A DNA stretch of 64,000 nucleotides from Alphaproteobacteria bacterium (lineage in GTDB: Bacteria > Pseudomonadota > Alphaproteobacteria > CAAHEQ01 > UBA3637), in contig JAFYRI010000009.1 of the NCBI GenBank assembly GCA_017559525.1, forward strand, positions 8,443 to 72,442, written 5' to 3'. Below are positions 1 to 64,000 of this stretch, one piece after another. The translations under genes and the position numbers were made by a program. Every line of letters starts with the position of its first letter. Positions within the stretch are counted from its first letter, which is position 1. The notes under the pieces are model-generated. The model did not search any database. It was not told the DNA's origin and saw only the letters and a list, made by a program, of their open reading frames with translations.

Positions 1-2
1 AT

Positions 3-1391
3 ATGTTATATCAACCGCGTTCTGAAATTGAAATGGCGTCTTATAAAACTTTAGTTAAATCATTGGTCGGTTTTTCTGCTGAACGAGGTGATACATTAGA
101 GTTAATAAACTTACCTTTTGTAAAAATGCCTGATAATACAATTTTGGGATTTAAGCGAGGGGTTGTTATTCAGTCTGTCTTATTGATATTGTTTTTTGTT
201 TTAACCGTTTTGATTTTGATTCGTTTTATTTTGCCAATGATTTATATATTGTTGCAGCCAACGCCGATTCGGGCTGTAAATGCAGCATATGCAACATCAA
301 CAACTGAATTTGATGATGTTGCTGTAAGTGGTAAAAAGAGTGTAATACAGAATTTATTTTCCTATAAACAATCTCAAGTTGTGTCTGTGATACGTAAGTG
401 GTTATATGGAATATCACAAGAAGGGGAATTAAGTGGTGTTCAAAAAACAGCTGTTTTATTATTAGCTTTAGGCGAAGAATATATTAAGCCTATTTTCTTA
501 AAATTAAAAGATGAAGAAGTTGTTACGATTTCTCGTACCATGGCAGAATTAGGATGTGTTTCAGGAGAAAATGTTCAGGAAGTTTTTGCATCATTTTTAG
601 CGTGTTTTCATCAAACAGGGGATTTATGCGCTAGTTCGGATTATGTGGAAACATTAATGGAGAATGTATTGCCCGCTTCCGGCAAGAAAGATATTTTGGA
701 GCAGATTTATGCGCCAGTAAGTGGAAAGAATATTTGGGAAAAATTAGAGCATACAGATACAACTAAATTGGCTGAAGCACTATCTGGTGAATATCCTCAA
801 ACAATTGCAGTTGTATTGTATCATTTATCTAATGAAAAAGCTAGTGACGTGTTAGGATGTTTTTCTGAAAGTTTAACGATGGATGTATTAATGCGTTTAA
901 CGGCTTTAAAAGATGTAGATGATCAAACATTGGCTGGGGTAGAGCAAGGGTTGGATGCAAAATTAAAGGCATTGCACAATCAACCATCCTTGGGTGGCAA
1001 AGAAAAAGCTGCGGGTATTATCAGTTTGATGGATAGAAAAACAGATATTTTAAATACATTGTTTGAACGTTCTCCAGAATTGGCGGGTCAATTATCTGCT
1101 GGAGTTATTATGTTTGAAGATATTGCGGATTGGGATGATAAGTCTATTCGAACATTGTTGGAAAAAATGGATAGGCAAGTTGTGATTTATGCTTTAAAAG
1201 GAGCATCGGATAAAATGAAAGAGGCTTTTTCGCGCAATATGTCTCCAGCTGTTTGGGGTGGTGTCCTGAAAGAAATTAATAAATTATCCTCTATCAAAGT
1301 AAAGGATATTGATGCGGCTCAGCATGCTTTAGTGCGAACAGCGCAAGAATTAATAGACCAAAAGAAAATTATTATTGTAAAAGAAAGATGA
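3..1391 (+). CDS. fliF-fliG: 5' partial ORF: FliF (M-ring) C-terminal periplasmic end, TM2 and cytoplasmic tail, continuing in frame into a full-length FliG rotor/switch protein (apparent natural FliF-FliG fusion)
   Basis: The N-terminal part has the FliF-like RGDTLELINLPF motif, then a TM helix (VVIQSVLLILFFVLTVLILIRFIL) and a tail ending ...VIRKWLYGISQEG. With no stop codon it then reads ELSGVQKTAVLLLALGEEY..., a typical FliG N-terminus, through to a FliG-like C-terminal domain. The junction is near nt 423-431. There is no in-frame ATG/GTG/TTG near the junction. Confidence 0.75.
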   Translation: MLYQPRSEIEMASYKTLVKSLVGFSAERGDTLELINLPFVKMPDNTILGFKRGVVIQSVLLILFFVLTVLILIRFILPMIYILLQPTPIRAVNAAYATSTTEFDDVAVSGKKSVIQNLFSYKQSQVVSVIRKWLYGISQEGELSGVQKTAVLLLALGEEYIKPIFLKLKDEEVVTISRTMAELGCVSGENVQEVFASFLACFHQTGDLCASSDYVETLMENVLPASGKKDILEQIYAPVSGKNIWEKLEHTDTTKLAEALSGEYPQTIAVVLYHLSNEKASDVLGCFSESLTMDVLMRLTALKDVDDQTLAGVEQGLDAKLKALHNQPSLGGKEKAAGIISLMDRKTDILNTLFERSPELAGQLSAGVIMFEDIADWDDKSIRTLLEKMDRQVVIYALKGASDKMKEAFSRNMSPAVWGGVLKEINKLSSIKVKDIDAAQHALVRTAQELIDQKKIIIVKER

Positions 1392-1398
1392 GGAAGAT

Positions 1399-1740
1399 AT
1401 GAATTCACAACAAAAAGCTCAATTGCAACAAATTACACGACGAGCATTGAAAAATGTTAATGGTCATTTCGCATCTGATGCTCCTCAATCATCGCAACCT
1501 TCTGTTGGTTCTGCGCCAGATAATTTACGTGATGTACCCGTTCATGTATCAGTTGGATTGGGAAAGGCAACTTTAATGTTGGGTGATTTAATGGCAATGA
1601 AAAAGGGGGATATATTGACATTAGATAAACAAGCTGGAGACCCAGTTGATGTATATGTGAATAATCATTTGGTTGCACATGGTGAATTAACGTTAAATGG
1701 AGAACAATTTGGCGTTGTTTTGACATCTTTAGTGTCTTAG
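1399..1740 (+). CDS. fliN: Flagellar motor switch protein FliN
   Basis: 113 aa. The C-terminal SpoA/FliN domain reads VSVGLGKATLMLGDLMAMKKGDILTLDKQAGDPVDVYVNNHLVAHGELTLNGEQFGVVLTSL. The gene sits in the flagellar cluster. Confidence 0.8.
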   Translation: MNSQQKAQLQQITRRALKNVNGHFASDAPQSSQPSVGSAPDNLRDVPVHVSVGLGKATLMLGDLMAMKKGDILTLDKQAGDPVDVYVNNHLVAHGELTLNGEQFGVVLTSLVS

Positions 1741-1753
1741 TAAGGATTGTTTT

Positions 1754-2725
1754 ATGAGATTGAAAACCATATCTGCGCCAACGATACCAGAGGCGATGAA
1801 AGAGGTGCGTCAAACATGGGGTGAGGATGCGGTTATTGTTTCGTCATTGCGTTTAGCCGATGGACGAACCCAATTGGTTGTTGCTATTGGTGAAAACGAA
1901 AACGATACAATGTTATCTCAAACATTATTACAATCTTCTAAAGGTCATATACAAAATGATAATGCCGAAAAAATGCGAGCATTGTTAAGTATGCATCGTG
2001 TTCCAGATTTGTTGATTGCAAAAATGTTAAAAGCTACTGATTTATCTGGAGATTTTGCTCAAATATTAACAGATACATTACGGCATGTTTTTTCATTTTC
2101 ACCAATTGGTATTGTTAAAACAAAGCGTGCGTTTTTATTAACGGGAATGTCGGCCTGTGGCAAGACAACTTCTTTGATTAAGTGGGCGTTAATGGCAAAA
2201 CAACAGCATGTCAAAGTTGCATTGGTTTCCATAGATAATCATAAAGCCGGAGCGATTCAAGGATTGCAGTCTGTTGCAAACTTATTAAAAGTTCCATTAA
2301 CAATTGTGGAAGATTTAGAGCAGTTGAATAAAGCGGTTCAAGAAGCGCGTTCGGATAGCGATTTAATATTAATTGATTCTGCGGGTTTGAATCCGTGGAT
2401 GGCAACAGATATGTCATTTTTGGCTGAAGTGAAACAACAATGTATTGGGGTGGAGCCAATTGTTGTTATTCCGGCGGGATTAGATAGTTTGGAAACGGGT
2501 GATATTGCATCTCAATTTGTTCGATTGGGGTGTACGCGCTTTATTGCAACTCGTTTAGATATATCCAGTGTGTATGGTAATATTTTAAGTGCTGCAGCTT
2601 CGGGTTTAGCCTTGACCTATTATGGTAAAGGGGCGATGCCAACGGATTTGTTTTCCTCTTTTTCTGCGGAAACGTTATCTGATTTGTTGATGAATACTCC
2701 CTTATCTCGGGAGTTGTTGTCATGA
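1754..2725 (+). CDS. flhF: Flagellar biosynthesis SRP-type GTPase FlhF (short form)
   Basis: P-loop LTGMSACGKTTSLIKWA. The SRP-GTPase fold motifs DSAG and ATRLD are present. It is followed by the MinD-like partner gene. Confidence 0.7.
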   Translation: MRLKTISAPTIPEAMKEVRQTWGEDAVIVSSLRLADGRTQLVVAIGENENDTMLSQTLLQSSKGHIQNDNAEKMRALLSMHRVPDLLIAKMLKATDLSGDFAQILTDTLRHVFSFSPIGIVKTKRAFLLTGMSACGKTTSLIKWALMAKQQHVKVALVSIDNHKAGAIQGLQSVANLLKVPLTIVEDLEQLNKAVQEARSDSDLILIDSAGLNPWMATDMSFLAEVKQQCIGVEPIVVIPAGLDSLETGDIASQFVRLGCTRFIATRLDISSVYGNILSAAASGLALTYYGKGAMPTDLFSSFSAETLSDLLMNTPLSRELLS

Positions 2726-3513
2726 TGGATTTTGTATCGCCATTGATATTGAAAACATTGCAGCGTACGGGTGGGAAGAATATTATTGTATTGGCTTCTG
2801 GTCGAGGTACTATGGGTAAAACATGGATTTCAATTGCCATGGCTAGTATCTTGGCGAAAATGGGGCAAAAAATATTGTTATTTGATGGTGATTTGGGACT
2901 GGCAAATATCGATATTCAATTAGGGATTTTTGCTCAAGCGGATATTACGGGTATTTTGAATGGGCAAGTTCCTATGAATAAAGCGATTCGCTGTTTTGAA
3001 CCTGGCGGTTTTGATATTATTACGGGACGCTCAAAAACACACTCTTTACAAGCGTTGGATGGTTGTGGATTGCAGTTGATTAAGGATGATTTATCGTTGT
3101 TGGCGACTCATTATGATACTGTTATTGTTGATTTGGGGAGTTCATCTGAGACAATGATAAATGTGTTTTCGGAAGATGTAGGTCGTATATTGGTCGTTTG
3201 TACAGATGAATTATTGGCTTTAACTCAAGCAAGAAATCTGTTGAAAATGCTGTCTAATAAAGGAAAAAGTGATAAAATTGGTATAGTTATTAATGCTGTA
3301 TCTTCGTTAAAAGAGGGAAATCGTACTTACTACACATTAACTAAAGCGTGTGATGATTTTTTAAAAGGAAGTTTACCTTTGTTGGGTGTGATACGTCAAG
3401 ATTCGTATGTGGTTGATGCGCTGGAAAATCGATTGTCTGTTTTTAATGCGTATCCAGATTGTAAAGCGATTAGTGATGTAAAAAAGATAATTGAAAAAAT
3501 AAATGATAAATAA
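2722..3513 (+). CDS. flhG: MinD/ParA-family ATPase FlhG (FleN)
   Basis: Deviant Walker A SGRGTMGKTWISIAMASILAKMG. The DGDLGLAN motif is present. The start ATGATGG overlaps the flhF stop, and the gene sits in flagellar context. Confidence 0.7.
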   Translation: MMDFVSPLILKTLQRTGGKNIIVLASGRGTMGKTWISIAMASILAKMGQKILLFDGDLGLANIDIQLGIFAQADITGILNGQVPMNKAIRCFEPGGFDIITGRSKTHSLQALDGCGLQLIKDDLSLLATHYDTVIVDLGSSSETMINVFSEDVGRILVVCTDELLALTQARNLLKMLSNKGKSDKIGIVINAVSSLKEGNRTYYTLTKACDDFLKGSLPLLGVIRQDSYVVDALENRLSVFNAYPDCKAISDVKKIIEKINDK

Positions 3514-3588
3514 AAGATAAAATTGCATTGACAAAGTGTGTGTTTTGTGGCACAGTACACATGTTATTTATTTCAAGGAGGCATTATT

Positions 3589-3774
3589 ATGGCAACTCAA
3601 AAAAAAGCAAAAAAAACGGTTGAAGCGCTGGCTCAATGCGATACAAAAGGAAAATATAGTGATTTGTTGACGCGTATCGTTTTGGTTTTTGAAACGGCTG
3701 TTTTGTACTTTATTATTTTATTTATTATTTTTGTGGCGAACAATTTTACAGTTATGTTCTTCCCAAAAGGTTAA
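3589..3774 (+). CDS. Small hypothetical protein with a C-terminal TM segment (61 aa from ATG with strong SD)
   Basis: AAGGAGG lies 8 nt upstream of the ATG at 3589. The product begins MATQKKAKKTVEALAQ and ends in a hydrophobic helix. The ORF track starts it earlier, at 3538. Confidence 0.35.
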   Translation: MATQKKAKKTVEALAQCDTKGKYSDLLTRIVLVFETAVLYFIILFIIFVANNFTVMFFPKG

Positions 3775-3793
3775 GTATTTTTCTTAAAAAATC

Positions 3794-3836
3794 AATCCGT
3801 TTGCCGAGTTTTTGCTTGACAAACGGATTTTTTTTG
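3794..3836 (+). terminator. Intrinsic terminator after the flagellar/small-protein operon
   Basis: 10-bp perfect stem AATCCGTTTG / CAAACGGATT followed by a T9 run. Confidence 0.6.
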
Positions 3837-3844
3837 TGTATAAA
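3816..3844 (+). promoter_or_regulatory. Sigma70-type promoter for rpsD (TTGACA-17-TATAAA)
   Basis: TTGACA at 3816-3821, an exact 17-nt spacer, then TATAAA(AT) at 3839-3844. The promoter is nested in the 3' arm of the preceding terminator. Confidence 0.55.
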
Positions 3845-3979
3845 ATAGGCTCTAATCCCTGAGAATGTGGGTATGCGGAATGAGCCGGATGCCACGCTTT
3901 GTACGGAAAATCCGTTGACAAAAGACTATCGGGGCAACAACTGATTTCAACATGAAATCAATAATGAAAGGCAAAAAAT

Positions 3980-4594
3980 ATGTCAAAAAGATTAAGTTCT
4001 AAATTTAAAATTGATCGTCGTTTGGGCGTTAACTTGTGGGGCAAAGCTAAAAGTCCTGTGAACAAAAGAAATTATGGTCCTGGTCAACATGGTGCCAACC
4101 GCAAAAAACCAACAGATTACGGTGTTCAATTGCATGCTAAACAAAAATTAAAAGGCGTGTATGGTAATGTATCCGAAAAACAATTGCGTAAATATTATGC
4201 CGAAGCTATTCGTCGTAAAGGTGATACATCCGAAAACTTAATCGGTATTTTGGAATGTCGTTTGGATTCCGTTGTATATCGTATGAAATTCGTTCCATCC
4301 GTGTTCGCTGCTCGTCAATTTGTCAGCCATGGTCACGTACTTGTGAACGGTAAAAAAGTAAATATTCCATCCTATATGGTAAAAGTTGGTGATGAAATCA
4401 GCGTTCGTAATAAAGCAAAAGAAATGGCTTTCGTTATCGAAGCTGGCGCTGCTACAGATCGTGAAGTTCCAGATTATATGGAAGTTGATGCTAAAAACTT
4501 CTGCGGTAAATTTATCCGCGTTCCGAAGTTGGCAGATGTTCCTTATGCAACACAAATGGAACCAAATTTGGTGGTGGAATTCTACTCTCGTTAA
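3980..4594 (+). CDS. rpsD: 30S ribosomal protein S4
   Basis: 204 aa. The sequence begins [38 protein letters not shown] and carries an S4 domain. Confidence 0.95.
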
Positions 4595-4620
4595 TTTTAA
4601 CGAAAATGAATTTATGGAAA

Positions 4621-4646
4621 ACCTCTCCTTTGGGAGGGGTTTTTTG
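4621..4646 (+). terminator. Intrinsic terminator of rpsD
   Basis: ACCTCTCC-TTTG-GGAGGGGT hairpin (one G-U pair) followed by TTTTTTG. Confidence 0.6.
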
Positions 4647-5193
4647 TTGATTAAAATTATTTTTTGGATGCATTTTGAACTTTGTAATTTATATTGCCTG
4701 AAAAAGTGCATGCATAAAATATAAAATAATGTGTGAATGTCATTAAGTGGGATGGACAGATGTAAAAAAAGCATAGAAAGAGTTATGAAATGCAAAAAAA
4801 CGTGAAAGAATAAAAAAAATGCCAAATATTTTTTGCAAAAAAGCCTAAAACTTCATTAAAACATCTTAAAAACCACCATAAAAAAAGGTAAAAATTGTAA
4901 AATAATAGCGCTGTTAACTACATGTTAATAATCATGTGCATTTTTTTTGAAAAAATATAAAAAAAGCCTTGTCAACCATAAAAAAGTTTGCTAACGTCAC
5001 AATTGAAAGTACCGCTTTAAGGTATTTTTACGAAGTTGAAAGACTTTGTTTGTTGGATGTTTCTTGATCATTGCTGACAAAATGGTGGTTAAGATACCTT
5101 TGGCATTAAAGCTAAAGACATTTATCAAAAAGAGTTTTTCATCATCTTACCTTAGGGTAGGTAGTATTGTTATAACAAAGAAAGGAATTAAAC

Positions 5194-5604
5194 ATGAAAA
5201 AATTAGAATCTGGTCGTTCAATGGTTGAAATGTTGGGTGTATTGGCTATTATCGGTGTATTATCCATCGGTGGTATCGCTGGTTACACAATGGCTATGAA
5301 CCGTTACCGTGCAAACGAAGTTTTGAACGCTGCTCAAATGTTGTCCGTTGTTGCTCAATCCACAAGAGATACCGGTACAGTACCAAATTTAGAATCAATT
5401 GGCGTTGCTGGTGCTAGTGAAAATACAATTCACAATTGTACGTTAGCTGCTGAAGCAGGTAGTCCAGCTGTTTCAGCATCAGGCACAAATTGTGATTTAA
5501 CTACAATTGCTAATATCACAGGTCAAGACCATGATGATGGCACTATTATTAATGCCAACGGTCAATTGGGTGCAGCTGCAGTTGCCGGTGGCCAAGGCCA
5601 ATAA
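5194..5604 (+). CDS. Type IV pilin-like protein (prepilin with class III signal peptide)
   Basis: The N-terminus MKKLESG|RSMVEMLGVLAIIGVLSIGGIAGYTMAMNRYRANE has Gly at -1 and Glu at +5. The AIIGVLS hydrophobic helix and the Y..N.Y.A pattern match the type IVa pilin alpha1-N. Two Cys near the C-terminus (NCTLAAEAGSPAVSASGTNCD) resemble a D-region disulfide loop. Confidence 0.7.
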   Translation: MKKLESGRSMVEMLGVLAIIGVLSIGGIAGYTMAMNRYRANEVLNAAQMLSVVAQSTRDTGTVPNLESIGVAGASENTIHNCTLAAEAGSPAVSASGTNCDLTTIANITGQDHDDGTIINANGQLGAAAVAGGQGQ

Positions 5605-5647
5605 TACATAACTTTGTAAATATTTAATATTTACGGTATGTAAATGT

Positions 5648-5677
5648 CCCCTATCTTCGGATAGGGGATTTTCTTTT
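5648..5677 (+). terminator. Intrinsic terminator of the pilin gene
   Basis: CCCCTATC-TTCG-GATAGGGG perfect stem followed by ATTTTCTTTT. Confidence 0.65.
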
Positions 5678-5918
5678 AATATTATATTGTGGTTGAGTTG
5701 TTTTTTTTCTTTTGGATATGTAACAATCGATATAAAGTTTCTGTACGGATCTTTAGAATACAAATTTGGTGATTGGGTATGCCTATTTTTAATAACTCTT
5801 GTAGGTGTTTTATTCGTTAATTGTTGTGTTGATGCTAATATATCCATATATCGTTTAATACCTTTTATAATCGCGTTTTACAATAGAGTGTGTAAAGATT
5901 TGAATGAATTTATATATG

Positions 5919-5950
5919 AAAAAAAACGGCCGAATAAAAATTCGACCGTT
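5919..5950 (-). terminator. Intrinsic terminator downstream of the minus-strand GT2/yqgE operon
   Basis: On the minus strand, AACGGTCGAAT-TTTTT-ATTCGGCCGTT is followed by T8. Confidence 0.55.
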
Positions 5951-5971
5951 TGTGATTTTGGGATAGGTGGG

Positions 5972-7141
5972 TTATTTTACCTCTTTTGTAAATATTAATT
6001 TGTTTTTATCTTGTTTTTTGAATTCTTCTGTCCCATATCTATCCCATTTAATGACCAATGTATTTGGGGTATCTTTTATAATGGTCGCGGCATCTTTGTT
6101 TGCATAGCGATGAATGCGATTTTTGCCTTCAAATACAAAGAAATCATCCCAAAATTTATGTTTTACCCATGTGGCATTTGCGATGTCAGTTGGGCAATAT
6201 TTTTTTAAGGTTTCTTCTAATACTTTTTGATTAACAATATTTTTTGTTTTATTGGCATCTACCATCTTTTCCCATATTTGGCATTTAATGGGTGTTTCAC
6301 GGGAATGACCCAATAATGAATCATCTACATCAAATAGGCGAGATAATTTTTCCTTTTGTATTTTTTTATAGGTATCATATTGTATATAACTGTAATCTTT
6401 TGGTTTAATTAAATTCTTTTTGACACCATAACGTAATAAATGTTCTTGAAGTGTTGATATTTTTCCTCCAGCATTTAAGATGTCTGCGTATAATCCACAA
6501 TCTTCAGCATATAAGTTATCAGCACGATATCTGATTTTGTGTTTGTCCAAAAAGTCTTTTCGGAATATAACAGTTGGATGTGCCAATGCTGAAGATGTAT
6601 AGGAATTAATTTGTGTTAAATTTGGATCTTCTATTATTGGTAATTTATTTGTTTTTACGGCTTCTCCTTCTGCGCCCATGATACGAGCTCCCATTAAAGT
6701 AATAGAAGGGTGTAATTGCATGGCAAGAAGTTGTCTTTCTAAACGCCATGGTACCATTTCATCATCATCATCCATGCGTGCGATTAACTTACTTTTTGCA
6801 GCATCTAATCCGCGATTAAGTGAGTAAATTAATCCCTTATTTGTTTCGTTGTTCAATAACTTAATACGTTTATCTTTTTTTGCATATTCATCTAAAATTT
6901 TTTGCGTATTATCGGATGAACCATCGTTAATGATGATAAATTCAAAATCGGGTTCGGTTTGAGATAATACTGATTCAATGGCTCCACCCATTGTTGAAGC
7001 GCGATTGTATGTGGACATAACAACCGATACTTTTGGTGTGTGCCATAAGAGGCTTACTTTTGAAATGACGTCATAATGACATGCGGCATAGCCCAAACTG
7101 GCTGCAACAATCATTAAAAGAGGGGTTTTAAATTTTTTCAT
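5972..7141 (-). CDS. Family 2 glycosyltransferase with N-terminal signal/anchor and a ~150-aa C-terminal extension
   Basis: GT2 motifs VSVVMSTYNRASTMGGAIESVLSQT...FEFIIINDGSSDNT...DDDDEM. Confidence 0.7.
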   Translation of the reverse strand: MKKFKTPLLMIVAASLGYAACHYDVISKVSLLWHTPKVSVVMSTYNRASTMGGAIESVLSQTEPDFEFIIINDGSSDNTQKILDEYAKKDKRIKLLNNETNKGLIYSLNRGLDAAKSKLIARMDDDDEMVPWRLERQLLAMQLHPSITLMGARIMGAEGEAVKTNKLPIIEDPNLTQINSYTSSALAHPTVIFRKDFLDKHKIRYRADNLYAEDCGLYADILNAGGKISTLQEHLLRYGVKKNLIKPKDYSYIQYDTYKKIQKEKLSRLFDVDDSLLGHSRETPIKCQIWEKMVDANKTKNIVNQKVLEETLKKYCPTDIANATWVKHKFWDDFFVFEGKNRIHRYANKDAATIIKDTPNTLVIKWDRYGTEEFKKQDKNKLIFTKEVK

Positions 7142-7159
7142 ATTGTATCCTTGATCTTT

Positions 7160-7729
7160 TTATGCTTTGCCAAATTCAGAAAATAGTAAGGGAGGTGACA
7201 CGCCTAATGTAGCTAATGCTGTTTCCCATCTGTTTTCATATGGTGTATGAAATAGTAAATCAGAGTTTGCATCCGTTGTCAACCACACATTAGACATAAT
7301 TTCTTCTTCTAATTGTCCAGCGATCCACGTGGCGCATCCTAAGGCCAATATAAAATGTTTAGGTCCTTGGCCGGTGGATACGTCAGATAAAATGCGTTCC
7401 GATGTTGTTAAAGAAATATCTTGATGGTGCGATAGCGTTGTTGTACCGTGATATTCATCGGAGTGTAGTATGAAACCACGAGTTAGTTGTGTTGGACCAC
7501 CTAATAAAACATCTGGTTCTTTGTCATGTGATATGTACGGTAAATCCATTTGCTCCATAATATCACGGAAATGAATTTTATCTGCTGGACGATTAATAAC
7601 TAATCCCATAGCTCCATCATTTTCTGTGTGTGCTGAAACATAAATGACGGCCTTATTAAACCGGTCGTCATCAATGTTTGGCATGGCGATTAATAATTTT
7701 CCTGCTAAAGATGTGAAATTAGCTGTCAT
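7160..7729 (-). CDS. YqgE/AlgH family protein (UPF0301)
   Basis: 189 aa. LAGKLLIAMPNIDDDRFNKAVIYVSAHTENDGAMGLVINRP is typical of the family. Confidence 0.7.
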   Translation of the reverse strand: MTANFTSLAGKLLIAMPNIDDDRFNKAVIYVSAHTENDGAMGLVINRPADKIHFRDIMEQMDLPYISHDKEPDVLLGGPTQLTRGFILHSDEYHGTTTLSHHQDISLTTSERILSDVSTGQGPKHFILALGCATWIAGQLEEEIMSNVWLTTDANSDLLFHTPYENRWETALATLGVSPPLLFSEFGKA

Positions 7730-8078
7730 GTTTTTCTTCGTCGTCGTTATATGGATCCATTAAATCGGATAGGTTTTCTGTAGATGTTAATTCTTCATCA
7801 TCTTCTAAAATATCCAAATCATCTCCAACCAAATCTGCATCTGTTAAAGGAATATCTTCTGTCATTTGTAATAATGCTTCCTCATTTAAATCTTCATCAT
7901 CGATTTTTGGTGCAGCTTTTTTAGCTAATTTTAATAATTGTTTGTGTTTTTCTTCTTCATATGTTTCAGTTGTGTATTTTTCTTTGCATTTTGGGCAAGA
8001 AAATTCACTTTGTCTCATATCATAGAAAAATGCATCGCATTTTAAACATTTACGTTTTTGTCCCCATTCTGGTTTCAT
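7719..8078 (-). CDS. Zinc-ribbon / acidic C-terminal small protein (FYDLN_acid-like)
   Basis: An N-terminal CxxC...CxxC (KCLKCDAFFYDMRQSEFSCPKCKEKY) is followed by an extremely acidic D/E tail. Confidence 0.5.
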   Translation of the reverse strand: MKPEWGQKRKCLKCDAFFYDMRQSEFSCPKCKEKYTTETYEEEKHKQLLKLAKKAAPKIDDEDLNEEALLQMTEDIPLTDADLVGDDLDILEDDEELTSTENLSDLMDPYNDDEEKHDS

Positions 8079-8195
8079 ATTCTTTCTCCTTTAAAAAAAA
8101 CTTTTATCCATAAAAAAAGCTTGTTAAGTTTGCATTTGGCATGTTATTATGAACTTGTCAATAAAAAATTGCAAAATGAAGGAAAAAAATAACAA

Positions 8196-8864
8196 ATGAT
8201 TACAGTCGCAATAGATGGTGGAGCTGCTACGGGAAAGGGAACATTGGCGCAAAGGCTTGCAAAAGCTTATGATTTTGCATATTTAGATACCGGCGCTTTG
8301 TATCGGGCCGTTGCGTATGATGTAATGAGTTCTGGTTTTGAAGCGGATAATGAAGAGGCTGCCATTCGTGCCGCTTTATCTTTGCCGACAGATAAAATTG
8401 GTCAAATTCAATCAAATCCAGCGATTCGCGATGAAAAATATGGAACAGGGGCCTCAAAAGTCAGTCAAATTCCAGCGGTGCGTCAGGCTTTGTTAGAATT
8501 TCAACGTCGATTCGCCGAATCTCCTTGTTTTGCAGATGGTACTCCAGCTAAAGGAGCTGTTTTGGATGGTCGAGATATTGGCACGATTATTTGTCCAAAT
8601 GCCGATTTGAAAGTATTTTTAACAGCTAGTGCTGAAATTCGTGCCCAAAGACGATATAAAGAGTTGCAATTACGAAAAATTTATGCTATATATGAAGATG
8701 TTCTATCGGATGTGATTGCTCGTGATAAGCGGGATGCGGAACGCAAAATGGCGGCTATGAAGCCAGCTGATGATGCTTTCGTTTTAGATACGTCTGATTT
8801 AACGCCTGACGAAGTGTTTGCCGCCGTCGCCAGTCGTTTGGAACAAAAATTGTGCGGTAAGTAA
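8196..8864 (+). CDS. cmk: Cytidylate kinase
   Basis: ITVAIDGGAATGKGTLAQRLAKAYDFAYLDTGALYRAVA. Conserved cmk-rpsA synteny. Confidence 0.9.
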   Translation: MITVAIDGGAATGKGTLAQRLAKAYDFAYLDTGALYRAVAYDVMSSGFEADNEEAAIRAALSLPTDKIGQIQSNPAIRDEKYGTGASKVSQIPAVRQALLEFQRRFAESPCFADGTPAKGAVLDGRDIGTIICPNADLKVFLTASAEIRAQRRYKELQLRKIYAIYEDVLSDVIARDKRDAERKMAAMKPADDAFVLDTSDLTPDEVFAAVASRLEQKLCGK

Positions 8865-8975
8865 CTTTAAAGTCCACAAAAAGGAATTTTTGTTGGCCAA
8901 CCCTTTTAAAATTAAGGGCGTGATGCGTTAAAACGAATCGCGTAATTTTTTTTAAAAGTTTTTATAGGATAAAAT

Positions 8976-10736
8976 ATGGTAAAAAATGAAACTGCAATGC
9001 CATCTATGGAAGATTTTGGTGCATTGCTTGAAGAATATATGGGCAAAGGCTCATTCCAAGGTAAAGTTGTTTCCGGTAAAGTAGTCGGTTTTGATGATGA
9101 CATCGTAATCGTTGATGTCGGTTTGAAATCCGAAGGTCGTATTCCACTTCGTGAATGCGGTATGGGCGTAGAATTGTCCATCGGTGACAACATTGACGTG
9201 TATATTGATCGTTATGAAGACAAAGACGGTAACGTTGTATTGTCTCGTGAAAAAGCTCGTCGTGAAGAAGCTTGGGGTGATTTGGAAAAAGCTATGGAAA
9301 AAGGTGAACACGTTATCGGTACAATCTTCGGTCGTGTTAAAGGTGGTTTCACTGTTGATTTGAACGGTGCTACAGCTTTCTTACCTGGTAGCCAAATTGA
9401 TGTTCGTCCAATTCGTGATGTAACTCCATTGATGGGCGTAGCTCAACCATTTGCTTTGTTGAAAATGGACAAATTGCGTGGTAATATTGTTGTATCTCGT
9501 CGTGCTGTGTTAGAAGAAACACGCGCTGAACAACGTACAGAAATGATTAAAAACCTCAAAGAAGGTGAAATCGTTGATGGTACCGTTAAAAACATCACAG
9601 ATTACGGTGCATTCATTGATTTGGGGGGGGTTGATGGTTTATTACACGTTACAGATATTTCTTGGAAACGCATTACAAATCCGGCAGAAATTTTGTCTGT
9701 TGGTCAAACTGTTAAAGTTCAAGTTATCAAATTTAACACAGACACAGGTCGCGTTTCTTTGGGTATGAAACAATTAGAATCTGATCCTTGGGTTGGTGTG
9801 AATGAAAAATTTGCTGTTGGTACACGTTTCAGCGGTAAAATCAGCAATATCGCCGATTACGGTGCATTCATTGAATTAGCTCCGGGTGTTGAAGGTTTAG
9901 TTCACGTTTCAGAAATGAGCTGGACAAAGAAAAACGTTCACCCAAGCAAAATCGTTTCTTTAAGCCAAGAAGTAGAAGTTATCGTATTGGATGTTGATGA
10001 ATCCAAACGCCGTATTTCTTTGGGGATGAAACAAATTCAAGAAAACCCATGGAAAGCTTTTGCTGATTCCCACAATGTTGGTGATGAAATTGAAGGTGAA
10101 GTGAAAAATATGATCGAATTCGGTATCTTCATTGCTTTAAATGATGATATTGACGGTATGATTCACACATCTGATTTATCTTGGGATGTTGCTGGTGAAG
10201 AAGCTATCAAAGAATACAAAAAAGGTCAAATGGTCAAAGCTAAAATTTTGGACATTGATGTTGAAAAAGAACGTATTTCTTTGGGCGTAAAACAATTAAC
10301 AGAAGATCCAGCCGCTGGTGCAATGGAAACTGTGAAAAAAGGTGAAGTTGTAACAGGTATCGTTTCCGCTATTGAAGAAAACGGTATTGAAGTTGATGTA
10401 AACGGTTTGAAAGGTTACATCAAACGTGCTGATTTGGCAAAAGACAAAGCTGAACAAAAACCAGAACGTTTTGCAGTTGGTGAAAAAGTTGATGCTAAAG
10501 TAACAGCTTTTGACGCTAAAACTCGCAAATTGACTTTGTCTATCAAAGCTAAAGAAGTTGACGAAGATAAAAAAGCTATGGAAGAATTTGGTTCCACAAA
10601 TGCCGGTGCTTCTTTGGGTGATATCTTAGGCGCTGCTTTAGTTAAAAAAGCTAAAAAGACAAAAGAAGAAACAGCTGAAGAAAAACCAGCTAAAGCCAAA
10701 AAAACAAAAAAAACTGAAGCTGCTGACGCAGAATAA
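8976..10736 (+). CDS. rpsA: 30S ribosomal protein S1
   Basis: 586 aa. Repeated S1 domains with the DYGAFIDLGG / DYGAFIEL motifs, plus a Lys-rich C-terminal tail. Confidence 0.95.
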   Translation: MVKNETAMPSMEDFGALLEEYMGKGSFQGKVVSGKVVGFDDDIVIVDVGLKSEGRIPLRECGMGVELSIGDNIDVYIDRYEDKDGNVVLSREKARREEAWGDLEKAMEKGEHVIGTIFGRVKGGFTVDLNGATAFLPGSQIDVRPIRDVTPLMGVAQPFALLKMDKLRGNIVVSRRAVLEETRAEQRTEMIKNLKEGEIVDGTVKNITDYGAFIDLGGVDGLLHVTDISWKRITNPAEILSVGQTVKVQVIKFNTDTGRVSLGMKQLESDPWVGVNEKFAVGTRFSGKISNIADYGAFIELAPGVEGLVHVSEMSWTKKNVHPSKIVSLSQEVEVIVLDVDESKRRISLGMKQIQENPWKAFADSHNVGDEIEGEVKNMIEFGIFIALNDDIDGMIHTSDLSWDVAGEEAIKEYKKGQMVKAKILDIDVEKERISLGVKQLTEDPAAGAMETVKKGEVVTGIVSAIEENGIEVDVNGLKGYIKRADLAKDKAEQKPERFAVGEKVDAKVTAFDAKTRKLTLSIKAKEVDEDKKAMEEFGSTNAGASLGDILGAALVKKAKKTKEETAEEKPAKAKKTKKTEAADAE

Positions 10737-10756
10737 GTTTTAACTGTTTAATTGGG

Positions 10757-10787
10757 CGCCCTATCCAATTGGATGGGGCGTTTTTTT
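10757..10787 (+). terminator. Intrinsic terminator of rpsA
   Basis: GC-rich hairpin CGCCCTATCCAATTGGATGGGGCG followed by T7. Confidence 0.65.
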
Positions 10788-10900
10788 ATGATATTGTATA
10801 TGTGATTTAAAATATTTTTTCATATATGTGTGTTTTTTATTCCAAAGTTCTCTCTTGTTTTTTTGATTGTTGTGTGTTATGTTTTAGTTAAGGAGAAAAT

Positions 10901-11026
10901 ATGAAGACATTTATTTTAATTTGTATGATCTGTATGGTAATGTTTTTATCGGCTTGTGGTCGTATGTCGGCCCCTCAAAAACCGTCTGATGCAGTTTATC
11001 CGGATACGTATACGGTTAAGCTTTAA
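10901..11026 (+). CDS. Unannotated small lipoprotein (41 aa), below the ORF-track length cutoff
   Basis: AAGGAGA lies 5 nt upstream of the ATG. The product is MKTFILICMICMVMFLSACGRMSAPQKPSDAVYPDTYTVKL with lipobox LSAC. Confidence 0.45.
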   Translation: MKTFILICMICMVMFLSACGRMSAPQKPSDAVYPDTYTVKL

Positions 11027-11072
11027 TGTTGTTTGATACACGTAATACAGATTTATTTTTTTTAAGGATGAT

Positions 11073-11723
11073 ATGATGACACAAAAATTCAAATCGATTA
11101 CTATTTTTTGCAGTGCTTCTGGTTCAACGGCTTCCATTTATTGTGAATATATGCGTAAGGTTGGTGAAATGTTGGCCGAACGAGGTATTACCGTTGTCTT
11201 TGGCGGTGGTGACGAAGGTATGATGGGTAAAGTATTGCAAGGTGTTTTGAATAAAAATGGTAAAAAATATGCCGTTATTACAGAACAATTATTTCCATTA
11301 GAATGTCATAACCCAAGTGTTTATACAAAGGGCGAACTTATTACCGTTGATACAATGGCAGAACGTAAGGCTAAATTAATCGAATTAGGTGATGCGATTT
11401 TGGTTGGTCCTGGTGGTTGGGGAACGGTCGATGAGGTGTCAGAATATGCTGTAGCTGTTCAAATTGGTAATGCAGCTCGTAAGCCAATGTTATTTTTAAA
11501 CTTTAATAATTTTTGGAAACCAATGATGCATATGATGTTAAATATGTTACAAGAAGGTACACTCAATAATAGCAAAGTCGATTTTATCGATTTTGTAAAC
11601 GATATTGATGGTATTTTTCCAGCTTTGGATAAAATCCAAGAACGTATTGAAGCGCGTGAAAATGGAACGCCGGTTATTGCACCGTTTTGTGCATGCGTAG
11701 AAGCTCCTAGACAAAATGACTAA
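11073..11723 (+). CDS. LOG family protein (TIGR00730; cytokinin riboside 5'-monophosphate phosphoribohydrolase-like)
   Basis: ITIFCSASGS...VVFGGG...PGGWGTVDE motifs. Confidence 0.75.
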   Translation: MMTQKFKSITIFCSASGSTASIYCEYMRKVGEMLAERGITVVFGGGDEGMMGKVLQGVLNKNGKKYAVITEQLFPLECHNPSVYTKGELITVDTMAERKAKLIELGDAILVGPGGWGTVDEVSEYAVAVQIGNAARKPMLFLNFNNFWKPMMHMMLNMLQEGTLNNSKVDFIDFVNDIDGIFPALDKIQERIEARENGTPVIAPFCACVEAPRQND

Positions 11724-11729
11724 ATCAAA

Positions 11730-13028
11730 ATGACTAAATCAAATATTTTTGCAGATCATTATAGACCTTTAAATCCCGAGGATATTGCAGCCTCTGAAAC
11801 AAATTTTAAAATTAATTTTGTTGGTTTGATTTTGGGATTATTCTTCTTGTTAATCTTCAGAAGTTTCGAAATTTCTGTTGCTTGGAAGTTTACTGGCTTA
11901 ACAGTCCTTGTTGCTGTTTCAGTTACTTTAATGGAATATTTGTGTTACGGAAAAAATAGTCCATTGGGCTTGTTGAAAGTTTATAGAAAAATTAATTTTA
12001 AACGATGCTGTTATAAAATATTAGGGTTGTTTTTTGTTTTTGGTTGCATTGCTTGTATTTATTGGTTATTTCCTCTTTTTCATGAAGGTACTTTTAAAAA
12101 GTGGATAGAATATTTAAAAATGATGTGTCCTTATTTAGGGGGTATATCTATCTGTTATATTTTTCTAATGGATATTATTTTAAAACAAGAAAAAGATGAA
12201 TATTGGCATATAGGTTATTATTTAATACATCGAAAAAATGGTCTTAGTTATGCACAATTAGCGAATTTAGCACGCAGTTGGCTTGTTAAGTTGTTTTTTT
12301 TAGGGTTAATGGTTCCATGGTCATTTGGGCATTTATCAAATATAGAAAAAGAAGATTTTTTTAGTTTTTCTTTAAGTAATCCTGTGGCGTTGTTTTTTGC
12401 CTTAGAAACAATTTGTTATGGGATTGATGTGATATATGGAGCTATTGGTTATATTGGTGGGTTGAAGGTGAATAATACTCATATTCGGAGCGCTGAGCCA
12501 ACGCTGTTTGGATGGATCGTTGCAATTATGTGTTATTGGCCATTTTGGGGGGTATTATTTTATCCACACTTTTTAGATTATCATCATACTAATAGATGGA
12601 TGGATATTTTTGATACTGGAGGTGTTGTTTGGTATGCTTGGGCCGCAATGATTGTTGTTTGTGAACTTATTTATGCAATGTCAACTGTTGCTGCAGGAAC
12701 GCGTTTTTCTAATTTAACGTATCGCGGTTTATGGCATACAGGCCCATATAGATGGACGAAACATCCTGCATATATTGCTAAGAATATATCATGGTGGTTA
12801 ATTACAATGCCTTTTATGCTTGAAACAATAGATTTAGCAATAAAATGTAGTTTATTGTTGTTTTGTGTTAATATTATTTATTATTTGCGGGCTAAAACAG
12901 AAGAACGGCACCTTTCTCACTATTCGGAATATCGTGAGTATGCATTGTTGATGAATGATAAAAGTATTTTCCGTTTTATAACACGCTTTTTCCCATTTTT
13001 AGAATATCGTATTCCAATGGATAAATAA
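11730..13028 (+). CDS. Polytopic membrane protein with a C-terminal isoprenylcysteine carboxyl methyltransferase-like (ICMT / phospholipid methyltransferase) domain
   Basis: C-terminal motif GLWHTGPYRWTKHPAYIAKNISWWL...RAKTEERHLSHYSEYREYA. Many TM helices lie upstream. Confidence 0.55.
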   Translation: MTKSNIFADHYRPLNPEDIAASETNFKINFVGLILGLFFLLIFRSFEISVAWKFTGLTVLVAVSVTLMEYLCYGKNSPLGLLKVYRKINFKRCCYKILGLFFVFGCIACIYWLFPLFHEGTFKKWIEYLKMMCPYLGGISICYIFLMDIILKQEKDEYWHIGYYLIHRKNGLSYAQLANLARSWLVKLFFLGLMVPWSFGHLSNIEKEDFFSFSLSNPVALFFALETICYGIDVIYGAIGYIGGLKVNNTHIRSAEPTLFGWIVAIMCYWPFWGVLFYPHFLDYHHTNRWMDIFDTGGVVWYAWAAMIVVCELIYAMSTVAAGTRFSNLTYRGLWHTGPYRWTKHPAYIAKNISWWLITMPFMLETIDLAIKCSLLLFCVNIIYYLRAKTEERHLSHYSEYREYALLMNDKSIFRFITRFFPFLEYRIPMDK

Positions 13029-13131
13029 TAATTTATTTTGAAGCATTGGATATCTTGTTCATTTGTGGTATTGTTGTCTGTGTTATAATTGAGAATTGTT
13101 ATAAAGTAAATGAAGAATTAATACAGACATG

Positions 13132-13161
13132 AAAAAACCACCATTCATGGTGGTTTTTTTT
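13132..13161. terminator. Bidirectional intrinsic terminator that also follows the 3' end of tRNA-Leu
   Basis: A6-ACCACCA-TTCA-TGGTGGT-T8. Confidence 0.7.
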
Positions 13162-13245
13162 GGTGCGATTAAGAAGACTCGAACTTCCACGGATCTCTCC
13201 ACAGCGACCTCAACGCTGCGCGTCTACCAATTCCGCCATAATCGC
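13161..13245 (-). tRNA. tRNA-Leu (anticodon GAG), type II with long variable arm and encoded CCA
   Basis: The reverse complement gives GCGATTA-TG-GCGGAATTGGTAGACGC-G-CAGCG-TTGAGGT-CGCTG-variable arm-GGAAGTTCGAGTCTTCT-TAATCGC-ACCA. The anticodon loop is UUGAGGU with G at position 37. Confidence 0.8.
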
Positions 13246-13259
13246 AAAAATCACTTTTT

Positions 13260-13288
13260 ATTGTAACAAAATAAAGTTCTCTTGTCAA
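13260..13288 (-). promoter_or_regulatory. Sigma70-type promoter for tRNA-Leu (TTGACA-17-TACAAT on the minus strand)
   Basis: Minus strand reads TTGACAAGAGAACTTTATTTTGTTACAAT about 15 nt upstream of the tRNA 5' end. Confidence 0.6.
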
Positions 13289-13370
13289 GAAAATTAAACT
13301 GGAAATTTAACAAAAAAATACTATCTTATCAGGGGAAAATATGGTACATTTATAAAAAAGGAGAGATACA

Positions 13371-13973
13371 ATGATATTGCAAATGAAACCACTTTCTTTT
13401 GATATGAAGGCGTTGGAACCTTATATCAGTAAAAAAACATTTGAATTTCATTATGGTAAACATTACGCAACATATGTGCAAAATACAAACGATTTAATTG
13501 CTGATACACCAATGCAAGATATGGATTTAATGTCCATTATTCATCATTGTGCCGGTAAGCCAGAATACCAATCTTTGTTTAATAATGCTGCTCAAGTATT
13601 TAATCATGAATTTTTTTGGAACAGCTTAACGGATGATGCTGAAAAACGTCAAATTGCACCAGTATTGGCGGATAAAATTGTACGTGATTTTAAATCATAT
13701 GATGATTTTGCTAATGTATTATTACAAACAGCTGTTAAACAATTCGGTTCCGGTTGGGCGTGGTTGATTTCTGATAATGGCGTGTTAAAGGTTGTATCAA
13801 CAGCTAATGCTATGTTACCGATGGGGAAAGGTATTAAGCCTTTATTGTGTATTGATGTGTGGGAGCATGCTTATTATTTAGATTATCAAAATCGGCGTGC
13901 AGATTTTATCAAGATTGTTATCGGATTGTTAAATTGGCAATTTGCGTGGGAAAATTATAATAAAGGAGTGTAA
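13371..13973 (+). CDS. sodB: Fe/Mn superoxide dismutase
   Basis: FEFHYGKHYATYV, FNNAAQVFNHEFFW, GSGWAWL and DVWEHAYYLDYQNRR motifs. Confidence 0.9.
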   Translation: MILQMKPLSFDMKALEPYISKKTFEFHYGKHYATYVQNTNDLIADTPMQDMDLMSIIHHCAGKPEYQSLFNNAAQVFNHEFFWNSLTDDAEKRQIAPVLADKIVRDFKSYDDFANVLLQTAVKQFGSGWAWLISDNGVLKVVSTANAMLPMGKGIKPLLCIDVWEHAYYLDYQNRRADFIKIVIGLLNWQFAWENYNKGV

Positions 13974-14936
13974 ATGCATATTTTAGTCATTGGTGGTGCT
14001 GGATATATTGGGTCTCATGTTGTTAAAGAATTATTGCAACATGGTGTACAGGTGACAGTATTTGATGATATGTCAACGGGACAAAATGAAAATTTATTCC
14101 CTCAGGCCGCCTTTATTAAGGGGGATATTTTAGATGTATCGGCCTTGGAAGCTGTGATGAACGGTGTAGATGGAGTTGTGCATTTGGCAGCTAAAAAAGC
14201 GGTTGGTGAATCTATGGAACATCCCGAAAAATATGCTGTTAATAATATTACTGGAACATTGAATATTTTAAATGTTATGGCTAAATGTGGTGTTAAAAAT
14301 TTTGTGTTTTCATCTTCTGCCGCCGTTTACGGTATGCCACAATATGTGCCGGTTGATGAAAAACACCCGACTGAACCGATTAATTTTTATGGGTTTACCA
14401 AGCTTGAAATTGAACGCTTTTTACCATGGTATGGTAATTTAAAAGGGATCAATTGGATTGCGCTTAGATATTTTAATGCTGTTGGGTATGATGCAGATGG
14501 TGATGTTAAAGGATTGGAGAAAAATCCGCAAAACCTTTTGCCTATTGTAATGGAAACGGCGGTTGGTATTCGACAAGGTATGAAAATTTTTGGTAACGAT
14601 TACGATACAGAAGATGGTACATGTGTTCGTGATTATATTCATGTGTCCGATTTGGCAAGTGCTCATTGGTTGGCATTGGATTATTTAAGTAAAGGTGGTT
14701 CCAGTCAAAGTTTGAATTTAGGAACGGGTAAGGGTATTTCTGTTTGGGAAATGGTTAAGGCAACAGAACGTTTGAGTGGTCAAAAGGTTAATTATGACTT
14801 TTCCGAACGTCGAGCCGGTGACCCGTCTTTATTAGTAGCTGCTTCTGATACAGCAAACGCTGTGTTGGGATGGAAACCCGTACACAGCGATTTGGACAAT
14901 ATTATTCGCACGACTTGGGCGATGTATCAAAAATAA
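13974..14936 (+). CDS. galE: UDP-glucose 4-epimerase
   Basis: MHILVIGGAGYIGSHVV Rossmann start. SDR catalytic YxxxK is present. Length is 320 aa. Confidence 0.85.
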   Translation: MHILVIGGAGYIGSHVVKELLQHGVQVTVFDDMSTGQNENLFPQAAFIKGDILDVSALEAVMNGVDGVVHLAAKKAVGESMEHPEKYAVNNITGTLNILNVMAKCGVKNFVFSSSAAVYGMPQYVPVDEKHPTEPINFYGFTKLEIERFLPWYGNLKGINWIALRYFNAVGYDADGDVKGLEKNPQNLLPIVMETAVGIRQGMKIFGNDYDTEDGTCVRDYIHVSDLASAHWLALDYLSKGGSSQSLNLGTGKGISVWEMVKATERLSGQKVNYDFSERRAGDPSLLVAASDTANAVLGWKPVHSDLDNIIRTTWAMYQK

Positions 14937-14938
14937 AA

Positions 14939-15259
14939 CTATCGTTGCATTGACACAAAATTGATATTATGGGCCTTAGATAAAGGTCCATAATATTTAT
15001 GTGAGGCTACTTTTTCAGCCCATTTATGTTGTGCATCATAAAAATAAAAGCCTTCATCCAATTTTTCCAAACATTTTGCAGGTGTTGGTTGTGTTAAGCA
15101 TTCATATATAAAACAGCTTTTTGTGAAAAATGTATCAGAATTTTCTTTAAAGATATGTTTTTTTATTTGTCCATTATCACAGAACAAAAAAGCGGTTGCC
15201 TTTTTATCATTGTGCACTAAATGGATTCTGATAAGTGATGTACAATTTATATTATTCAT
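14939..15259 (-). CDS. Hypothetical protein
   Basis: A 106-aa ORF between convergent galE and secA with no recognisable motif. Confidence 0.3.
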   Translation of the reverse strand: MNNINCTSLIRIHLVHNDKKATAFLFCDNGQIKKHIFKENSDTFFTKSCFIYECLTQPTPAKCLEKLDEGFYFYDAQHKWAEKVASHKYYGPLSKAHNINFVSMQR

Positions 15260-15285
15260 AATTTTTTCCTTTTGTTAGTATATTA

Positions 15286-15315
15286 AAAATGAAAACCGCC
15301 CCCAAGTGGGAGCGG
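15286..15315 (-). terminator. Intrinsic terminator of secA
   Basis: Minus strand reads CCGCTCCCA-CTT-GGGGGCGG followed by TTTTCATTTTT. Confidence 0.55.
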
Positions 15316-15334
15316 TATATCCCGTTGTTAAATA

Positions 15335-17971
15335 TTAAATTTTACCGCAACAATGTTTGAACTTTTTACCGGAACCACATGGGCATGGTGCATTACGTGG
15401 TGTTTTATCCGATACCATTGATTGATTTTGTTGTGTTTCGGTATCGTTTTCGGTTGGTTCCAATGTGGATTGATGTTCTTCCATTGTTGGAGCGGGTTGT
15501 GGTTTTTGCAATTGGAATTGAGCATGACTAAGTAATGTTGTAACTCGTTCACGGACACGACCCAACATATTTTCAAACATAAAGAATGCCTCACGTTTGT
15601 ATTCATTCAGTGGATTTTTTTGTCCATATGCTCTCAGACCAATGGATGTACGCATAAAGTCAAGACCTTGTAAATGTTCTTTCCAATTTTGGTCAATAGA
15701 TTGAATAAGTATGCTTTTCTCAATATCATTACGCAATTCAATTGGAATGATTTTCATTTTTTCTTCCATTGCTTCTGCGGATTTTTTATTTAATCGTTCA
15801 ATGATATCTTCTGGAGTTATGCCTGGTTCAGCAGCCCAAGAGCTGAAAGGAACATCTATTGCTAATAATTTACCTGTTTCTGTGGATAATGTATTGATAT
15901 CCCAATCTTCAGCAACTGTTTTAGATGGTGCAGCAGAATAAACCAAATTCATGATGCAATCTTCACGCATATCCTTGATAACGGTTGAAACATTTTCAGA
16001 TTCCATTAATTCTTTGCGTTGTTCATAAATGACTTTACGTTGATCATTCATAACATCATCATATTTCAATAAGTTTTTACGAACGTCAAAATGATACGCT
16101 TCAACTTTTTGTTGAGCCTTAGCAATAGCACTGCTAATCCATGGATGGACAATAGCTTGACCTTGTGGCATACCCATGCTTTTTAAGATGTTGCCAATAC
16201 GTTCTGAACCAAAAATACGCATTAAGTCATCTTCCATAGACACATAGAATTTACTTAATCCGGGGTCACCTTGACGGCCGCTACGACCACGTAATTGGTT
16301 ATCAATACGACGGCTTTCATGGCGTTCACAACCTAGTACAAACAAACCACCGGCAGATAAAGCAATTTCTTTATCTTGTGCAATTTCTTTTCGAATTTGA
16401 TCGACTAAAATGGCTTCATCCATATCTGGATTTTTTTCTTTTTCTTCAGCCAGGCGCATTTCAAAGTTACCGCCAAGTTGAATATCTGTTCCACGACCAG
16501 CCATATTTGTAGCAATTGTCACAGCACCTGGACGACCAGCTTGTGCAACAATGTAGGCTTCTTTTTCATGGTGACGTGCGTTTAATACATTAAACGGAAT
16601 GTTTGTTTTGGCCTTTAATAAATTAGCCAATAATTCTGATTTTTCAATAGATGTTGTGCCAACTAAAATCGGTTGTTTACGGTTGTAGGCTGCTTGAATG
16701 TCGGCGATGATAGCTTCATATTTTTCAGCAGCTGTACGATAAATAATGTCTTGTTCATCTTTGCGGCCGATTGCTTTATTTGTTGGAATTTCGACAACTT
16801 CTAATTTGTAAATATCATCAAACTCACCTGCTTCTGTCATAGCTGTACCTGTCATACCAGCTAATTTTGGATACATACGAAAATAATTTTGGAATGTAAT
16901 AGAAGCTAAAGTTTGGTTTTCGGCTTGGATAGAAACATGTTCTTTTGCTTCAATGGCTTGATGTAAGCCATCTGAGTAGCGGCGACCTTCCATTTGACGA
17001 CCCGTGAATTCATCAATAATAACAATTTTGTCATTTTTTACAATATAATCTACATCCCGAGTGAAAACAGTATGTGCGCGTAATGCTTGGTCTACGTGAT
17101 GAACATAGGCAATATTTTCTACATCATATAAAGTTGTTTGAATTAATCCTGCGCTTTTTAATTCATTTTCAACCCATTCTATACCAGCTTCTGTTAAAAT
17201 AACATTACGATGTTTTTCATCTTTGTCATAATGTTCTGGTTTAATATTTGTCATAATTTTATCAATGGACATGTATTTTTCGGAAGAATCTTCAGCTTGT
17301 CCGGAAATGATAAGAGGCGTTCTAGCTTCGTCAATTAAAATGGAGTCTACTTCATCTACGATAGCATAATTGAATGGACGTTGCACCATTTCTTTGAGTG
17401 AAAAACGCATGTTGTCACGTAAATAATCAAAACCAAATTCATTATTGGTACCGTATGTAATATCGCTGTTATAAGCAGTACGACGTTCTTCAGCACTTAA
17501 TCCATGTACAATACATCCAACAGATAAACCTAACCAACGATAGAGTTTGCCCATCCAATCACTATCACGTTTAGCCAAATAATCATTAACAGTTACAACA
17601 TGAACGCCTTTTCCTGTTAAAGCGTTTAAATATACAGGTAAAGTGGCAACCAGTGTTTTTCCTTCACCAGTTTTCATTTCAGAGATTTGACCGTTATTTA
17701 AAACCATGCCTCCAATTAATTGAACATCAAATGGACGCAATCCTAAAACACGTTTGGATGCTTCACGAACCGTTGCAAATGCCTCTATCAATAAATTATC
17801 AAGAGTTTCTCCTTCTGCTAAACGGGCTTTGAACTCAGTTGTTTTAGCTTGTAATTGTTCGTCAGATAATTTTTCAAAATCTGGCTCTAATGCATTGATT
17901 TTGGAAACAATTTTTCTTAATTTTTTTATGTAGCGGTCATTTGAAGACCCAAAAAGAGATTTTAAGTTCAT
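15335..17971 (-). CDS. secA: Preprotein translocase ATPase SecA
   Basis: 878 aa. DEAD-like motor motifs. The C-terminus ends in a zinc-binding tail [14 protein letters not shown]. Confidence 0.95.
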
Positions 17972-18147
17972 TTGATATCCTTATGTATTAAAAATTCATT
18001 CATTTACACATAGCCTTATTTGACCAAAAAGTCAAGTTAAAAGTGGGATTTTTTGGAAGTGAATTTTTAGGATTTTTATACGCAAACTATATCTGTTATA
18101 AATTATAATTTTCTTCATATTTTGATAGTGAAGTTAATTGTACATAA

Positions 18148-18176
18148 TACAAAACACCCACCGGTGAGGGTGGGTG
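18148..18176 (-). terminator. Intrinsic terminator of the giant pilin gene
   Basis: Minus strand reads CACCCACC-CTCACC-GGTGGGTG followed by TTTTGTATT. Confidence 0.6.
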
Positions 18177-18195
18177 TGATGCCTGAGATCCTATC

Positions 18196-20712
18196 TTAGT
18201 AGCATAACATGGCGTTGCCACTTGTGGAGTAGAGTCCTGCAGCAATGCGCCTAGATAGATTGAATGACACACTATAGCTATGAAGCCCTGCTGATAGGTA
18301 GGTGCTGAAGGTAGGCGCCTTACTTCCTTCTTGCCCTCCATTTTTAGTATAGTATATTCTATATCCATCTATATATGCCTCATACGAATTAATGATGCCC
18401 TTTTCTAGAACTACTTCACTTGCGAAGAATGTGTAGGTACCACTTTGGGGAACCATAATATATCCGCTTGCTGCTACTTGGCATGGTCCTGGATGATCTA
18501 CATCACACCATGCAATAAAGCCTTTGTTTCGCCCCTCTAGACCATAGCAACCACCATTTGTGCTGTCAATTTTATATCCTTGAGATAATCCGAAGTTGCT
18601 ACATGATGATGGGATGAAGCATTTATTTTGGTACCAAGCATTTGCACAGTAAACACATTGTTTTGTGTCGGAGTTATAATAATAACCAGAACCTAATGAA
18701 GCACAAGGAACGCATTGAGAACCATTCCAATATGGTTTATCGGTTGGACATATACATTGTTTTGTTGAACTATCCCAATATGTTTTTTGGGAATTTATAC
18801 TAGCGCAAGTGACACATTGTGAACCGTTCCAATATGGTGTTGCAGATGGGCAAGTTGTACATTGTGTACCATTCCAATAAGGACGTTCAGTTGGGCATGT
18901 TTTTAAGCATTGTTTTTGTACATTATCCCAATATGGTGTTGAAGGATTTTTATCAGCACAGGTTTCGCATTTGTTGCCATTCCAATTTGTGCCAATTGGA
19001 CAAGGACCGCATTCGAAATAATCTTCAGAATCTTTTGTAATTAACTGAGGATATGGATTAGTATCGGGACATGTACTGACACATTGTTTGTTTTCTGAAT
19101 CCCAATATGGTTTATCGGTATTGTATTTTTCGGCAAAAGCTGTACATCTGAGACATGTTGTATCTTCTTTTTTAGAGAATGTTCCGGTTGGACATTCCCA
19201 ACATTCTGAACCACGACCTATGTGATTATCTGGACAATACAGACATAATTGAGAATTGTGATTCCATTTGCCGCTAGGACAACTTTCACATTTTTTAGTA
19301 AAAGGATTGTAAAGTTTTTTGTTGTTTTCATCGCACATCACACATCTGTATGGTCCACTTCCATACGCTATTTTTTTGCCTTGACATGTGACGCATGCTT
19401 TTATTGAGTTATCCCACATTTGTGCATCGGGGCATATTTGACATCGTTTTAATTGAGTGTTCCAATAGGGTCTATATCCGACACCGACATTATCTTTGAT
19501 TAGTCCTTCACATCCGACACACTCTGTTCCATCCCAATATGGTGTATCATCTGAACAAGCTACACATTGTGTTCCATTCCAAGATGGGGTTTCCTCAGGA
19601 CAAAACGTACATTGTGTTCCATCCCAGTATGGTGTTTTATCTCCAAATCGATCGGCACATGATACGCATTGCGAACCATGCCATATGGGTTTGTCTAGAG
19701 GACAGCAGGCACGGTCACTCAAAACAGGCTTGTCCGCAGGGCAATTTGTCAAACATGAAGGGTTGCCACTATTATTAATCTCAAAATATGGAGATGATGG
19801 GGGGCAAGTAACAACCAATTGATAAAGAGTTGTTTCGGGGTATAAAGTTGTTGTTGGTGTATACGTGTGTGTGCTTTCAAATATTTCTGTTGTTTCAAAT
19901 ATTTCTGTTGTTTCCCAAAGGGATGTTGTTTCGGTTAGGGTTGTTGATGAAGATATTTCTGTTGTTTCAAAAGTGGTTATAGATGTTTCAATCAACGTTG
20001 TTTTAGTATTATTGCCTACATCAGATGTAAGAATGATATCTGATGTTTCAACATTTTTTTCTTGTTCAATTTTAATGCAAATATGATCTTCGCATACTTC
20101 ATTATCTTTACAATCTTCAGCAGTGGTACATGCCTTAACGCAAATGCCATTTATTTCTTCGCCAGACCAACAAATACAGGAATTTGTGGCTTCTTCCCAG
20201 TGTCGTTCTGTTAAATCACATTCACAGGTATTGGGATCAGCTCCTTTAGGAGTGTCGGATGGGCATTCTTTTGTTGTTGGGTTTATGGTTGTTTTTTTAA
20301 ATAAAACAATTAAGTTATTGTTTTCTTCACATTCTTCCAAAAGTTGTCCATCTGTTGAATAAATTTTAACATCTAACGTGTTTTTTATATTATCTAATGC
20401 TATATCGCATATTGTTTTGGGAACATCAAATATCTGAAGTCCAATGGAAATATTGTCATAAGTAATATCGTATCCTAACTTACTTTTGGGACTGAATTTA
20501 GCTAAACTGACATTTTTTTTACGATTATCAAGTTGTTTTTCAACTTCTAAACTTCTTTGTAATATCTCATCTGATAAAATATTAGCATGATATTTATTTA
20601 TCAAATAAGTATAGATTTCTAATAAGAAAATAGATAAAACGCCGATAATTGACAGTATACCTAGCATTTCAAACATGGATTGACCATATTGCGATTTGTT
20701 TTTTATATCCAT
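18196..20712 (-). CDS. Giant modular type IV pilin-like protein (838 aa): pilin N-terminal module, Thr/Glu-rich linker, cysteine-rich repeat array, PA14-like C-terminal domain
   Basis: The N-terminus MDIKNKSQYG|QSMFEMLGILSIIGVLSIFLLEIYTYLINKYHAN is paralogous to the short pilin at 5194. The TETTEIFETTEIF linker follows. There are about 11 repeats of ...C..C...(T/S)PYW(N/D)G(T/S)QC. The C-terminus SGYIMVPQSGTYTFFASE...DGYRIYY matches the PA14/GLEYA pattern. Confidence 0.7.
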   Translation of the reverse strand: MDIKNKSQYGQSMFEMLGILSIIGVLSIFLLEIYTYLINKYHANILSDEILQRSLEVEKQLDNRKKNVSLAKFSPKSKLGYDITYDNISIGLQIFDVPKTICDIALDNIKNTLDVKIYSTDGQLLEECEENNNLIVLFKKTTINPTTKECPSDTPKGADPNTCECDLTERHWEEATNSCICWSGEEINGICVKACTTAEDCKDNEVCEDHICIKIEQEKNVETSDIILTSDVGNNTKTTLIETSITTFETTEISSSTTLTETTSLWETTEIFETTEIFESTHTYTPTTTLYPETTLYQLVVTCPPSSPYFEINNSGNPSCLTNCPADKPVLSDRACCPLDKPIWHGSQCVSCADRFGDKTPYWDGTQCTFCPEETPSWNGTQCVACSDDTPYWDGTECVGCEGLIKDNVGVGYRPYWNTQLKRCQICPDAQMWDNSIKACVTCQGKKIAYGSGPYRCVMCDENNKKLYNPFTKKCESCPSGKWNHNSQLCLYCPDNHIGRGSECWECPTGTFSKKEDTTCLRCTAFAEKYNTDKPYWDSENKQCVSTCPDTNPYPQLITKDSEDYFECGPCPIGTNWNGNKCETCADKNPSTPYWDNVQKQCLKTCPTERPYWNGTQCTTCPSATPYWNGSQCVTCASINSQKTYWDSSTKQCICPTDKPYWNGSQCVPCASLGSGYYYNSDTKQCVYCANAWYQNKCFIPSSCSNFGLSQGYKIDSTNGGCYGLEGRNKGFIAWCDVDHPGPCQVAASGYIMVPQSGTYTFFASEVVLEKGIINSYEAYIDGYRIYYTKNGGQEGSKAPTFSTYLSAGLHSYSVSFNLSRRIAAGLYSTSGNAMLCY
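19876..20000 (-). repeat. 18-bp tandem repeat (about 7 units, two identical) encoding the (E-T-T-E-I-F)n mucin-like linker of the giant pilin
   Basis: TTTCAAATATTTCTGTTG occurs twice in tandem at 19876-19911, followed by degenerate 18-bp units. Confidence 0.7.
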
Positions 20713-20755
20713 TTTAAGGCTCCTATTTTCTTATTGATTTTATGATAAGTATACT

Positions 20756-20777
20756 CTTTCTTTATACCTAAAGAAAG
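20756..20777 (-). promoter_or_regulatory. Perfect 9-bp inverted repeat (CTTTCTTTA-TACC-TAAAGAAAG) in the 5' leader/promoter region of the giant pilin gene
   Basis: Seen directly. It lies about 45-65 nt upstream of the start codon, which has the SD AGGAGCC. Confidence 0.3.
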
Positions 20778-20828
20778 TTAATATTTTGATAACAAGTAAA
20801 TAGATATTTTTATGTCATTAAAAATATG

Positions 20829-21317
20829 TTATTTCTTTTTTAGCATTGCTTCACCAATCGCATAAGTGCGTTGTTTTAATTCTTCATCATCAATTAAAGC
20901 AACTTTTTGGGCTAATTCCTTTAATTTTTTGCTGTCTATTGGTTTTGTTAATTGTATTGTTGGCATAGATAGTTTTAAGGAACCTTGTATCATTTTAATG
21001 TGAGATACAGCAGGGTATCCAAAAAAAGCATTGATGCGTTCTAAAACACGACGTTTTTGGTGTTCGAATAACATAGCAAAAGCACCACCAGCTGTTTTGA
21101 CGACTAACGTTCCTTTTGAGCGGGAGTTGCCTTCAAAAGTTAATTTTTCTGGTTTGATTCCTCTAGACAAATCAGGTCCAACAATTTCTTCCCAACTTTC
21201 CAAGATATCGGCTCCGGAAAAACCGCGAGTTCCAAGAGCTTTACGTGTTAATACGCGCACTTCTGGCACTAAAGTGGCTAATCCTTCATAATCCCGTCTG
21301 CCATTTTCTTTAACCAT
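20829..21317 (-). CDS. DUF721 (DciA-like) family protein
   Basis: 162 aa. The overall pattern is FSGADILESWEEIVG...GTLVVKTAGGAFAMLFEHQKRRVLERINAFFG. Confidence 0.45.
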   Translation of the reverse strand: MVKENGRRDYEGLATLVPEVRVLTRKALGTRGFSGADILESWEEIVGPDLSRGIKPEKLTFEGNSRSKGTLVVKTAGGAFAMLFEHQKRRVLERINAFFGYPAVSHIKMIQGSLKLSMPTIQLTKPIDSKKLKELAQKVALIDDEELKQRTYAIGEAMLKKK

Positions 21318-22438
21318 TACATTTTCCGATCATGTGCGTATTTTGCCATGAAATCATCATGAAATTGTTGATAACGATTTTCTTCAATGGCTAATCGAAT
21401 TTGTTTCATTAAATTTTGATAGAAATGAATATTATGCTGTGTCAGGAGCATACTGCCCAAAATTTCACCGGCACGAATTAAATGATGAATATAACCACGT
21501 GTATATTGTGTGCAAGCAGGGCAAGTGCACTCTGCATCTAATGGTGAATGGTCATCAATATGACGAGCGTTGCGCATGTTTAAAACGCCATGGCTGGTAA
21601 AGGCTTGGCCCGTGCGACCTGAGCGAGATGGCATCACACAATCAAACATATCGACACCACGTAAAACGGCTCCAACAATATCACTTGGGCGACCAACTCC
21701 CATTAAATAGCGAGGTTTATTATCTGGCAAAGCACATGCTGTATAATCCAATACAGAAAACATCATTTCTTGCCCCTCGCCAACGGCTAATCCGCCGATA
21801 GCATAACCATCGAATCCAATATCTGTCAATGCCTTGATAGATTGCATACGTAAATCTTCATGCATACCACCCTGAACGATACCAAAAATGCCGTATCCAT
21901 TGCGATCTTTAAAAGCATCTTTAGATCGTTTTGCCCATCTCATAGACATTTCCATCGATTTTTTGACAGCAGGTTTTTGTGATGGATATTTAATGCATTC
22001 GTCAAAAGCCATGGTAATATTGGAATCTAATAAATATTGAATTTCCATAGAACGTTCCGGTGATAACATATGACGAGAACCATCAATATGAGATTGGAAT
22101 GCAACGCCTTCCTCTGTTATTTTTCTGAGGCCAGATAAACTCATAACCTGAAAGCCGCCTGAGTCTGTTAAAATTGGTCCATGCCAGTTCATAAATTTGT
22201 GTAAACCACCAAACGAGGCAACGCGTTCTGCAGTTGGGCGTAACATTAAATGGTATGTGTTTCCTAAAATAATTTCGGCACCTGTAGATTTAACCATTTC
22301 TGGGGTCATAGCCTTAACCGTTCCACATGTGCCGACAGGCATAAAAGCGGGTGTTTGCACTGTACCATGAGCTGTTTCAAGTTCACCGCGACGGGCTTTG
22401 TTTTCGGTTGCTTTTAAATTAAATTTTAACATGGACAA
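21317..22438 (-). CDS. tgt: Queuine tRNA-ribosyltransferase
   Basis: 373 aa. [16 protein letters not shown] start. Zn site CxCxxC...H ([16 protein letters not shown]). Confidence 0.9.
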
Positions 22439-22467
22439 ATTTTTCTTTCTGTGTTATAAGTTTTATA

Positions 22468-23232
22468 ATGAAAAAAATGTATCATAAAAAGGAAAAGAAT
22501 TCAATGAAAAATAATAATACTAAGAAAAGTTCAGGTTGGTTTGGTTTGGTATTAGCAGGATTCGCCGCGTTAACTATTCGCTCTTGCGCATTTGAACCAT
22601 ACAATATTCCATCCAGTTCTATGGTGCCAACATTATTAATTGGGGATTATTTATTTATTTCAAAATATCCATATGGATATTCTAAGCATTCTTTCCCATT
22701 TTCTATTCCATTTGTCGGGCAGGGACGTGTTTTTGATAATGAACCAAAGCGTGGTGATGTTGTTATTTTTAAAGAACCCCAAAAAAATCGTGTTGATTAT
22801 ATTAAACGTGTTATTGGATTACCAGGCGAAACAATTGAAATGCGAGAGGGGCGTTTGTATATCAATGGTGAATTAATTGAACGTAAATATATTGGTCAAG
22901 AACGTCAAGAAACAGAACATGGCAATATGCTTTATATGCATTATACTGAGGTTTTACCTGGAGGTTTGGAACATCCAATCTATGAACTTGGTGATTATAT
23001 GCAATATGATTCTTTTGGTCCTTTCACTGTTCCGACAGATCATTATTTTATGATGGGTGATAATCGTGATAATTCCGCAGATAGTCGTTATTTTGGGGCC
23101 GTGCCAGCATTGAATTTGGAAGGACGTGCCGAATTTATTTTCTATTCCAATAATGGTGCTGGCTACTTCTTTGAGTTTTGGAAATGGGGCGACAGTTTAC
23201 GGTTGGATCGTTTCTTTATGGGGATAAAGTAA
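22468..23232 (+). CDS. lepB: Signal peptidase I (true start possibly the ATG at 22504)
   Basis: PSSSMVPTLLIGDYLFISK (Ser box), GDNRDNSADSRYFG. lepB-rnc-era-recO synteny. Confidence 0.85.
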   Translation: MKKMYHKKEKNSMKNNNTKKSSGWFGLVLAGFAALTIRSCAFEPYNIPSSSMVPTLLIGDYLFISKYPYGYSKHSFPFSIPFVGQGRVFDNEPKRGDVVIFKEPQKNRVDYIKRVIGLPGETIEMREGRLYINGELIERKYIGQERQETEHGNMLYMHYTEVLPGGLEHPIYELGDYMQYDSFGPFTVPTDHYFMMGDNRDNSADSRYFGAVPALNLEGRAEFIFYSNNGAGYFFEFWKWGDSLRLDRFFMGIK

Positions 23233-23233
23233 A

Positions 23234-23857
23234 ATGTTAGAAAAATTATTTCGTAATAAAGAATTATTAAAACAAGCCTTGACCTTATCACATCATGGGA
23301 AATCGGCCCCCTATGAACGATTGGAATTTTTAGGCGATCGCGTATTGGGATTAATTATTGCCGATATGCTGTATCATACATTTGATAAGGAAAAAGAAGG
23401 TGAATTGGCACGTCGTTTCACAGGATTAGTGCGAGAAGAAACCTTGGCTCAAATTGCGGTTCAACTCAATTTGGGAGAAATGATGATTACCAAAGAGCAT
23501 GAACTCAGAGCTAATCGTTCTGTTTTATCGGATGTGTGTGAGGCTGTATTAGGGGCTTTGTATTTGGATAGTGGCTTAGAAGCCGTTCGTTCATTTATGG
23601 AACCCATTTGGACGCCATTGTTGCATATGGATAAAAAGGCTCCCAAAGATGCCAAATCTGCTTTACAAGAATGGGCTCAACAACACGGACATAAATTACC
23701 TGTTTATACGTTAATTGATAAGACGGGTGAAGAACATGCACCGAGATTTATTATGCAGGTAGATGTTGATGGATTAGGTCAAGCAATCGGTGAAGGAACA
23801 AACAAAAAAACGGCAGAACAAACAGCTGCCAGCAATTTATTGAAACAGGTGAAATAA
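23234..23857 (+). CDS. rnc: Ribonuclease III
   Basis: ERLEFLGDRVLGL signature. C-terminal dsRBD. Confidence 0.9.
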   Translation: MLEKLFRNKELLKQALTLSHHGKSAPYERLEFLGDRVLGLIIADMLYHTFDKEKEGELARRFTGLVREETLAQIAVQLNLGEMMITKEHELRANRSVLSDVCEAVLGALYLDSGLEAVRSFMEPIWTPLLHMDKKAPKDAKSALQEWAQQHGHKLPVYTLIDKTGEEHAPRFIMQVDVDGLGQAIGEGTNKKTAEQTAASNLLKQVK

Positions 23858-24759
23858 TGACAGATATTAATAATCAACATTTTGCTTTCGTAGCTGTGCT
23901 TGGTGCACCAAATGCCGGTAAATCCACATTAGTTAACCGCTTAATCGGAGCAAAGATTTCTATTGTATCGCCCAAAGTGCAAACAACTCGTTCTCGGATT
24001 CGAGGCATCTTTGTTGAAGGTGATACACAATTGATTTTAGTGGATACACCAGGGATTTTCAAACCAGGCCGTCGTTTAGATAGAGCCATGGTGGCTTCGG
24101 CTTGGACAGAGGCAGAAGATTCCGATTTGCGTTTATTGTTGGTTGATGCTGTTAAAGGTATTGATAAAAATACGCAAAGCATTATTTCCAATTTGCAAAA
24201 TAATAAGCAACGATGCATTTTGGTTATCAACAAAATTGATGCCATTTCCAAAGATAAGTTGTTGCCATTAATCGCCAGTTTAAATAAGGCAAATATCTTT
24301 TCGGATACATTCTTAATTTCTGCCGAAACAGGTGAAAATGTTGATGAGCTCAAAAATTATCTGATTGCTAAGGCACCTAAAGGCATGTGGATGTTTCCGG
24401 ATGATCAATTGACGGATTTACCGAACAGATTATTTGCTGCCGAAATTACACGTGAAAAGTTATTTATGGCTTTGCAACAAGAATTGCCATATTCTGTTGC
24501 GGTTCAAACAACATCATTTAAAGAACAAAAATCAGGCATTCGTATTGAACAAACCATTTATGTGGAACGTGAAGGGCAAAAATCTATCGTTTTGGGTAAA
24601 AATGGCCAAATGATTAAAAAGGTTGGTGAACGCGCCCGTTATGAGTTGTCAAAATTATTTGAAATGCCGGTTCATTTGTTTTTGTTTGTTAAGGTTAAAG
24701 AAAACTGGGTAGATGATCAAAGCCAGTATTCTGATTGGGGATTGGATTTTAATGCCTGA
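23857..24759 (+). CDS. era: GTPase Era
   Basis: FVAVLGAPNAGKSTLVN G1 motif, DTPG, NKID. KH domain. Confidence 0.9.
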   Translation: MTDINNQHFAFVAVLGAPNAGKSTLVNRLIGAKISIVSPKVQTTRSRIRGIFVEGDTQLILVDTPGIFKPGRRLDRAMVASAWTEAEDSDLRLLLVDAVKGIDKNTQSIISNLQNNKQRCILVINKIDAISKDKLLPLIASLNKANIFSDTFLISAETGENVDELKNYLIAKAPKGMWMFPDDQLTDLPNRLFAAEITREKLFMALQQELPYSVAVQTTSFKEQKSGIRIEQTIYVEREGQKSIVLGKNGQMIKKVGERARYELSKLFEMPVHLFLFVKVKENWVDDQSQYSDWGLDFNA

Positions 24760-25429
24760 ATTTAAAACACATAAGTCATTGGTTTTATCCTCCCGTAAAT
24801 TGGGGGAAAATTCTTATGTGGTCAGTCTTTTTACAAAAGAATTTGGCAAACATTTAGGTGTGTGTAAAAGAAAATCTCCACCTGCAACTGGTACTTTTGT
24901 GGAGGGACGGTGGCAAGCCAGACTTCCCGAACAAATGGGAACATACTATTTGGAAAATGCAGAACCACTCAGTGCTCTCTTTTTGGATGATAAAAAACGT
25001 CTTGCTTGTGTGGCTAGTGTTTGTGCATTGCTAGATGGTGTGTTGCCGGAACGTCAAAATGTTGGTATTTTGTTTGATGAAACAATGGATATGTTATCGG
25101 ATTTGGAAAATGATGATTTCTTATCCCGATATGTGAAATGGGAACAAAATTTACTTGGCACAATAGGTTTTGGCCTTGATTGTTCGGGGTGTGCCGGCGG
25201 TGGAGATGATAACGATTTGGCTTATATCTCCCCTAAAACAGGCCGTGCTGTCAGTCGAGAAAAGGGGCATCCATATCATGATAAGTTATTGGAATTACCT
25301 GCTTTTTTGTGGACTGAGCAAGGAGCAACTGCTTCGGATATCCAAGCGGGATTGAAATTAACGGGCTATTTTTTTGAAAACTATTCACCACTTAAATCAT
25401 TGCCTAAGGTACGTGAATTGTTGTATTGA
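24752..25429 (+). CDS. recO: DNA repair protein RecO (ATG start inside the longer TTG-started ORF; overlaps the era stop)
   Basis: MPEFKTHKSLVLSSRKLGENSYVVSLFTKEFGKHLGVCK matches the RecO N-terminal OB fold. A Cys cluster CSGCAGGG is present. Confidence 0.8.
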   Translation: MPEFKTHKSLVLSSRKLGENSYVVSLFTKEFGKHLGVCKRKSPPATGTFVEGRWQARLPEQMGTYYLENAEPLSALFLDDKKRLACVASVCALLDGVLPERQNVGILFDETMDMLSDLENDDFLSRYVKWEQNLLGTIGFGLDCSGCAGGGDDNDLAYISPKTGRAVSREKGHPYHDKLLELPAFLWTEQGATASDIQAGLKLTGYFFENYSPLKSLPKVRELLY

Positions 25430-25851
25430 TTTTGTTCATCTGTTGGTAGATGTATTTTTGATGAATGATTTAACGGTATATTTTGTGGATTGTTATAAAA
25501 TTTATTATACAGATAATGTGAAAATCTGATTGTTAAAATAATGCTCATAATGATGCAGCTTACCAATAAAGTGTGTTCATCTTTAAAATGGCTTAACCAA
25601 GAAAAAGGTTTTTCATTTATTGTAAACCAATAAACTAAGATAATAAAAGCCCCTAAACTTAACGAAATGAACCAATCACTAGCTAATTTAAAACAAATGG
25701 CAGTTAAACTGTTTTCCCATCCCTTTATTTGTCTTCGAAACCATAAAGATAAAAATAAAGCGATAAATACGGTTCCAAGCAAAAGAACATGTCCAAGGTA
25801 TCCTGTAAAAATCAAACTCATAAGTATCAACAAAAATAATGCATGAATCAT
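25381..25851 (-). CDS. Hypothetical integral membrane protein
   Basis: Four predicted TM helices. The start overlaps the stop of the upstream GtrA-like gene (ATGA). Confidence 0.4.
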   Translation of the reverse strand: MIHALFLLILMSLIFTGYLGHVLLLGTVFIALFLSLWFRRQIKGWENSLTAICFKLASDWFISLSLGAFIILVYWFTINEKPFSWLSHFKDEHTLLVSCIIMSIILTIRFSHYLYNKFYNNPQNIPLNHSSKIHLPTDEQNQYNNSRTLGNDLSGE

Positions 25852-26279
25852 AATGTTTTCTCTATTTTATTTCTAAATGCAAAATGTTTTAACATGATCC
25901 AACTGAAAATGGTGAGTATGACCAAAATGATGATTTGTGCGATGTAGGCATCTATACCGATTCCATCTACAAAACCCCATAACAAAGCGGCATTTAATCC
26001 ATAACTGATTCCCCAAGTACCAAGACATTTGACAAATTCCGGCCATGCAGGTGCTTTTGAGCCAAATACATAAATTTTTTGTGTCCAAAAACTGTTGATA
26101 GAACTGATTGCAAAGGATAAAGCTAATACCAATTGTTCATACTGTCCATTAAATAGCCATAACAAACTGGCAAATAAAAGGTACGAAAAAACGGTGTTAT
26201 AACCACCCACCAACAAAAATCTGATTTTTTGAGGCCACCTCATCCACCAACGATATATTTTTAAATATAATCCAATCAT
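25848..26279 (-). CDS. GtrA-family membrane protein (polysaccharide synthesis/translocation accessory)
   Basis: RFLLVGGYNTVFSYLLFASLLWLF start, 4 TM, about 140 aa. Confidence 0.6.
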   Translation of the reverse strand: MIGLYLKIYRWWMRWPQKIRFLLVGGYNTVFSYLLFASLLWLFNGQYEQLVLALSFAISSINSFWTQKIYVFGSKAPAWPEFVKCLGTWGISYGLNAALLWGFVDGIGIDAYIAQIIILVILTIFSWIMLKHFAFRNKIEKTL

Positions 26280-26357
26280 AAGTCACAGCATACGCCGATA
26301 AATAATATCCGTCAAGAATAACTTGAAAAAGAATGGATAATATGATAGGATACATTT

Positions 26358-26891
26358 ATGAAAAATGAAAAAATGTTATTGGTTTCTTGTTGTGCCCCGT
26401 GTAGTGGGGGTGTGATTAAAAGTCTTGCTGAACAAGGCAGAAATTTTGCCGTTTTATTTTATAATCCGAATATTCGTCCGTTGTCTGAATATGAACGCCG
26501 GCGAGATGAAAATAAACGTGTATGTGAAGCATTTAAAGTGCCCTTTATTGAGTTGGAATATAATCCATGTGTGTGGGATGAAGCAACTATAGGGTTATTG
26601 AATGAACCTGAACGTGGTAAACGGTGTGATATTTGTTTTTATTTGCGTTTAAAAAAAGCGGCTGAATATGCTAAAGAAAATGGCTATACATGTTTTGCTT
26701 CCGTTTTAGGAATTTCACGATATAAAGATTTTGATCAAGTGTGTCGTGCGGGACAACGGGCTAGTGATGAAGTCGGTATTCCTTATGATATGACAAATTG
26801 GCGTAAAGACGGTGGTGAAGAATTACGCCGAGCAGTTGAAACAGAATTTAATATGTACCGTCAACGTTATTGTGGATGCAGACCAAGATAA
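26358..26891 (+). CDS. queH: Epoxyqueuosine reductase QueH (DUF208)
   Basis: LLVSCCAPCS...YNPNIRP...RCDICFYLRL...RYCGC Cys pattern. Confidence 0.7.
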   Translation: MKNEKMLLVSCCAPCSGGVIKSLAEQGRNFAVLFYNPNIRPLSEYERRRDENKRVCEAFKVPFIELEYNPCVWDEATIGLLNEPERGKRCDICFYLRLKKAAEYAKENGYTCFASVLGISRYKDFDQVCRAGQRASDEVGIPYDMTNWRKDGGEELRRAVETEFNMYRQRYCGCRPR

Positions 26892-26941
26892 ATTATTTTA
26901 TAGATATAAAATATCCTCTGTTTTGAGAATTTTTTATTTAC

Positions 26942-26973
26942 AAAAATCTCCCGCCAAAAGGTGGGAGATTTTG
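26942..26973. terminator. Bidirectional terminator between convergent queH and PFOR genes
   Basis: AAAA-ATCTCCCGCC-AAAA-GGTGGGAGAT-TTTG. Confidence 0.65.
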
Positions 26974-26988
26974 CAAGATATTTTCTGA

Positions 26989-29900
26989 TTATTCTTCGTT
27001 TTTGGCCATACGCTCATACAATTTGAAACGTTTATCAATTTGTTTTTGAGCTTCATCCACCAAACGAGCATAATGTTCCGGATTTTGTTGCTTAATGACT
27101 TTAAAGCGTGTTTCCGTATCCATAAAATCGGCCACAGGACGAGAAGGGCGAGCATCCAATTGGAATGGATTTTTACCTTCTGCACTACGGCGCGGGTCAA
27201 AACGATACAGTGGCCACAAACCACTTTCAACTGCCATTTTTTGGTGAGCTAATCCAGATGTGCCAATATCATAACCATGAGCAATACAATGGCTGTAAGC
27301 AATAATTAAAGATGGACCATCAAAGGATTCAGCTTCATTCATGGCTTGTAGGACTTGACTGTCTTTAGCGCCAAGTGATACACTGGCTACATATACATTA
27401 CCGGATGATACGGCAATCATGCCCAAATCTTTACGAGGAGCTTCATTACCTGCAATGGCAAATTTAGCACTGGCACCGATTGGTGTGGCTTTGGAACGTT
27501 GACCACCTGTATTGGAATAAACGTTTGTATCCATAACCATAATATTAACATTGCGACCAGAGTACAGAACATGGTCTAAACCACCATATCCAATATCATA
27601 AGCCCAACCATCACCCCCAAAAATCCAAACAGATTTTTTAACGAGGTAATCGGCGGATTCAGACAACAATTTTGCTTTATCACCATTTAAACCAGCCAAT
27701 CTGACCTTTAAATTATCCACATGGCGACGTTGTTCAGCAATGCCGGCTTCGGTTGTTTGATCTGCTGTCATAATAGCTGTCACTAATTCGTCCCCAATGT
27801 CAGCAGATAATTCTTGTAACAATTGAACAGCCAATGCCGTTTTTGTATCAACAGATACGCGCATACCTAAACCAAATTCGGCGTTGTCTTCAAATAATGA
27901 GTTTGCCCAACTTGGACCTCTGCCTTCGGCATTTTTGGCATATGGTGTTGTTGGCAAGTTACCACTGTAAATGGAAGAACATCCCGTTGCATTGGCAACA
28001 ATTAATCTGTCACCAAACAATTGTGTTACCATCTTGACATACGGTGTTTCACCACAACCGGCACAAGCACCAGAGAACTCAAACAACGGTTGCATCAAAC
28101 TGACCGATTTAATCAATTTTGGAGACAATTTTGTCCTGTCAGCTTCTGGTAAGGATTTAAAGAAATCATAGTTTTGAATTTCGGTATCCATTAATTTGTC
28201 GGCCGGTTCCATATTAACGGCAACCAAATCCGGATTTTCTTTGTTTTTAACTGGACATACTTGTGTACACAGTGAACAACCCGTACAATCTTCCGGAGCA
28301 ACTTGAATAGAATAATAATCACCCAAGAATTCTTTACCCTTATATGGTACTGTTTTAAATGTCGCCGGAGCTTTTTCCAAATCGTCTTTGCTGATAACCT
28401 TAGAACGAATAGCGGCATGAGGACAAACGCTGATACATTTACCACATTGGATACATAATTCTGGATCCCAACAAGGTAATTGTGTCGCAATACGACGTTT
28501 TTCATATTTTGCCGTATCTGTTGGCCAAGTGCCATCAGCTGTCCATTCAAACGCGCTAACCGGCAATTCATCACCTTTACCTTCAATGATTTTACCCGTT
28601 ACATTTTTAATGAGTTCAGGAGCATAATCCGGTACGCCGGCTTGTTTATGAATAGTGGATGTTGCGCTACCAACCGTAATTTCATGTAAGTGAGCCAATG
28701 CCGCATCAACAGCCTTAATATTCGCATCAACAATTTCTTGTCCCTTACGCATATATGTTTTTGTGATGGATTTTTTGATTTTTTCAATAGCTTCATCTTT
28801 CGGCAACACACCGGAAATCGCAAAGAAACATGTTTGCATAATGGTATTTGTTCTGCGTCCCATACCATTATTTTGTGCTACTTTTACGGCATCAATAGCA
28901 TATAATTTGATGTTTTTATCAATGATTTCTTGTTGTACTTCAATTGGCAATGAATCCCACACTTTATCCGGTGTTTCGGATGTATTTAATAATAACACCG
29001 CATTTTTGGCCGCATATTTTAAAATATCCAATTTATGCATAAACGGCATATGGTGACATGCTACAAAATTGGCCGAATTAATTAAATAAGGTGCCTTAAT
29101 CGGATTTTTGGAAAAACGTAAATGAGAAGCCGTCATCGCACCTGATTTTTTGGAATCATACACAAAGTATGCTTGACCATAATAACCACCTTCATCGGCA
29201 ATAATTTTAATGGAGTTTTTATTGGCACCAACCGTTCCGTCAGAACCCAAACCAAAGAACAAACAACGACTGACTTCATCGGATTCAATATCAAATGTTT
29301 CATCATATGGCAAAGACAAATGTGTTACATCATCTGCAATACCGATTGTGAAGTGATTTTTGGTTGTATTTTCCAAAACGGCCTTAGCCATCGCCGGAGT
29401 AAATTCTTTTGAAGATAATCCATAACGACCACCTAAAACTTTTGGCATTGTGGTGATTTGACCACTTGTCATACCTTCGGCCAATGTAGATACAACATCT
29501 AAGTATAATGGTTCACCAACGGATCCAGCCTCTTTTGTTCTGTCCAATACCACAACCGTTTGGGCTGTTTTAGGTAAAGCGCTAATAAAGGCCTCTTTTG
29601 GGAATGGACGATACAAATGTATGTTCAACATACCGTATTTTGCACCCTTTGCATTCAATGCCATAATTGTTTCTGATAATGTTTCGGCACCAGACCCCAT
29701 AACAACAACAATTTGTTCGGCATCTTCGGCTCCAGTATAATCAACCAAGTGATAACGACGACCGGAAACCTTGGCAAATTTTTGCATAGCTGATTCAACA
29801 TGAGCCGGCACAGCGTTATAGTACTTATTAGATGCTTCACGAATTTGGAAGAATACATCTGGATTTTGTGCTGTCCCACGTACCTTTGGATTATCTGGAG

Positions 29901-30528
29901 TTAAAGCATTTTTACCAATAAAGTCCGTTGGAATATCGGCCATTAAAGCTTTTAAATCTTCATCAGACAAAGGTGTCATTTTGTTGATTTCATGAGATGT
30001 TCTGAAACCGTCAAAGAAATGAATAAACGGCACACGGGATTTAAATGTTGCCATTTGCGCAATAGCTGCAAAGTCTTGAGCCTCTTGCACTGAAGAAGAC
30101 GCAAGCATCGCAAACCCTGTTTGACGACAAGCCATTACATCAGAATGGTCGCCGAAAATGGATAACGCGTGAGCTGCCACCGTACGAGCTGCCACATGCA
30201 TTACAAAAGGTGTCAATTCACCGGCGATTTTATACATATTGGGAATCATCAACAACAAACCTTGTGAGGCTGTATATGTTGTTGTAATAGAACCAGCTTG
30301 TAAAGAACCGTGAACAGCACCGATAGCACCAGCTTCGGATTGCATTTCTAAAACTTCAGGCACCTTACCCCAAATATTTTTTTGACCAGCAGCTGACCAA
30401 GCATCAGCCCATTCTCCCATCGGAGAAGACGGCGTAATCGGATAAATAATGGATACTTCGTTAAGTTTATGAGCCACTCTGGCGGCGGCTTCGTTCCCGT
30501 CCATCATTTTCATTTTGTTATCTGACAT
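26989..30528 (-). CDS. nifJ: Pyruvate:ferredoxin (flavodoxin) oxidoreductase, single-polypeptide NifJ/PFOR type
   Basis: About 1180 aa. MSDNKMKMMDGNEAAARVAHKLNEVSIIYPITPSS N-terminus. Two 4Fe-4S CxxCxxCxxxCP motifs. TPP-binding GDGW region. The start was moved to the ATG with AAGGAA SD; the ORF track extends 90 nt further upstream. Confidence 0.9.
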   Translation of the reverse strand: MSDNKMKMMDGNEAAARVAHKLNEVSIIYPITPSSPMGEWADAWSAAGQKNIWGKVPEVLEMQSEAGAIGAVHGSLQAGSITTTYTASQGLLLMIPNMYKIAGELTPFVMHVAARTVAAHALSIFGDHSDVMACRQTGFAMLASSSVQEAQDFAAIAQMATFKSRVPFIHFFDGFRTSHEINKMTPLSDEDLKALMADIPTDFIGKNALTPDNPKVRGTAQNPDVFFQIREASNKYYNAVPAHVESAMQKFAKVSGRRYHLVDYTGAEDAEQIVVVMGSGAETLSETIMALNAKGAKYGMLNIHLYRPFPKEAFISALPKTAQTVVVLDRTKEAGSVGEPLYLDVVSTLAEGMTSGQITTMPKVLGGRYGLSSKEFTPAMAKAVLENTTKNHFTIGIADDVTHLSLPYDETFDIESDEVSRCLFFGLGSDGTVGANKNSIKIIADEGGYYGQAYFVYDSKKSGAMTASHLRFSKNPIKAPYLINSANFVACHHMPFMHKLDILKYAAKNAVLLLNTSETPDKVWDSLPIEVQQEIIDKNIKLYAIDAVKVAQNNGMGRRTNTIMQTCFFAISGVLPKDEAIEKIKKSITKTYMRKGQEIVDANIKAVDAALAHLHEITVGSATSTIHKQAGVPDYAPELIKNVTGKIIEGKGDELPVSAFEWTADGTWPTDTAKYEKRRIATQLPCWDPELCIQCGKCISVCPHAAIRSKVISKDDLEKAPATFKTVPYKGKEFLGDYYSIQVAPEDCTGCSLCTQVCPVKNKENPDLVAVNMEPADKLMDTEIQNYDFFKSLPEADRTKLSPKLIKSVSLMQPLFEFSGACAGCGETPYVKMVTQLFGDRLIVANATGCSSIYSGNLPTTPYAKNAEGRGPSWANSLFEDNAEFGLGMRVSVDTKTALAVQLLQELSADIGDELVTAIMTADQTTEAGIAEQRRHVDNLKVRLAGLNGDKAKLLSESADYLVKKSVWIFGGDGWAYDIGYGGLDHVLYSGRNVNIMVMDTNVYSNTGGQRSKATPIGASAKFAIAGNEAPRKDLGMIAVSSGNVYVASVSLGAKDSQVLQAMNEAESFDGPSLIIAYSHCIAHGYDIGTSGLAHQKMAVESGLWPLYRFDPRRSAEGKNPFQLDARPSRPVADFMDTETRFKVIKQQNPEHYARLVDEAQKQIDKRFKLYERMAKNEE

Positions 30529-30649
30529 ATTCATTCCTTTCGTGATATCAAAAATCATATAAAAATATGATATTCTTTTACACTTTTTTCGCCAAAATGT
30601 CCAGTAATTTTTTGACAATCTAAACGGGGAATAAATGCCTTAATTTATA

Positions 30650-30679
30650 TTGACAAAGAACAAAAGTAACGCATATACT
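30650..30679 (+). promoter_or_regulatory. Candidate sigma70 promoter (TTGACA-18-TATACT), only 6 nt upstream of the lipoprotein ATG (possible leaderless transcript)
   Basis: TTGACA at 30650-30655 and TATACT at 30674-30679. The ATG is at 30686 and has no SD. Confidence 0.35.
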
Positions 30680-30685
30680 ATCCAT

Positions 30686-31117
30686 ATGAAAAAAATTATT
30701 TTATTGATACTTATTGGTGTGCTGAGTGGATGTCAAAGTATATCCGCAAAAGAAGAAAAGTTTAAAAATCCGTTATTTTATAAAAAGATGGAAAATTTAT
30801 CCTCTAACTATTTTTGGGATATGAAACTGACACCCACCACAATGACGTCATATTTACGGCATACAGATACGGTTTGGGTTCAAAAATGCGACCTTATCAA
30901 AAATGAAGAAACATATGTTATTATGTCTTGTGAAGATGTACTGGATTCCACATATCGACACCGTACAAAATGTATTATAGATAATGATCCGTTTGAAGGA
31001 CACGTTAAATGTTATGGTTCCGAAGACAAATATGACGATCCCGAAAAACATTGGAATTCTATAGACAATTATACTACCAACGATCCCAATTACACTATCA
31101 ATAATCCCAATCGATGA
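30686..31117 (+). CDS. Hypothetical lipoprotein
   Basis: MKKIILLILIGVLSGCQS lipobox. The ORF-track start at 30650 is a TTG inside the promoter. Confidence 0.5.
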   Translation: MKKIILLILIGVLSGCQSISAKEEKFKNPLFYKKMENLSSNYFWDMKLTPTTMTSYLRHTDTVWVQKCDLIKNEETYVIMSCEDVLDSTYRHRTKCIIDNDPFEGHVKCYGSEDKYDDPEKHWNSIDNYTTNDPNYTINNPNR

Positions 31118-31853
31118 TTTGTAATATTTTTTGAATCATATCTTGATTGCGATCTTGTGACACATCTTTTCTATGACTTTCTTCCGCCACAGACCGGATA
31201 TTTTTATCTTGAATAGCTTGTATCATTTTGGGAAATTTTTCAATGTGACCAGTATTGTATTGAATATCTATAACGGCATCTTGCACACCGGTCGGTAACT
31301 TATCAAAGTTTGGAACAGCTCGGCGAATTTGCGCTAAATCACTTTTTAAATGGTCCACCATTTGTTTATTAATTTGTGCATCAGACAAACGCGAAACGGT
31401 ATATTTTTCATAGAAATTCGCTTGATAATTTCTTGAAGGTGTATTTTTGATAGAGGTATAATCCGCCTTAATTTCGTCAGGTGTCGCCTTTTGACCGGTA
31501 TTTTTATTCACCCAATCTAACGAGGCATATTTATCAAAATTATCCACATTTAATCCTCCACCGACGGTGATAATACCCTTTGTGTCTTTATAGGGAAAAT
31601 CTTTAACCCCTTCGTGTTTTTTAATTTCGGGTATATTGCGTTTGATTAATTCATCGTCCAAAACAAGAGGATCGGACACAGATGATTTTGATACGACAGA
31701 TTCTTTAAAATTATTGTTTTCATCTAATTTATCGGCATTATTTTGAAACCACACATCAATAAAGTCATTGGCTTGTTTATGGGCAGGATGTTTTTTATCT
31801 TGATACATTTTAGAATTCATAAAATTTGTTATTTGGTGATATGGAATGGGCAT
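31098..31853 (-). CDS. T4-lysozyme-like (GH24 family) muramidase-domain protein with an ~85-aa N-terminal extension; no signal peptide
   Basis: KHEGVKDFPYKDTKGIITVGGG aligns with T4L [23 protein letters not shown], with identical Glu/Asp/Thr catalytic spacing (E, +9 D, +6 T). The downstream helical lobe is conserved. The start was set at the ATG with AAGGAGA SD (MPIPYHQ...). Confidence 0.6.
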   Translation of the reverse strand: MPIPYHQITNFMNSKMYQDKKHPAHKQANDFIDVWFQNNADKLDENNNFKESVVSKSSVSDPLVLDDELIKRNIPEIKKHEGVKDFPYKDTKGIITVGGGLNVDNFDKYASLDWVNKNTGQKATPDEIKADYTSIKNTPSRNYQANFYEKYTVSRLSDAQINKQMVDHLKSDLAQIRRAVPNFDKLPTGVQDAVIDIQYNTGHIEKFPKMIQAIQDKNIRSVAEESHRKDVSQDRNQDMIQKILQIIDWDY

Positions 31854-31865
31854 ATTGTTCTCCTT

Positions 31866-31933
31866 AAAAATAAAAAATACCGTTTGAGTTTTCCCCAAAC
31901 GGTCATAAAAAATCGGGATATATTTCACCCGAT
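31866..31933 (-). terminator. Two consecutive intrinsic terminators on the minus strand between the DUF3126 operon and the lysozyme-like gene
   Basis: Minus strand reads ATCGGGTGAAATATATCCCGAT-TTTTTT, then CCGTTTGGGGAAAACTCAAACGG-TATTTTTTATTTTT. The second hairpin ends 11 nt before the SD of the lysozyme-like gene. Confidence 0.55.
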
Positions 31934-31992
31934 TAACTAAAAAAATATAGCATAATTTTTGTAAAAAGTCAAGGAATATTTTCCTAAATCAT

Positions 31993-32247
31993 TTAATCTC
32001 CACCACGACCGTATTTGCGCATTAACCATAACTGATTTAAATCAATGTTTTGAGTGCTTTCACCTTTTTCAGCTAGCTCAGTTGCGATTTGTTTTTCTTC
32101 TTGAGAACGCCATTGATTGTTTTGCAAATTGGGAGTCCCATCATAATTTTCATGATAACCGCCACCACCTTCACCTTGTGCATAGCGCCATTCCCATTCA
32201 GCGACCTGTGGATCAACAGTTTTTTTTTGATTTTCTGTATCGGTCAT
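31993..32247 (-). CDS. Hypothetical small Gly/Trp/acidic-rich protein
   Basis: 84 aa (MTDTENQKK...GEGGGGYHENYDGTPNLQNNQW...). It is tightly linked downstream of DUF3126. Confidence 0.3.
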   Translation of the reverse strand: MTDTENQKKTVDPQVAEWEWRYAQGEGGGGYHENYDGTPNLQNNQWRSQEEKQIATELAEKGESTQNIDLNQLWLMRKYGRGGD

Positions 32248-32250
32248 AAA

Positions 32251-32469
32251 TTAGAACCGTTCAATATCTTCGGACAAGATGGACATATTCCAATCGTAAG
32301 AAATTTCACCATCATCATTATTTTTGTAAATAACACCGATAAATTCTTTTCCGACAAATACCTCTGCAGGAGCCTGAACACCTTCCCCTTTTTGCACACG
32401 AATTTCCGGATTCCAAAATAATTGTTGCAAATAAGTTTGAACTTTATCCATTTCGGCAGGTGTTAACAT
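32251..32469 (-). CDS. DUF3126-like small protein
   Basis: MLTPAEMDKVQTYLQQLFWNPEIRVQKGEGVQAPAEVFVGKEFIGVIYKNNDDGEISYDW. An AAGGA SD precedes this ATG. Confidence 0.45.
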   Translation of the reverse strand: MLTPAEMDKVQTYLQQLFWNPEIRVQKGEGVQAPAEVFVGKEFIGVIYKNNDDGEISYDWNMSILSEDIERF

Positions 32470-32498
32470 ATTTTTTCCTTTCTTTTTGATGAATTTTA

Positions 32499-33512
32499 GT
32501 GTATTATACACTTATTATGATAAAAGTTCAAGCAAAAAAAATGACAAAATCCTCTTCGTGCTCTGCTGATGTGTCAGCAGATTTAATTTCCATTGCCCCA
32601 ATGTTGGATTGGACAGATCGACATTTTCGGTATTTTTTACGCCATATTTGCAAAAATGCAATGTTTTATTCGGAAATGATAGCCGCACCAGCTTTGATTT
32701 TGGGGGATCGTGCTAAATTATTAGAATATGATGCTGCAGAACATCCTTTGGTATTACAAGTAGGGGGGAGCGAACCCAATTTAATGGCACGATGTGCGGA
32801 ATATGGTGAACAATGGGGATATAAAGCGGTTAATATTAATGCCGGTTGCCCATCATCTCGTGTACAATGTGGTAAATTTGGTGCTATCTTAATGCAAACT
32901 CCAATGTTGGTTGCAGACTGTGTTGCAGAAATGAAAGCAAAGGTTAAAATACCTATTACAGTAAAAACACGTATTTCCCTTAATACAGTTGCTGGAGATG
33001 GATTTGAAAGTTTGTTTAAATTTTCTGATTTAATACATCAGGCTGGATGTAGACATTTAATTGTTCATGCAAGACAGGCAAAGCTTAATTGGTCACCTAA
33101 AGATAATCGTGATAGATTACCACTTAATTATGAATTAGTGTACAAGCTTAAAAAAAGTTTTCCAGATATGTTTGTTTCCATTAATGGGAATGTAAAATCT
33201 CTAGCTGAAACTGCAGAACATTTAAAACATGTTGATGGTGTTATGATAGGACGATATGCCTATGGTAATCCATATGCTTTGAGAGAGATGGATGGTAGAT
33301 TTTGGAATGATACGCGACCTGTTTTATCTCGTACAGAAATTTTAGAACAAATGTTGCCATATATTGAAAAATTTCCGGGGCCAAAACATTATATTACACA
33401 CCATATGTTGGGATTGTATCATGGCGAACCAAATGCAAAGGCCTATAAACAAATTATGGCAACAGGTGATATTGAGGCGTTAAAGGACTTTATAAAAAAA
33501 GAAGTTTTTTAA
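32499..33512 (+). CDS. dusA: tRNA-dihydrouridine synthase A
   Basis: ISIAPMLDWTDRHFRYFLRHI...INAGCPS...HARQA motifs. Confidence 0.85.
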   Translation: MYYTLIMIKVQAKKMTKSSSCSADVSADLISIAPMLDWTDRHFRYFLRHICKNAMFYSEMIAAPALILGDRAKLLEYDAAEHPLVLQVGGSEPNLMARCAEYGEQWGYKAVNINAGCPSSRVQCGKFGAILMQTPMLVADCVAEMKAKVKIPITVKTRISLNTVAGDGFESLFKFSDLIHQAGCRHLIVHARQAKLNWSPKDNRDRLPLNYELVYKLKKSFPDMFVSINGNVKSLAETAEHLKHVDGVMIGRYAYGNPYALREMDGRFWNDTRPVLSRTEILEQMLPYIEKFPGPKHYITHHMLGLYHGEPNAKAYKQIMATGDIEALKDFIKKEVF

Positions 33513-33575
33513 TCTGTTTGCTAAAATTTAAAGTCAAACAATATATTATAAAGTACACTAAGTTTAGTTTAATTG

Positions 33576-33611
33576 TAAAAATACCCCCACTTTCTGTGGG
33601 GGTATTTTTTT
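33576..33611. terminator. Bidirectional terminator between convergent dusA and pckG
   Basis: A6-TACCCCCAC-TTTCT-GTGGGGGTA-T8. Confidence 0.7.
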
Positions 33612-33625
33612 TGAGGATCACCGCA

Positions 33626-35443
33626 TTATTTTACGCGTTTTAATCTATTTTCTAACAAATCAAGTTCGGCATCGAAATCGGTGGGATGACGATCAAAACT
33701 ATTGATATATTCGCGTTGAGCACTAACGTCTTGTAAAGCTAATTTTGAATCTATGGCCATTAAGGCATCAAATTCTTTTTCATTCATTCTCAATCCGCGC
33801 CAATCCATTTGTTCGTATGTTGGCATCCAACCTAAAGCCGTTTCTGTTGCCGTTTTTGTGCCATTACAACGACCGACGACAAAGTCTAATACGCGCATAT
33901 TGTCGCCAAAACCTGGCCACATAAAGTTACCTTTTTTATCTTTGCGGAACCAGTTGACACGGAAGATAAGAGGCTTGTGTTTTAATTTACCTCCCATATC
34001 AAGCCAATGTGCCCAATAATCGCCCATGTTGTATCCGCAGAATGGCAACATAGCAAATGGATCACGGCGAATTTCACCCATTGTACCTTCTGCGGCAGCT
34101 GTTTTTTCGGATCCCATTGTGCTGGCTAAAAAGACACCGTGTTGCCAATTAAAGCTTTGGTAAACAAGAGGTGTATTTGTTGCTAAACGACCACCAAATA
34201 AGAAAGCAGAAATCGGAACACCAGCAGGGTTTTCCCATTCTTTATCAATAATAGGGCATTGGCTGGCTGGTGCTGTAAAACGTGAGTTTGGATGAGCCGC
34301 TGGTGTTTTGGATTTTGGTGTCCAATCGTTACCTTGCCAGTCGATAAGGTGTTTTGGAGCTTTGTCGGTCATGCCCTCCCACCATACATCGCCATCATCG
34401 GTTAAGGCAACGTTTGTGAAGATAGTGTTGGCACGGCAAGACAGCATCGCATTTTTGTTTGTTTTCATGGAAGTCCCTGGTGCAACACCAAAGAATCCAG
34501 CTTCGGGATTGATAGCATATAAACGGCCATCTTTACCAGGTTTTAACCAAGCAATATCATCGCCAATTGTGGAAACTTTCCATCCCAACATTTCACGAGG
34601 CGGAATTAACATGGCCAAATTGGTTTTACCACAAGCGGATGGGAATGCTCCGCATACGTATGTTTTTTCACGTCCCTTTTGTAACCCAACAATTAACATA
34701 TGTTCTGCCAGCCATCCTTCTTCACGGGCCATTGTTGAGGCGACACGAAGTGCCAAGCATTTTTTACCAAGTAAAGCATTGCCGCCATATCCAGAACCAT
34801 AGGAAATGATTTCTCGTGTTTCAGGGAAGTGAGTGATATATGTGTTTTCCGGATTGCATGGCCATGCAACATCTTGCTCATCTTTTTTAAGGGGAGCGCC
34901 GACTGAGTGGAAACATTTTACGAAACTTTTATTGCCTAAATATTTCCATACTTCTTTACCCATACGCGTCATAATGCGCATGTTAGCAACAACATAGGGC
35001 GAGTCGGTAATTTCAACACCAATTTGAGCAATTTTAGATCCCAAAGGTCCCATTGAAAAAGGAATAACGTACATGGTACGACCTTTCATGCATCCTTTCA
35101 TCAAACCATTTAAGGTTTTCTTCATTTTTTTTGGATCAGCCCAGTTATTTGTTGGACCGGCATCAGCCTCTTTTTTACAACAAATAAATGTTCTGGATTC
35201 AACACGGGCAACATCTTTTGGATTAGATCTGGCCAAATAACTATTAGGTCTTTTTTGTGGGTTTAATTTAATAAATGTACCTTTGTCAACTAACTCTTGG
35301 CAAATTTGTTTACACTCTTCCGTTGTTCCGTCACACCAATAAATGCTATCGGGTTTTGTCAATTCTGCTGTTTCTAAAACCCATTTGATAACTTCTTTGT
35401 TTTTGGTGGGACTGTACTGTTTTGATGTTGTTTTTATTGCCAT
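33626..35443 (-). CDS. pckG: Phosphoenolpyruvate carboxykinase (GTP)
   Basis: 605 aa. Kinase-1a P-loop [19 protein letters not shown] specific regions ([18 protein letters not shown]). Confidence 0.9.
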
Positions 35444-35532
35444 ATTTTCCTCCTAATTTTTTTAACTAACTTAAGTTTAAAGTGTATTTTGATACAAGTC
35501 AATGTGTTTTAAGTGTAAAAAATTAAAAAATG

Positions 35533-35541
35533 TGGTATAAT
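35533..35541 (+). promoter_or_regulatory. Extended -10 promoter element (TGGTATAAT) upstream of the HExxH paralog array
   Basis: TG at -15/-14 plus TATAAT at 35536-35541. GAGGT SD lies 7 nt before the ATG at 35562. Confidence 0.4.
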
Positions 35542-35561
35542 GTTATATGTGAGGTATTAAG

Positions 35562-36485
35562 ATGGGAAAATTTTCAGAACAGTTTTTATATGAAGTTTCT
35601 AAATATGCATTAAGTCATGATAAGTTGGACTGTATGCAAGGTGAATTGTCTTCTCAGCTTTTTCAAAAAAAAATATATCAATTGCAACAAAATGTACATC
35701 TATCGGCAGAGTTGACTTCAATTTTTTTTGAATGTGGATATAGTAGAATGCCTCAAAAAGAGAGTAAGGTTGATTTAGAAAAAGAACGCTTAAAACGGTT
35801 GAAAGAGGGATTAATATTAATGTCCCATGTTCCAGCAGGTAGAGAATTATTGTCTCATATGCCACTAGATATATACATGTATGCAATGATACAAGAGGAT
35901 AGGGGTTTTTTTTCATCTTCGGATAAAATGTTATCGGTTTCATCACGTCATCCAACATTATGGGTTGGGAAAAAATTATATATTAAAACTCTGGCTCATG
36001 AAATGGCACATGCACGACATAATCAAGCATTTTCATGTTGTGAATATGGATTTTCGCCTAAAGCGTTTTTTATTGAGGCGGTTTTTGATGAATTAGGTGC
36101 TAGATTAACCGGTGAAAAGATATATCATGAACTATGCAAAAGTGGAAAAATAAATGGTGAAGAAAATCACAAACCATTGTCAATATCAAGACTGGTAGAT
36201 ATTATGGAAAAAAATGGTTATTTTTCATATTTTGCACAAGAAATTTCGGATAAGATAGGTCGCGATATGAATATGATACTGGATGAGGATGATACTCTGA
36301 ACCAACCATTAGGTGAGATGTTTTCATACTATATGAAATTGTATCCTCAGTTGCGACAAAAAAATGTATTAGATAAAATTGATGCACAATATCGTAAATT
36401 AATTTTGTATCCTGCAGGACGATTGGTTGGATTGAGTCAATCACAAGTTAATCGCCGCTTTAAAGATTTTGGATACGGAAAATAA
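35562..36485 (+). CDS. HExxH-motif paralog 1 (putative gluzincin-like metallopeptidase / effector candidate)
   Basis: HEMAH, then 29 aa on DELGA. Shares the N-terminal SE(Q/K)FL(Y/Q)xVS and C-terminal YYMKLYPQL motifs with the three downstream paralogs. Confidence 0.55.
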   Translation: MGKFSEQFLYEVSKYALSHDKLDCMQGELSSQLFQKKIYQLQQNVHLSAELTSIFFECGYSRMPQKESKVDLEKERLKRLKEGLILMSHVPAGRELLSHMPLDIYMYAMIQEDRGFFSSSDKMLSVSSRHPTLWVGKKLYIKTLAHEMAHARHNQAFSCCEYGFSPKAFFIEAVFDELGARLTGEKIYHELCKSGKINGEENHKPLSISRLVDIMEKNGYFSYFAQEISDKIGRDMNMILDEDDTLNQPLGEMFSYYMKLYPQLRQKNVLDKIDAQYRKLILYPAGRLVGLSQSQVNRRFKDFGYGK

Positions 36486-36569
36486 AACTTGACTTTTTTG
36501 CAACAATATGATAAAATGTTTGACAAAATATTGTTTTGACGAATATACGAAGGGATATATTGTTTTTTT

Positions 36570-37439
36570 ATGTCAAATTGGTCAGAAAAATTTTTACAAA
36601 GTGTTTCGCACCCTGCTATTATTGAAATAGCAGAAACATTGCAACCAACTTGTGAAAATTTTGATGCCAAACTGAATAGATTAAAGGCTAATGTTGTTTT
36701 ATCGACAGTAATTGATCGTGATGATTTTAGAGAAATATCATGGGATTATATGATTGATAAAGCAACAGAGTGTAAGTTTTTAAAAAAAATAAAACAATCT
36801 TTTGATGTAATTGCTTCAACGCAAATGGGGAAGGATATTTTATCAGGGGTGCATAGCTCTACTTATTTTGGTGTTGCTCCTATGGAACAGCAAGGATTGT
36901 TTTTTGATCGTTCTTTTCCAACGATTTTTTTAAATGCTTCGGAGGATATATTTAATAATAATACATTGGTTTTGAAAATATTAATTCATGAATGTACGCA
37001 TGCAAAAAACGTAATAATTGGTCAACGATCTAATGCGTGTATTTTGCCTCCTAAATTAATGTTTATGCAATATATGTTAAATGAATTATCTGCTTATTTA
37101 AGCGAATATATTATGATTGCCCAACGCAAAGATAAAACATTTATGGCCTCTTCTCAAACACAGTCACAAGTTTTTGATTGTTTAGATCGTTTGTGTGATG
37201 GTGATTATATAAAAGATTTTTCTGGACGTGTTATTCGTTGGAGTCGAGGAGAAATTTTGAAAACGGACCGTAAAAAAATTGCGGCAAAGGATTTACCAAT
37301 TTTTGCATACTATTTTAAAAAATATCCAGCGTTGTGTGATTTGGCTGTTATTAGTAAACTAAATCAACTGTATCATCATCATGTTGTTAGAAAAGTGCAT
37401 GGACAAAAAATGATGCTAACAAATCAAAAAATAAGGTAG
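36570..37439 (+). CDS. HExxH-motif paralog 2
   Basis: HECTH...NELSAY. C-terminal AYYFKKYPAL. Confidence 0.55.
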   Translation: MSNWSEKFLQSVSHPAIIEIAETLQPTCENFDAKLNRLKANVVLSTVIDRDDFREISWDYMIDKATECKFLKKIKQSFDVIASTQMGKDILSGVHSSTYFGVAPMEQQGLFFDRSFPTIFLNASEDIFNNNTLVLKILIHECTHAKNVIIGQRSNACILPPKLMFMQYMLNELSAYLSEYIMIAQRKDKTFMASSQTQSQVFDCLDRLCDGDYIKDFSGRVIRWSRGEILKTDRKKIAAKDLPIFAYYFKKYPALCDLAVISKLNQLYHHHVVRKVHGQKMMLTNQKIR

Positions 37440-37445
37440 TATTTC

Positions 37446-51404: not shown

Positions 51405-51965
51405 TTATTGTTGTAATGCCGTTAAAATAATATCACATATATCATCGGGTGTTTTATCTGTCGTATCTACCACTAAATCAAAATAAGATTCATCATCAAT
51501 ATTTACATTATATGTTGTAACAAATCGAGCCACCTCTGACGCGCGTCTTTCCCGTAAAATATCGGCCATTTGCTCTGTGGTTTCGCATTGAACTTCGCTG
51601 GTACGAGATGTGTCATTTAAAACTCGTTTGGCCGCTTCATTTATATCAATATTTAATTTGATTTTGAACGAAGATGGTACAAAGTAAAAAGCCAATCTGG
51701 AATCAATCACATACTTTTTGCCAGTTTGTGTTAATGTGGCAAAAACACCATCAATTTCTTTATCGATATCCGGATTTTTATCTGCGATATGATTAAGTTC
51801 TAAAGTTGTTACACCATATTTTTGAGCGATTTGTCTTTGTGCATTGCCTGTGGAATATGTTTCATACCCCAAACGATTGGCGAGCATTTTCATAATGGTG
51901 GATTTGCCACTGCCCAAAGCACCAGAAATCGTGATGATATCATATTTGATGGCTGGACAAGTCAT
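51405..51965 (-). CDS. Cytidylate-kinase-like / AAA-family P-loop NTP kinase (second cmk-like gene)
   Basis: IITISGALGSGKSTIMKMLANRLGYETYSTGNAQRQ. 186 aa. Confidence 0.55.
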   Translation of the reverse strand: MTCPAIKYDIITISGALGSGKSTIMKMLANRLGYETYSTGNAQRQIAQKYGVTTLELNHIADKNPDIDKEIDGVFATLTQTGKKYVIDSRLAFYFVPSSFKIKLNIDINEAAKRVLNDTSRTSEVQCETTEQMADILRERRASEVARFVTTYNVNIDDESYFDLVVDTTDKTPDDICDIILTALQQ

Positions 51966-51977
51966 TATTATCCTCCG

Positions 51978-53966
51978 TTAAATATCTAAATTTTCAACGA
52001 ACTTTGCATGTTCTTGAATAAATTGGAAACGATGTTCTGGTTTATTACCCATTAAACGATTGACCATATCGGCTGTAAAGGCAAATTCTTCTTGCTCTTC
52101 TTCTGTTGTTTTGTGTGGAATGACGACGCGCAAGAGAGTACGTTTGCTTGGATCCATTGTTGTTTCCTTTAATTGATGAGGTGGCATTTCGCCCAAACCT
52201 TTAAATCGGGAAACTTCCACATTTTTGGCATTTTTAAATTCGGATTTCAATAACCGTTCTTTTTCGGCATCATCACTGGCATAGATAGATTTACCACCTT
52301 GTGTTAAACGATATAATGGTGGCAGGGCCAAAAATAAATGACCATTTTCAATTAATTTGGGCATTTCTTGATAGAAAAACGACATTAACAATGAATCAAT
52401 ATGCGCTCCATCAACATCGGCATCGGTCATGATAATGATTTTATCATATCTGAGACCTTCTTCGTTGTATTTATCACGGCGACCACATCCTAAAGCTTCA
52501 GTAATGTCTTTAATTTCTTCGTTAGCCAATATTTTGTCGTTGCTGGCACTGATAACATTTAAAATTTTACCTCGAATTGGTAAGATGGCTTGAGTTTCAC
52601 GGTTACGAGCTTGTTTTGCCGATCCACCAGCAGAATCACCTTCAACGATGAATAATTCCGTGCCTTCTGTTTTATTATGAGAGCAATCGGCCAGCTTGCC
52701 CGGCAATCTCAATCGTTTAGTTGCCGATGCACGTTGTGTTTCAACGGCTTTTTTCTTGCGTTTGCGTTCTTCGGCCCGTTCCACAATCCATTCCAACAAA
52801 GCGCTGGCAGATTTGACATCTCGGCTGAGCCAGTGGTCAAACGGATCTTTGATGGCATTTTCAACCAAACGTGTTGCCGAAGCTGTTGTCAGTTTTTCCT
52901 TTGTTTGCCCTTGGAATTGAGGGTCCTTAATAAAGACAGACAACATAACACCAGCTGTATTTAAAATATCATCGGCGGTAATGTCGGCAGCTTTTTTATT
53001 GCCACTCATTTCAGCGTAGGCGCGTAAAGATTTTGTTAAGCCGGCGCGTAAACCTGTTTCGTGTGTTCCACCAAGTGGTGTAATAACTGTATTGCAATAG
53101 GTGTAAGAGAAGCCATCTTTGTAATCATCTGGCCAACATACGGCCCATTCTACGGCCCCCATATTGTCTGGGAATTCAACGCGTCCCGTAAAAGCTTCTT
53201 TTGTAACGGCATGACGATCTTTCATCAAATAGTCCAAATAATCGGCAACGCCGTTCGGGAATTTTAAAATATGATCGGTTGGTGTTTTATCATCGCCCGT
53301 AATTAAGGATGCGTCACAATGCCAACGTACTTCAACCCCGCGGAACAAGAAAGCCTTGGTTCTGGCCATGCGGAATAATGTAGCGGGTTTGAAGCGAATG
53401 TGTTCACCAAAAATCTCGGTATCTGGAATAAAACAAACGGAAGTCCCACGACGATTGCTGACCGGTCCTAAGAATGTGACGGGTGTAATGGGTTTGCCTT
53501 GTTTATATTCTTGACGATATAATTTTTTATCTTTTGCAACCTCAATGATTAAGTGGGCTGACAAAGCGTTCACAGCAGACAAACCAACCCCGTGTAAACC
53601 ACCGGATACAGCATAAGCATTCCCGCCGAATTTACCGCCGGAGTGTAAGGTTGTTGTAATAACCTCTAAAGCTGATTTATCAGGGAATTTTGGGTGAGGG
53701 TCCACTGGAATACCACGACCGTTATCTTTGATGGTTACATAACCGTTTTCGCCTAGAGATACCTCAATATTTGTGGCATAACCAGCAACGGCTTCATCCA
53801 TAGCGTTATCAATAATTTCGGCCACCAAGTGATGGTAGGCGCGCTCATCAATTCCACCAATATACATACCGGGGCGTTTACGGACAGGATCTAACCCTTC
53901 CAAAACCTCGATGTCTTTGGCGGAATACTCTGTTTTAGTTGGTGTTGCATTAAATAAATCTGACAT
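51978..53966 (-). CDS. parE: DNA topoisomerase IV subunit B (size favours ParE over GyrB)
   Basis: 662 aa. GHKL ATPase N-terminus EIIDNAMDE...IKDNGRGIP. Toprim EGDSAGGS. PLRGK motif. Confidence 0.8.
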   Translation of the reverse strand: MSDLFNATPTKTEYSAKDIEVLEGLDPVRKRPGMYIGGIDERAYHHLVAEIIDNAMDEAVAGYATNIEVSLGENGYVTIKDNGRGIPVDPHPKFPDKSALEVITTTLHSGGKFGGNAYAVSGGLHGVGLSAVNALSAHLIIEVAKDKKLYRQEYKQGKPITPVTFLGPVSNRRGTSVCFIPDTEIFGEHIRFKPATLFRMARTKAFLFRGVEVRWHCDASLITGDDKTPTDHILKFPNGVADYLDYLMKDRHAVTKEAFTGRVEFPDNMGAVEWAVCWPDDYKDGFSYTYCNTVITPLGGTHETGLRAGLTKSLRAYAEMSGNKKAADITADDILNTAGVMLSVFIKDPQFQGQTKEKLTTASATRLVENAIKDPFDHWLSRDVKSASALLEWIVERAEERKRKKKAVETQRASATKRLRLPGKLADCSHNKTEGTELFIVEGDSAGGSAKQARNRETQAILPIRGKILNVISASNDKILANEEIKDITEALGCGRRDKYNEEGLRYDKIIIMTDADVDGAHIDSLLMSFFYQEMPKLIENGHLFLALPPLYRLTQGGKSIYASDDAEKERLLKSEFKNAKNVEVSRFKGLGEMPPHQLKETTMDPSKRTLLRVVIPHKTTEEEQEEFAFTADMVNRLMGNKPEHRFQFIQEHAKFVENLDI

Positions 53967-54080
53967 ACCCCTACATTACCGAATAAAAATCAAAAATGCA
54001 AGGGAAATAATGAAAAATATGTTTAAAATTGAATATGATTAATGATATATTTATATAAATGATATATTTTGTGAATTTTA

Positions 54081-54109
54081 TTGACAAAAATCAAAGGTTG
54101 TGGTATATC
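54081..54109 (+). promoter_or_regulatory. Candidate sigma70 promoter (TTGACA-17-TATATC) for the 54140 gene
   Basis: Seen directly, 30 nt upstream of the ATG. Confidence 0.4.
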
Positions 54110-54139
54110 TTATCAAATTTTTTTAAAAGGAAATAAGTT

Positions 54140-55240
54140 ATGAACATAACCTCAATTACATCATCTGTTGAAAAGTATTTTGGACTTGAACAAAATTATG
54201 AAGCGCATCCGATTTTGGATGACGCCTTAAGTTGTAAGCCTAAAAATGTTGTTATGATTGTTATTGATGCTTTGGGGGACTGTGTTTTAAGACATCATTC
54301 ACCATGCGGTTTTTTTAATGCGCATAAAAAAGATTTACTACAAACGGTGATACCGACCACAACGGTAGCTGCGAATACAACGTTGAAAACTGGTTTGATG
54401 CCACATCAGCATGGTCGTATTGGGTGGTCTCAGTATTTTTCTGAGATAAATGAGGTCGTGAATATTTTTTCAAATACAAATTTTGATACAGATCAACCAT
54501 CTAGGTTATCTGTTCCGTCTTATACACCGACATGTAAAACAATTGTGGAAAGAATAAATGAAAAAGGTCAAAAAGCCTATGAAGTTATGCCTGAATGGGC
54601 ACCTAACGGATGTAAAACATTTGATGAATGGTGCGCTCGTATTCGCATGTTATGTCATGAAGATGGAAAAAAATATATTTATGCTTATTGGGGGGAATTG
54701 GATTCAAAATTGCATTTTAATGGCATTGGGACAGAAGTGGTTCAGCAAACACTTGATATGATGGAGGAAAAATTGGCCAGATTGTCAGTTTTGGTTCCCG
54801 ATACCGTTTTTGTTATTACGGCTGATCATGGACATAAAAAGACGCAACCGCTTTATTTATCAAGAGACTACCCGGAAATTGTTAATATGATGGCTCAGCC
54901 AAATTCACTGGAAACAAGATGTGCAGCTTTTCATATCAAGGATGAATATAAGGATATTTTTCCACATAAATTTAGACAACTGTTCCCAGACTTTCACTTA
55001 TTAACGGGGCAAGACTTTATTCGTCTATTAGGTGGATGTGAACATCCCCATGTAAAGGATGCTGTCGGTGATTATGTTGCACTTGCGACAGGGGAACGCT
55101 CGTTAACATGGAAGTATGAAAAAGAGTGGGTTATGACATCAGAGCATGCCGGTATTACACGAGATGAGATGATGGTACCCTTAATTATTATTCGTAATAG
55201 CCGTGCAAAACGAGTAATAGAACGCGTGCAAACAAGGTAA
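54140..55240 (+). CDS. Alkaline-phosphatase-superfamily metalloenzyme (phosphodiesterase / nucleotide pyrophosphatase-like)
   Basis: VVMIVIDALGD metal-binding start and ITADHGH motif. Confidence 0.55.
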   Translation: MNITSITSSVEKYFGLEQNYEAHPILDDALSCKPKNVVMIVIDALGDCVLRHHSPCGFFNAHKKDLLQTVIPTTTVAANTTLKTGLMPHQHGRIGWSQYFSEINEVVNIFSNTNFDTDQPSRLSVPSYTPTCKTIVERINEKGQKAYEVMPEWAPNGCKTFDEWCARIRMLCHEDGKKYIYAYWGELDSKLHFNGIGTEVVQQTLDMMEEKLARLSVLVPDTVFVITADHGHKKTQPLYLSRDYPEIVNMMAQPNSLETRCAAFHIKDEYKDIFPHKFRQLFPDFHLLTGQDFIRLLGGCEHPHVKDAVGDYVALATGERSLTWKYEKEWVMTSEHAGITRDEMMVPLIIIRNSRAKRVIERVQTR

Positions 55241-55244
55241 AAAA

Positions 55245-55277
55245 CGGACAGCCTTTGAGACTGTCCGCCGATTTTTC
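55245..55277. terminator. Bidirectional terminator between convergent genes
   Basis: CGGACAG-CCTTTGAGA-CTGTCCG followed by CCGATTTTTCG. An A-run precedes it. Confidence 0.65.
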
Positions 55278-55288
55278 GTTCGTGTTTC

Positions 55289-55864
55289 TTAGAAAGAATA
55301 ACGAGCTGTTAACTTAATGTCATGAGACGTTAATTCTTCGGATTTGTGTCCAGAGAAGCCTTCATGAGCTTTGATTCTGGCTTTTCCTAAGTCTGTATAG
55401 CGGTAACCCAAATCCAATGCCCAACATTCATTGATGTTATATTCAACACCAGCACCTAAGTTCCAAGCAAAACTGACTTTGTCTTTTGAACTGGCATTTA
55501 TTGTGGAATCTGTATGGTTATAGGATAGACCTAAACCTGCCATAGCATAAACGCCCATGCCACCATAAACTGGATATGTGCCATAGATGTTTAATAAGAC
55601 TGGAACTGACCAAGAATCAGCTTTTTTTCCGCCGTTTTTGAAATCAATTTTGTTCCATCCACGATAATCAACGATAATATCGGAACGTAACATTTCGTTT
55701 AATTCGTAACCAGCACCAACCCCCATAATAACAGCGCCGTCTGTATTTTTTGTGCCGAAACCGTAACCAGCGTTTACTACGCCGTACATATCACGGGCAG
55801 AAGCACCTGTTGCAGCAACCATAATGCCAGCTAGAGCTAATGAAGATAATAAATATTTTTTCAT
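55289..55864 (-). CDS. Outer membrane beta-barrel protein (OmpA-like/OmpW-like porin family)
   Basis: Signal peptide MKKYLLSSLALAGIMVAATGASA. Alternating amphipathic strands. C-terminal ...ARYSF with terminal Phe. Confidence 0.7.
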   Translation of the reverse strand: MKKYLLSSLALAGIMVAATGASARDMYGVVNAGYGFGTKNTDGAVIMGVGAGYELNEMLRSDIIVDYRGWNKIDFKNGGKKADSWSVPVLLNIYGTYPVYGGMGVYAMAGLGLSYNHTDSTINASSKDKVSFAWNLGAGVEYNINECWALDLGYRYTDLGKARIKAHEGFSGHKSEELTSHDIKLTARYSF

Positions 55865-56094
55865 TTTTGTCTCCTTATATTTTATGAAAAATGTTTTTCA
55901 ACAATGAAATTTTAGGTATTGTTTTATCAAAAATCCAGTCTTTTAGTGATTTTTTTTTAAATAAATATATATATATGTTTTTGATATATTTTTGTATGTA
56001 AAAAAATAAAAGTATAGAAAATAAAACTTGTATTTTTTATATTTTTTGTTTATCTTATTTGTTAGTATAAACATTATGATAGGAGCTTGAACTT

Positions 56095-56556
56095 ATGGCT
56101 AGTGCAGGAAATGCTCAAATTATTCGTGAAATTATTAATTCGGATGAACAATATATATGGGATGTAACAGGATCTGTTGCCGATGTAAAATATAATCCAA
56201 TTTATTTAATTTTAAGTATTGTAACATTAGGTATCTTTTTGTTGGTATTGTACTTTAAACGGATTTTTCGAGCTTATGTTTTGACTAATCAACGCTTGAT
56301 CGTTATTACGGGCATTTTTAGCAAGCGCGTGGATGAAATTGAATTGTTCCGTATTGTGGATAGTTCAACTAGTCAATCATTGATTGATAGATGGGCCAAT
56401 ATTGGCAATATTTATATTTCTTCAACAGATAGAACGGGTGATGTGTTAATGGAAAAAATTCCATCTCCGTATTTTGTACGTGATTCTTTGCGTCAAAATT
56501 ATACGTATGCTCGTCAGAAAAAGGGTACAGTTGTTTTGGAAAATTTGGCGACATAG
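56095..56556 (+). CDS. Membrane-anchored bacterial PH-domain protein (bPH_2 / DUF304, YdbS-like)
   Basis: TM YLILSIVTLGIFLLVLYF, then YVLTNQRLIVITGIFSKRVDEIELFRIVD. Confidence 0.6.
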   Translation: MASAGNAQIIREIINSDEQYIWDVTGSVADVKYNPIYLILSIVTLGIFLLVLYFKRIFRAYVLTNQRLIVITGIFSKRVDEIELFRIVDSSTSQSLIDRWANIGNIYISSTDRTGDVLMEKIPSPYFVRDSLRQNYTYARQKKGTVVLENLAT

Positions 56557-56570
56557 TTTTTATGTTGTTC

Positions 56571-56601
56571 AAAAATCTCCGTTTTTACGGAGATTTTTTT
56601 G
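56571..56601. terminator. Intrinsic terminator
   Basis: AAAAA-TCTCCG-TTTTTA-CGGAGA-TTTTTTT. Confidence 0.7.
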
Positions 56602-56624
56602 TAATAGATTATATGTTATTAACA

Positions 56625-56657
56625 AAAAGCATCTCTATTTATAAGAGATGCTTTTAT
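56625..56657. terminator. Second terminator-like hairpin
   Basis: AAAA-GCATCTCT-ATTTATA-AGAGATGC-TTTTAT perfect 8-bp stem. Confidence 0.5.
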
Positions 56658-56717
56658 AAATTAGAAAGCCTCCTAATTTAATAATATATTGTTATTTTAA
56701 GAAGGAGGGGGTAGGGG

Positions 56718-56825
56718 TTGTTAAGTATCCTTCTCGGGGCGTTTCTGGGAAACAATCTAGATGTCTTGTTTCTGGTTTACAGCAAATATACTTGCCGTCT
56801 TTTGCTTTTCAGAACAGCAAGTTAG
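56718..56825 (+). other. Candidate small hydrophobic ORF (35 aa, TTG start) behind a strong SD that can pair into a hairpin
   Basis: GAAGGAGGGGG at 56701-56711, then TTG at 56718. Product MLSILLGAFLGNNLDVLFLVYSKYTCRLLLFRTAS. TCCTTC at 56728-56733 is complementary to the SD core GAAGGA. Confidence 0.2.
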
Positions 56826-57052
56826 AACTCCACTTTCTGAAACTAAATATGTTAATTCGCAACATTGTTCTTGTTTTGAAGATAATTTGTATCGCATTTT
56901 TTAATTGTTTTTCTTTCATTTTCTTTATCTTTTTCTAAAACAATGTTGATTGATCGGATTATGATAAATTATAATTGATCCATTATTTAAATAATAATGA
57001 AAAATTCAATAATAATTTTTTTATATAATTTATATCGGGGGATGATAAATAC

Positions 57053-57084
57053 ACAAAACACCCCTTGAAAAAGGAGTGTTTTGT
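57053..57084 (-). terminator. Intrinsic terminator of rplU-rpmA
   Basis: ACAAAACACCCCTT-GAAAA-AAGGAGTGTTTTGT, with one mismatch. Confidence 0.6.
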
Positions 57085-57132
57085 ATATTTGTTCAAATAT
57101 TTTAACGATTGGAATGAAATCCCAAAAAAGTC

Positions 57133-57402
57133 TTAATTATTAGACCCTGTTAAAGCTTTAACACAAGCATAGATACGATCTTTGAAAGAACGTTTGAAAA
57201 CCACTACGCCATCTGCTTTGGCAAATAAAGTGTGATCTTTACCCATGCCAACATTTTCACCAGCACGGTATACTGTGCCACGTTGACGGACGATAATGTT
57301 TCCGGCAATAACGGATTGACCACCGGATTTCTTTAAACCTAATCTTCTACCTTCTGAGTCGCGACCGTTTCTGGTACTACCGCCTGCTTTCTTATGTGCC
57401 AT
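57133..57402 (-). CDS. rpmA: 50S ribosomal protein L27
   Basis: [24 protein letters not shown]. Confidence 0.95.
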
Positions 57403-57419
57403 TTGATATCTCCTTTATC

Positions 57420-57719
57420 TTAAGCGTTAATATCCGTGATGCGAATCACAGTTAAATCTTGTTTATGACCTTGTTTTCTTTTATAACCGTGACGACGGAT
57501 TTTTTTGAAAACGATAACTTTTTCACCGCGGGTTTGTTTTACAATTTCACCAGCTACAGAAGCGCCAGCCACCAAAGGAGCGCCGACTTTATCACCGGCC
57601 ATTAAAACTTCATCAAAAGACACTTTTGTGCCGGCTTCACCCGGAATTGTTTCCGTAATGATGATAGAATCTTTTTGAACTTTGTATTGTTTTCCGCCTG
57701 TTTTAATTACTGCAAACAT
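57420..57719 (-). CDS. rplU: 50S ribosomal protein L21
   Basis: MFAVIKTGGKQYKV. Confidence 0.95.
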   Translation of the reverse strand: MFAVIKTGGKQYKVQKDSIIITETIPGEAGTKVSFDEVLMAGDKVGAPLVAGASVAGEIVKQTRGEKVIVFKKIRRHGYKRKQGHKQDLTVIRITDINA

Positions 57720-57756
57720 TGTTTAATTCCTTTATTTTTCCCAAAATAGGATTGCA

Positions 57757-57785
57757 TTTATACACTATTTTTAAACGAATGTCAA
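57757..57785 (-). promoter_or_regulatory. Sigma70 promoter for rplU-rpmA (TTGACA-17-TATAAA on the minus strand)
   Basis: Minus strand reads TTGACATTCGTTTAAAAATAGTGTATAAAT. Confidence 0.55.
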
Positions 57786-57944
57786 CAATAAAATTGTCGA
57801 CATGCATTATTTTTTTATAACTCACAACAACAGAACCCATAAAATCAAGTGTTCCATCGTTGTAAGATCAAGCTGTTGCTTTTTACTGGACATTAACATA
57901 AAAATTTTCTATTGTAAAGAAAAAACTTCAAGAAAGAGGGGAAA

Positions 57945-58607
57945 ATGACAAAAAAAGATAAGAAAAATCAAAAAACAACATTGAAAACTTATTTTTTGAC
58001 TGGTATTTTGGTGACGGCTCCGATAGGCTTAACCTTATGGTTAGCTTGGAAAATTGCTTCATATATTGACACGCGTGTTATTGCCTTAATTCCGGAAAAG
58101 TATAATCCGACAACGTATTTAACTTATGGTATCCCGGGTTTGGGGATTTTATTGTTGGTTAGCTTTTTAATTATTGTAGGGATGTTTACGGCCAGTTATT
58201 TTGGGCGAATTGGGGCTAGATTTTGGCGACGTCTAATTGCTAGGATGCCTGTTTTATCTGGTGTCTATAATGCCTTTAAAAAAGTATTTGAAACGATGCT
58301 GGGAGCTGGTAAAGAAACGGCATTTCGTAAAGCTGTTTTGGTGGAATTTCCACGACGCGATATGTGGACTATTGCTTTTGTTGCGGGCGCTACCTATAGT
58401 GGGGTGCAAGATAAATTTAAATCTGAGTTGATTAGTGTGTATGTGCCAACAACGCCAAATCCGACATCAGGATACTTTGTTTATGTGCCGAAAAAAGATA
58501 TTATAGAATTGGATATCGGTGTTGATGAGGCATTTAAAATGGTTGTTTCTACAGGTATTGTAAATCCGGAAAAAGTGAAGAAAATAAAAAAAGTATCTGC
58601 GAAATAA
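57945..58607 (+). CDS. DUF502 family membrane protein
   Basis: FLTGILVTAPIGLTLWLAWKIASYIDT...VPTTPNPTSGYFVYVPK. Confidence 0.7.
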   Translation: MTKKDKKNQKTTLKTYFLTGILVTAPIGLTLWLAWKIASYIDTRVIALIPEKYNPTTYLTYGIPGLGILLLVSFLIIVGMFTASYFGRIGARFWRRLIARMPVLSGVYNAFKKVFETMLGAGKETAFRKAVLVEFPRRDMWTIAFVAGATYSGVQDKFKSELISVYVPTTPNPTSGYFVYVPKKDIIELDIGVDEAFKMVVSTGIVNPEKVKKIKKVSAK

Positions 58608-58648
58608 AACAGTGATAACCTCTTTTTATCATTGAGAAAGGATTTAAA

Positions 58649-59062
58649 ATGAATAAAGATTTGATGAAGATGAGTATATTGTCATTTGCGATTGTTATGG
58701 GGATGACAGGATGTGATGAGGACAAACCCCAAAAAAAGGCGTTAATTAACAATACGCCTATAGCAACCGTAACCCCGAATCCGGAAGATACTCTTGTGGG
58801 CACTGTTATTGCGACAAAAACTTATCCCAACTCAGTCGGTGCATATGGCGCCAAAAGATTATCACATTCCTTATTTTTTATAGATACAGATGGAGATACA
58901 AAAACGGCGGAATATATTGGCGCAATATATTATCCGGATGATAATTATATCCAAGGAGCCGGTCAAGCCTTTAATGCCGAACGGACTGGTATGAAAAAAA
59001 CGATTGCTCAGTGGCGTCGGACTTTGGATTATTTTCAGAAAATACAAAAGGAAAAAGAATAG
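58649..59062 (+). CDS. Hypothetical lipoprotein
   Basis: MNKDLMKMSILSFAIVMGMTGCDED lipobox. Confidence 0.5.
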   Translation: MNKDLMKMSILSFAIVMGMTGCDEDKPQKKALINNTPIATVTPNPEDTLVGTVIATKTYPNSVGAYGAKRLSHSLFFIDTDGDTKTAEYIGAIYYPDDNYIQGAGQAFNAERTGMKKTIAQWRRTLDYFQKIQKEKE

Positions 59063-59110
59063 ATTTTATTTTTTTCTTAAAAAAATGCCTTTGTGTCACA
59101 GAGGGATTTT

Positions 59111-59671
59111 TTATTTCGGTGTTCGTTCCGTTAAATATTTATAAGCGTCCGTTAATTTTTTAAACAGTTTGGTAGCCTCTTTCACATCAGTGTCTGCTGT
59201 ATCTGGATGATATTTTTTTGCCAGCTTTTTGTATTGTTTTTTTAAATCGGTATGAGTGAAAGGAATGTTTAATTCCATAAATTCGGCTGCTTGTACATAT
59301 TTTTTTTCAAAATTGCTTTGTGGTTTTGTTGGTGGAGTGTGCTTGCCATCCATGCCTAATCCAATATCTTCAAAAATACCAAAAGAGTCTTTTATTTTAT
59401 CTGCTCGTGGTGTTGTTCCGTGTCCTAATTTCCAAGTTGGTCGTTGCCATGTGATATCGTTTTTCCAATGTTCTTCAATCTCATCAGCAGATAAGCCTTG
59501 ATAAAAATTCCAATTTTTGTTGTATTCGGCGGCATGTTTTTGGCAAAACCAATAATAATCGCGCAAACTTCTGTCTTTTGGGGCGCGACATGTGCCGGCT
59601 TCTTCACAATTTGGATGATCACAGGTGCGAGTCGGATTTGTCGTATTTTTTGTGTTTCGGCGTGTTATCAT
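59111..59671 (-). CDS. J-domain protein with C-terminal DnaJ domain and N-terminal Cys/His cluster
   Basis: C-terminal KKQYKKLAKKYHPDTADTDVKEATKLFKKLTDAYKYL (HPD motif). N-terminal CDHPNCEEAGTC...CQKH. Confidence 0.7.
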   Translation of the reverse strand: MITRRNTKNTTNPTRTCDHPNCEEAGTCRAPKDRSLRDYYWFCQKHAAEYNKNWNFYQGLSADEIEEHWKNDITWQRPTWKLGHGTTPRADKIKDSFGIFEDIGLGMDGKHTPPTKPQSNFEKKYVQAAEFMELNIPFTHTDLKKQYKKLAKKYHPDTADTDVKEATKLFKKLTDAYKYLTERTPK

Positions 59672-59800
59672 TTTTTTTCTCTTTATACTGTAAAATATGT
59701 TTGTATTAAAAAAATAGAGTGTCTCAGTTGCATTTTATGATATGGCATATTATACTATAGGGGTTATTGTCAATCTAACATGAAAATATAGGGGGAAAAT

Positions 59801-60079
59801 ATGTTAGTATGTAAAAATGTTATTGTAAATGGTCGTCGAACAAGTATGAGACTGGATAGAGAAACTTGGACTTCTCTACATGATATTTGTGCCAGGGAAC
59901 GAATAAACATTCATGAACTATGCTCGAAAATCGATAGTGTCCGAGGTAAATCGGGATTGTCTTCGGCTACCAGATTGTTTGTTTTAACTTATTTCCGCTT
60001 TACACTCAATAAGTATGAAAAGGAAGCTTTTAATATTTCGCCCGAGTATAATCCGCAGATTATATTAGCTCGGGCGTGA
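59801..60079 (+). CDS. Ribbon-helix-helix domain protein (RHH_4-like family common in Alphaproteobacteria)
   Basis: NGRRTSMRLDRETWTSLHDICARERINIHELCSKID...LSSATRLFVLTYF matches the RHH_4 pattern. Confidence 0.55.
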   Translation: MLVCKNVIVNGRRTSMRLDRETWTSLHDICARERINIHELCSKIDSVRGKSGLSSATRLFVLTYFRFTLNKYEKEAFNISPEYNPQIILARA

Positions 60080-60090
60080 TATTGGATAAC

Positions 60091-60414
60091 TTATTTTAAA
60101 GTGCAAATATTTTTGTTGTCACATTTAAATGTTTCATTCCCCCATTTATCCCATTTAATAGTTAATAAACCATTTTGATTGGAAATGATGGTTGCTGTAT
60201 CGCCATTTACATTAGATACAATGCGATTCTCTCCTGTTTTTGTTAATCTGCCAGTCCAATTTGGATGGTTGATTACCCAAGGTCCATTAATGGAAGGTTG
60301 AGTTTTGTTTGCAAAGATTTGTGTTAAATTTTTGCTTTGAGTTTTATGAGCTACATAAGCTCCGCTGCCTAATCCTAAGCAAGCGATAACAATTAAAATT
60401 ACAGCTTTTTTCAT
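60091..60414 (-). CDS. Hypothetical lipoprotein / secreted small protein
   Basis: MKKAVILIVIACLGLGSGAYVA signal. Confidence 0.5.
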   Translation of the reverse strand: MKKAVILIVIACLGLGSGAYVAHKTQSKNLTQIFANKTQPSINGPWVINHPNWTGRLTKTGENRIVSNVNGDTATIISNQNGLLTIKWDKWGNETFKCDNKNICTLK

Positions 60415-60576
60415 TATAATCTCCTAAAAATGTCTAAAAAAACCTTTTTTAACTTAGCTGTATTATTTGAAAAAATCAATTCTTTTTTTTATTTAATATC
60501 ATTTTTTACTAGCCAAAATAACTTTTTTTGGTTATAATCCTATCATATTTGCAAATTTTCTTTAAAGGTATGCCGT

Positions 60577-64000: not shown

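Follow-up and report, generated by a model that had tools for sequence, protein, structure and literature searches.

The gene for an 838-aa modular pilin-like protein is located on the minus strand at positions 18196..20712 of the 64-kb window, that is, the whole stretch of 64,000 nucleotides that was analyzed, with an ATG start and the stop codon at 18196-18198. A ribosome-binding site (AGGAG, 20720..20724, minus strand) can be read directly off the sequence 7 nt 5' of the ATG, and a 9-bp, G+C-rich, intrinsic-terminator-like hairpin with a T run (18154..18177, minus strand) lies ~19 nt past the stop codon. Exactly the same protein is called on 8 metagenome contigs from several samples. These two signals of its own, together with the identical copies, show that the ORF is real.

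As proposed in the initial annotation, the protein is modular, and a pilin-type module, a Thr-rich linker, a cysteine-rich stalk and a PA14 domain could all be mapped. The conserved N-terminal module is closed by a conserved 10-Cys region (residues 146-215; 20068..20277, minus strand), which is followed by a Thr/Glu/Ser-rich linker (residues 216-300; 19813..20067, minus strand) that contains 27 Thr, 13 Glu and 8 Ser among 85 residues, includes a perfect 18-nt tandem repeat (ETTEIF encoded twice) and differs in length among homologues. The next segment is a predicted disulfide-rich stalk (residues 301-696; 18625..19812, minus strand) of about 20 short units of the general form CxxC...P-Y-W-(N/D)-G-x-Q-C, with 45 Cys; the whole protein contains 63 Cys, an odd number. 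About 19-22 CxxC-delimited units can be counted in the stalk, and 11 of these carry the pattern P-x-W-(N/D/H)...C (P-x-L-S in one unit), in agreement with the approximately 11 CxxC...PYW repeats noticed originally. The stalk is probably rigid. It resembles the TNFR_ELAPOR1_6th family (PF23091), a resemblance only, given that the score of 23.2 bits is below the cutoff of 33.2; neither PF23091 nor PF07699, which represent TNFR/ELAPOR/ephrin-receptor-like repeats, reaches the Pfam threshold in the 838-aa protein. More generally, all Pfam matches of this protein are sub-threshold, and the full-length sequence yielded no NCBIfam match and no match in a PDB sequence search.

The C-terminal region (residues 697-838; 18199..18624, minus strand) is a divergent PA14-fold beta-sandwich domain. 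Although PF07691 scores only 13.4 bits with the whole protein and 16.6 bits with the domain alone, short of the gathering cutoff of 24, a profile built from three sequences of this domain matches multi-PA14 proteins with E-values from 1e-21 to 1e-15, and the number of stretches matched in these proteins equals their Pfam PA14 counts. The region is all-beta and adopts the PA14 beta-sandwich. Thus, both the homology to PA14 and the PA14 fold, which the initial annotation had anticipated as a PA14-like C-terminus, are established. The suggested glycan-binding role fared less well. The DD (DcisD) Ca2+/sugar-binding motif of sugar-binding PA14 lectins, which follows the G-x-Y-T-F strand, is absent, with S-E at the aligned position, where DDD is kept in the homologue P0002 and SDDGS is found in canonical PA14 domains; because of this absence, glycan binding by the 838-aa protein can only be conjectured.

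The N-terminus of the protein shows the features of a class III signal. The predicted leader, MDIKNKSQYG (residues 1-10; 20683..20712, minus strand), is short and hydrophilic, ends with a Gly that would occupy position -1 and is followed by Gln. The sequence Q-S-M-F-E15 after the leader places a Glu at +5, in front of the hydrophobic stretch MLGILSIIGVLSIFLL; the resulting alpha1-N helix, QSMFEMLGILSIIGVLSI...NKYHAN (residues 11-45; 20578..20682, minus strand), is common to a family of small pilins. Gly10 is invariant in 3/3 aligned members of the modular family and is aligned with the Gly of the small pilins. An HMM of 41 small-pilin N-termini, all from outside the window, matches only 2 of the 572 six-frame ORFs of the window, namely, the 136-aa small pilin MBR5130310.1 (5194..5604, plus strand; family N-terminus GRSMVEMLGVLAIIGVLS; E=1e-34), a candidate major subunit of the same filament, and, in register, the 838-aa protein (E=1.1e-12). 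The family N-terminus spans 42 residues and hardly varies among 42 diverged small pilins, which were taken from a family of 5,697 proteins. In addition, the weak matches of the N-terminus to known families and structures are exclusively to pilins and in the canonical register (FimA 3sok, geopilin, PpdD, TIGR02532). Together, these observations support the assignment of the N-terminus as a pilin-type signal, as opposed to a Sec signal, in line with the initial annotation. The curated pilin-signal models PF07963 (N_methyl) and TIGR02532 do not match the 838-aa protein, and the small pilin in the window also scores below their cutoffs (14.7 bits vs 21.2 and 10.9 vs 16.3, respectively). The family and its modular members escape these standard signatures because of the residue at position +1, which is Gln in the 838-aa protein and Arg in the other family members, both unusual compared with the typical Phe (Met, Leu or Val in type IVb pilins).

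The segment between the helix and the 10-Cys region (residues 46-145; 20278..20577, minus strand) is a putative pilin head; it contains the last part of alpha1 together with four strands and a helix. Cys102 and Cys128, its sole cysteines, are invariant in 3/3 aligned family members and might form the disulfide-bounded region characteristic of type IVb pilin heads. Structure prediction, which was proposed along with the initial annotation as a check on the N-terminal module, reproduces the expected order of helix and then strands, with a helix over residues 4-63, and the predicted secondary structure (helix, four strands, one helix) fits a pilin, in which an alpha-beta roll head packs on alpha1-C; however, the AF2 model has a pLDDT of 50, and at this low confidence its Foldseek matches to TcpA, CofA and PilS are non-significant (the best one, TcpA, with E=0.27 and a probability of 0.80), so that the head fold is assigned tentatively. 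Outside the family, a phmmer search with residues 46-145 returned a single weak match (L022; E=0.003 against a small database), and an HMM built from 14 other modular-pilin heads failed to detect this one; the similarity to other pilin heads accordingly amounts to a pattern seen by eye, with no firm match from either search. The head domains of Pfam PilS (PF08805) and Bundlin (PF05307) likewise do not match the 838-aa protein.

Neither pilus-machinery genes nor a prepilin peptidase gene are present within the 64-kb window, as had been noted from the start, and the assembly machinery would thus be encoded outside it. In related lineages, and in these only, contigs tie the same N-terminus to type IVb machinery and to an A24 peptidase. 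A protein of 188-218 aa with the same SGRSMVEMLGVLAIIGVLS N-terminus is encoded in L071, L073, L079 and L090; the L071 copy (218 aa) passes the Pfam thresholds for PilS (3e-16; 60 bits, cutoff 22) and Bundlin (4e-13) and belongs to an operon with TcpQ, Secretin, PilO, T2SSE, T2SSF and a second ATPase. In L029, a Peptidase_A24 gene (3.7e-18) adjoins three small pilin genes, and in L033 a platform gene is located upstream of a pilin gene whose product has a 92% identical N-terminus. At least five lineages share the type IVb operon, which is located on the chromosome; the GC content of some of these lineages is 35-37%, like that of the window. Elsewhere in low-GC lineages, the pilin genes are scattered and lack operon linkage, and on long contigs the neighborhoods of small pilin genes contain housekeeping genes only. 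The region downstream of a VirD4 homolog in a relative, L030, encodes a small pilin and phage-like proteins, with no machinery. None of the GenBank accessions of platform proteins is close to MBR5130310, the sample names of three platform-protein clusters do not match those of the window, and no publication on pili of RF32-type gut Alphaproteobacteria emerged from a literature search. With this genomic context, the predicted pilin type of the 838-aa protein can be refined to type IVb-like. Type IVb pilins have long leaders of 15-30 residues; the leader is shorter here, with 10 residues in the 838-aa protein and 7-13 in its relatives.

Homologs of the whole protein are rare, with only two (P0001 and P0002) among 5.8 billion proteins searched and one more (L008) from a scan of GTDB species genomes. 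All three retain the N-terminal module (residues 1-214), which is 61-65% identical to that of the 838-aa protein, and vary in linker length and repeat number. Such a small number of close homologs, together with the odd cysteine count, might hint at a decaying or chimeric ORF, either an assembly artefact or a pseudogene fusing the 5' end of a pilin gene to an adhesin gene, with no functional product. This explanation appears extremely improbable, given that the ORF is intact and flanked by expression signals, that the 8 contigs were assembled independently, and that the same fusion is conserved in these three diverged relatives at 42-62% identity.

The stalk and the PA14 domain also form a cassette that is found in two paralogs from gut metagenomes, P0289 (702 aa) and P0275 (610 aa). 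The cassette match to the 838-aa protein has an E-value of 5e-37 and 31% identity over 365 aligned columns. As in the 838-aa protein, the stalk consists of PxWN...C repeats and is combined with a PA14-like domain, but the pilin module is replaced by a classical cleavable Sec signal and, unlike in the 838-aa protein, GCC2/GCC3-like repeats are added C-terminal of the PA14 domain. P0289 comes from the same sample as one of the contigs of the window and has a similar GC content. A eukaryotic origin of these paralogs was considered and rejected on account of their gene neighborhoods, which are ordinary Gram-negative ones. Since the same cassette also occurs behind a Sec signal, the pilin N-terminus is a distinct, swapped-in module. 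The paralogs could also be taken to suggest that the 838-aa protein itself starts with an ordinary Sec signal or signal-anchor and is a conventional secreted or membrane-anchored cysteine-rich adhesin unrelated to type IV filaments, which would also agree with the failure of the curated pilin-signal HMMs and with the lack of machinery genes in the window. We consider this very unlikely. The N-termini of the paralogs are clearly different and have an AxA-type cleavage site, whereas that of the 838-aa protein aligns in register with the pilin family, including Gly-1 and Glu+5, at the E-value given above; a charged Glu in the middle of the hydrophobic core would be atypical of a Sec signal; and the same N-terminus is carried by Pfam-positive PilS/bundlin pilins of type IVb operons and by pilins encoded beside an A24 peptidase.

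Taken together, these observations indicate that the product of the gene is probably a modular minor pilin and belongs to a type IVb-like pilus of an uncultured alphaproteobacterium from the ruminant gut, a habitat that fits the host association predicted initially. The precursor would enter the inner membrane via its hydrophobic N-terminal helix, and an A24 prepilin peptidase would cut after Gly10, releasing the 10-residue leader. The mature helix with Glu5 could then dock in a filament made mainly of small pilins, such as the product of 5194-5604, and assembled by a TcpQ/secretin/PilO/ATPase/platform machine, the genes for which would be located elsewhere in the genome. Because the approximately 700 residues of extra modules cannot fit into the filament shaft, the 838-aa protein would either be placed at the tip, like CofB and TcpB, or protrude on its flexible Thr-rich linker. 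The linker and the disulfide-rich stalk of ~20 repeats would keep the PA14-fold beta-sandwich away from the filament, and the ligand of this head might be present on host mucus, on feed particles or on other cells. Leader cleavage, incorporation into the pilus, tip location and the ligand are all inferred.

A prepilin peptidase might also process the pilin-type signal with no long pilus being formed, in which case the 838-aa protein would be anchored in the inner membrane, form part of a short pseudopilus or bindosome-like structure, or serve chiefly to initiate assembly or trigger retraction, and the class III signal could be a general display or sorting signal for the many lectin-type proteins of the clade. 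The identical N-terminus of many different proteins of the clade with varied C-terminal modules and the scattered pilin genes of the low-GC lineages are compatible with such a scenario, and adhesion is not the sole role of TcpB and CofB, which also act in assembly and retraction (PMC5207764). Nevertheless, it seems unlikely, given that a secretin and TcpQ are encoded in the related operons and represent the kind of outer-membrane conduit that surface pili typically have, that a PA14 head on a long stalk is best explained by a position outside the cell, and that the retained Glu5 fits docking in a filament.

If the gene indeed encodes a minor pilin, a poorly known group of gut alphaproteobacteria might attach to mucus, feed particles or other cells via a type IVb pilus that ends in lectin-type heads on long stalks. 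Other modular pilins of the clade bear different heads, and those seen so far include PA14, C-type-lectin-like and Hint-containing ones. It is conceivable, although somewhat doubtful, that a single conserved chromosomal type IVb pilus of the clade displays a large repertoire of interchangeable modular pilins of the lectin type that have an almost invariant 40-residue N-terminus, with cassettes also shuffled between these and Sec-secreted forms; should this be the case, the 838-aa protein would be larger than any other displayed adhesin encountered to date. One adhesive cassette that exists in both a pilin version and a Sec version provides a clean natural example of module grafting. Furthermore, there is an annotation gap: a pilin family with thousands of members is missed, along with its modular members, by the standard pilin signatures, and because these signatures miss the +1 Arg/Gln family, surveys based on IPR012902 undercount modular pilins. 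The concept of the modular pilin is unchanged by the 838-aa protein, the function of which is predicted from sequence.

Among known systems, the thin pilus of R64 and Salmonella Typhi (PilL-V) has PilO (PF06864), PilS-type pilins (PF08805), a lipoprotein secretin, an ATPase and a platform protein in common with the operons of the related lineages, which differ in being chromosomal and in including TcpQ. PilV of this system is an adhesin minor pilin with a variable C-terminus that sets the binding specificity; no shufflon was seen here, where many separate modular pilin genes seem to be the source of diversity instead. The PA14-domain adhesins, in particular yeast Flo, Epa and Cea1, Marinomonas MpIBP and other RTX adhesins, bind sugars in a Ca2+-mediated manner via the DD (DcisD) motif that the 838-aa protein lacks, and are anchored by GPI, by the cell wall or through type I secretion, in contrast to the pilin helix in the present case. 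A closer parallel is found in CofB/LngB of ETEC and TcpB of V. cholerae, large type IVb minor pilins that combine an N-terminal pilin domain with Glu5, flexible linkers, disulfide-stabilized beta domains and a C-terminal beta-sandwich, and for which a site at the pilus tip has been proposed (PMC5207764; PMC8179133), the location of large type IVb minor pilins in general (PMC5207764). No sequence homology to these proteins is detected past the N-terminal helix, however, and the 838-aa gene, unlike theirs, lies outside any pilus operon; the 838-aa protein also has a much longer stalk and, in place of the CofB beta-sandwich, a PA14 head.

The initial annotation held that only a few systems have modular pilins, and it recognized the combination of CxxC repeats with a PA14-like domain from no described pilin. 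The rarity claim cannot be maintained, and PA14 fusions as such are not new: a published catalog comprises more than 1,200 modular pilins of 264 architectures (Raynaud et al., 2021; PMC8179133), including PilB with a vWA module and PilC with a lectin module in S. sanguinis and an 860-aa example with 12 repeats, and PA14 is named among the predicted carbohydrate-binding modules in the 15 most frequent architectures inspected (PMC8179133). Under the definition of Raynaud et al. (2021), a modular pilin consists of a pilin module and at least one further domain not confined to type IV pilus biology, and the 838-aa protein, with its pilin-type module, PA14-fold domain and stalk of cysteine-rich repeats, falls within this definition and shows the same arrangement of an N-terminal pilin module with functional modules grafted on a linker. 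It differs from the cataloged proteins, which carry the IPR012902 signature, in having a signal that the equivalent models do not match, in its type IVb-like character, in its diderm alphaproteobacterial host, and in joining a Cys-knot region, a Thr-rich linker, ~20 cysteine-rich units and PA14. With these distinctions, the 838-aa gene most likely represents a further example of the modular pilins already described, not a new kind of system.

The gene for the 838-aa modular pilin-like protein (18196..20712, minus strand) begins with an ATG that has AGGAG 7 nt upstream, and a G+C-rich hairpin and a run of T (18177-18154) lie 3' of its stop codon. Given these features and the exact protein called on eight independently assembled contigs, the gene is real and intact, and is probably monocistronic. 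Housekeeping genes surround it (secA at one end; dciA, tgt, lepB, rnc, era and recO at the opposite end), and the window (36% GC) also includes flagellar genes and a VirD4 gene. In particular, the flagellar genes at the start of the window (3-3513, +) comprise an ORF with an M-ring C-terminal match and full FliG domains, followed by FlhF-like and then FlhG/MinD-like genes, so the source organism is probably motile as well as piliated. The gene for the VirD4-type type IV secretion coupling protein is preceded by a 374-aa ORF without a Pfam match (60577-63906, +, for the pair); both are kept in the related locus L030 (37% and 60% identity for the ORF and VirD4, respectively), with a small pilin and phage-tail-like genes coming after. 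Four tandem paralogous ORFs of 307, 289, 299 and 298 aa (35562-39241, +) also lack a Pfam match; all contain an HExxH motif and may constitute an uncharacterized metalloprotease-like family, with bamD, recN and ligA downstream. Finally, a 276-aa protein with a phage-lysozyme/pesticin-like C-terminal domain is encoded near a PFOR gene (31098-31928, -).

The N-terminus of the modular protein, MDIKNKSQYG/QSMFEMLGILSIIGVLSI...NKYHAN (the slash marks the candidate cleavage site), has Gly at -1 and Glu at +5. The window encodes a second protein of this kind, a 136-aa small pilin (5194-5604, +) whose sequence is that of MBR5130310.1 (locus IKV03_03710), a protein of an 'Alphaproteobacteria bacterium' MAG. 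In its family of 5,697 proteins, the first 42 residues, ESGRSMVEMLGVLAIIGVLSIGGIAGYTMAMNRYRANE, hardly vary and the remainder diverges, the usual pattern in pilins; the gene, flanked by rpsD and a glycosyltransferase gene, stands by itself and is likely to encode the major pilin. An HMM of the family N-terminus, built without any window sequence, matched only two of the 572 window ORFs, the small pilin (1e-34) and the modular protein (1.1e-12, in register), which supports the class III signal proposed in the initial annotation. The weak matches of the family profile are exclusively pilins in the canonical register (Dichelobacter nodosus FimA, geopilin, PpdD and TIGR02532). Neither window protein reached the threshold of curated pilin-signal models, which likely miss the signal through Arg or Gln at +1 combined with Ser at +2.

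Scanning of metagenome contigs with the small-pilin alignment linked this N-terminus to type IVb machinery. Four human-gut contigs (L071, L073, L079 and L090) contain an operon for TcpQ, a secretin, PilO, an unknown protein, a T2SSE ATPase, a T2SSF platform protein, two pilins of the PilS/bundlin type and another ATPase; its pilin of 188-218 aa carries the same N-terminus, SGRSMVEMLGVLAIIGVLS, and that of L071 exceeds the Pfam PilS and Bundlin thresholds. On contig L029, a Peptidase_A24 gene adjoins three tandem small pilins, and on L033, a platform gene closely precedes the gene of a pilin with 92% N-terminal identity to that in the window. In this clade, the N-terminal motif thus marks type IVb-like pilus substrates. 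There are 795 relatives of the platform protein at E<=1e-10, and those that are named are labelled as Alphaproteobacteria MAGs, bar one labelled Lactobacillales. At least five lineages have the core operon, in the order [about 350-380 aa]-TcpQ-Secretin-PilO-[about 330-360 aa]-ATPase-platform, amid housekeeping genes; the GC content of some is 35-37%, like that of the window. As originally noted, assembly machinery is absent from the 64 kb, and comparison of the window's own genome with the platform proteins by GenBank accession and sample name yielded no match. In several lineages, a divergently oriented 116-135-aa gene matching Pfam TrbC (VirB2 pilin family) lies just upstream of the operon (L097 1100-1498, L107 972-1337 and L109 1138-1488), and the operon ATPase is extended at its N-terminus by a long acidic stretch (686-821 aa vs 560 aa in L071). 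Small-pilin paralogues occur in tandem or inverted sets, four in L011 (10001-13148) and three in L029 (2472-4680), which may reflect pilin variation.

Module boundaries and composition show that the modules were accurately described at the outset: a leader (residues 1-10), a hydrophobic helix (11-45), a Cys-poor region with two Cys (46-145), a 10-Cys region (146-215), a Thr/Glu/Ser-rich segment with 27 Thr among 85 residues and a perfect ETTEIF duplication (216-300), a region with 45 Cys and about 20 CxxC-delimited units (301-696), and an all-beta domain (697-838). Eleven of the CxxC units contain P-Y-W-(N/D)-G-x-Q-C or a motif close to it, and this region is similar to Cys-rich repeats of the TNFR/ELAPOR type, below the Pfam threshold only. 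Residues 1-214 are shared with the homologs P0001 (790 aa) and P0002 (520 aa), at 61-65% identity, and with L008 (798 aa), with linker length and repeat number varying among the three; the GTDB species genomes contain one relative, in the sheep-rectum MAG RGIG6380. Sequence searches gave no link between the head and other pilin heads. The low-confidence AlphaFold model of the N-terminal module (pLDDT 50) has a helix at 4-63 followed by four strands and one helix; Foldseek found no significant match for it, with TcpA (E=0.27), CofA and PilS in the top 50, and a pilin fold of residues 46-145 is plausible.

The C-terminal domain is a divergent PA14 domain, in line with the PA14-like fold initially suggested. 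Pfam PA14 and GLEYA matches are sub-threshold, over about 20 residues, but profile and structure comparisons provide stronger evidence. A profile of three homologous domains gave 152 matches at E<=1e-3 among 1.84 billion representative proteins, the best outside the family (1e-21 to 1e-15) being proteins made of 4-10 PA14 domains, in which the number of matched stretches agrees with Pfam PA14 counts. A moderately confident AF2 model (pLDDT 72, pTM 0.70) retrieved CBM35/CBM6 and PA14 modules with Foldseek at about 1e-4. In Flo, Epa and MpIBP lectins, a DD motif holds Ca2+ and sugar; it is replaced by S-E in the window protein, whereas P0002 retains DDD. Possible glycan binding is thus suggested by the fold, not by conserved site residues.

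The same profile search retrieved P0289 (702 aa) and P0275 (610 aa), which have classical Sec signals and share the PxWN...C repeats and PA14-like domain with the window protein (31% identity, E=5e-37). P0289 is encoded in an ordinary Gram-negative neighborhood on a 96-kb contig (GC 36.3%) whose sample (ERZ27256907) also yielded a window contig; its gene (L093 8001-10109) adjoins that of a 266-aa modular pilin with a Cys-rich tail (11294-12094). The adhesive cassette thus exists on two carriers, pilin and Sec, an argument for the pilin N-terminus being a separate module grafted on rather than a variant Sec signal. Many proteins in related contigs combine the family N-terminus with other heads, including modular pilins of 341-444 aa with C-type-lectin-like ends, judged by eye from the motif WWSA..WC...G..L (L022, L032, L059 and L075), and an L056 protein with repeats like those of the window protein. 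Two large proteins lie beside a type IVb operon in L091/L092 (L092 141-1337, L091 12791-14197): one is Cys-rich and 1,041 aa long, and the other combines a stretch resembling a pilin head with ephrin-receptor-like Cys repeats and a Hint-like domain (CFTGDTLIQLANGT...).

The window protein is best read as a minor modular pilin, probably at the tip, of a type IVb-like pilus, by analogy with CofB and TcpB (PMC5207764), which are large minor pilins of type IVb systems, have C-terminal beta domains and are proposed to sit at the pilus tip, and with Streptococcus sanguinis PilB and PilC (PMC8179133). The flexible Thr-rich linker and the disulfide-rich stalk would present the PA14 head. Cleavage, pilus incorporation and ligand binding are predicted properties, and the machinery was found in related lineages only. 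The structural side of the initial annotation holds; its novelty was overstated. The argument that modular pilins are rare fails because more than 1,200 have been reported in 264 architectures, with PA14 named among the modules when the 15 commonest architectures were inspected, and one modular pilin has 860 residues with 12 repeats (PMC8179133). The novelty that stands is smaller: this particular architecture, its setting in a type IVb system and in alphaproteobacteria, a signal variant missed by standard models and the apparent breadth of the modular-pilin repertoire in this clade.

Follow-up and report, generated by a model that had tools for sequence, protein, structure and literature searches.

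Among the weapons that bacteria are known to use against one another are peptidoglycan-degrading toxins accompanied by periplasmic immunity proteins. Pim, the pesticin immunity protein of Yersinia pestis, is periplasmic (PMC3390615). The pair of genes described here, which was found in the window (the whole stretch of 64,000 nucleotides that was analysed), resembles pesticin and Pim in several respects, as a putative muramidase toxin of T4 lysozyme (T4L) fold, with a Glu/Asp/Thr centre and no signal peptide, is combined with a small, putatively periplasmic protector. Pesticin-type systems have an adjacent gene for a periplasmic immunity protein; at the present locus, a conserved gene for a lipoprotein, a candidate immunity protein, adjoins that of the lysozyme. 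However, the N-terminal part of pesticin comprises 167 aa and includes a receptor-binding domain, whereas that of the window lysozyme is about 60 aa long and consists of a helical module and a linker only. The family to which its lipoprotein partner belongs is undescribed, and the locus is chromosomal and syntenic, whereas pesticin is encoded on a plasmid. The Pesticin profile (PF16754) matched the window lysozyme below threshold (20.8 bits versus a cut-off of 25.8; E = 4e-4) and only over residues 158-216, which belong to the C-terminal lobe. Neither a TonB box nor a motif of the acidic-Thr-x-x-Val type was seen by eye in residues 1-15. The host is an uncultured low-GC gut alphaproteobacterium.

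A second type of comparison is offered by the Xanthomonas X-T4SS, in which the cytoplasmic lysozyme-like X-Tfe(XAC2609) acts in the periplasm and is paired with the lipobox-containing immunity protein X-Tfi(XAC2610) (PMC10933484). The locus studied here likewise combines a cytoplasmic lysozyme-like protein with an adjacent lipoprotein, and the window also contains a gene for a VirD4/TraG-type coupling protein (61720..63906). No VirB genes are visible within the window. In contrast to XAC2609, which is of another family, the window lysozyme is of the GH24/T4 type, and the two genes are convergent, not bicistronic. The X-Tfe proteins carry an XVIPCD domain of about 120 aa, for which the window protein has no room, its modelled lysozyme fold extending to about residue 245 of 251. 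It should be noted that a convergent gene order is atypical of secretion-system effector/immunity pairs and counts against the reading of the two genes as effector and immunity genes.

MuF is a recognised trafficking domain of polymorphic toxins (PMC3482391, PMC5576092). In MuF polymorphic toxins, this phage head protein is fused to C-terminal toxin domains. The window protein has an N-terminal motif in common with relatives whose lysozyme domain is fused to half of MuF, and an immunity-like gene adjoins it; it differs in that it has no detectable MuF and is not located in a prophage. The main text of a survey of MuF toxins does not mention lysozyme or peptidoglycan-degrading domains (PMC5576092). 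The holin and spanin neighbours of a phage lysis cassette are not found at the locus either, the only adjacent small gene being that of the convergent lipoprotein.

The leader of the lysozyme gene can be compared with two described leaders. In the lambda PR'-tR' late leader, a strong promoter is followed by a leader terminator, with the lysis genes downstream. For the E. coli greA leader (GraL), two thirds of the transcripts are reported to terminate (PMC2836576). Common to greA/GraL, lambdoid PR'-tR' and, by prediction, the window leader are a strong promoter, an intrinsic terminator in the leader, short RNAs as the main product and expression by read-through. The window leader differs from both in that two predicted tandem terminators are placed within about 70 nt of the start, with no space for a sensor or leader peptide, in that the Shine-Dalgarno (SD) sequence directly follows the U-run and in that the cassette is reused before several toxin genes.

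Lysozyme-like protein and its genomic setting

The features of the locus are listed in Table 1. The 251-aa product of the lysozyme gene is identical to database protein P0001. Pfam family Phage_lysozyme (PF00959) matched residues 78-227 above threshold (26.5 bits versus 22.3; E = 8.8e-6), and PHROG 7, an endolysin family, matched with an E value of 2.8e-9. The AF2 model (pLDDT 85) displays the two-lobed T4 lysozyme fold. When it was compared with the PDB by Foldseek, T4 lysozyme entries were the best matches (E of about 5e-4 to 1e-3), with a TM score of 0.55-0.60 on T4L length, and viral lysozymes of BFVD matched as well. Residues E81, D90 and T96 have the same spacing as E11, D20 and T26 of T4L. 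E81 and D90 are invariant in 17 homologues, T96 is conserved in at least 90% of them, and in a wider set of 124 more distant relatives each of the three catalytic residues reaches at least 90% conservation. NCBIfam and PADLOC gave no match to this protein, and the sole match of the family profile in a PDB sequence search, an ATP synthase subunit, was spurious. The dN/dS values of the gene (0.11-0.32) indicate purifying selection. Judging from these comparisons, the protein is predicted to be a T4-lysozyme-type muramidase with an intact active site, and muramidase activity would be expected of it.

Table 1. Features of the lysozyme/lipoprotein locus, in positions of the window
Feature	Position	Strand	Description and basis
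Convergent lipoprotein gene	30686..31117	plus	143 aa, lipobox LSGC, four conserved Cys; candidate periplasmic immunity protein/inhibitor
Promoter-like site of lipoprotein gene	30650..30679	plus	TTGACA-18-TATACT; 11/12 matches
Inverted repeat GGAA-N4-TTCC	31973..31984	minus	GGAAAATATTCC; abuts -35; candidate regulator site or UP-like element
Sigma-70-type promoter, near-consensus	31972..31944	minus	TTGACT-17-TGcTATATT; scan and conservation
-35	31972..31967	minus	TTGACT; 17-nt spacer to extended -10
Extended -10	31952..31944	minus	TGcTATATT; scan
Leader hairpin 1 and U-run	31934..31907	minus	stem 31934..31911, AATCGGG / CCCGATT; U6 ending at 31907
Leader hairpin 2 and U-run	31903..31866	minus	stem-loop 31903..31879, U-run to 31866; UAUUUUUUAUUUUU after stem
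Shine-Dalgarno	31865..31860	minus	AAGGAG, 6 nt before ATG; read from sequence, conserved in alignments
Lysozyme-like (GH24) gene	31853..31098	minus	251 aa and stop; family, fold, conserved catalytic residues
N-terminal helical module of lysozyme	residues 1-45, 31853..31719	minus	AF2 model
Disordered linker of lysozyme	residues ~46-62	minus	AF2 model
T4-lysozyme-like domain	residues ~62-245 of 251	minus	AF2 model, Pfam
Catalytic codons	E81 31613..31611; D90 31586..31584; T96 31568..31566	minus	E-x8-D-x5-T pattern

Several claims made in an earlier note on this DNA were borne out by these results. It had described a GH24/T4-lysozyme-like gene with an E-x8-D-x5-T segment, which agrees with the family match, the modelled fold and the conserved residues, and had let its claim depend on a catalytic Glu that was found to be invariant in the 17 homologues. 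The lack of a signal peptide was confirmed by a highest 19-residue Kyte-Doolittle mean of 0.48, and so was the lack of surrounding phage genes: among the genes called and annotated with Pfam over nearly the whole window, there is no holin, spanin, phage or GTA gene. The neighbours of the lysozyme gene are housekeeping genes (Dus, DUF3126, PFOR, PEPCK, RecO, Era and others), with no portal/terminase prophage setting. Upstream are DUF3126 and an 84-aa gene, the stop of which is at 31993. The end of the feature as noted earlier (31928/31933) is inside the leader and not in the CDS; the longest ORF of the gene starts with a GTG within hairpin 1.

Regarding the ancestry of the protein, MuF was matched in 11, Pesticin in 18 and PG_binding_1 in 13 of the 124 wider relatives. 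The lysozyme domain of P0019, P0030 and P0095 is fused to the C-terminal half of MuF, and the N-terminal motif of the window lysozyme is common to P0095 and P0096, which have this MuF half and a lysozyme domain. MuF itself (PF04233) was not matched in the window lysozyme at E values up to 1, and no recognised secretion or trafficking domain was found in it. IMG/VR contained no close relatives; the distant lysozymes were mostly 19-31% identical, and a few short conserved segments of viral-contig lysozymes reached 50-67% identity to the window family.

Convergent lipoprotein gene

The last 20 nt of the lipoprotein gene (31098..31117) overlap the 3' end of the gene for the lysozyme. Its mRNA is probably leaderless, because the promoter-like site ends 6 nt before the ATG and no SD is present. 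A spacing of 6-7 nt between the -10 and the ATG is repeated in L008a, L008b, L015, L017 and L019.

The pairing of the two genes is conserved. At 10 loci, which differ in context, a lipobox protein (130-156 aa) is encoded convergently to a lysozyme homologue, overlapping its 3' end; lipoprotein homologues in this arrangement were found in L007, L008 (two copies), L014, L015, L016, L017, L018, L019 and L022. In L007, which differs from the window in genomic context, the lysozyme domain is 41-49% and the lipoprotein 37% identical (E = 2e-15) to those of the window. The two copies of L008 are tandem paralogues. The lipoprotein is not obligatory beside the lysozyme gene, since no lipoprotein homologue was found within 5-6 kb, as far as the contigs extend, in a clade of 72% identity (L001-L006, L009 and L010) that keeps the catalytic residues.

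With a dN/dS of 0.40-0.52, the lipoprotein evolves faster than the lysozyme. It matched no known immunity or lysozyme-inhibitor family; PADLOC gave no match and NCBIfam only a weak, sub-threshold match to a lipoprotein signal region. The protein was modelled, with low confidence (pLDDT 68), as an 8-stranded beta protein, and its comparison with known structures returned only generic matches to 8-stranded barrels, with E values of at least 0.026.

Between the window and L008, the lysozyme gene had a dS of 0.22 and the lipoprotein gene one of 0.15, versus 0.85-0.95 for the flanking PFOR and DUF3126 genes. Similarly, the segment 31900..30700 is mostly 90-98% identical at the nucleotide level, compared with 74-93% (mostly 80-89%) for the flanks. 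From these values, the two genes seem to have been exchanged as a pair. The corresponding slot of sister loci is occupied by an SAA-domain protein (E = 2.4e-16) together with small Cys-rich and multi-TM proteins, and the same combination of genes has been described for a prok-SAA lipocone toxin and its immunity proteins (PMC12419801). The N-terminus of the lysozyme has no similarity to that of the SAA-like toxin.

We considered whether the lysozyme is a domesticated endolysin for programmed self-lysis or for the release of a gene transfer agent, vesicles or other toxins, the lipoprotein being a modulator or spanin-like helper. In fold and family it is of the phage endolysin type, it has no signal peptide, as is the case for holin-dependent endolysins, and it occurs without the lipoprotein in some genomes; tight gating by terminators would also suit a lethal lysis gene. 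This explanation is nonetheless unlikely, given the lack of holin, spanin, GTA or phage genes among the annotated genes of the window. A spanin was ruled out for the lipoprotein by its location on the opposite strand and by its lack of the C-terminal TM segment of unimolecular spanins, and it does not have the short Pro-rich form of an o-spanin. The tandem duplication of the lipoprotein and the exchange of the pair as a unit fit immunity better, and the same cassette precedes an SAA-like toxin gene that is flanked by genes of the immunity type.

Promoter and hairpins of the lysozyme leader

The promoter of the lysozyme gene reached 10/12 matches, with TG, in the promoter scan. Promoter-like consensus matches as such were no commoner than in shuffled sequence, and the promoter call therefore rests on conservation. 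Every orthologous and paralogous copy keeps the -35, TG and -10 elements (consensus TTGACT-17-TGnTATAAT), which argues that the promoter is functional. It was also the only site of at least 10/12 matches with a terminator-like hairpin no more than 100 nt downstream when 60 kb (1..60000) were scanned. The adjoining GGAA-N4-TTCC repeat is kept in most cassette copies, including L016-L018 (GGAAAAAATTCC), and is absent from L005, L012 and L023.

Transcription is predicted to start near 31938/31937, and hairpin 1 begins about 4-5 nt further on. Hairpin 1 has 7 bp with three GC pairs and a 10-nt loop (-8.0 kcal/mol; ensemble pair probability of about 0.96), and hairpin 2 has a 10-bp stem with five GC pairs and a 5-nt loop, followed by AUUUUUUAUUUUU (-13.9 kcal/mol; pair probability of about 0.99). 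Of the two tandem rho-independent terminators that the earlier note had proposed, both are present as hairpins with U-runs, but only the second was accepted in the terminator scan; the first failed owing to its 10-nt loop. Hairpin 2 is predicted to be a strong intrinsic-terminator-like element and hairpin 1 a weaker terminator-like one.

The folding z-score of the leader relative to shuffled sequences was -3.8. The best fold without hairpin 2 was about 10 kcal/mol worse, and no fold competed within about 10 kcal/mol, so that the alternative antiterminator structures for which the earlier note had suggested a search were not found. It contains neither a sensor domain nor a mutually exclusive antiterminator structure of the riboswitch/attenuator kind, only about 4 nt preceding hairpin 1, and a 3-kb region had no Rfam match at E values up to 1. 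On inspection, a CCCGA-UUGGG pairing between the two hairpins was rejected, as it comprises only 5 bp and is not conserved in L005.

The promoter and hairpins are kept in seven orthologous loci. The cassette still precedes the lysozyme gene in L001, L003 and L009, where other genes have been inserted upstream. It is also duplicated: L001, L003, L009 and L014 carry another copy before the SAA-like gene, and L012 and L013 have a third version. From these alignments, the promoter, the two terminator hairpins and the SD are one conserved cassette that moves as a unit. Because the cassette stays with the gene and is duplicated elsewhere, expression of the lysozyme would depend on read-through from its own promoter and not from the DUF3126 operon, as had been proposed on the ground that there was no room for a promoter. 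That holds for the interval between hairpin 2 and the SD, where there is no such space, but not for the sequence just 5' of hairpin 1.

Covariation was seen in both stems. Across 11 copies, 100% of cells are paired in hairpin 1, where L005 has one two-sided pair change, and 97% in hairpin 2, where there are three such changes. Together, 98.4% paired cells and four two-sided changes, which stem mostly from one divergent sequence (L005) in a close set, were reached by 0 of 500 shuffles. The architecture of the cassette is retained in L019 and L023 with unrelated stem sequences, and L016-L018 have one hairpin with a different stem; a hairpin followed by U7 is kept in all of these loci despite their different stems. 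L007 has a 10-bp perfect palindrome over the -10 in place of the hairpins.

The layout of a strong, constitutive-looking promoter, short leader, terminators and lysozyme gene would mirror that of a lambdoid late operon, and this invites an explanation in which the enzyme is cargo of phage-like particles. Its MuF-derived N-terminus would target it to capsids made by a prophage or GTA located elsewhere, and the cassette, a late promoter in this view, would be read through only once that element made a Q-like antiterminator, as at lambda PR'-tR'. The N-terminal module shared with MuF-lysozyme fusions and the MuF domains of the wider relatives (11/124) are in line with such loading; the use of one cassette by several toxin genes would fit a regulon, and the lack of a cis antiterminator fold makes a trans factor plausible. 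We regard particle loading as improbable, however, as the window protein itself has no MuF match, the window annotation contains no phage, GTA or Q-like gene, IMG/VR holds no close relatives, the leader motif was not found in viral contigs, and the relatives P0019, P0095 and P0025 also occur in non-phage contexts.

No other terminator is located between the stop of the 84-aa gene (31993) and the hairpins, which must therefore also stop upstream transcription. They might be the ordinary terminators of the operon of DUF3126 and the 84-aa gene and nothing else; alternatively, promoter, 5' stem-loop, U-rich spacer and terminator, the classic layout of an sRNA, could be a small-RNA gene, and in either case the lysozyme would be essentially silent or accidental. 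Such a role is poorly compatible with an SD and ATG that are placed at a fixed short distance in every cassette copy, before three different downstream genes, with the purifying selection on the lysozyme ORF and with the lack of an Rfam match, and in L016-L018 a terminator belonging to the upstream gene lies ahead of the promoter; we consider it very doubtful. It is hardly likely, finally, that hairpin 1 is a palindromic DNA operator just downstream of the start, acting by repression and not attenuation: the motif AATCGGG-N10-CCCGATT hardly varies between close paralogous copies, another inverted repeat abuts the -35 and L007 has its palindrome, but distant loci keep the pairing and the U-run and not the sequence, U-runs that a DNA operator does not need are conserved after both stems, and dimeric HTH repressors do not usually bind half-sites with a centre-to-centre spacing of 17 bp.

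Proposed role of the locus

We lean, somewhat above even, towards a locus that encodes a periplasm-acting muramidase effector descended from MuF-lysozyme proteins and its lipoprotein immunity protein, with expression held low by the leader attenuator. The ancestors of the effector would be fusions between a lysozyme and MuF, a protein of phage heads; it would have lost the Zn-knuckle half of MuF and retained the N-terminal 45-aa helical module that it has in common with short MuF-lysozyme proteins. Having no signal peptide, it would be synthesised as a cytoplasmic protein and, as its peptidoglycan target is periplasmic, would harm a cell only if exported or delivered; we infer that it is delivered. 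The lipoprotein, presumably stabilised by disulphides in the periplasm and expressed from its own promoter, would bind and neutralise the enzyme and thereby shield the producer or its kin. Most transcripts of the lysozyme gene would stop in the leader, after about 30 or 70 nt, and the enzyme would come from read-through alone, either leaky or enabled by a trans-acting antiterminator. As the same cassette appears to drive the gene of another toxin aimed at the envelope (prok-SAA/lipocone) in sister genomes, it may act as a shared control unit for toxin genes.

This can be extended, at quite long odds, to a cassette that is the cis element of an undescribed toxin regulon of gut Alphaproteobacteria, comprising several unrelated toxins that target the envelope: the GH24 muramidase, the prok-SAA lipocone and at least one more. 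Leader RNAs would then be short and abortive until a trans-acting processive antiterminator, perhaps derived from a phage or GTA, switched the genes on jointly, and the MuF-remnant N-terminus would load the enzyme into phage-like particles.

If the effector/immunity reading is true, it adds an undescribed family of lipoprotein partners and a stand-alone lineage of GH24 effectors, derived from MuF-lysozyme fusions, that have no recognisable secretion tag. The lipoprotein, once confirmed, would be a new natural inhibitor of T4-type lysozymes. The promoter, two terminators and SD would constitute a compact, reusable control cassette common to different toxin genes of an uncultured group of gut bacteria. 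The cassette is short and would offer a clean model of how lethal genes are attenuated, be it without a sensor or in dependence on a factor.

Among the roles offered in the earlier note, that of a secreted muramidase effector or tightly controlled bacteriolytic weapon fits best. The gene had been called an orphan there, a description at odds with the conserved convergent partner at 10 loci. Both this lipoprotein gene downstream and the promoter upstream of the hairpins had escaped that note.

The T4-lysozyme-like gene and its protein

We consider it somewhat better than an even bet that the locus encodes a periplasm-acting muramidase effector together with a lipoprotein immunity protein. The earlier note was confirmed in what it had observed and only partly supported in its interpretation. 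As it had described, the gene is T4-lysozyme-like. The 251-aa product, identical to a database protein from a metagenome-assembled "Alphaproteobacteria bacterium" (P0001), exceeded the curated threshold of Pfam Phage_lysozyme (26.5 versus 22.3 bits, E 8.8e-6) and gave a weaker, subthreshold match to the Pesticin C-terminal domain. Its AlphaFold2 model (17 homologues as input, mean pLDDT 85) comprises a small helical module (residues 1 to 45), a disordered stretch (52 to 61), and a two-lobed domain (~62 to 245) with the T4 lysozyme fold. Foldseek comparison with the PDB returned T4 lysozyme and T4L chimeras (E ~5e-4, TM 0.55-0.60 on T4L length), and the structure matches in BFVD were phage lysozymes. 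The E-x8-D-x5-T pattern corresponds to E81/D90/T96. In the 17 homologues, E and D never vary and T hardly does, and all three are at least 90% conserved among 124 more distant relatives; the catalytic Glu, whose loss in orthologs had been named as grounds for doubt, is thus retained.

No hydrophobic segment was found in the protein (top 19-residue Kyte-Doolittle mean, 0.48), in agreement with the absence of a signal peptide noted before. The GC content of the gene (34%) is near that of the window (36%), and its neighbors are housekeeping genes (Dus, DUF3126, PFOR, PEPCK, RecO, Era, RNase III, SecA, gyrase B, and flagellar genes). The lack of phage company also held: no holin, spanin, or phage gene was present among the annotated genes across nearly the whole window, and IMG/VR contains no close relatives of the protein. 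A self-lysis endolysin, a role that the PHROGs annotation of the protein ("endolysin") would suit, is unlikely in this setting.

A profile search of the full database retrieved 2776 proteins related to the lysozyme domain; of 124 that ranked among the best, 11 carried the C-terminal half of the phage protein MuF, 18 a Pesticin match, and 13 PG_binding_1. MuF is an established polymorphic-toxin trafficking domain (PMC3482391, PMC5576092); lysozyme domains go unmentioned in the main text of a survey of MuF toxins (PMC5576092). The window protein has no Pfam match to MuF. It shares the N-terminal motif LMxSxxYQ..xPxH..V...V...F with two database proteins, P0095 and P0096, in which the MuF Zn-knuckle half separates this motif from the lysozyme domain downstream. 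We read the window protein as a putative MuF-lysozyme derivative that would have lost the MuF core.

A predicted promoter and two leader hairpins

Features of the locus and of the distal coupling protein gene
Feature	Position	Strand	Description
Lysozyme CDS	start ATG 31853	-	251 aa; ATG 6 nt past SD AAGGAG; longest ORF reading opens at GTG 31928, true start is ATG 31853
Lysozyme promoter	31972..31944	-	TTGACT-17-TGcTATATT; near-consensus extended -10, immediately 5' of hairpin 1
Lipoprotein gene	30686..31117	+	143 aa, lipobox LSGC; 3' end shares 20 nt with lysozyme gene
Lipoprotein promoter-like site	30650-30688 region	+	TTGACA-18-TATACT; ends 6 nt ahead of ATG, without SD
VirD4/TraG-type type IV secretion coupling protein	within 60577-63906	+	728 aa; T4SS-DNA_transf, TrwB_AAD_bind, TraG-D_C

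The lysozyme gene has its own strong predicted promoter, and transcripts starting there would have to pass two intrinsic terminators within the first 70 nt. The two hairpins, each followed by a U-run, fold as reported earlier (hairpin 1, -8.0 kcal/mol, ensemble probability ~0.96; hairpin 2, -13.9 kcal/mol, ~0.99), and structure in the leader exceeds that of shuffled sequence (z = -3.8). Alternative antiterminator structures, for which folding had been suggested, did not emerge, as no other fold lies within ~10 kcal/mol of the best. Since only ~4 nt separate the predicted start from hairpin 1, the leader has no room for a sensor. The lambdoid PR'-tR' leader, which stands before lysis genes, is a precedent for factor-dependent read-through. 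Particle cargo under Q-like control is improbable, with no phage gene among the annotated genes of nearly the whole window.

Consensus promoter matches are common in the AT-rich DNA of the window and no more frequent than in shuffles, and promoter function was therefore argued from comparison between loci. In a scan of positions 1..60000, the lysozyme promoter was the sole promoter-like site (at least 10/12 matches) followed within 100 nt by a terminator-like hairpin. All seven orthologous loci (71-90% protein identity) retained the -35, TG, -10, both hairpins, both U-runs, and the SD. Where other genes are inserted between the 84-aa gene that follows DUF3126 and the lysozyme gene (related loci L001, L003, and L009), the promoter-hairpin unit remains with the lysozyme gene, and a second copy of the cassette lies after the 84-aa gene, immediately before another gene. 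Expression through read-through from the DUF3126 operon, on which the gene was thought to depend, is thus not required, because a conserved promoter 5' of the hairpins travels with it.

In the window, the same hairpins must also stop the DUF3126 operon, because the stretch from its stop codon (31993) to the promoter contains nothing else. That they are only an upstream terminator, or an sRNA, is doubtful. The leader region has no match in Rfam, and in L016-18, which have a single leader hairpin, the upstream gene's own terminator precedes the promoter, so that the hairpin after the promoter is not there to end upstream transcription.

Distant lysozyme loci retained the architecture with other stem sequences: the L019 leader forms two hairpins with different stems, and in L023 a promoter and two hairpins precede a homologue only 31% identical. 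Standard pairs fill 98.4% of pair cells in 11 close cassette copies. Four pairs changed on both sides, a count that no shuffle out of 500 reached; slid controls collapsed. L005 alone supplies most of these compensatory changes, and the stem turnover in L019 and L023 is the stronger evidence. Set against this record of pairing, a DNA operator finds little credence with us.

The second cassette copy in L001, L003, L009, and L014 precedes a 225-259-aa protein with a Serum-amyloid-A (SAA) domain (E 2.4e-16), with small Cys-rich, membrane-anchored proteins and ~100-aa multi-TM paralogues in arrays encoded downstream. A 2025 survey places prok-SAA lipocone domains among the effectors of polymorphic-toxin-like systems and lists 4-TM proteins and a four-cysteine domain among their immunity proteins; the periplasm or membrane is the predicted site of action for all of them (PMC12419801). 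A third cassette version lies ahead of an uncharacterized gene (MKLNII...) in L012 and L013.

Several smaller observations concern these loci. L012 and L013 (1-160 in each), two contigs of one metagenome, stop at an identical point, right after the third cassette version and the first MKLNII... codons; a repeated cargo gene probably interrupted the assembly here. Compared with L001 and L009, the SAA-like gene of L003 (2149-2165) carries an additional T that frameshifts its first codons, either a pseudogene or a sequencing error. A GGAA-N4-TTCC inverted repeat (31973-31984, minus strand) abuts the upstream side of the -35 and may be a regulator site; it is kept in most cassette copies, including distant L016-18, and is missing in L005, L012, and L023. 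In L007 (7940-8000), the MuF-lysozyme homologue P0019 is without leader hairpins, and a perfect 10-bp palindrome, GTGTATATTA...TAATATACAC, overlaps its -10, pointing to a different mode of control. The 84-aa Gly-rich protein (GEGGGGYHENYDG...; 31993-32247, minus strand; dN/dS ~0.1) always follows DUF3126 in the related loci, and no family in Pfam, PHROGs, NCBIfam, or PADLOC matches it.

A convergent lipoprotein gene and apparent exchange of the pair

The lysozyme gene had been called an orphan, a description that did not survive comparison: a convergent lipoprotein gene recurs beside its homologues in different contexts. Convergent, 3'-overlapping lipoprotein homologues occur in L007, L008 (two tandem paralogues), L014 to L019, and L022. 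L007 and L022 are different genomic contexts, and identity in the lysozyme domain is down to about 40-50% there; between the lipoproteins of L007 and the window it is 37% (E 2e-15). Homologues with the lipobox (130-156 aa) share four conserved cysteines and an EEKF(V/K)NP motif past the lipid-modified Cys. The family is small (5 matches in 5.8 billion proteins by a word-based search) and without a match in Pfam, PHROGs, NCBIfam, or PADLOC. Prediction gave an 8-stranded beta structure (pLDDT 68) whose matches were generic barrels only, and no family conclusion was drawn from it. A -10-to-ATG spacing of 6-7 nt with no SD is kept in six gene copies (window, L008, L015, L017, and L019), which suggests a leaderless mRNA.

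In the 72%-identity clade (L001-L006, L009, and L010), no lipoprotein homologue lies within 5-6 kb of the lysozyme gene where the contig allows. In this clade, a 355-363-aa Cys-rich protein with a prepilin-like N-terminus (GRSMTEML...) is encoded after the lysozyme gene (L003 5757-7151; also L001 6055-7122), and its structured upstream region has a hairpin and U-run directly before the SD.

Purifying selection acts on the lysozyme gene (dN/dS 0.11-0.32), and evolution of the lipoprotein is faster (0.40-0.52). In the comparison of the window with L008, dS was 0.22 (lysozyme) and 0.15 (lipoprotein), versus 0.85-0.95 for flanking PFOR and DUF3126; nucleotide identity was mostly 90-98% over 31900..30700 (one 100-nt step, 83%) and 74-93%, mostly 80-89%, outside it. 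Against L005 the relation was reversed, with lysozyme dS (1.57) above that of PFOR (0.62). The content of the chromosomal slot also differs between genomes. The pair thus appears to behave as an exchangeable cassette in a fixed slot.

Proposed mode of action and other window genes

For the effector and immunity pair, the sensor-less promoter-proximal double terminator would keep the predicted muramidase toxin low or conditional, and the immunity gene would be expressed independently of it. The E. coli greA leader, where two thirds of transcripts are reported to terminate, offers a precedent for constitutive leader termination (PMC2836576). Systems that pair a lysozyme-type toxin with an antidote in the periplasm are already known: the same logic applies to pesticin/Pim, a T4L-type toxin with periplasmic immunity (PMC3390615), and to the Xanthomonas killing T4SS, with a cytoplasmic lysozyme-like X-Tfe and lipoprotein X-Tfi (PMC10933484). 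What is new is the lipoprotein family, a stand-alone architecture with a MuF remnant, and a conserved, reusable promoter-double-terminator cassette common to different toxin genes.

Delivery is the weakest point of the effector reading, because the lysozyme protein has no recognizable secretion tag. The VirD4/TraG-type coupling protein 30 kb away is only a hint; within the window, no VirB genes are visible. It is preceded by a 374-aa ORF without a family. Elsewhere, an 838-aa ORF (18196-20712, minus strand) has only a weak Cys-rich TNFR-like repeat match and otherwise no family. Four tandem paralogous ORFs of 289-307 aa (35562-39241, plus strand), whose sole family match is a weak one to DUF6782 (putative metallopeptidase), with an HEMAHA motif, may be an expanded effector-like family.
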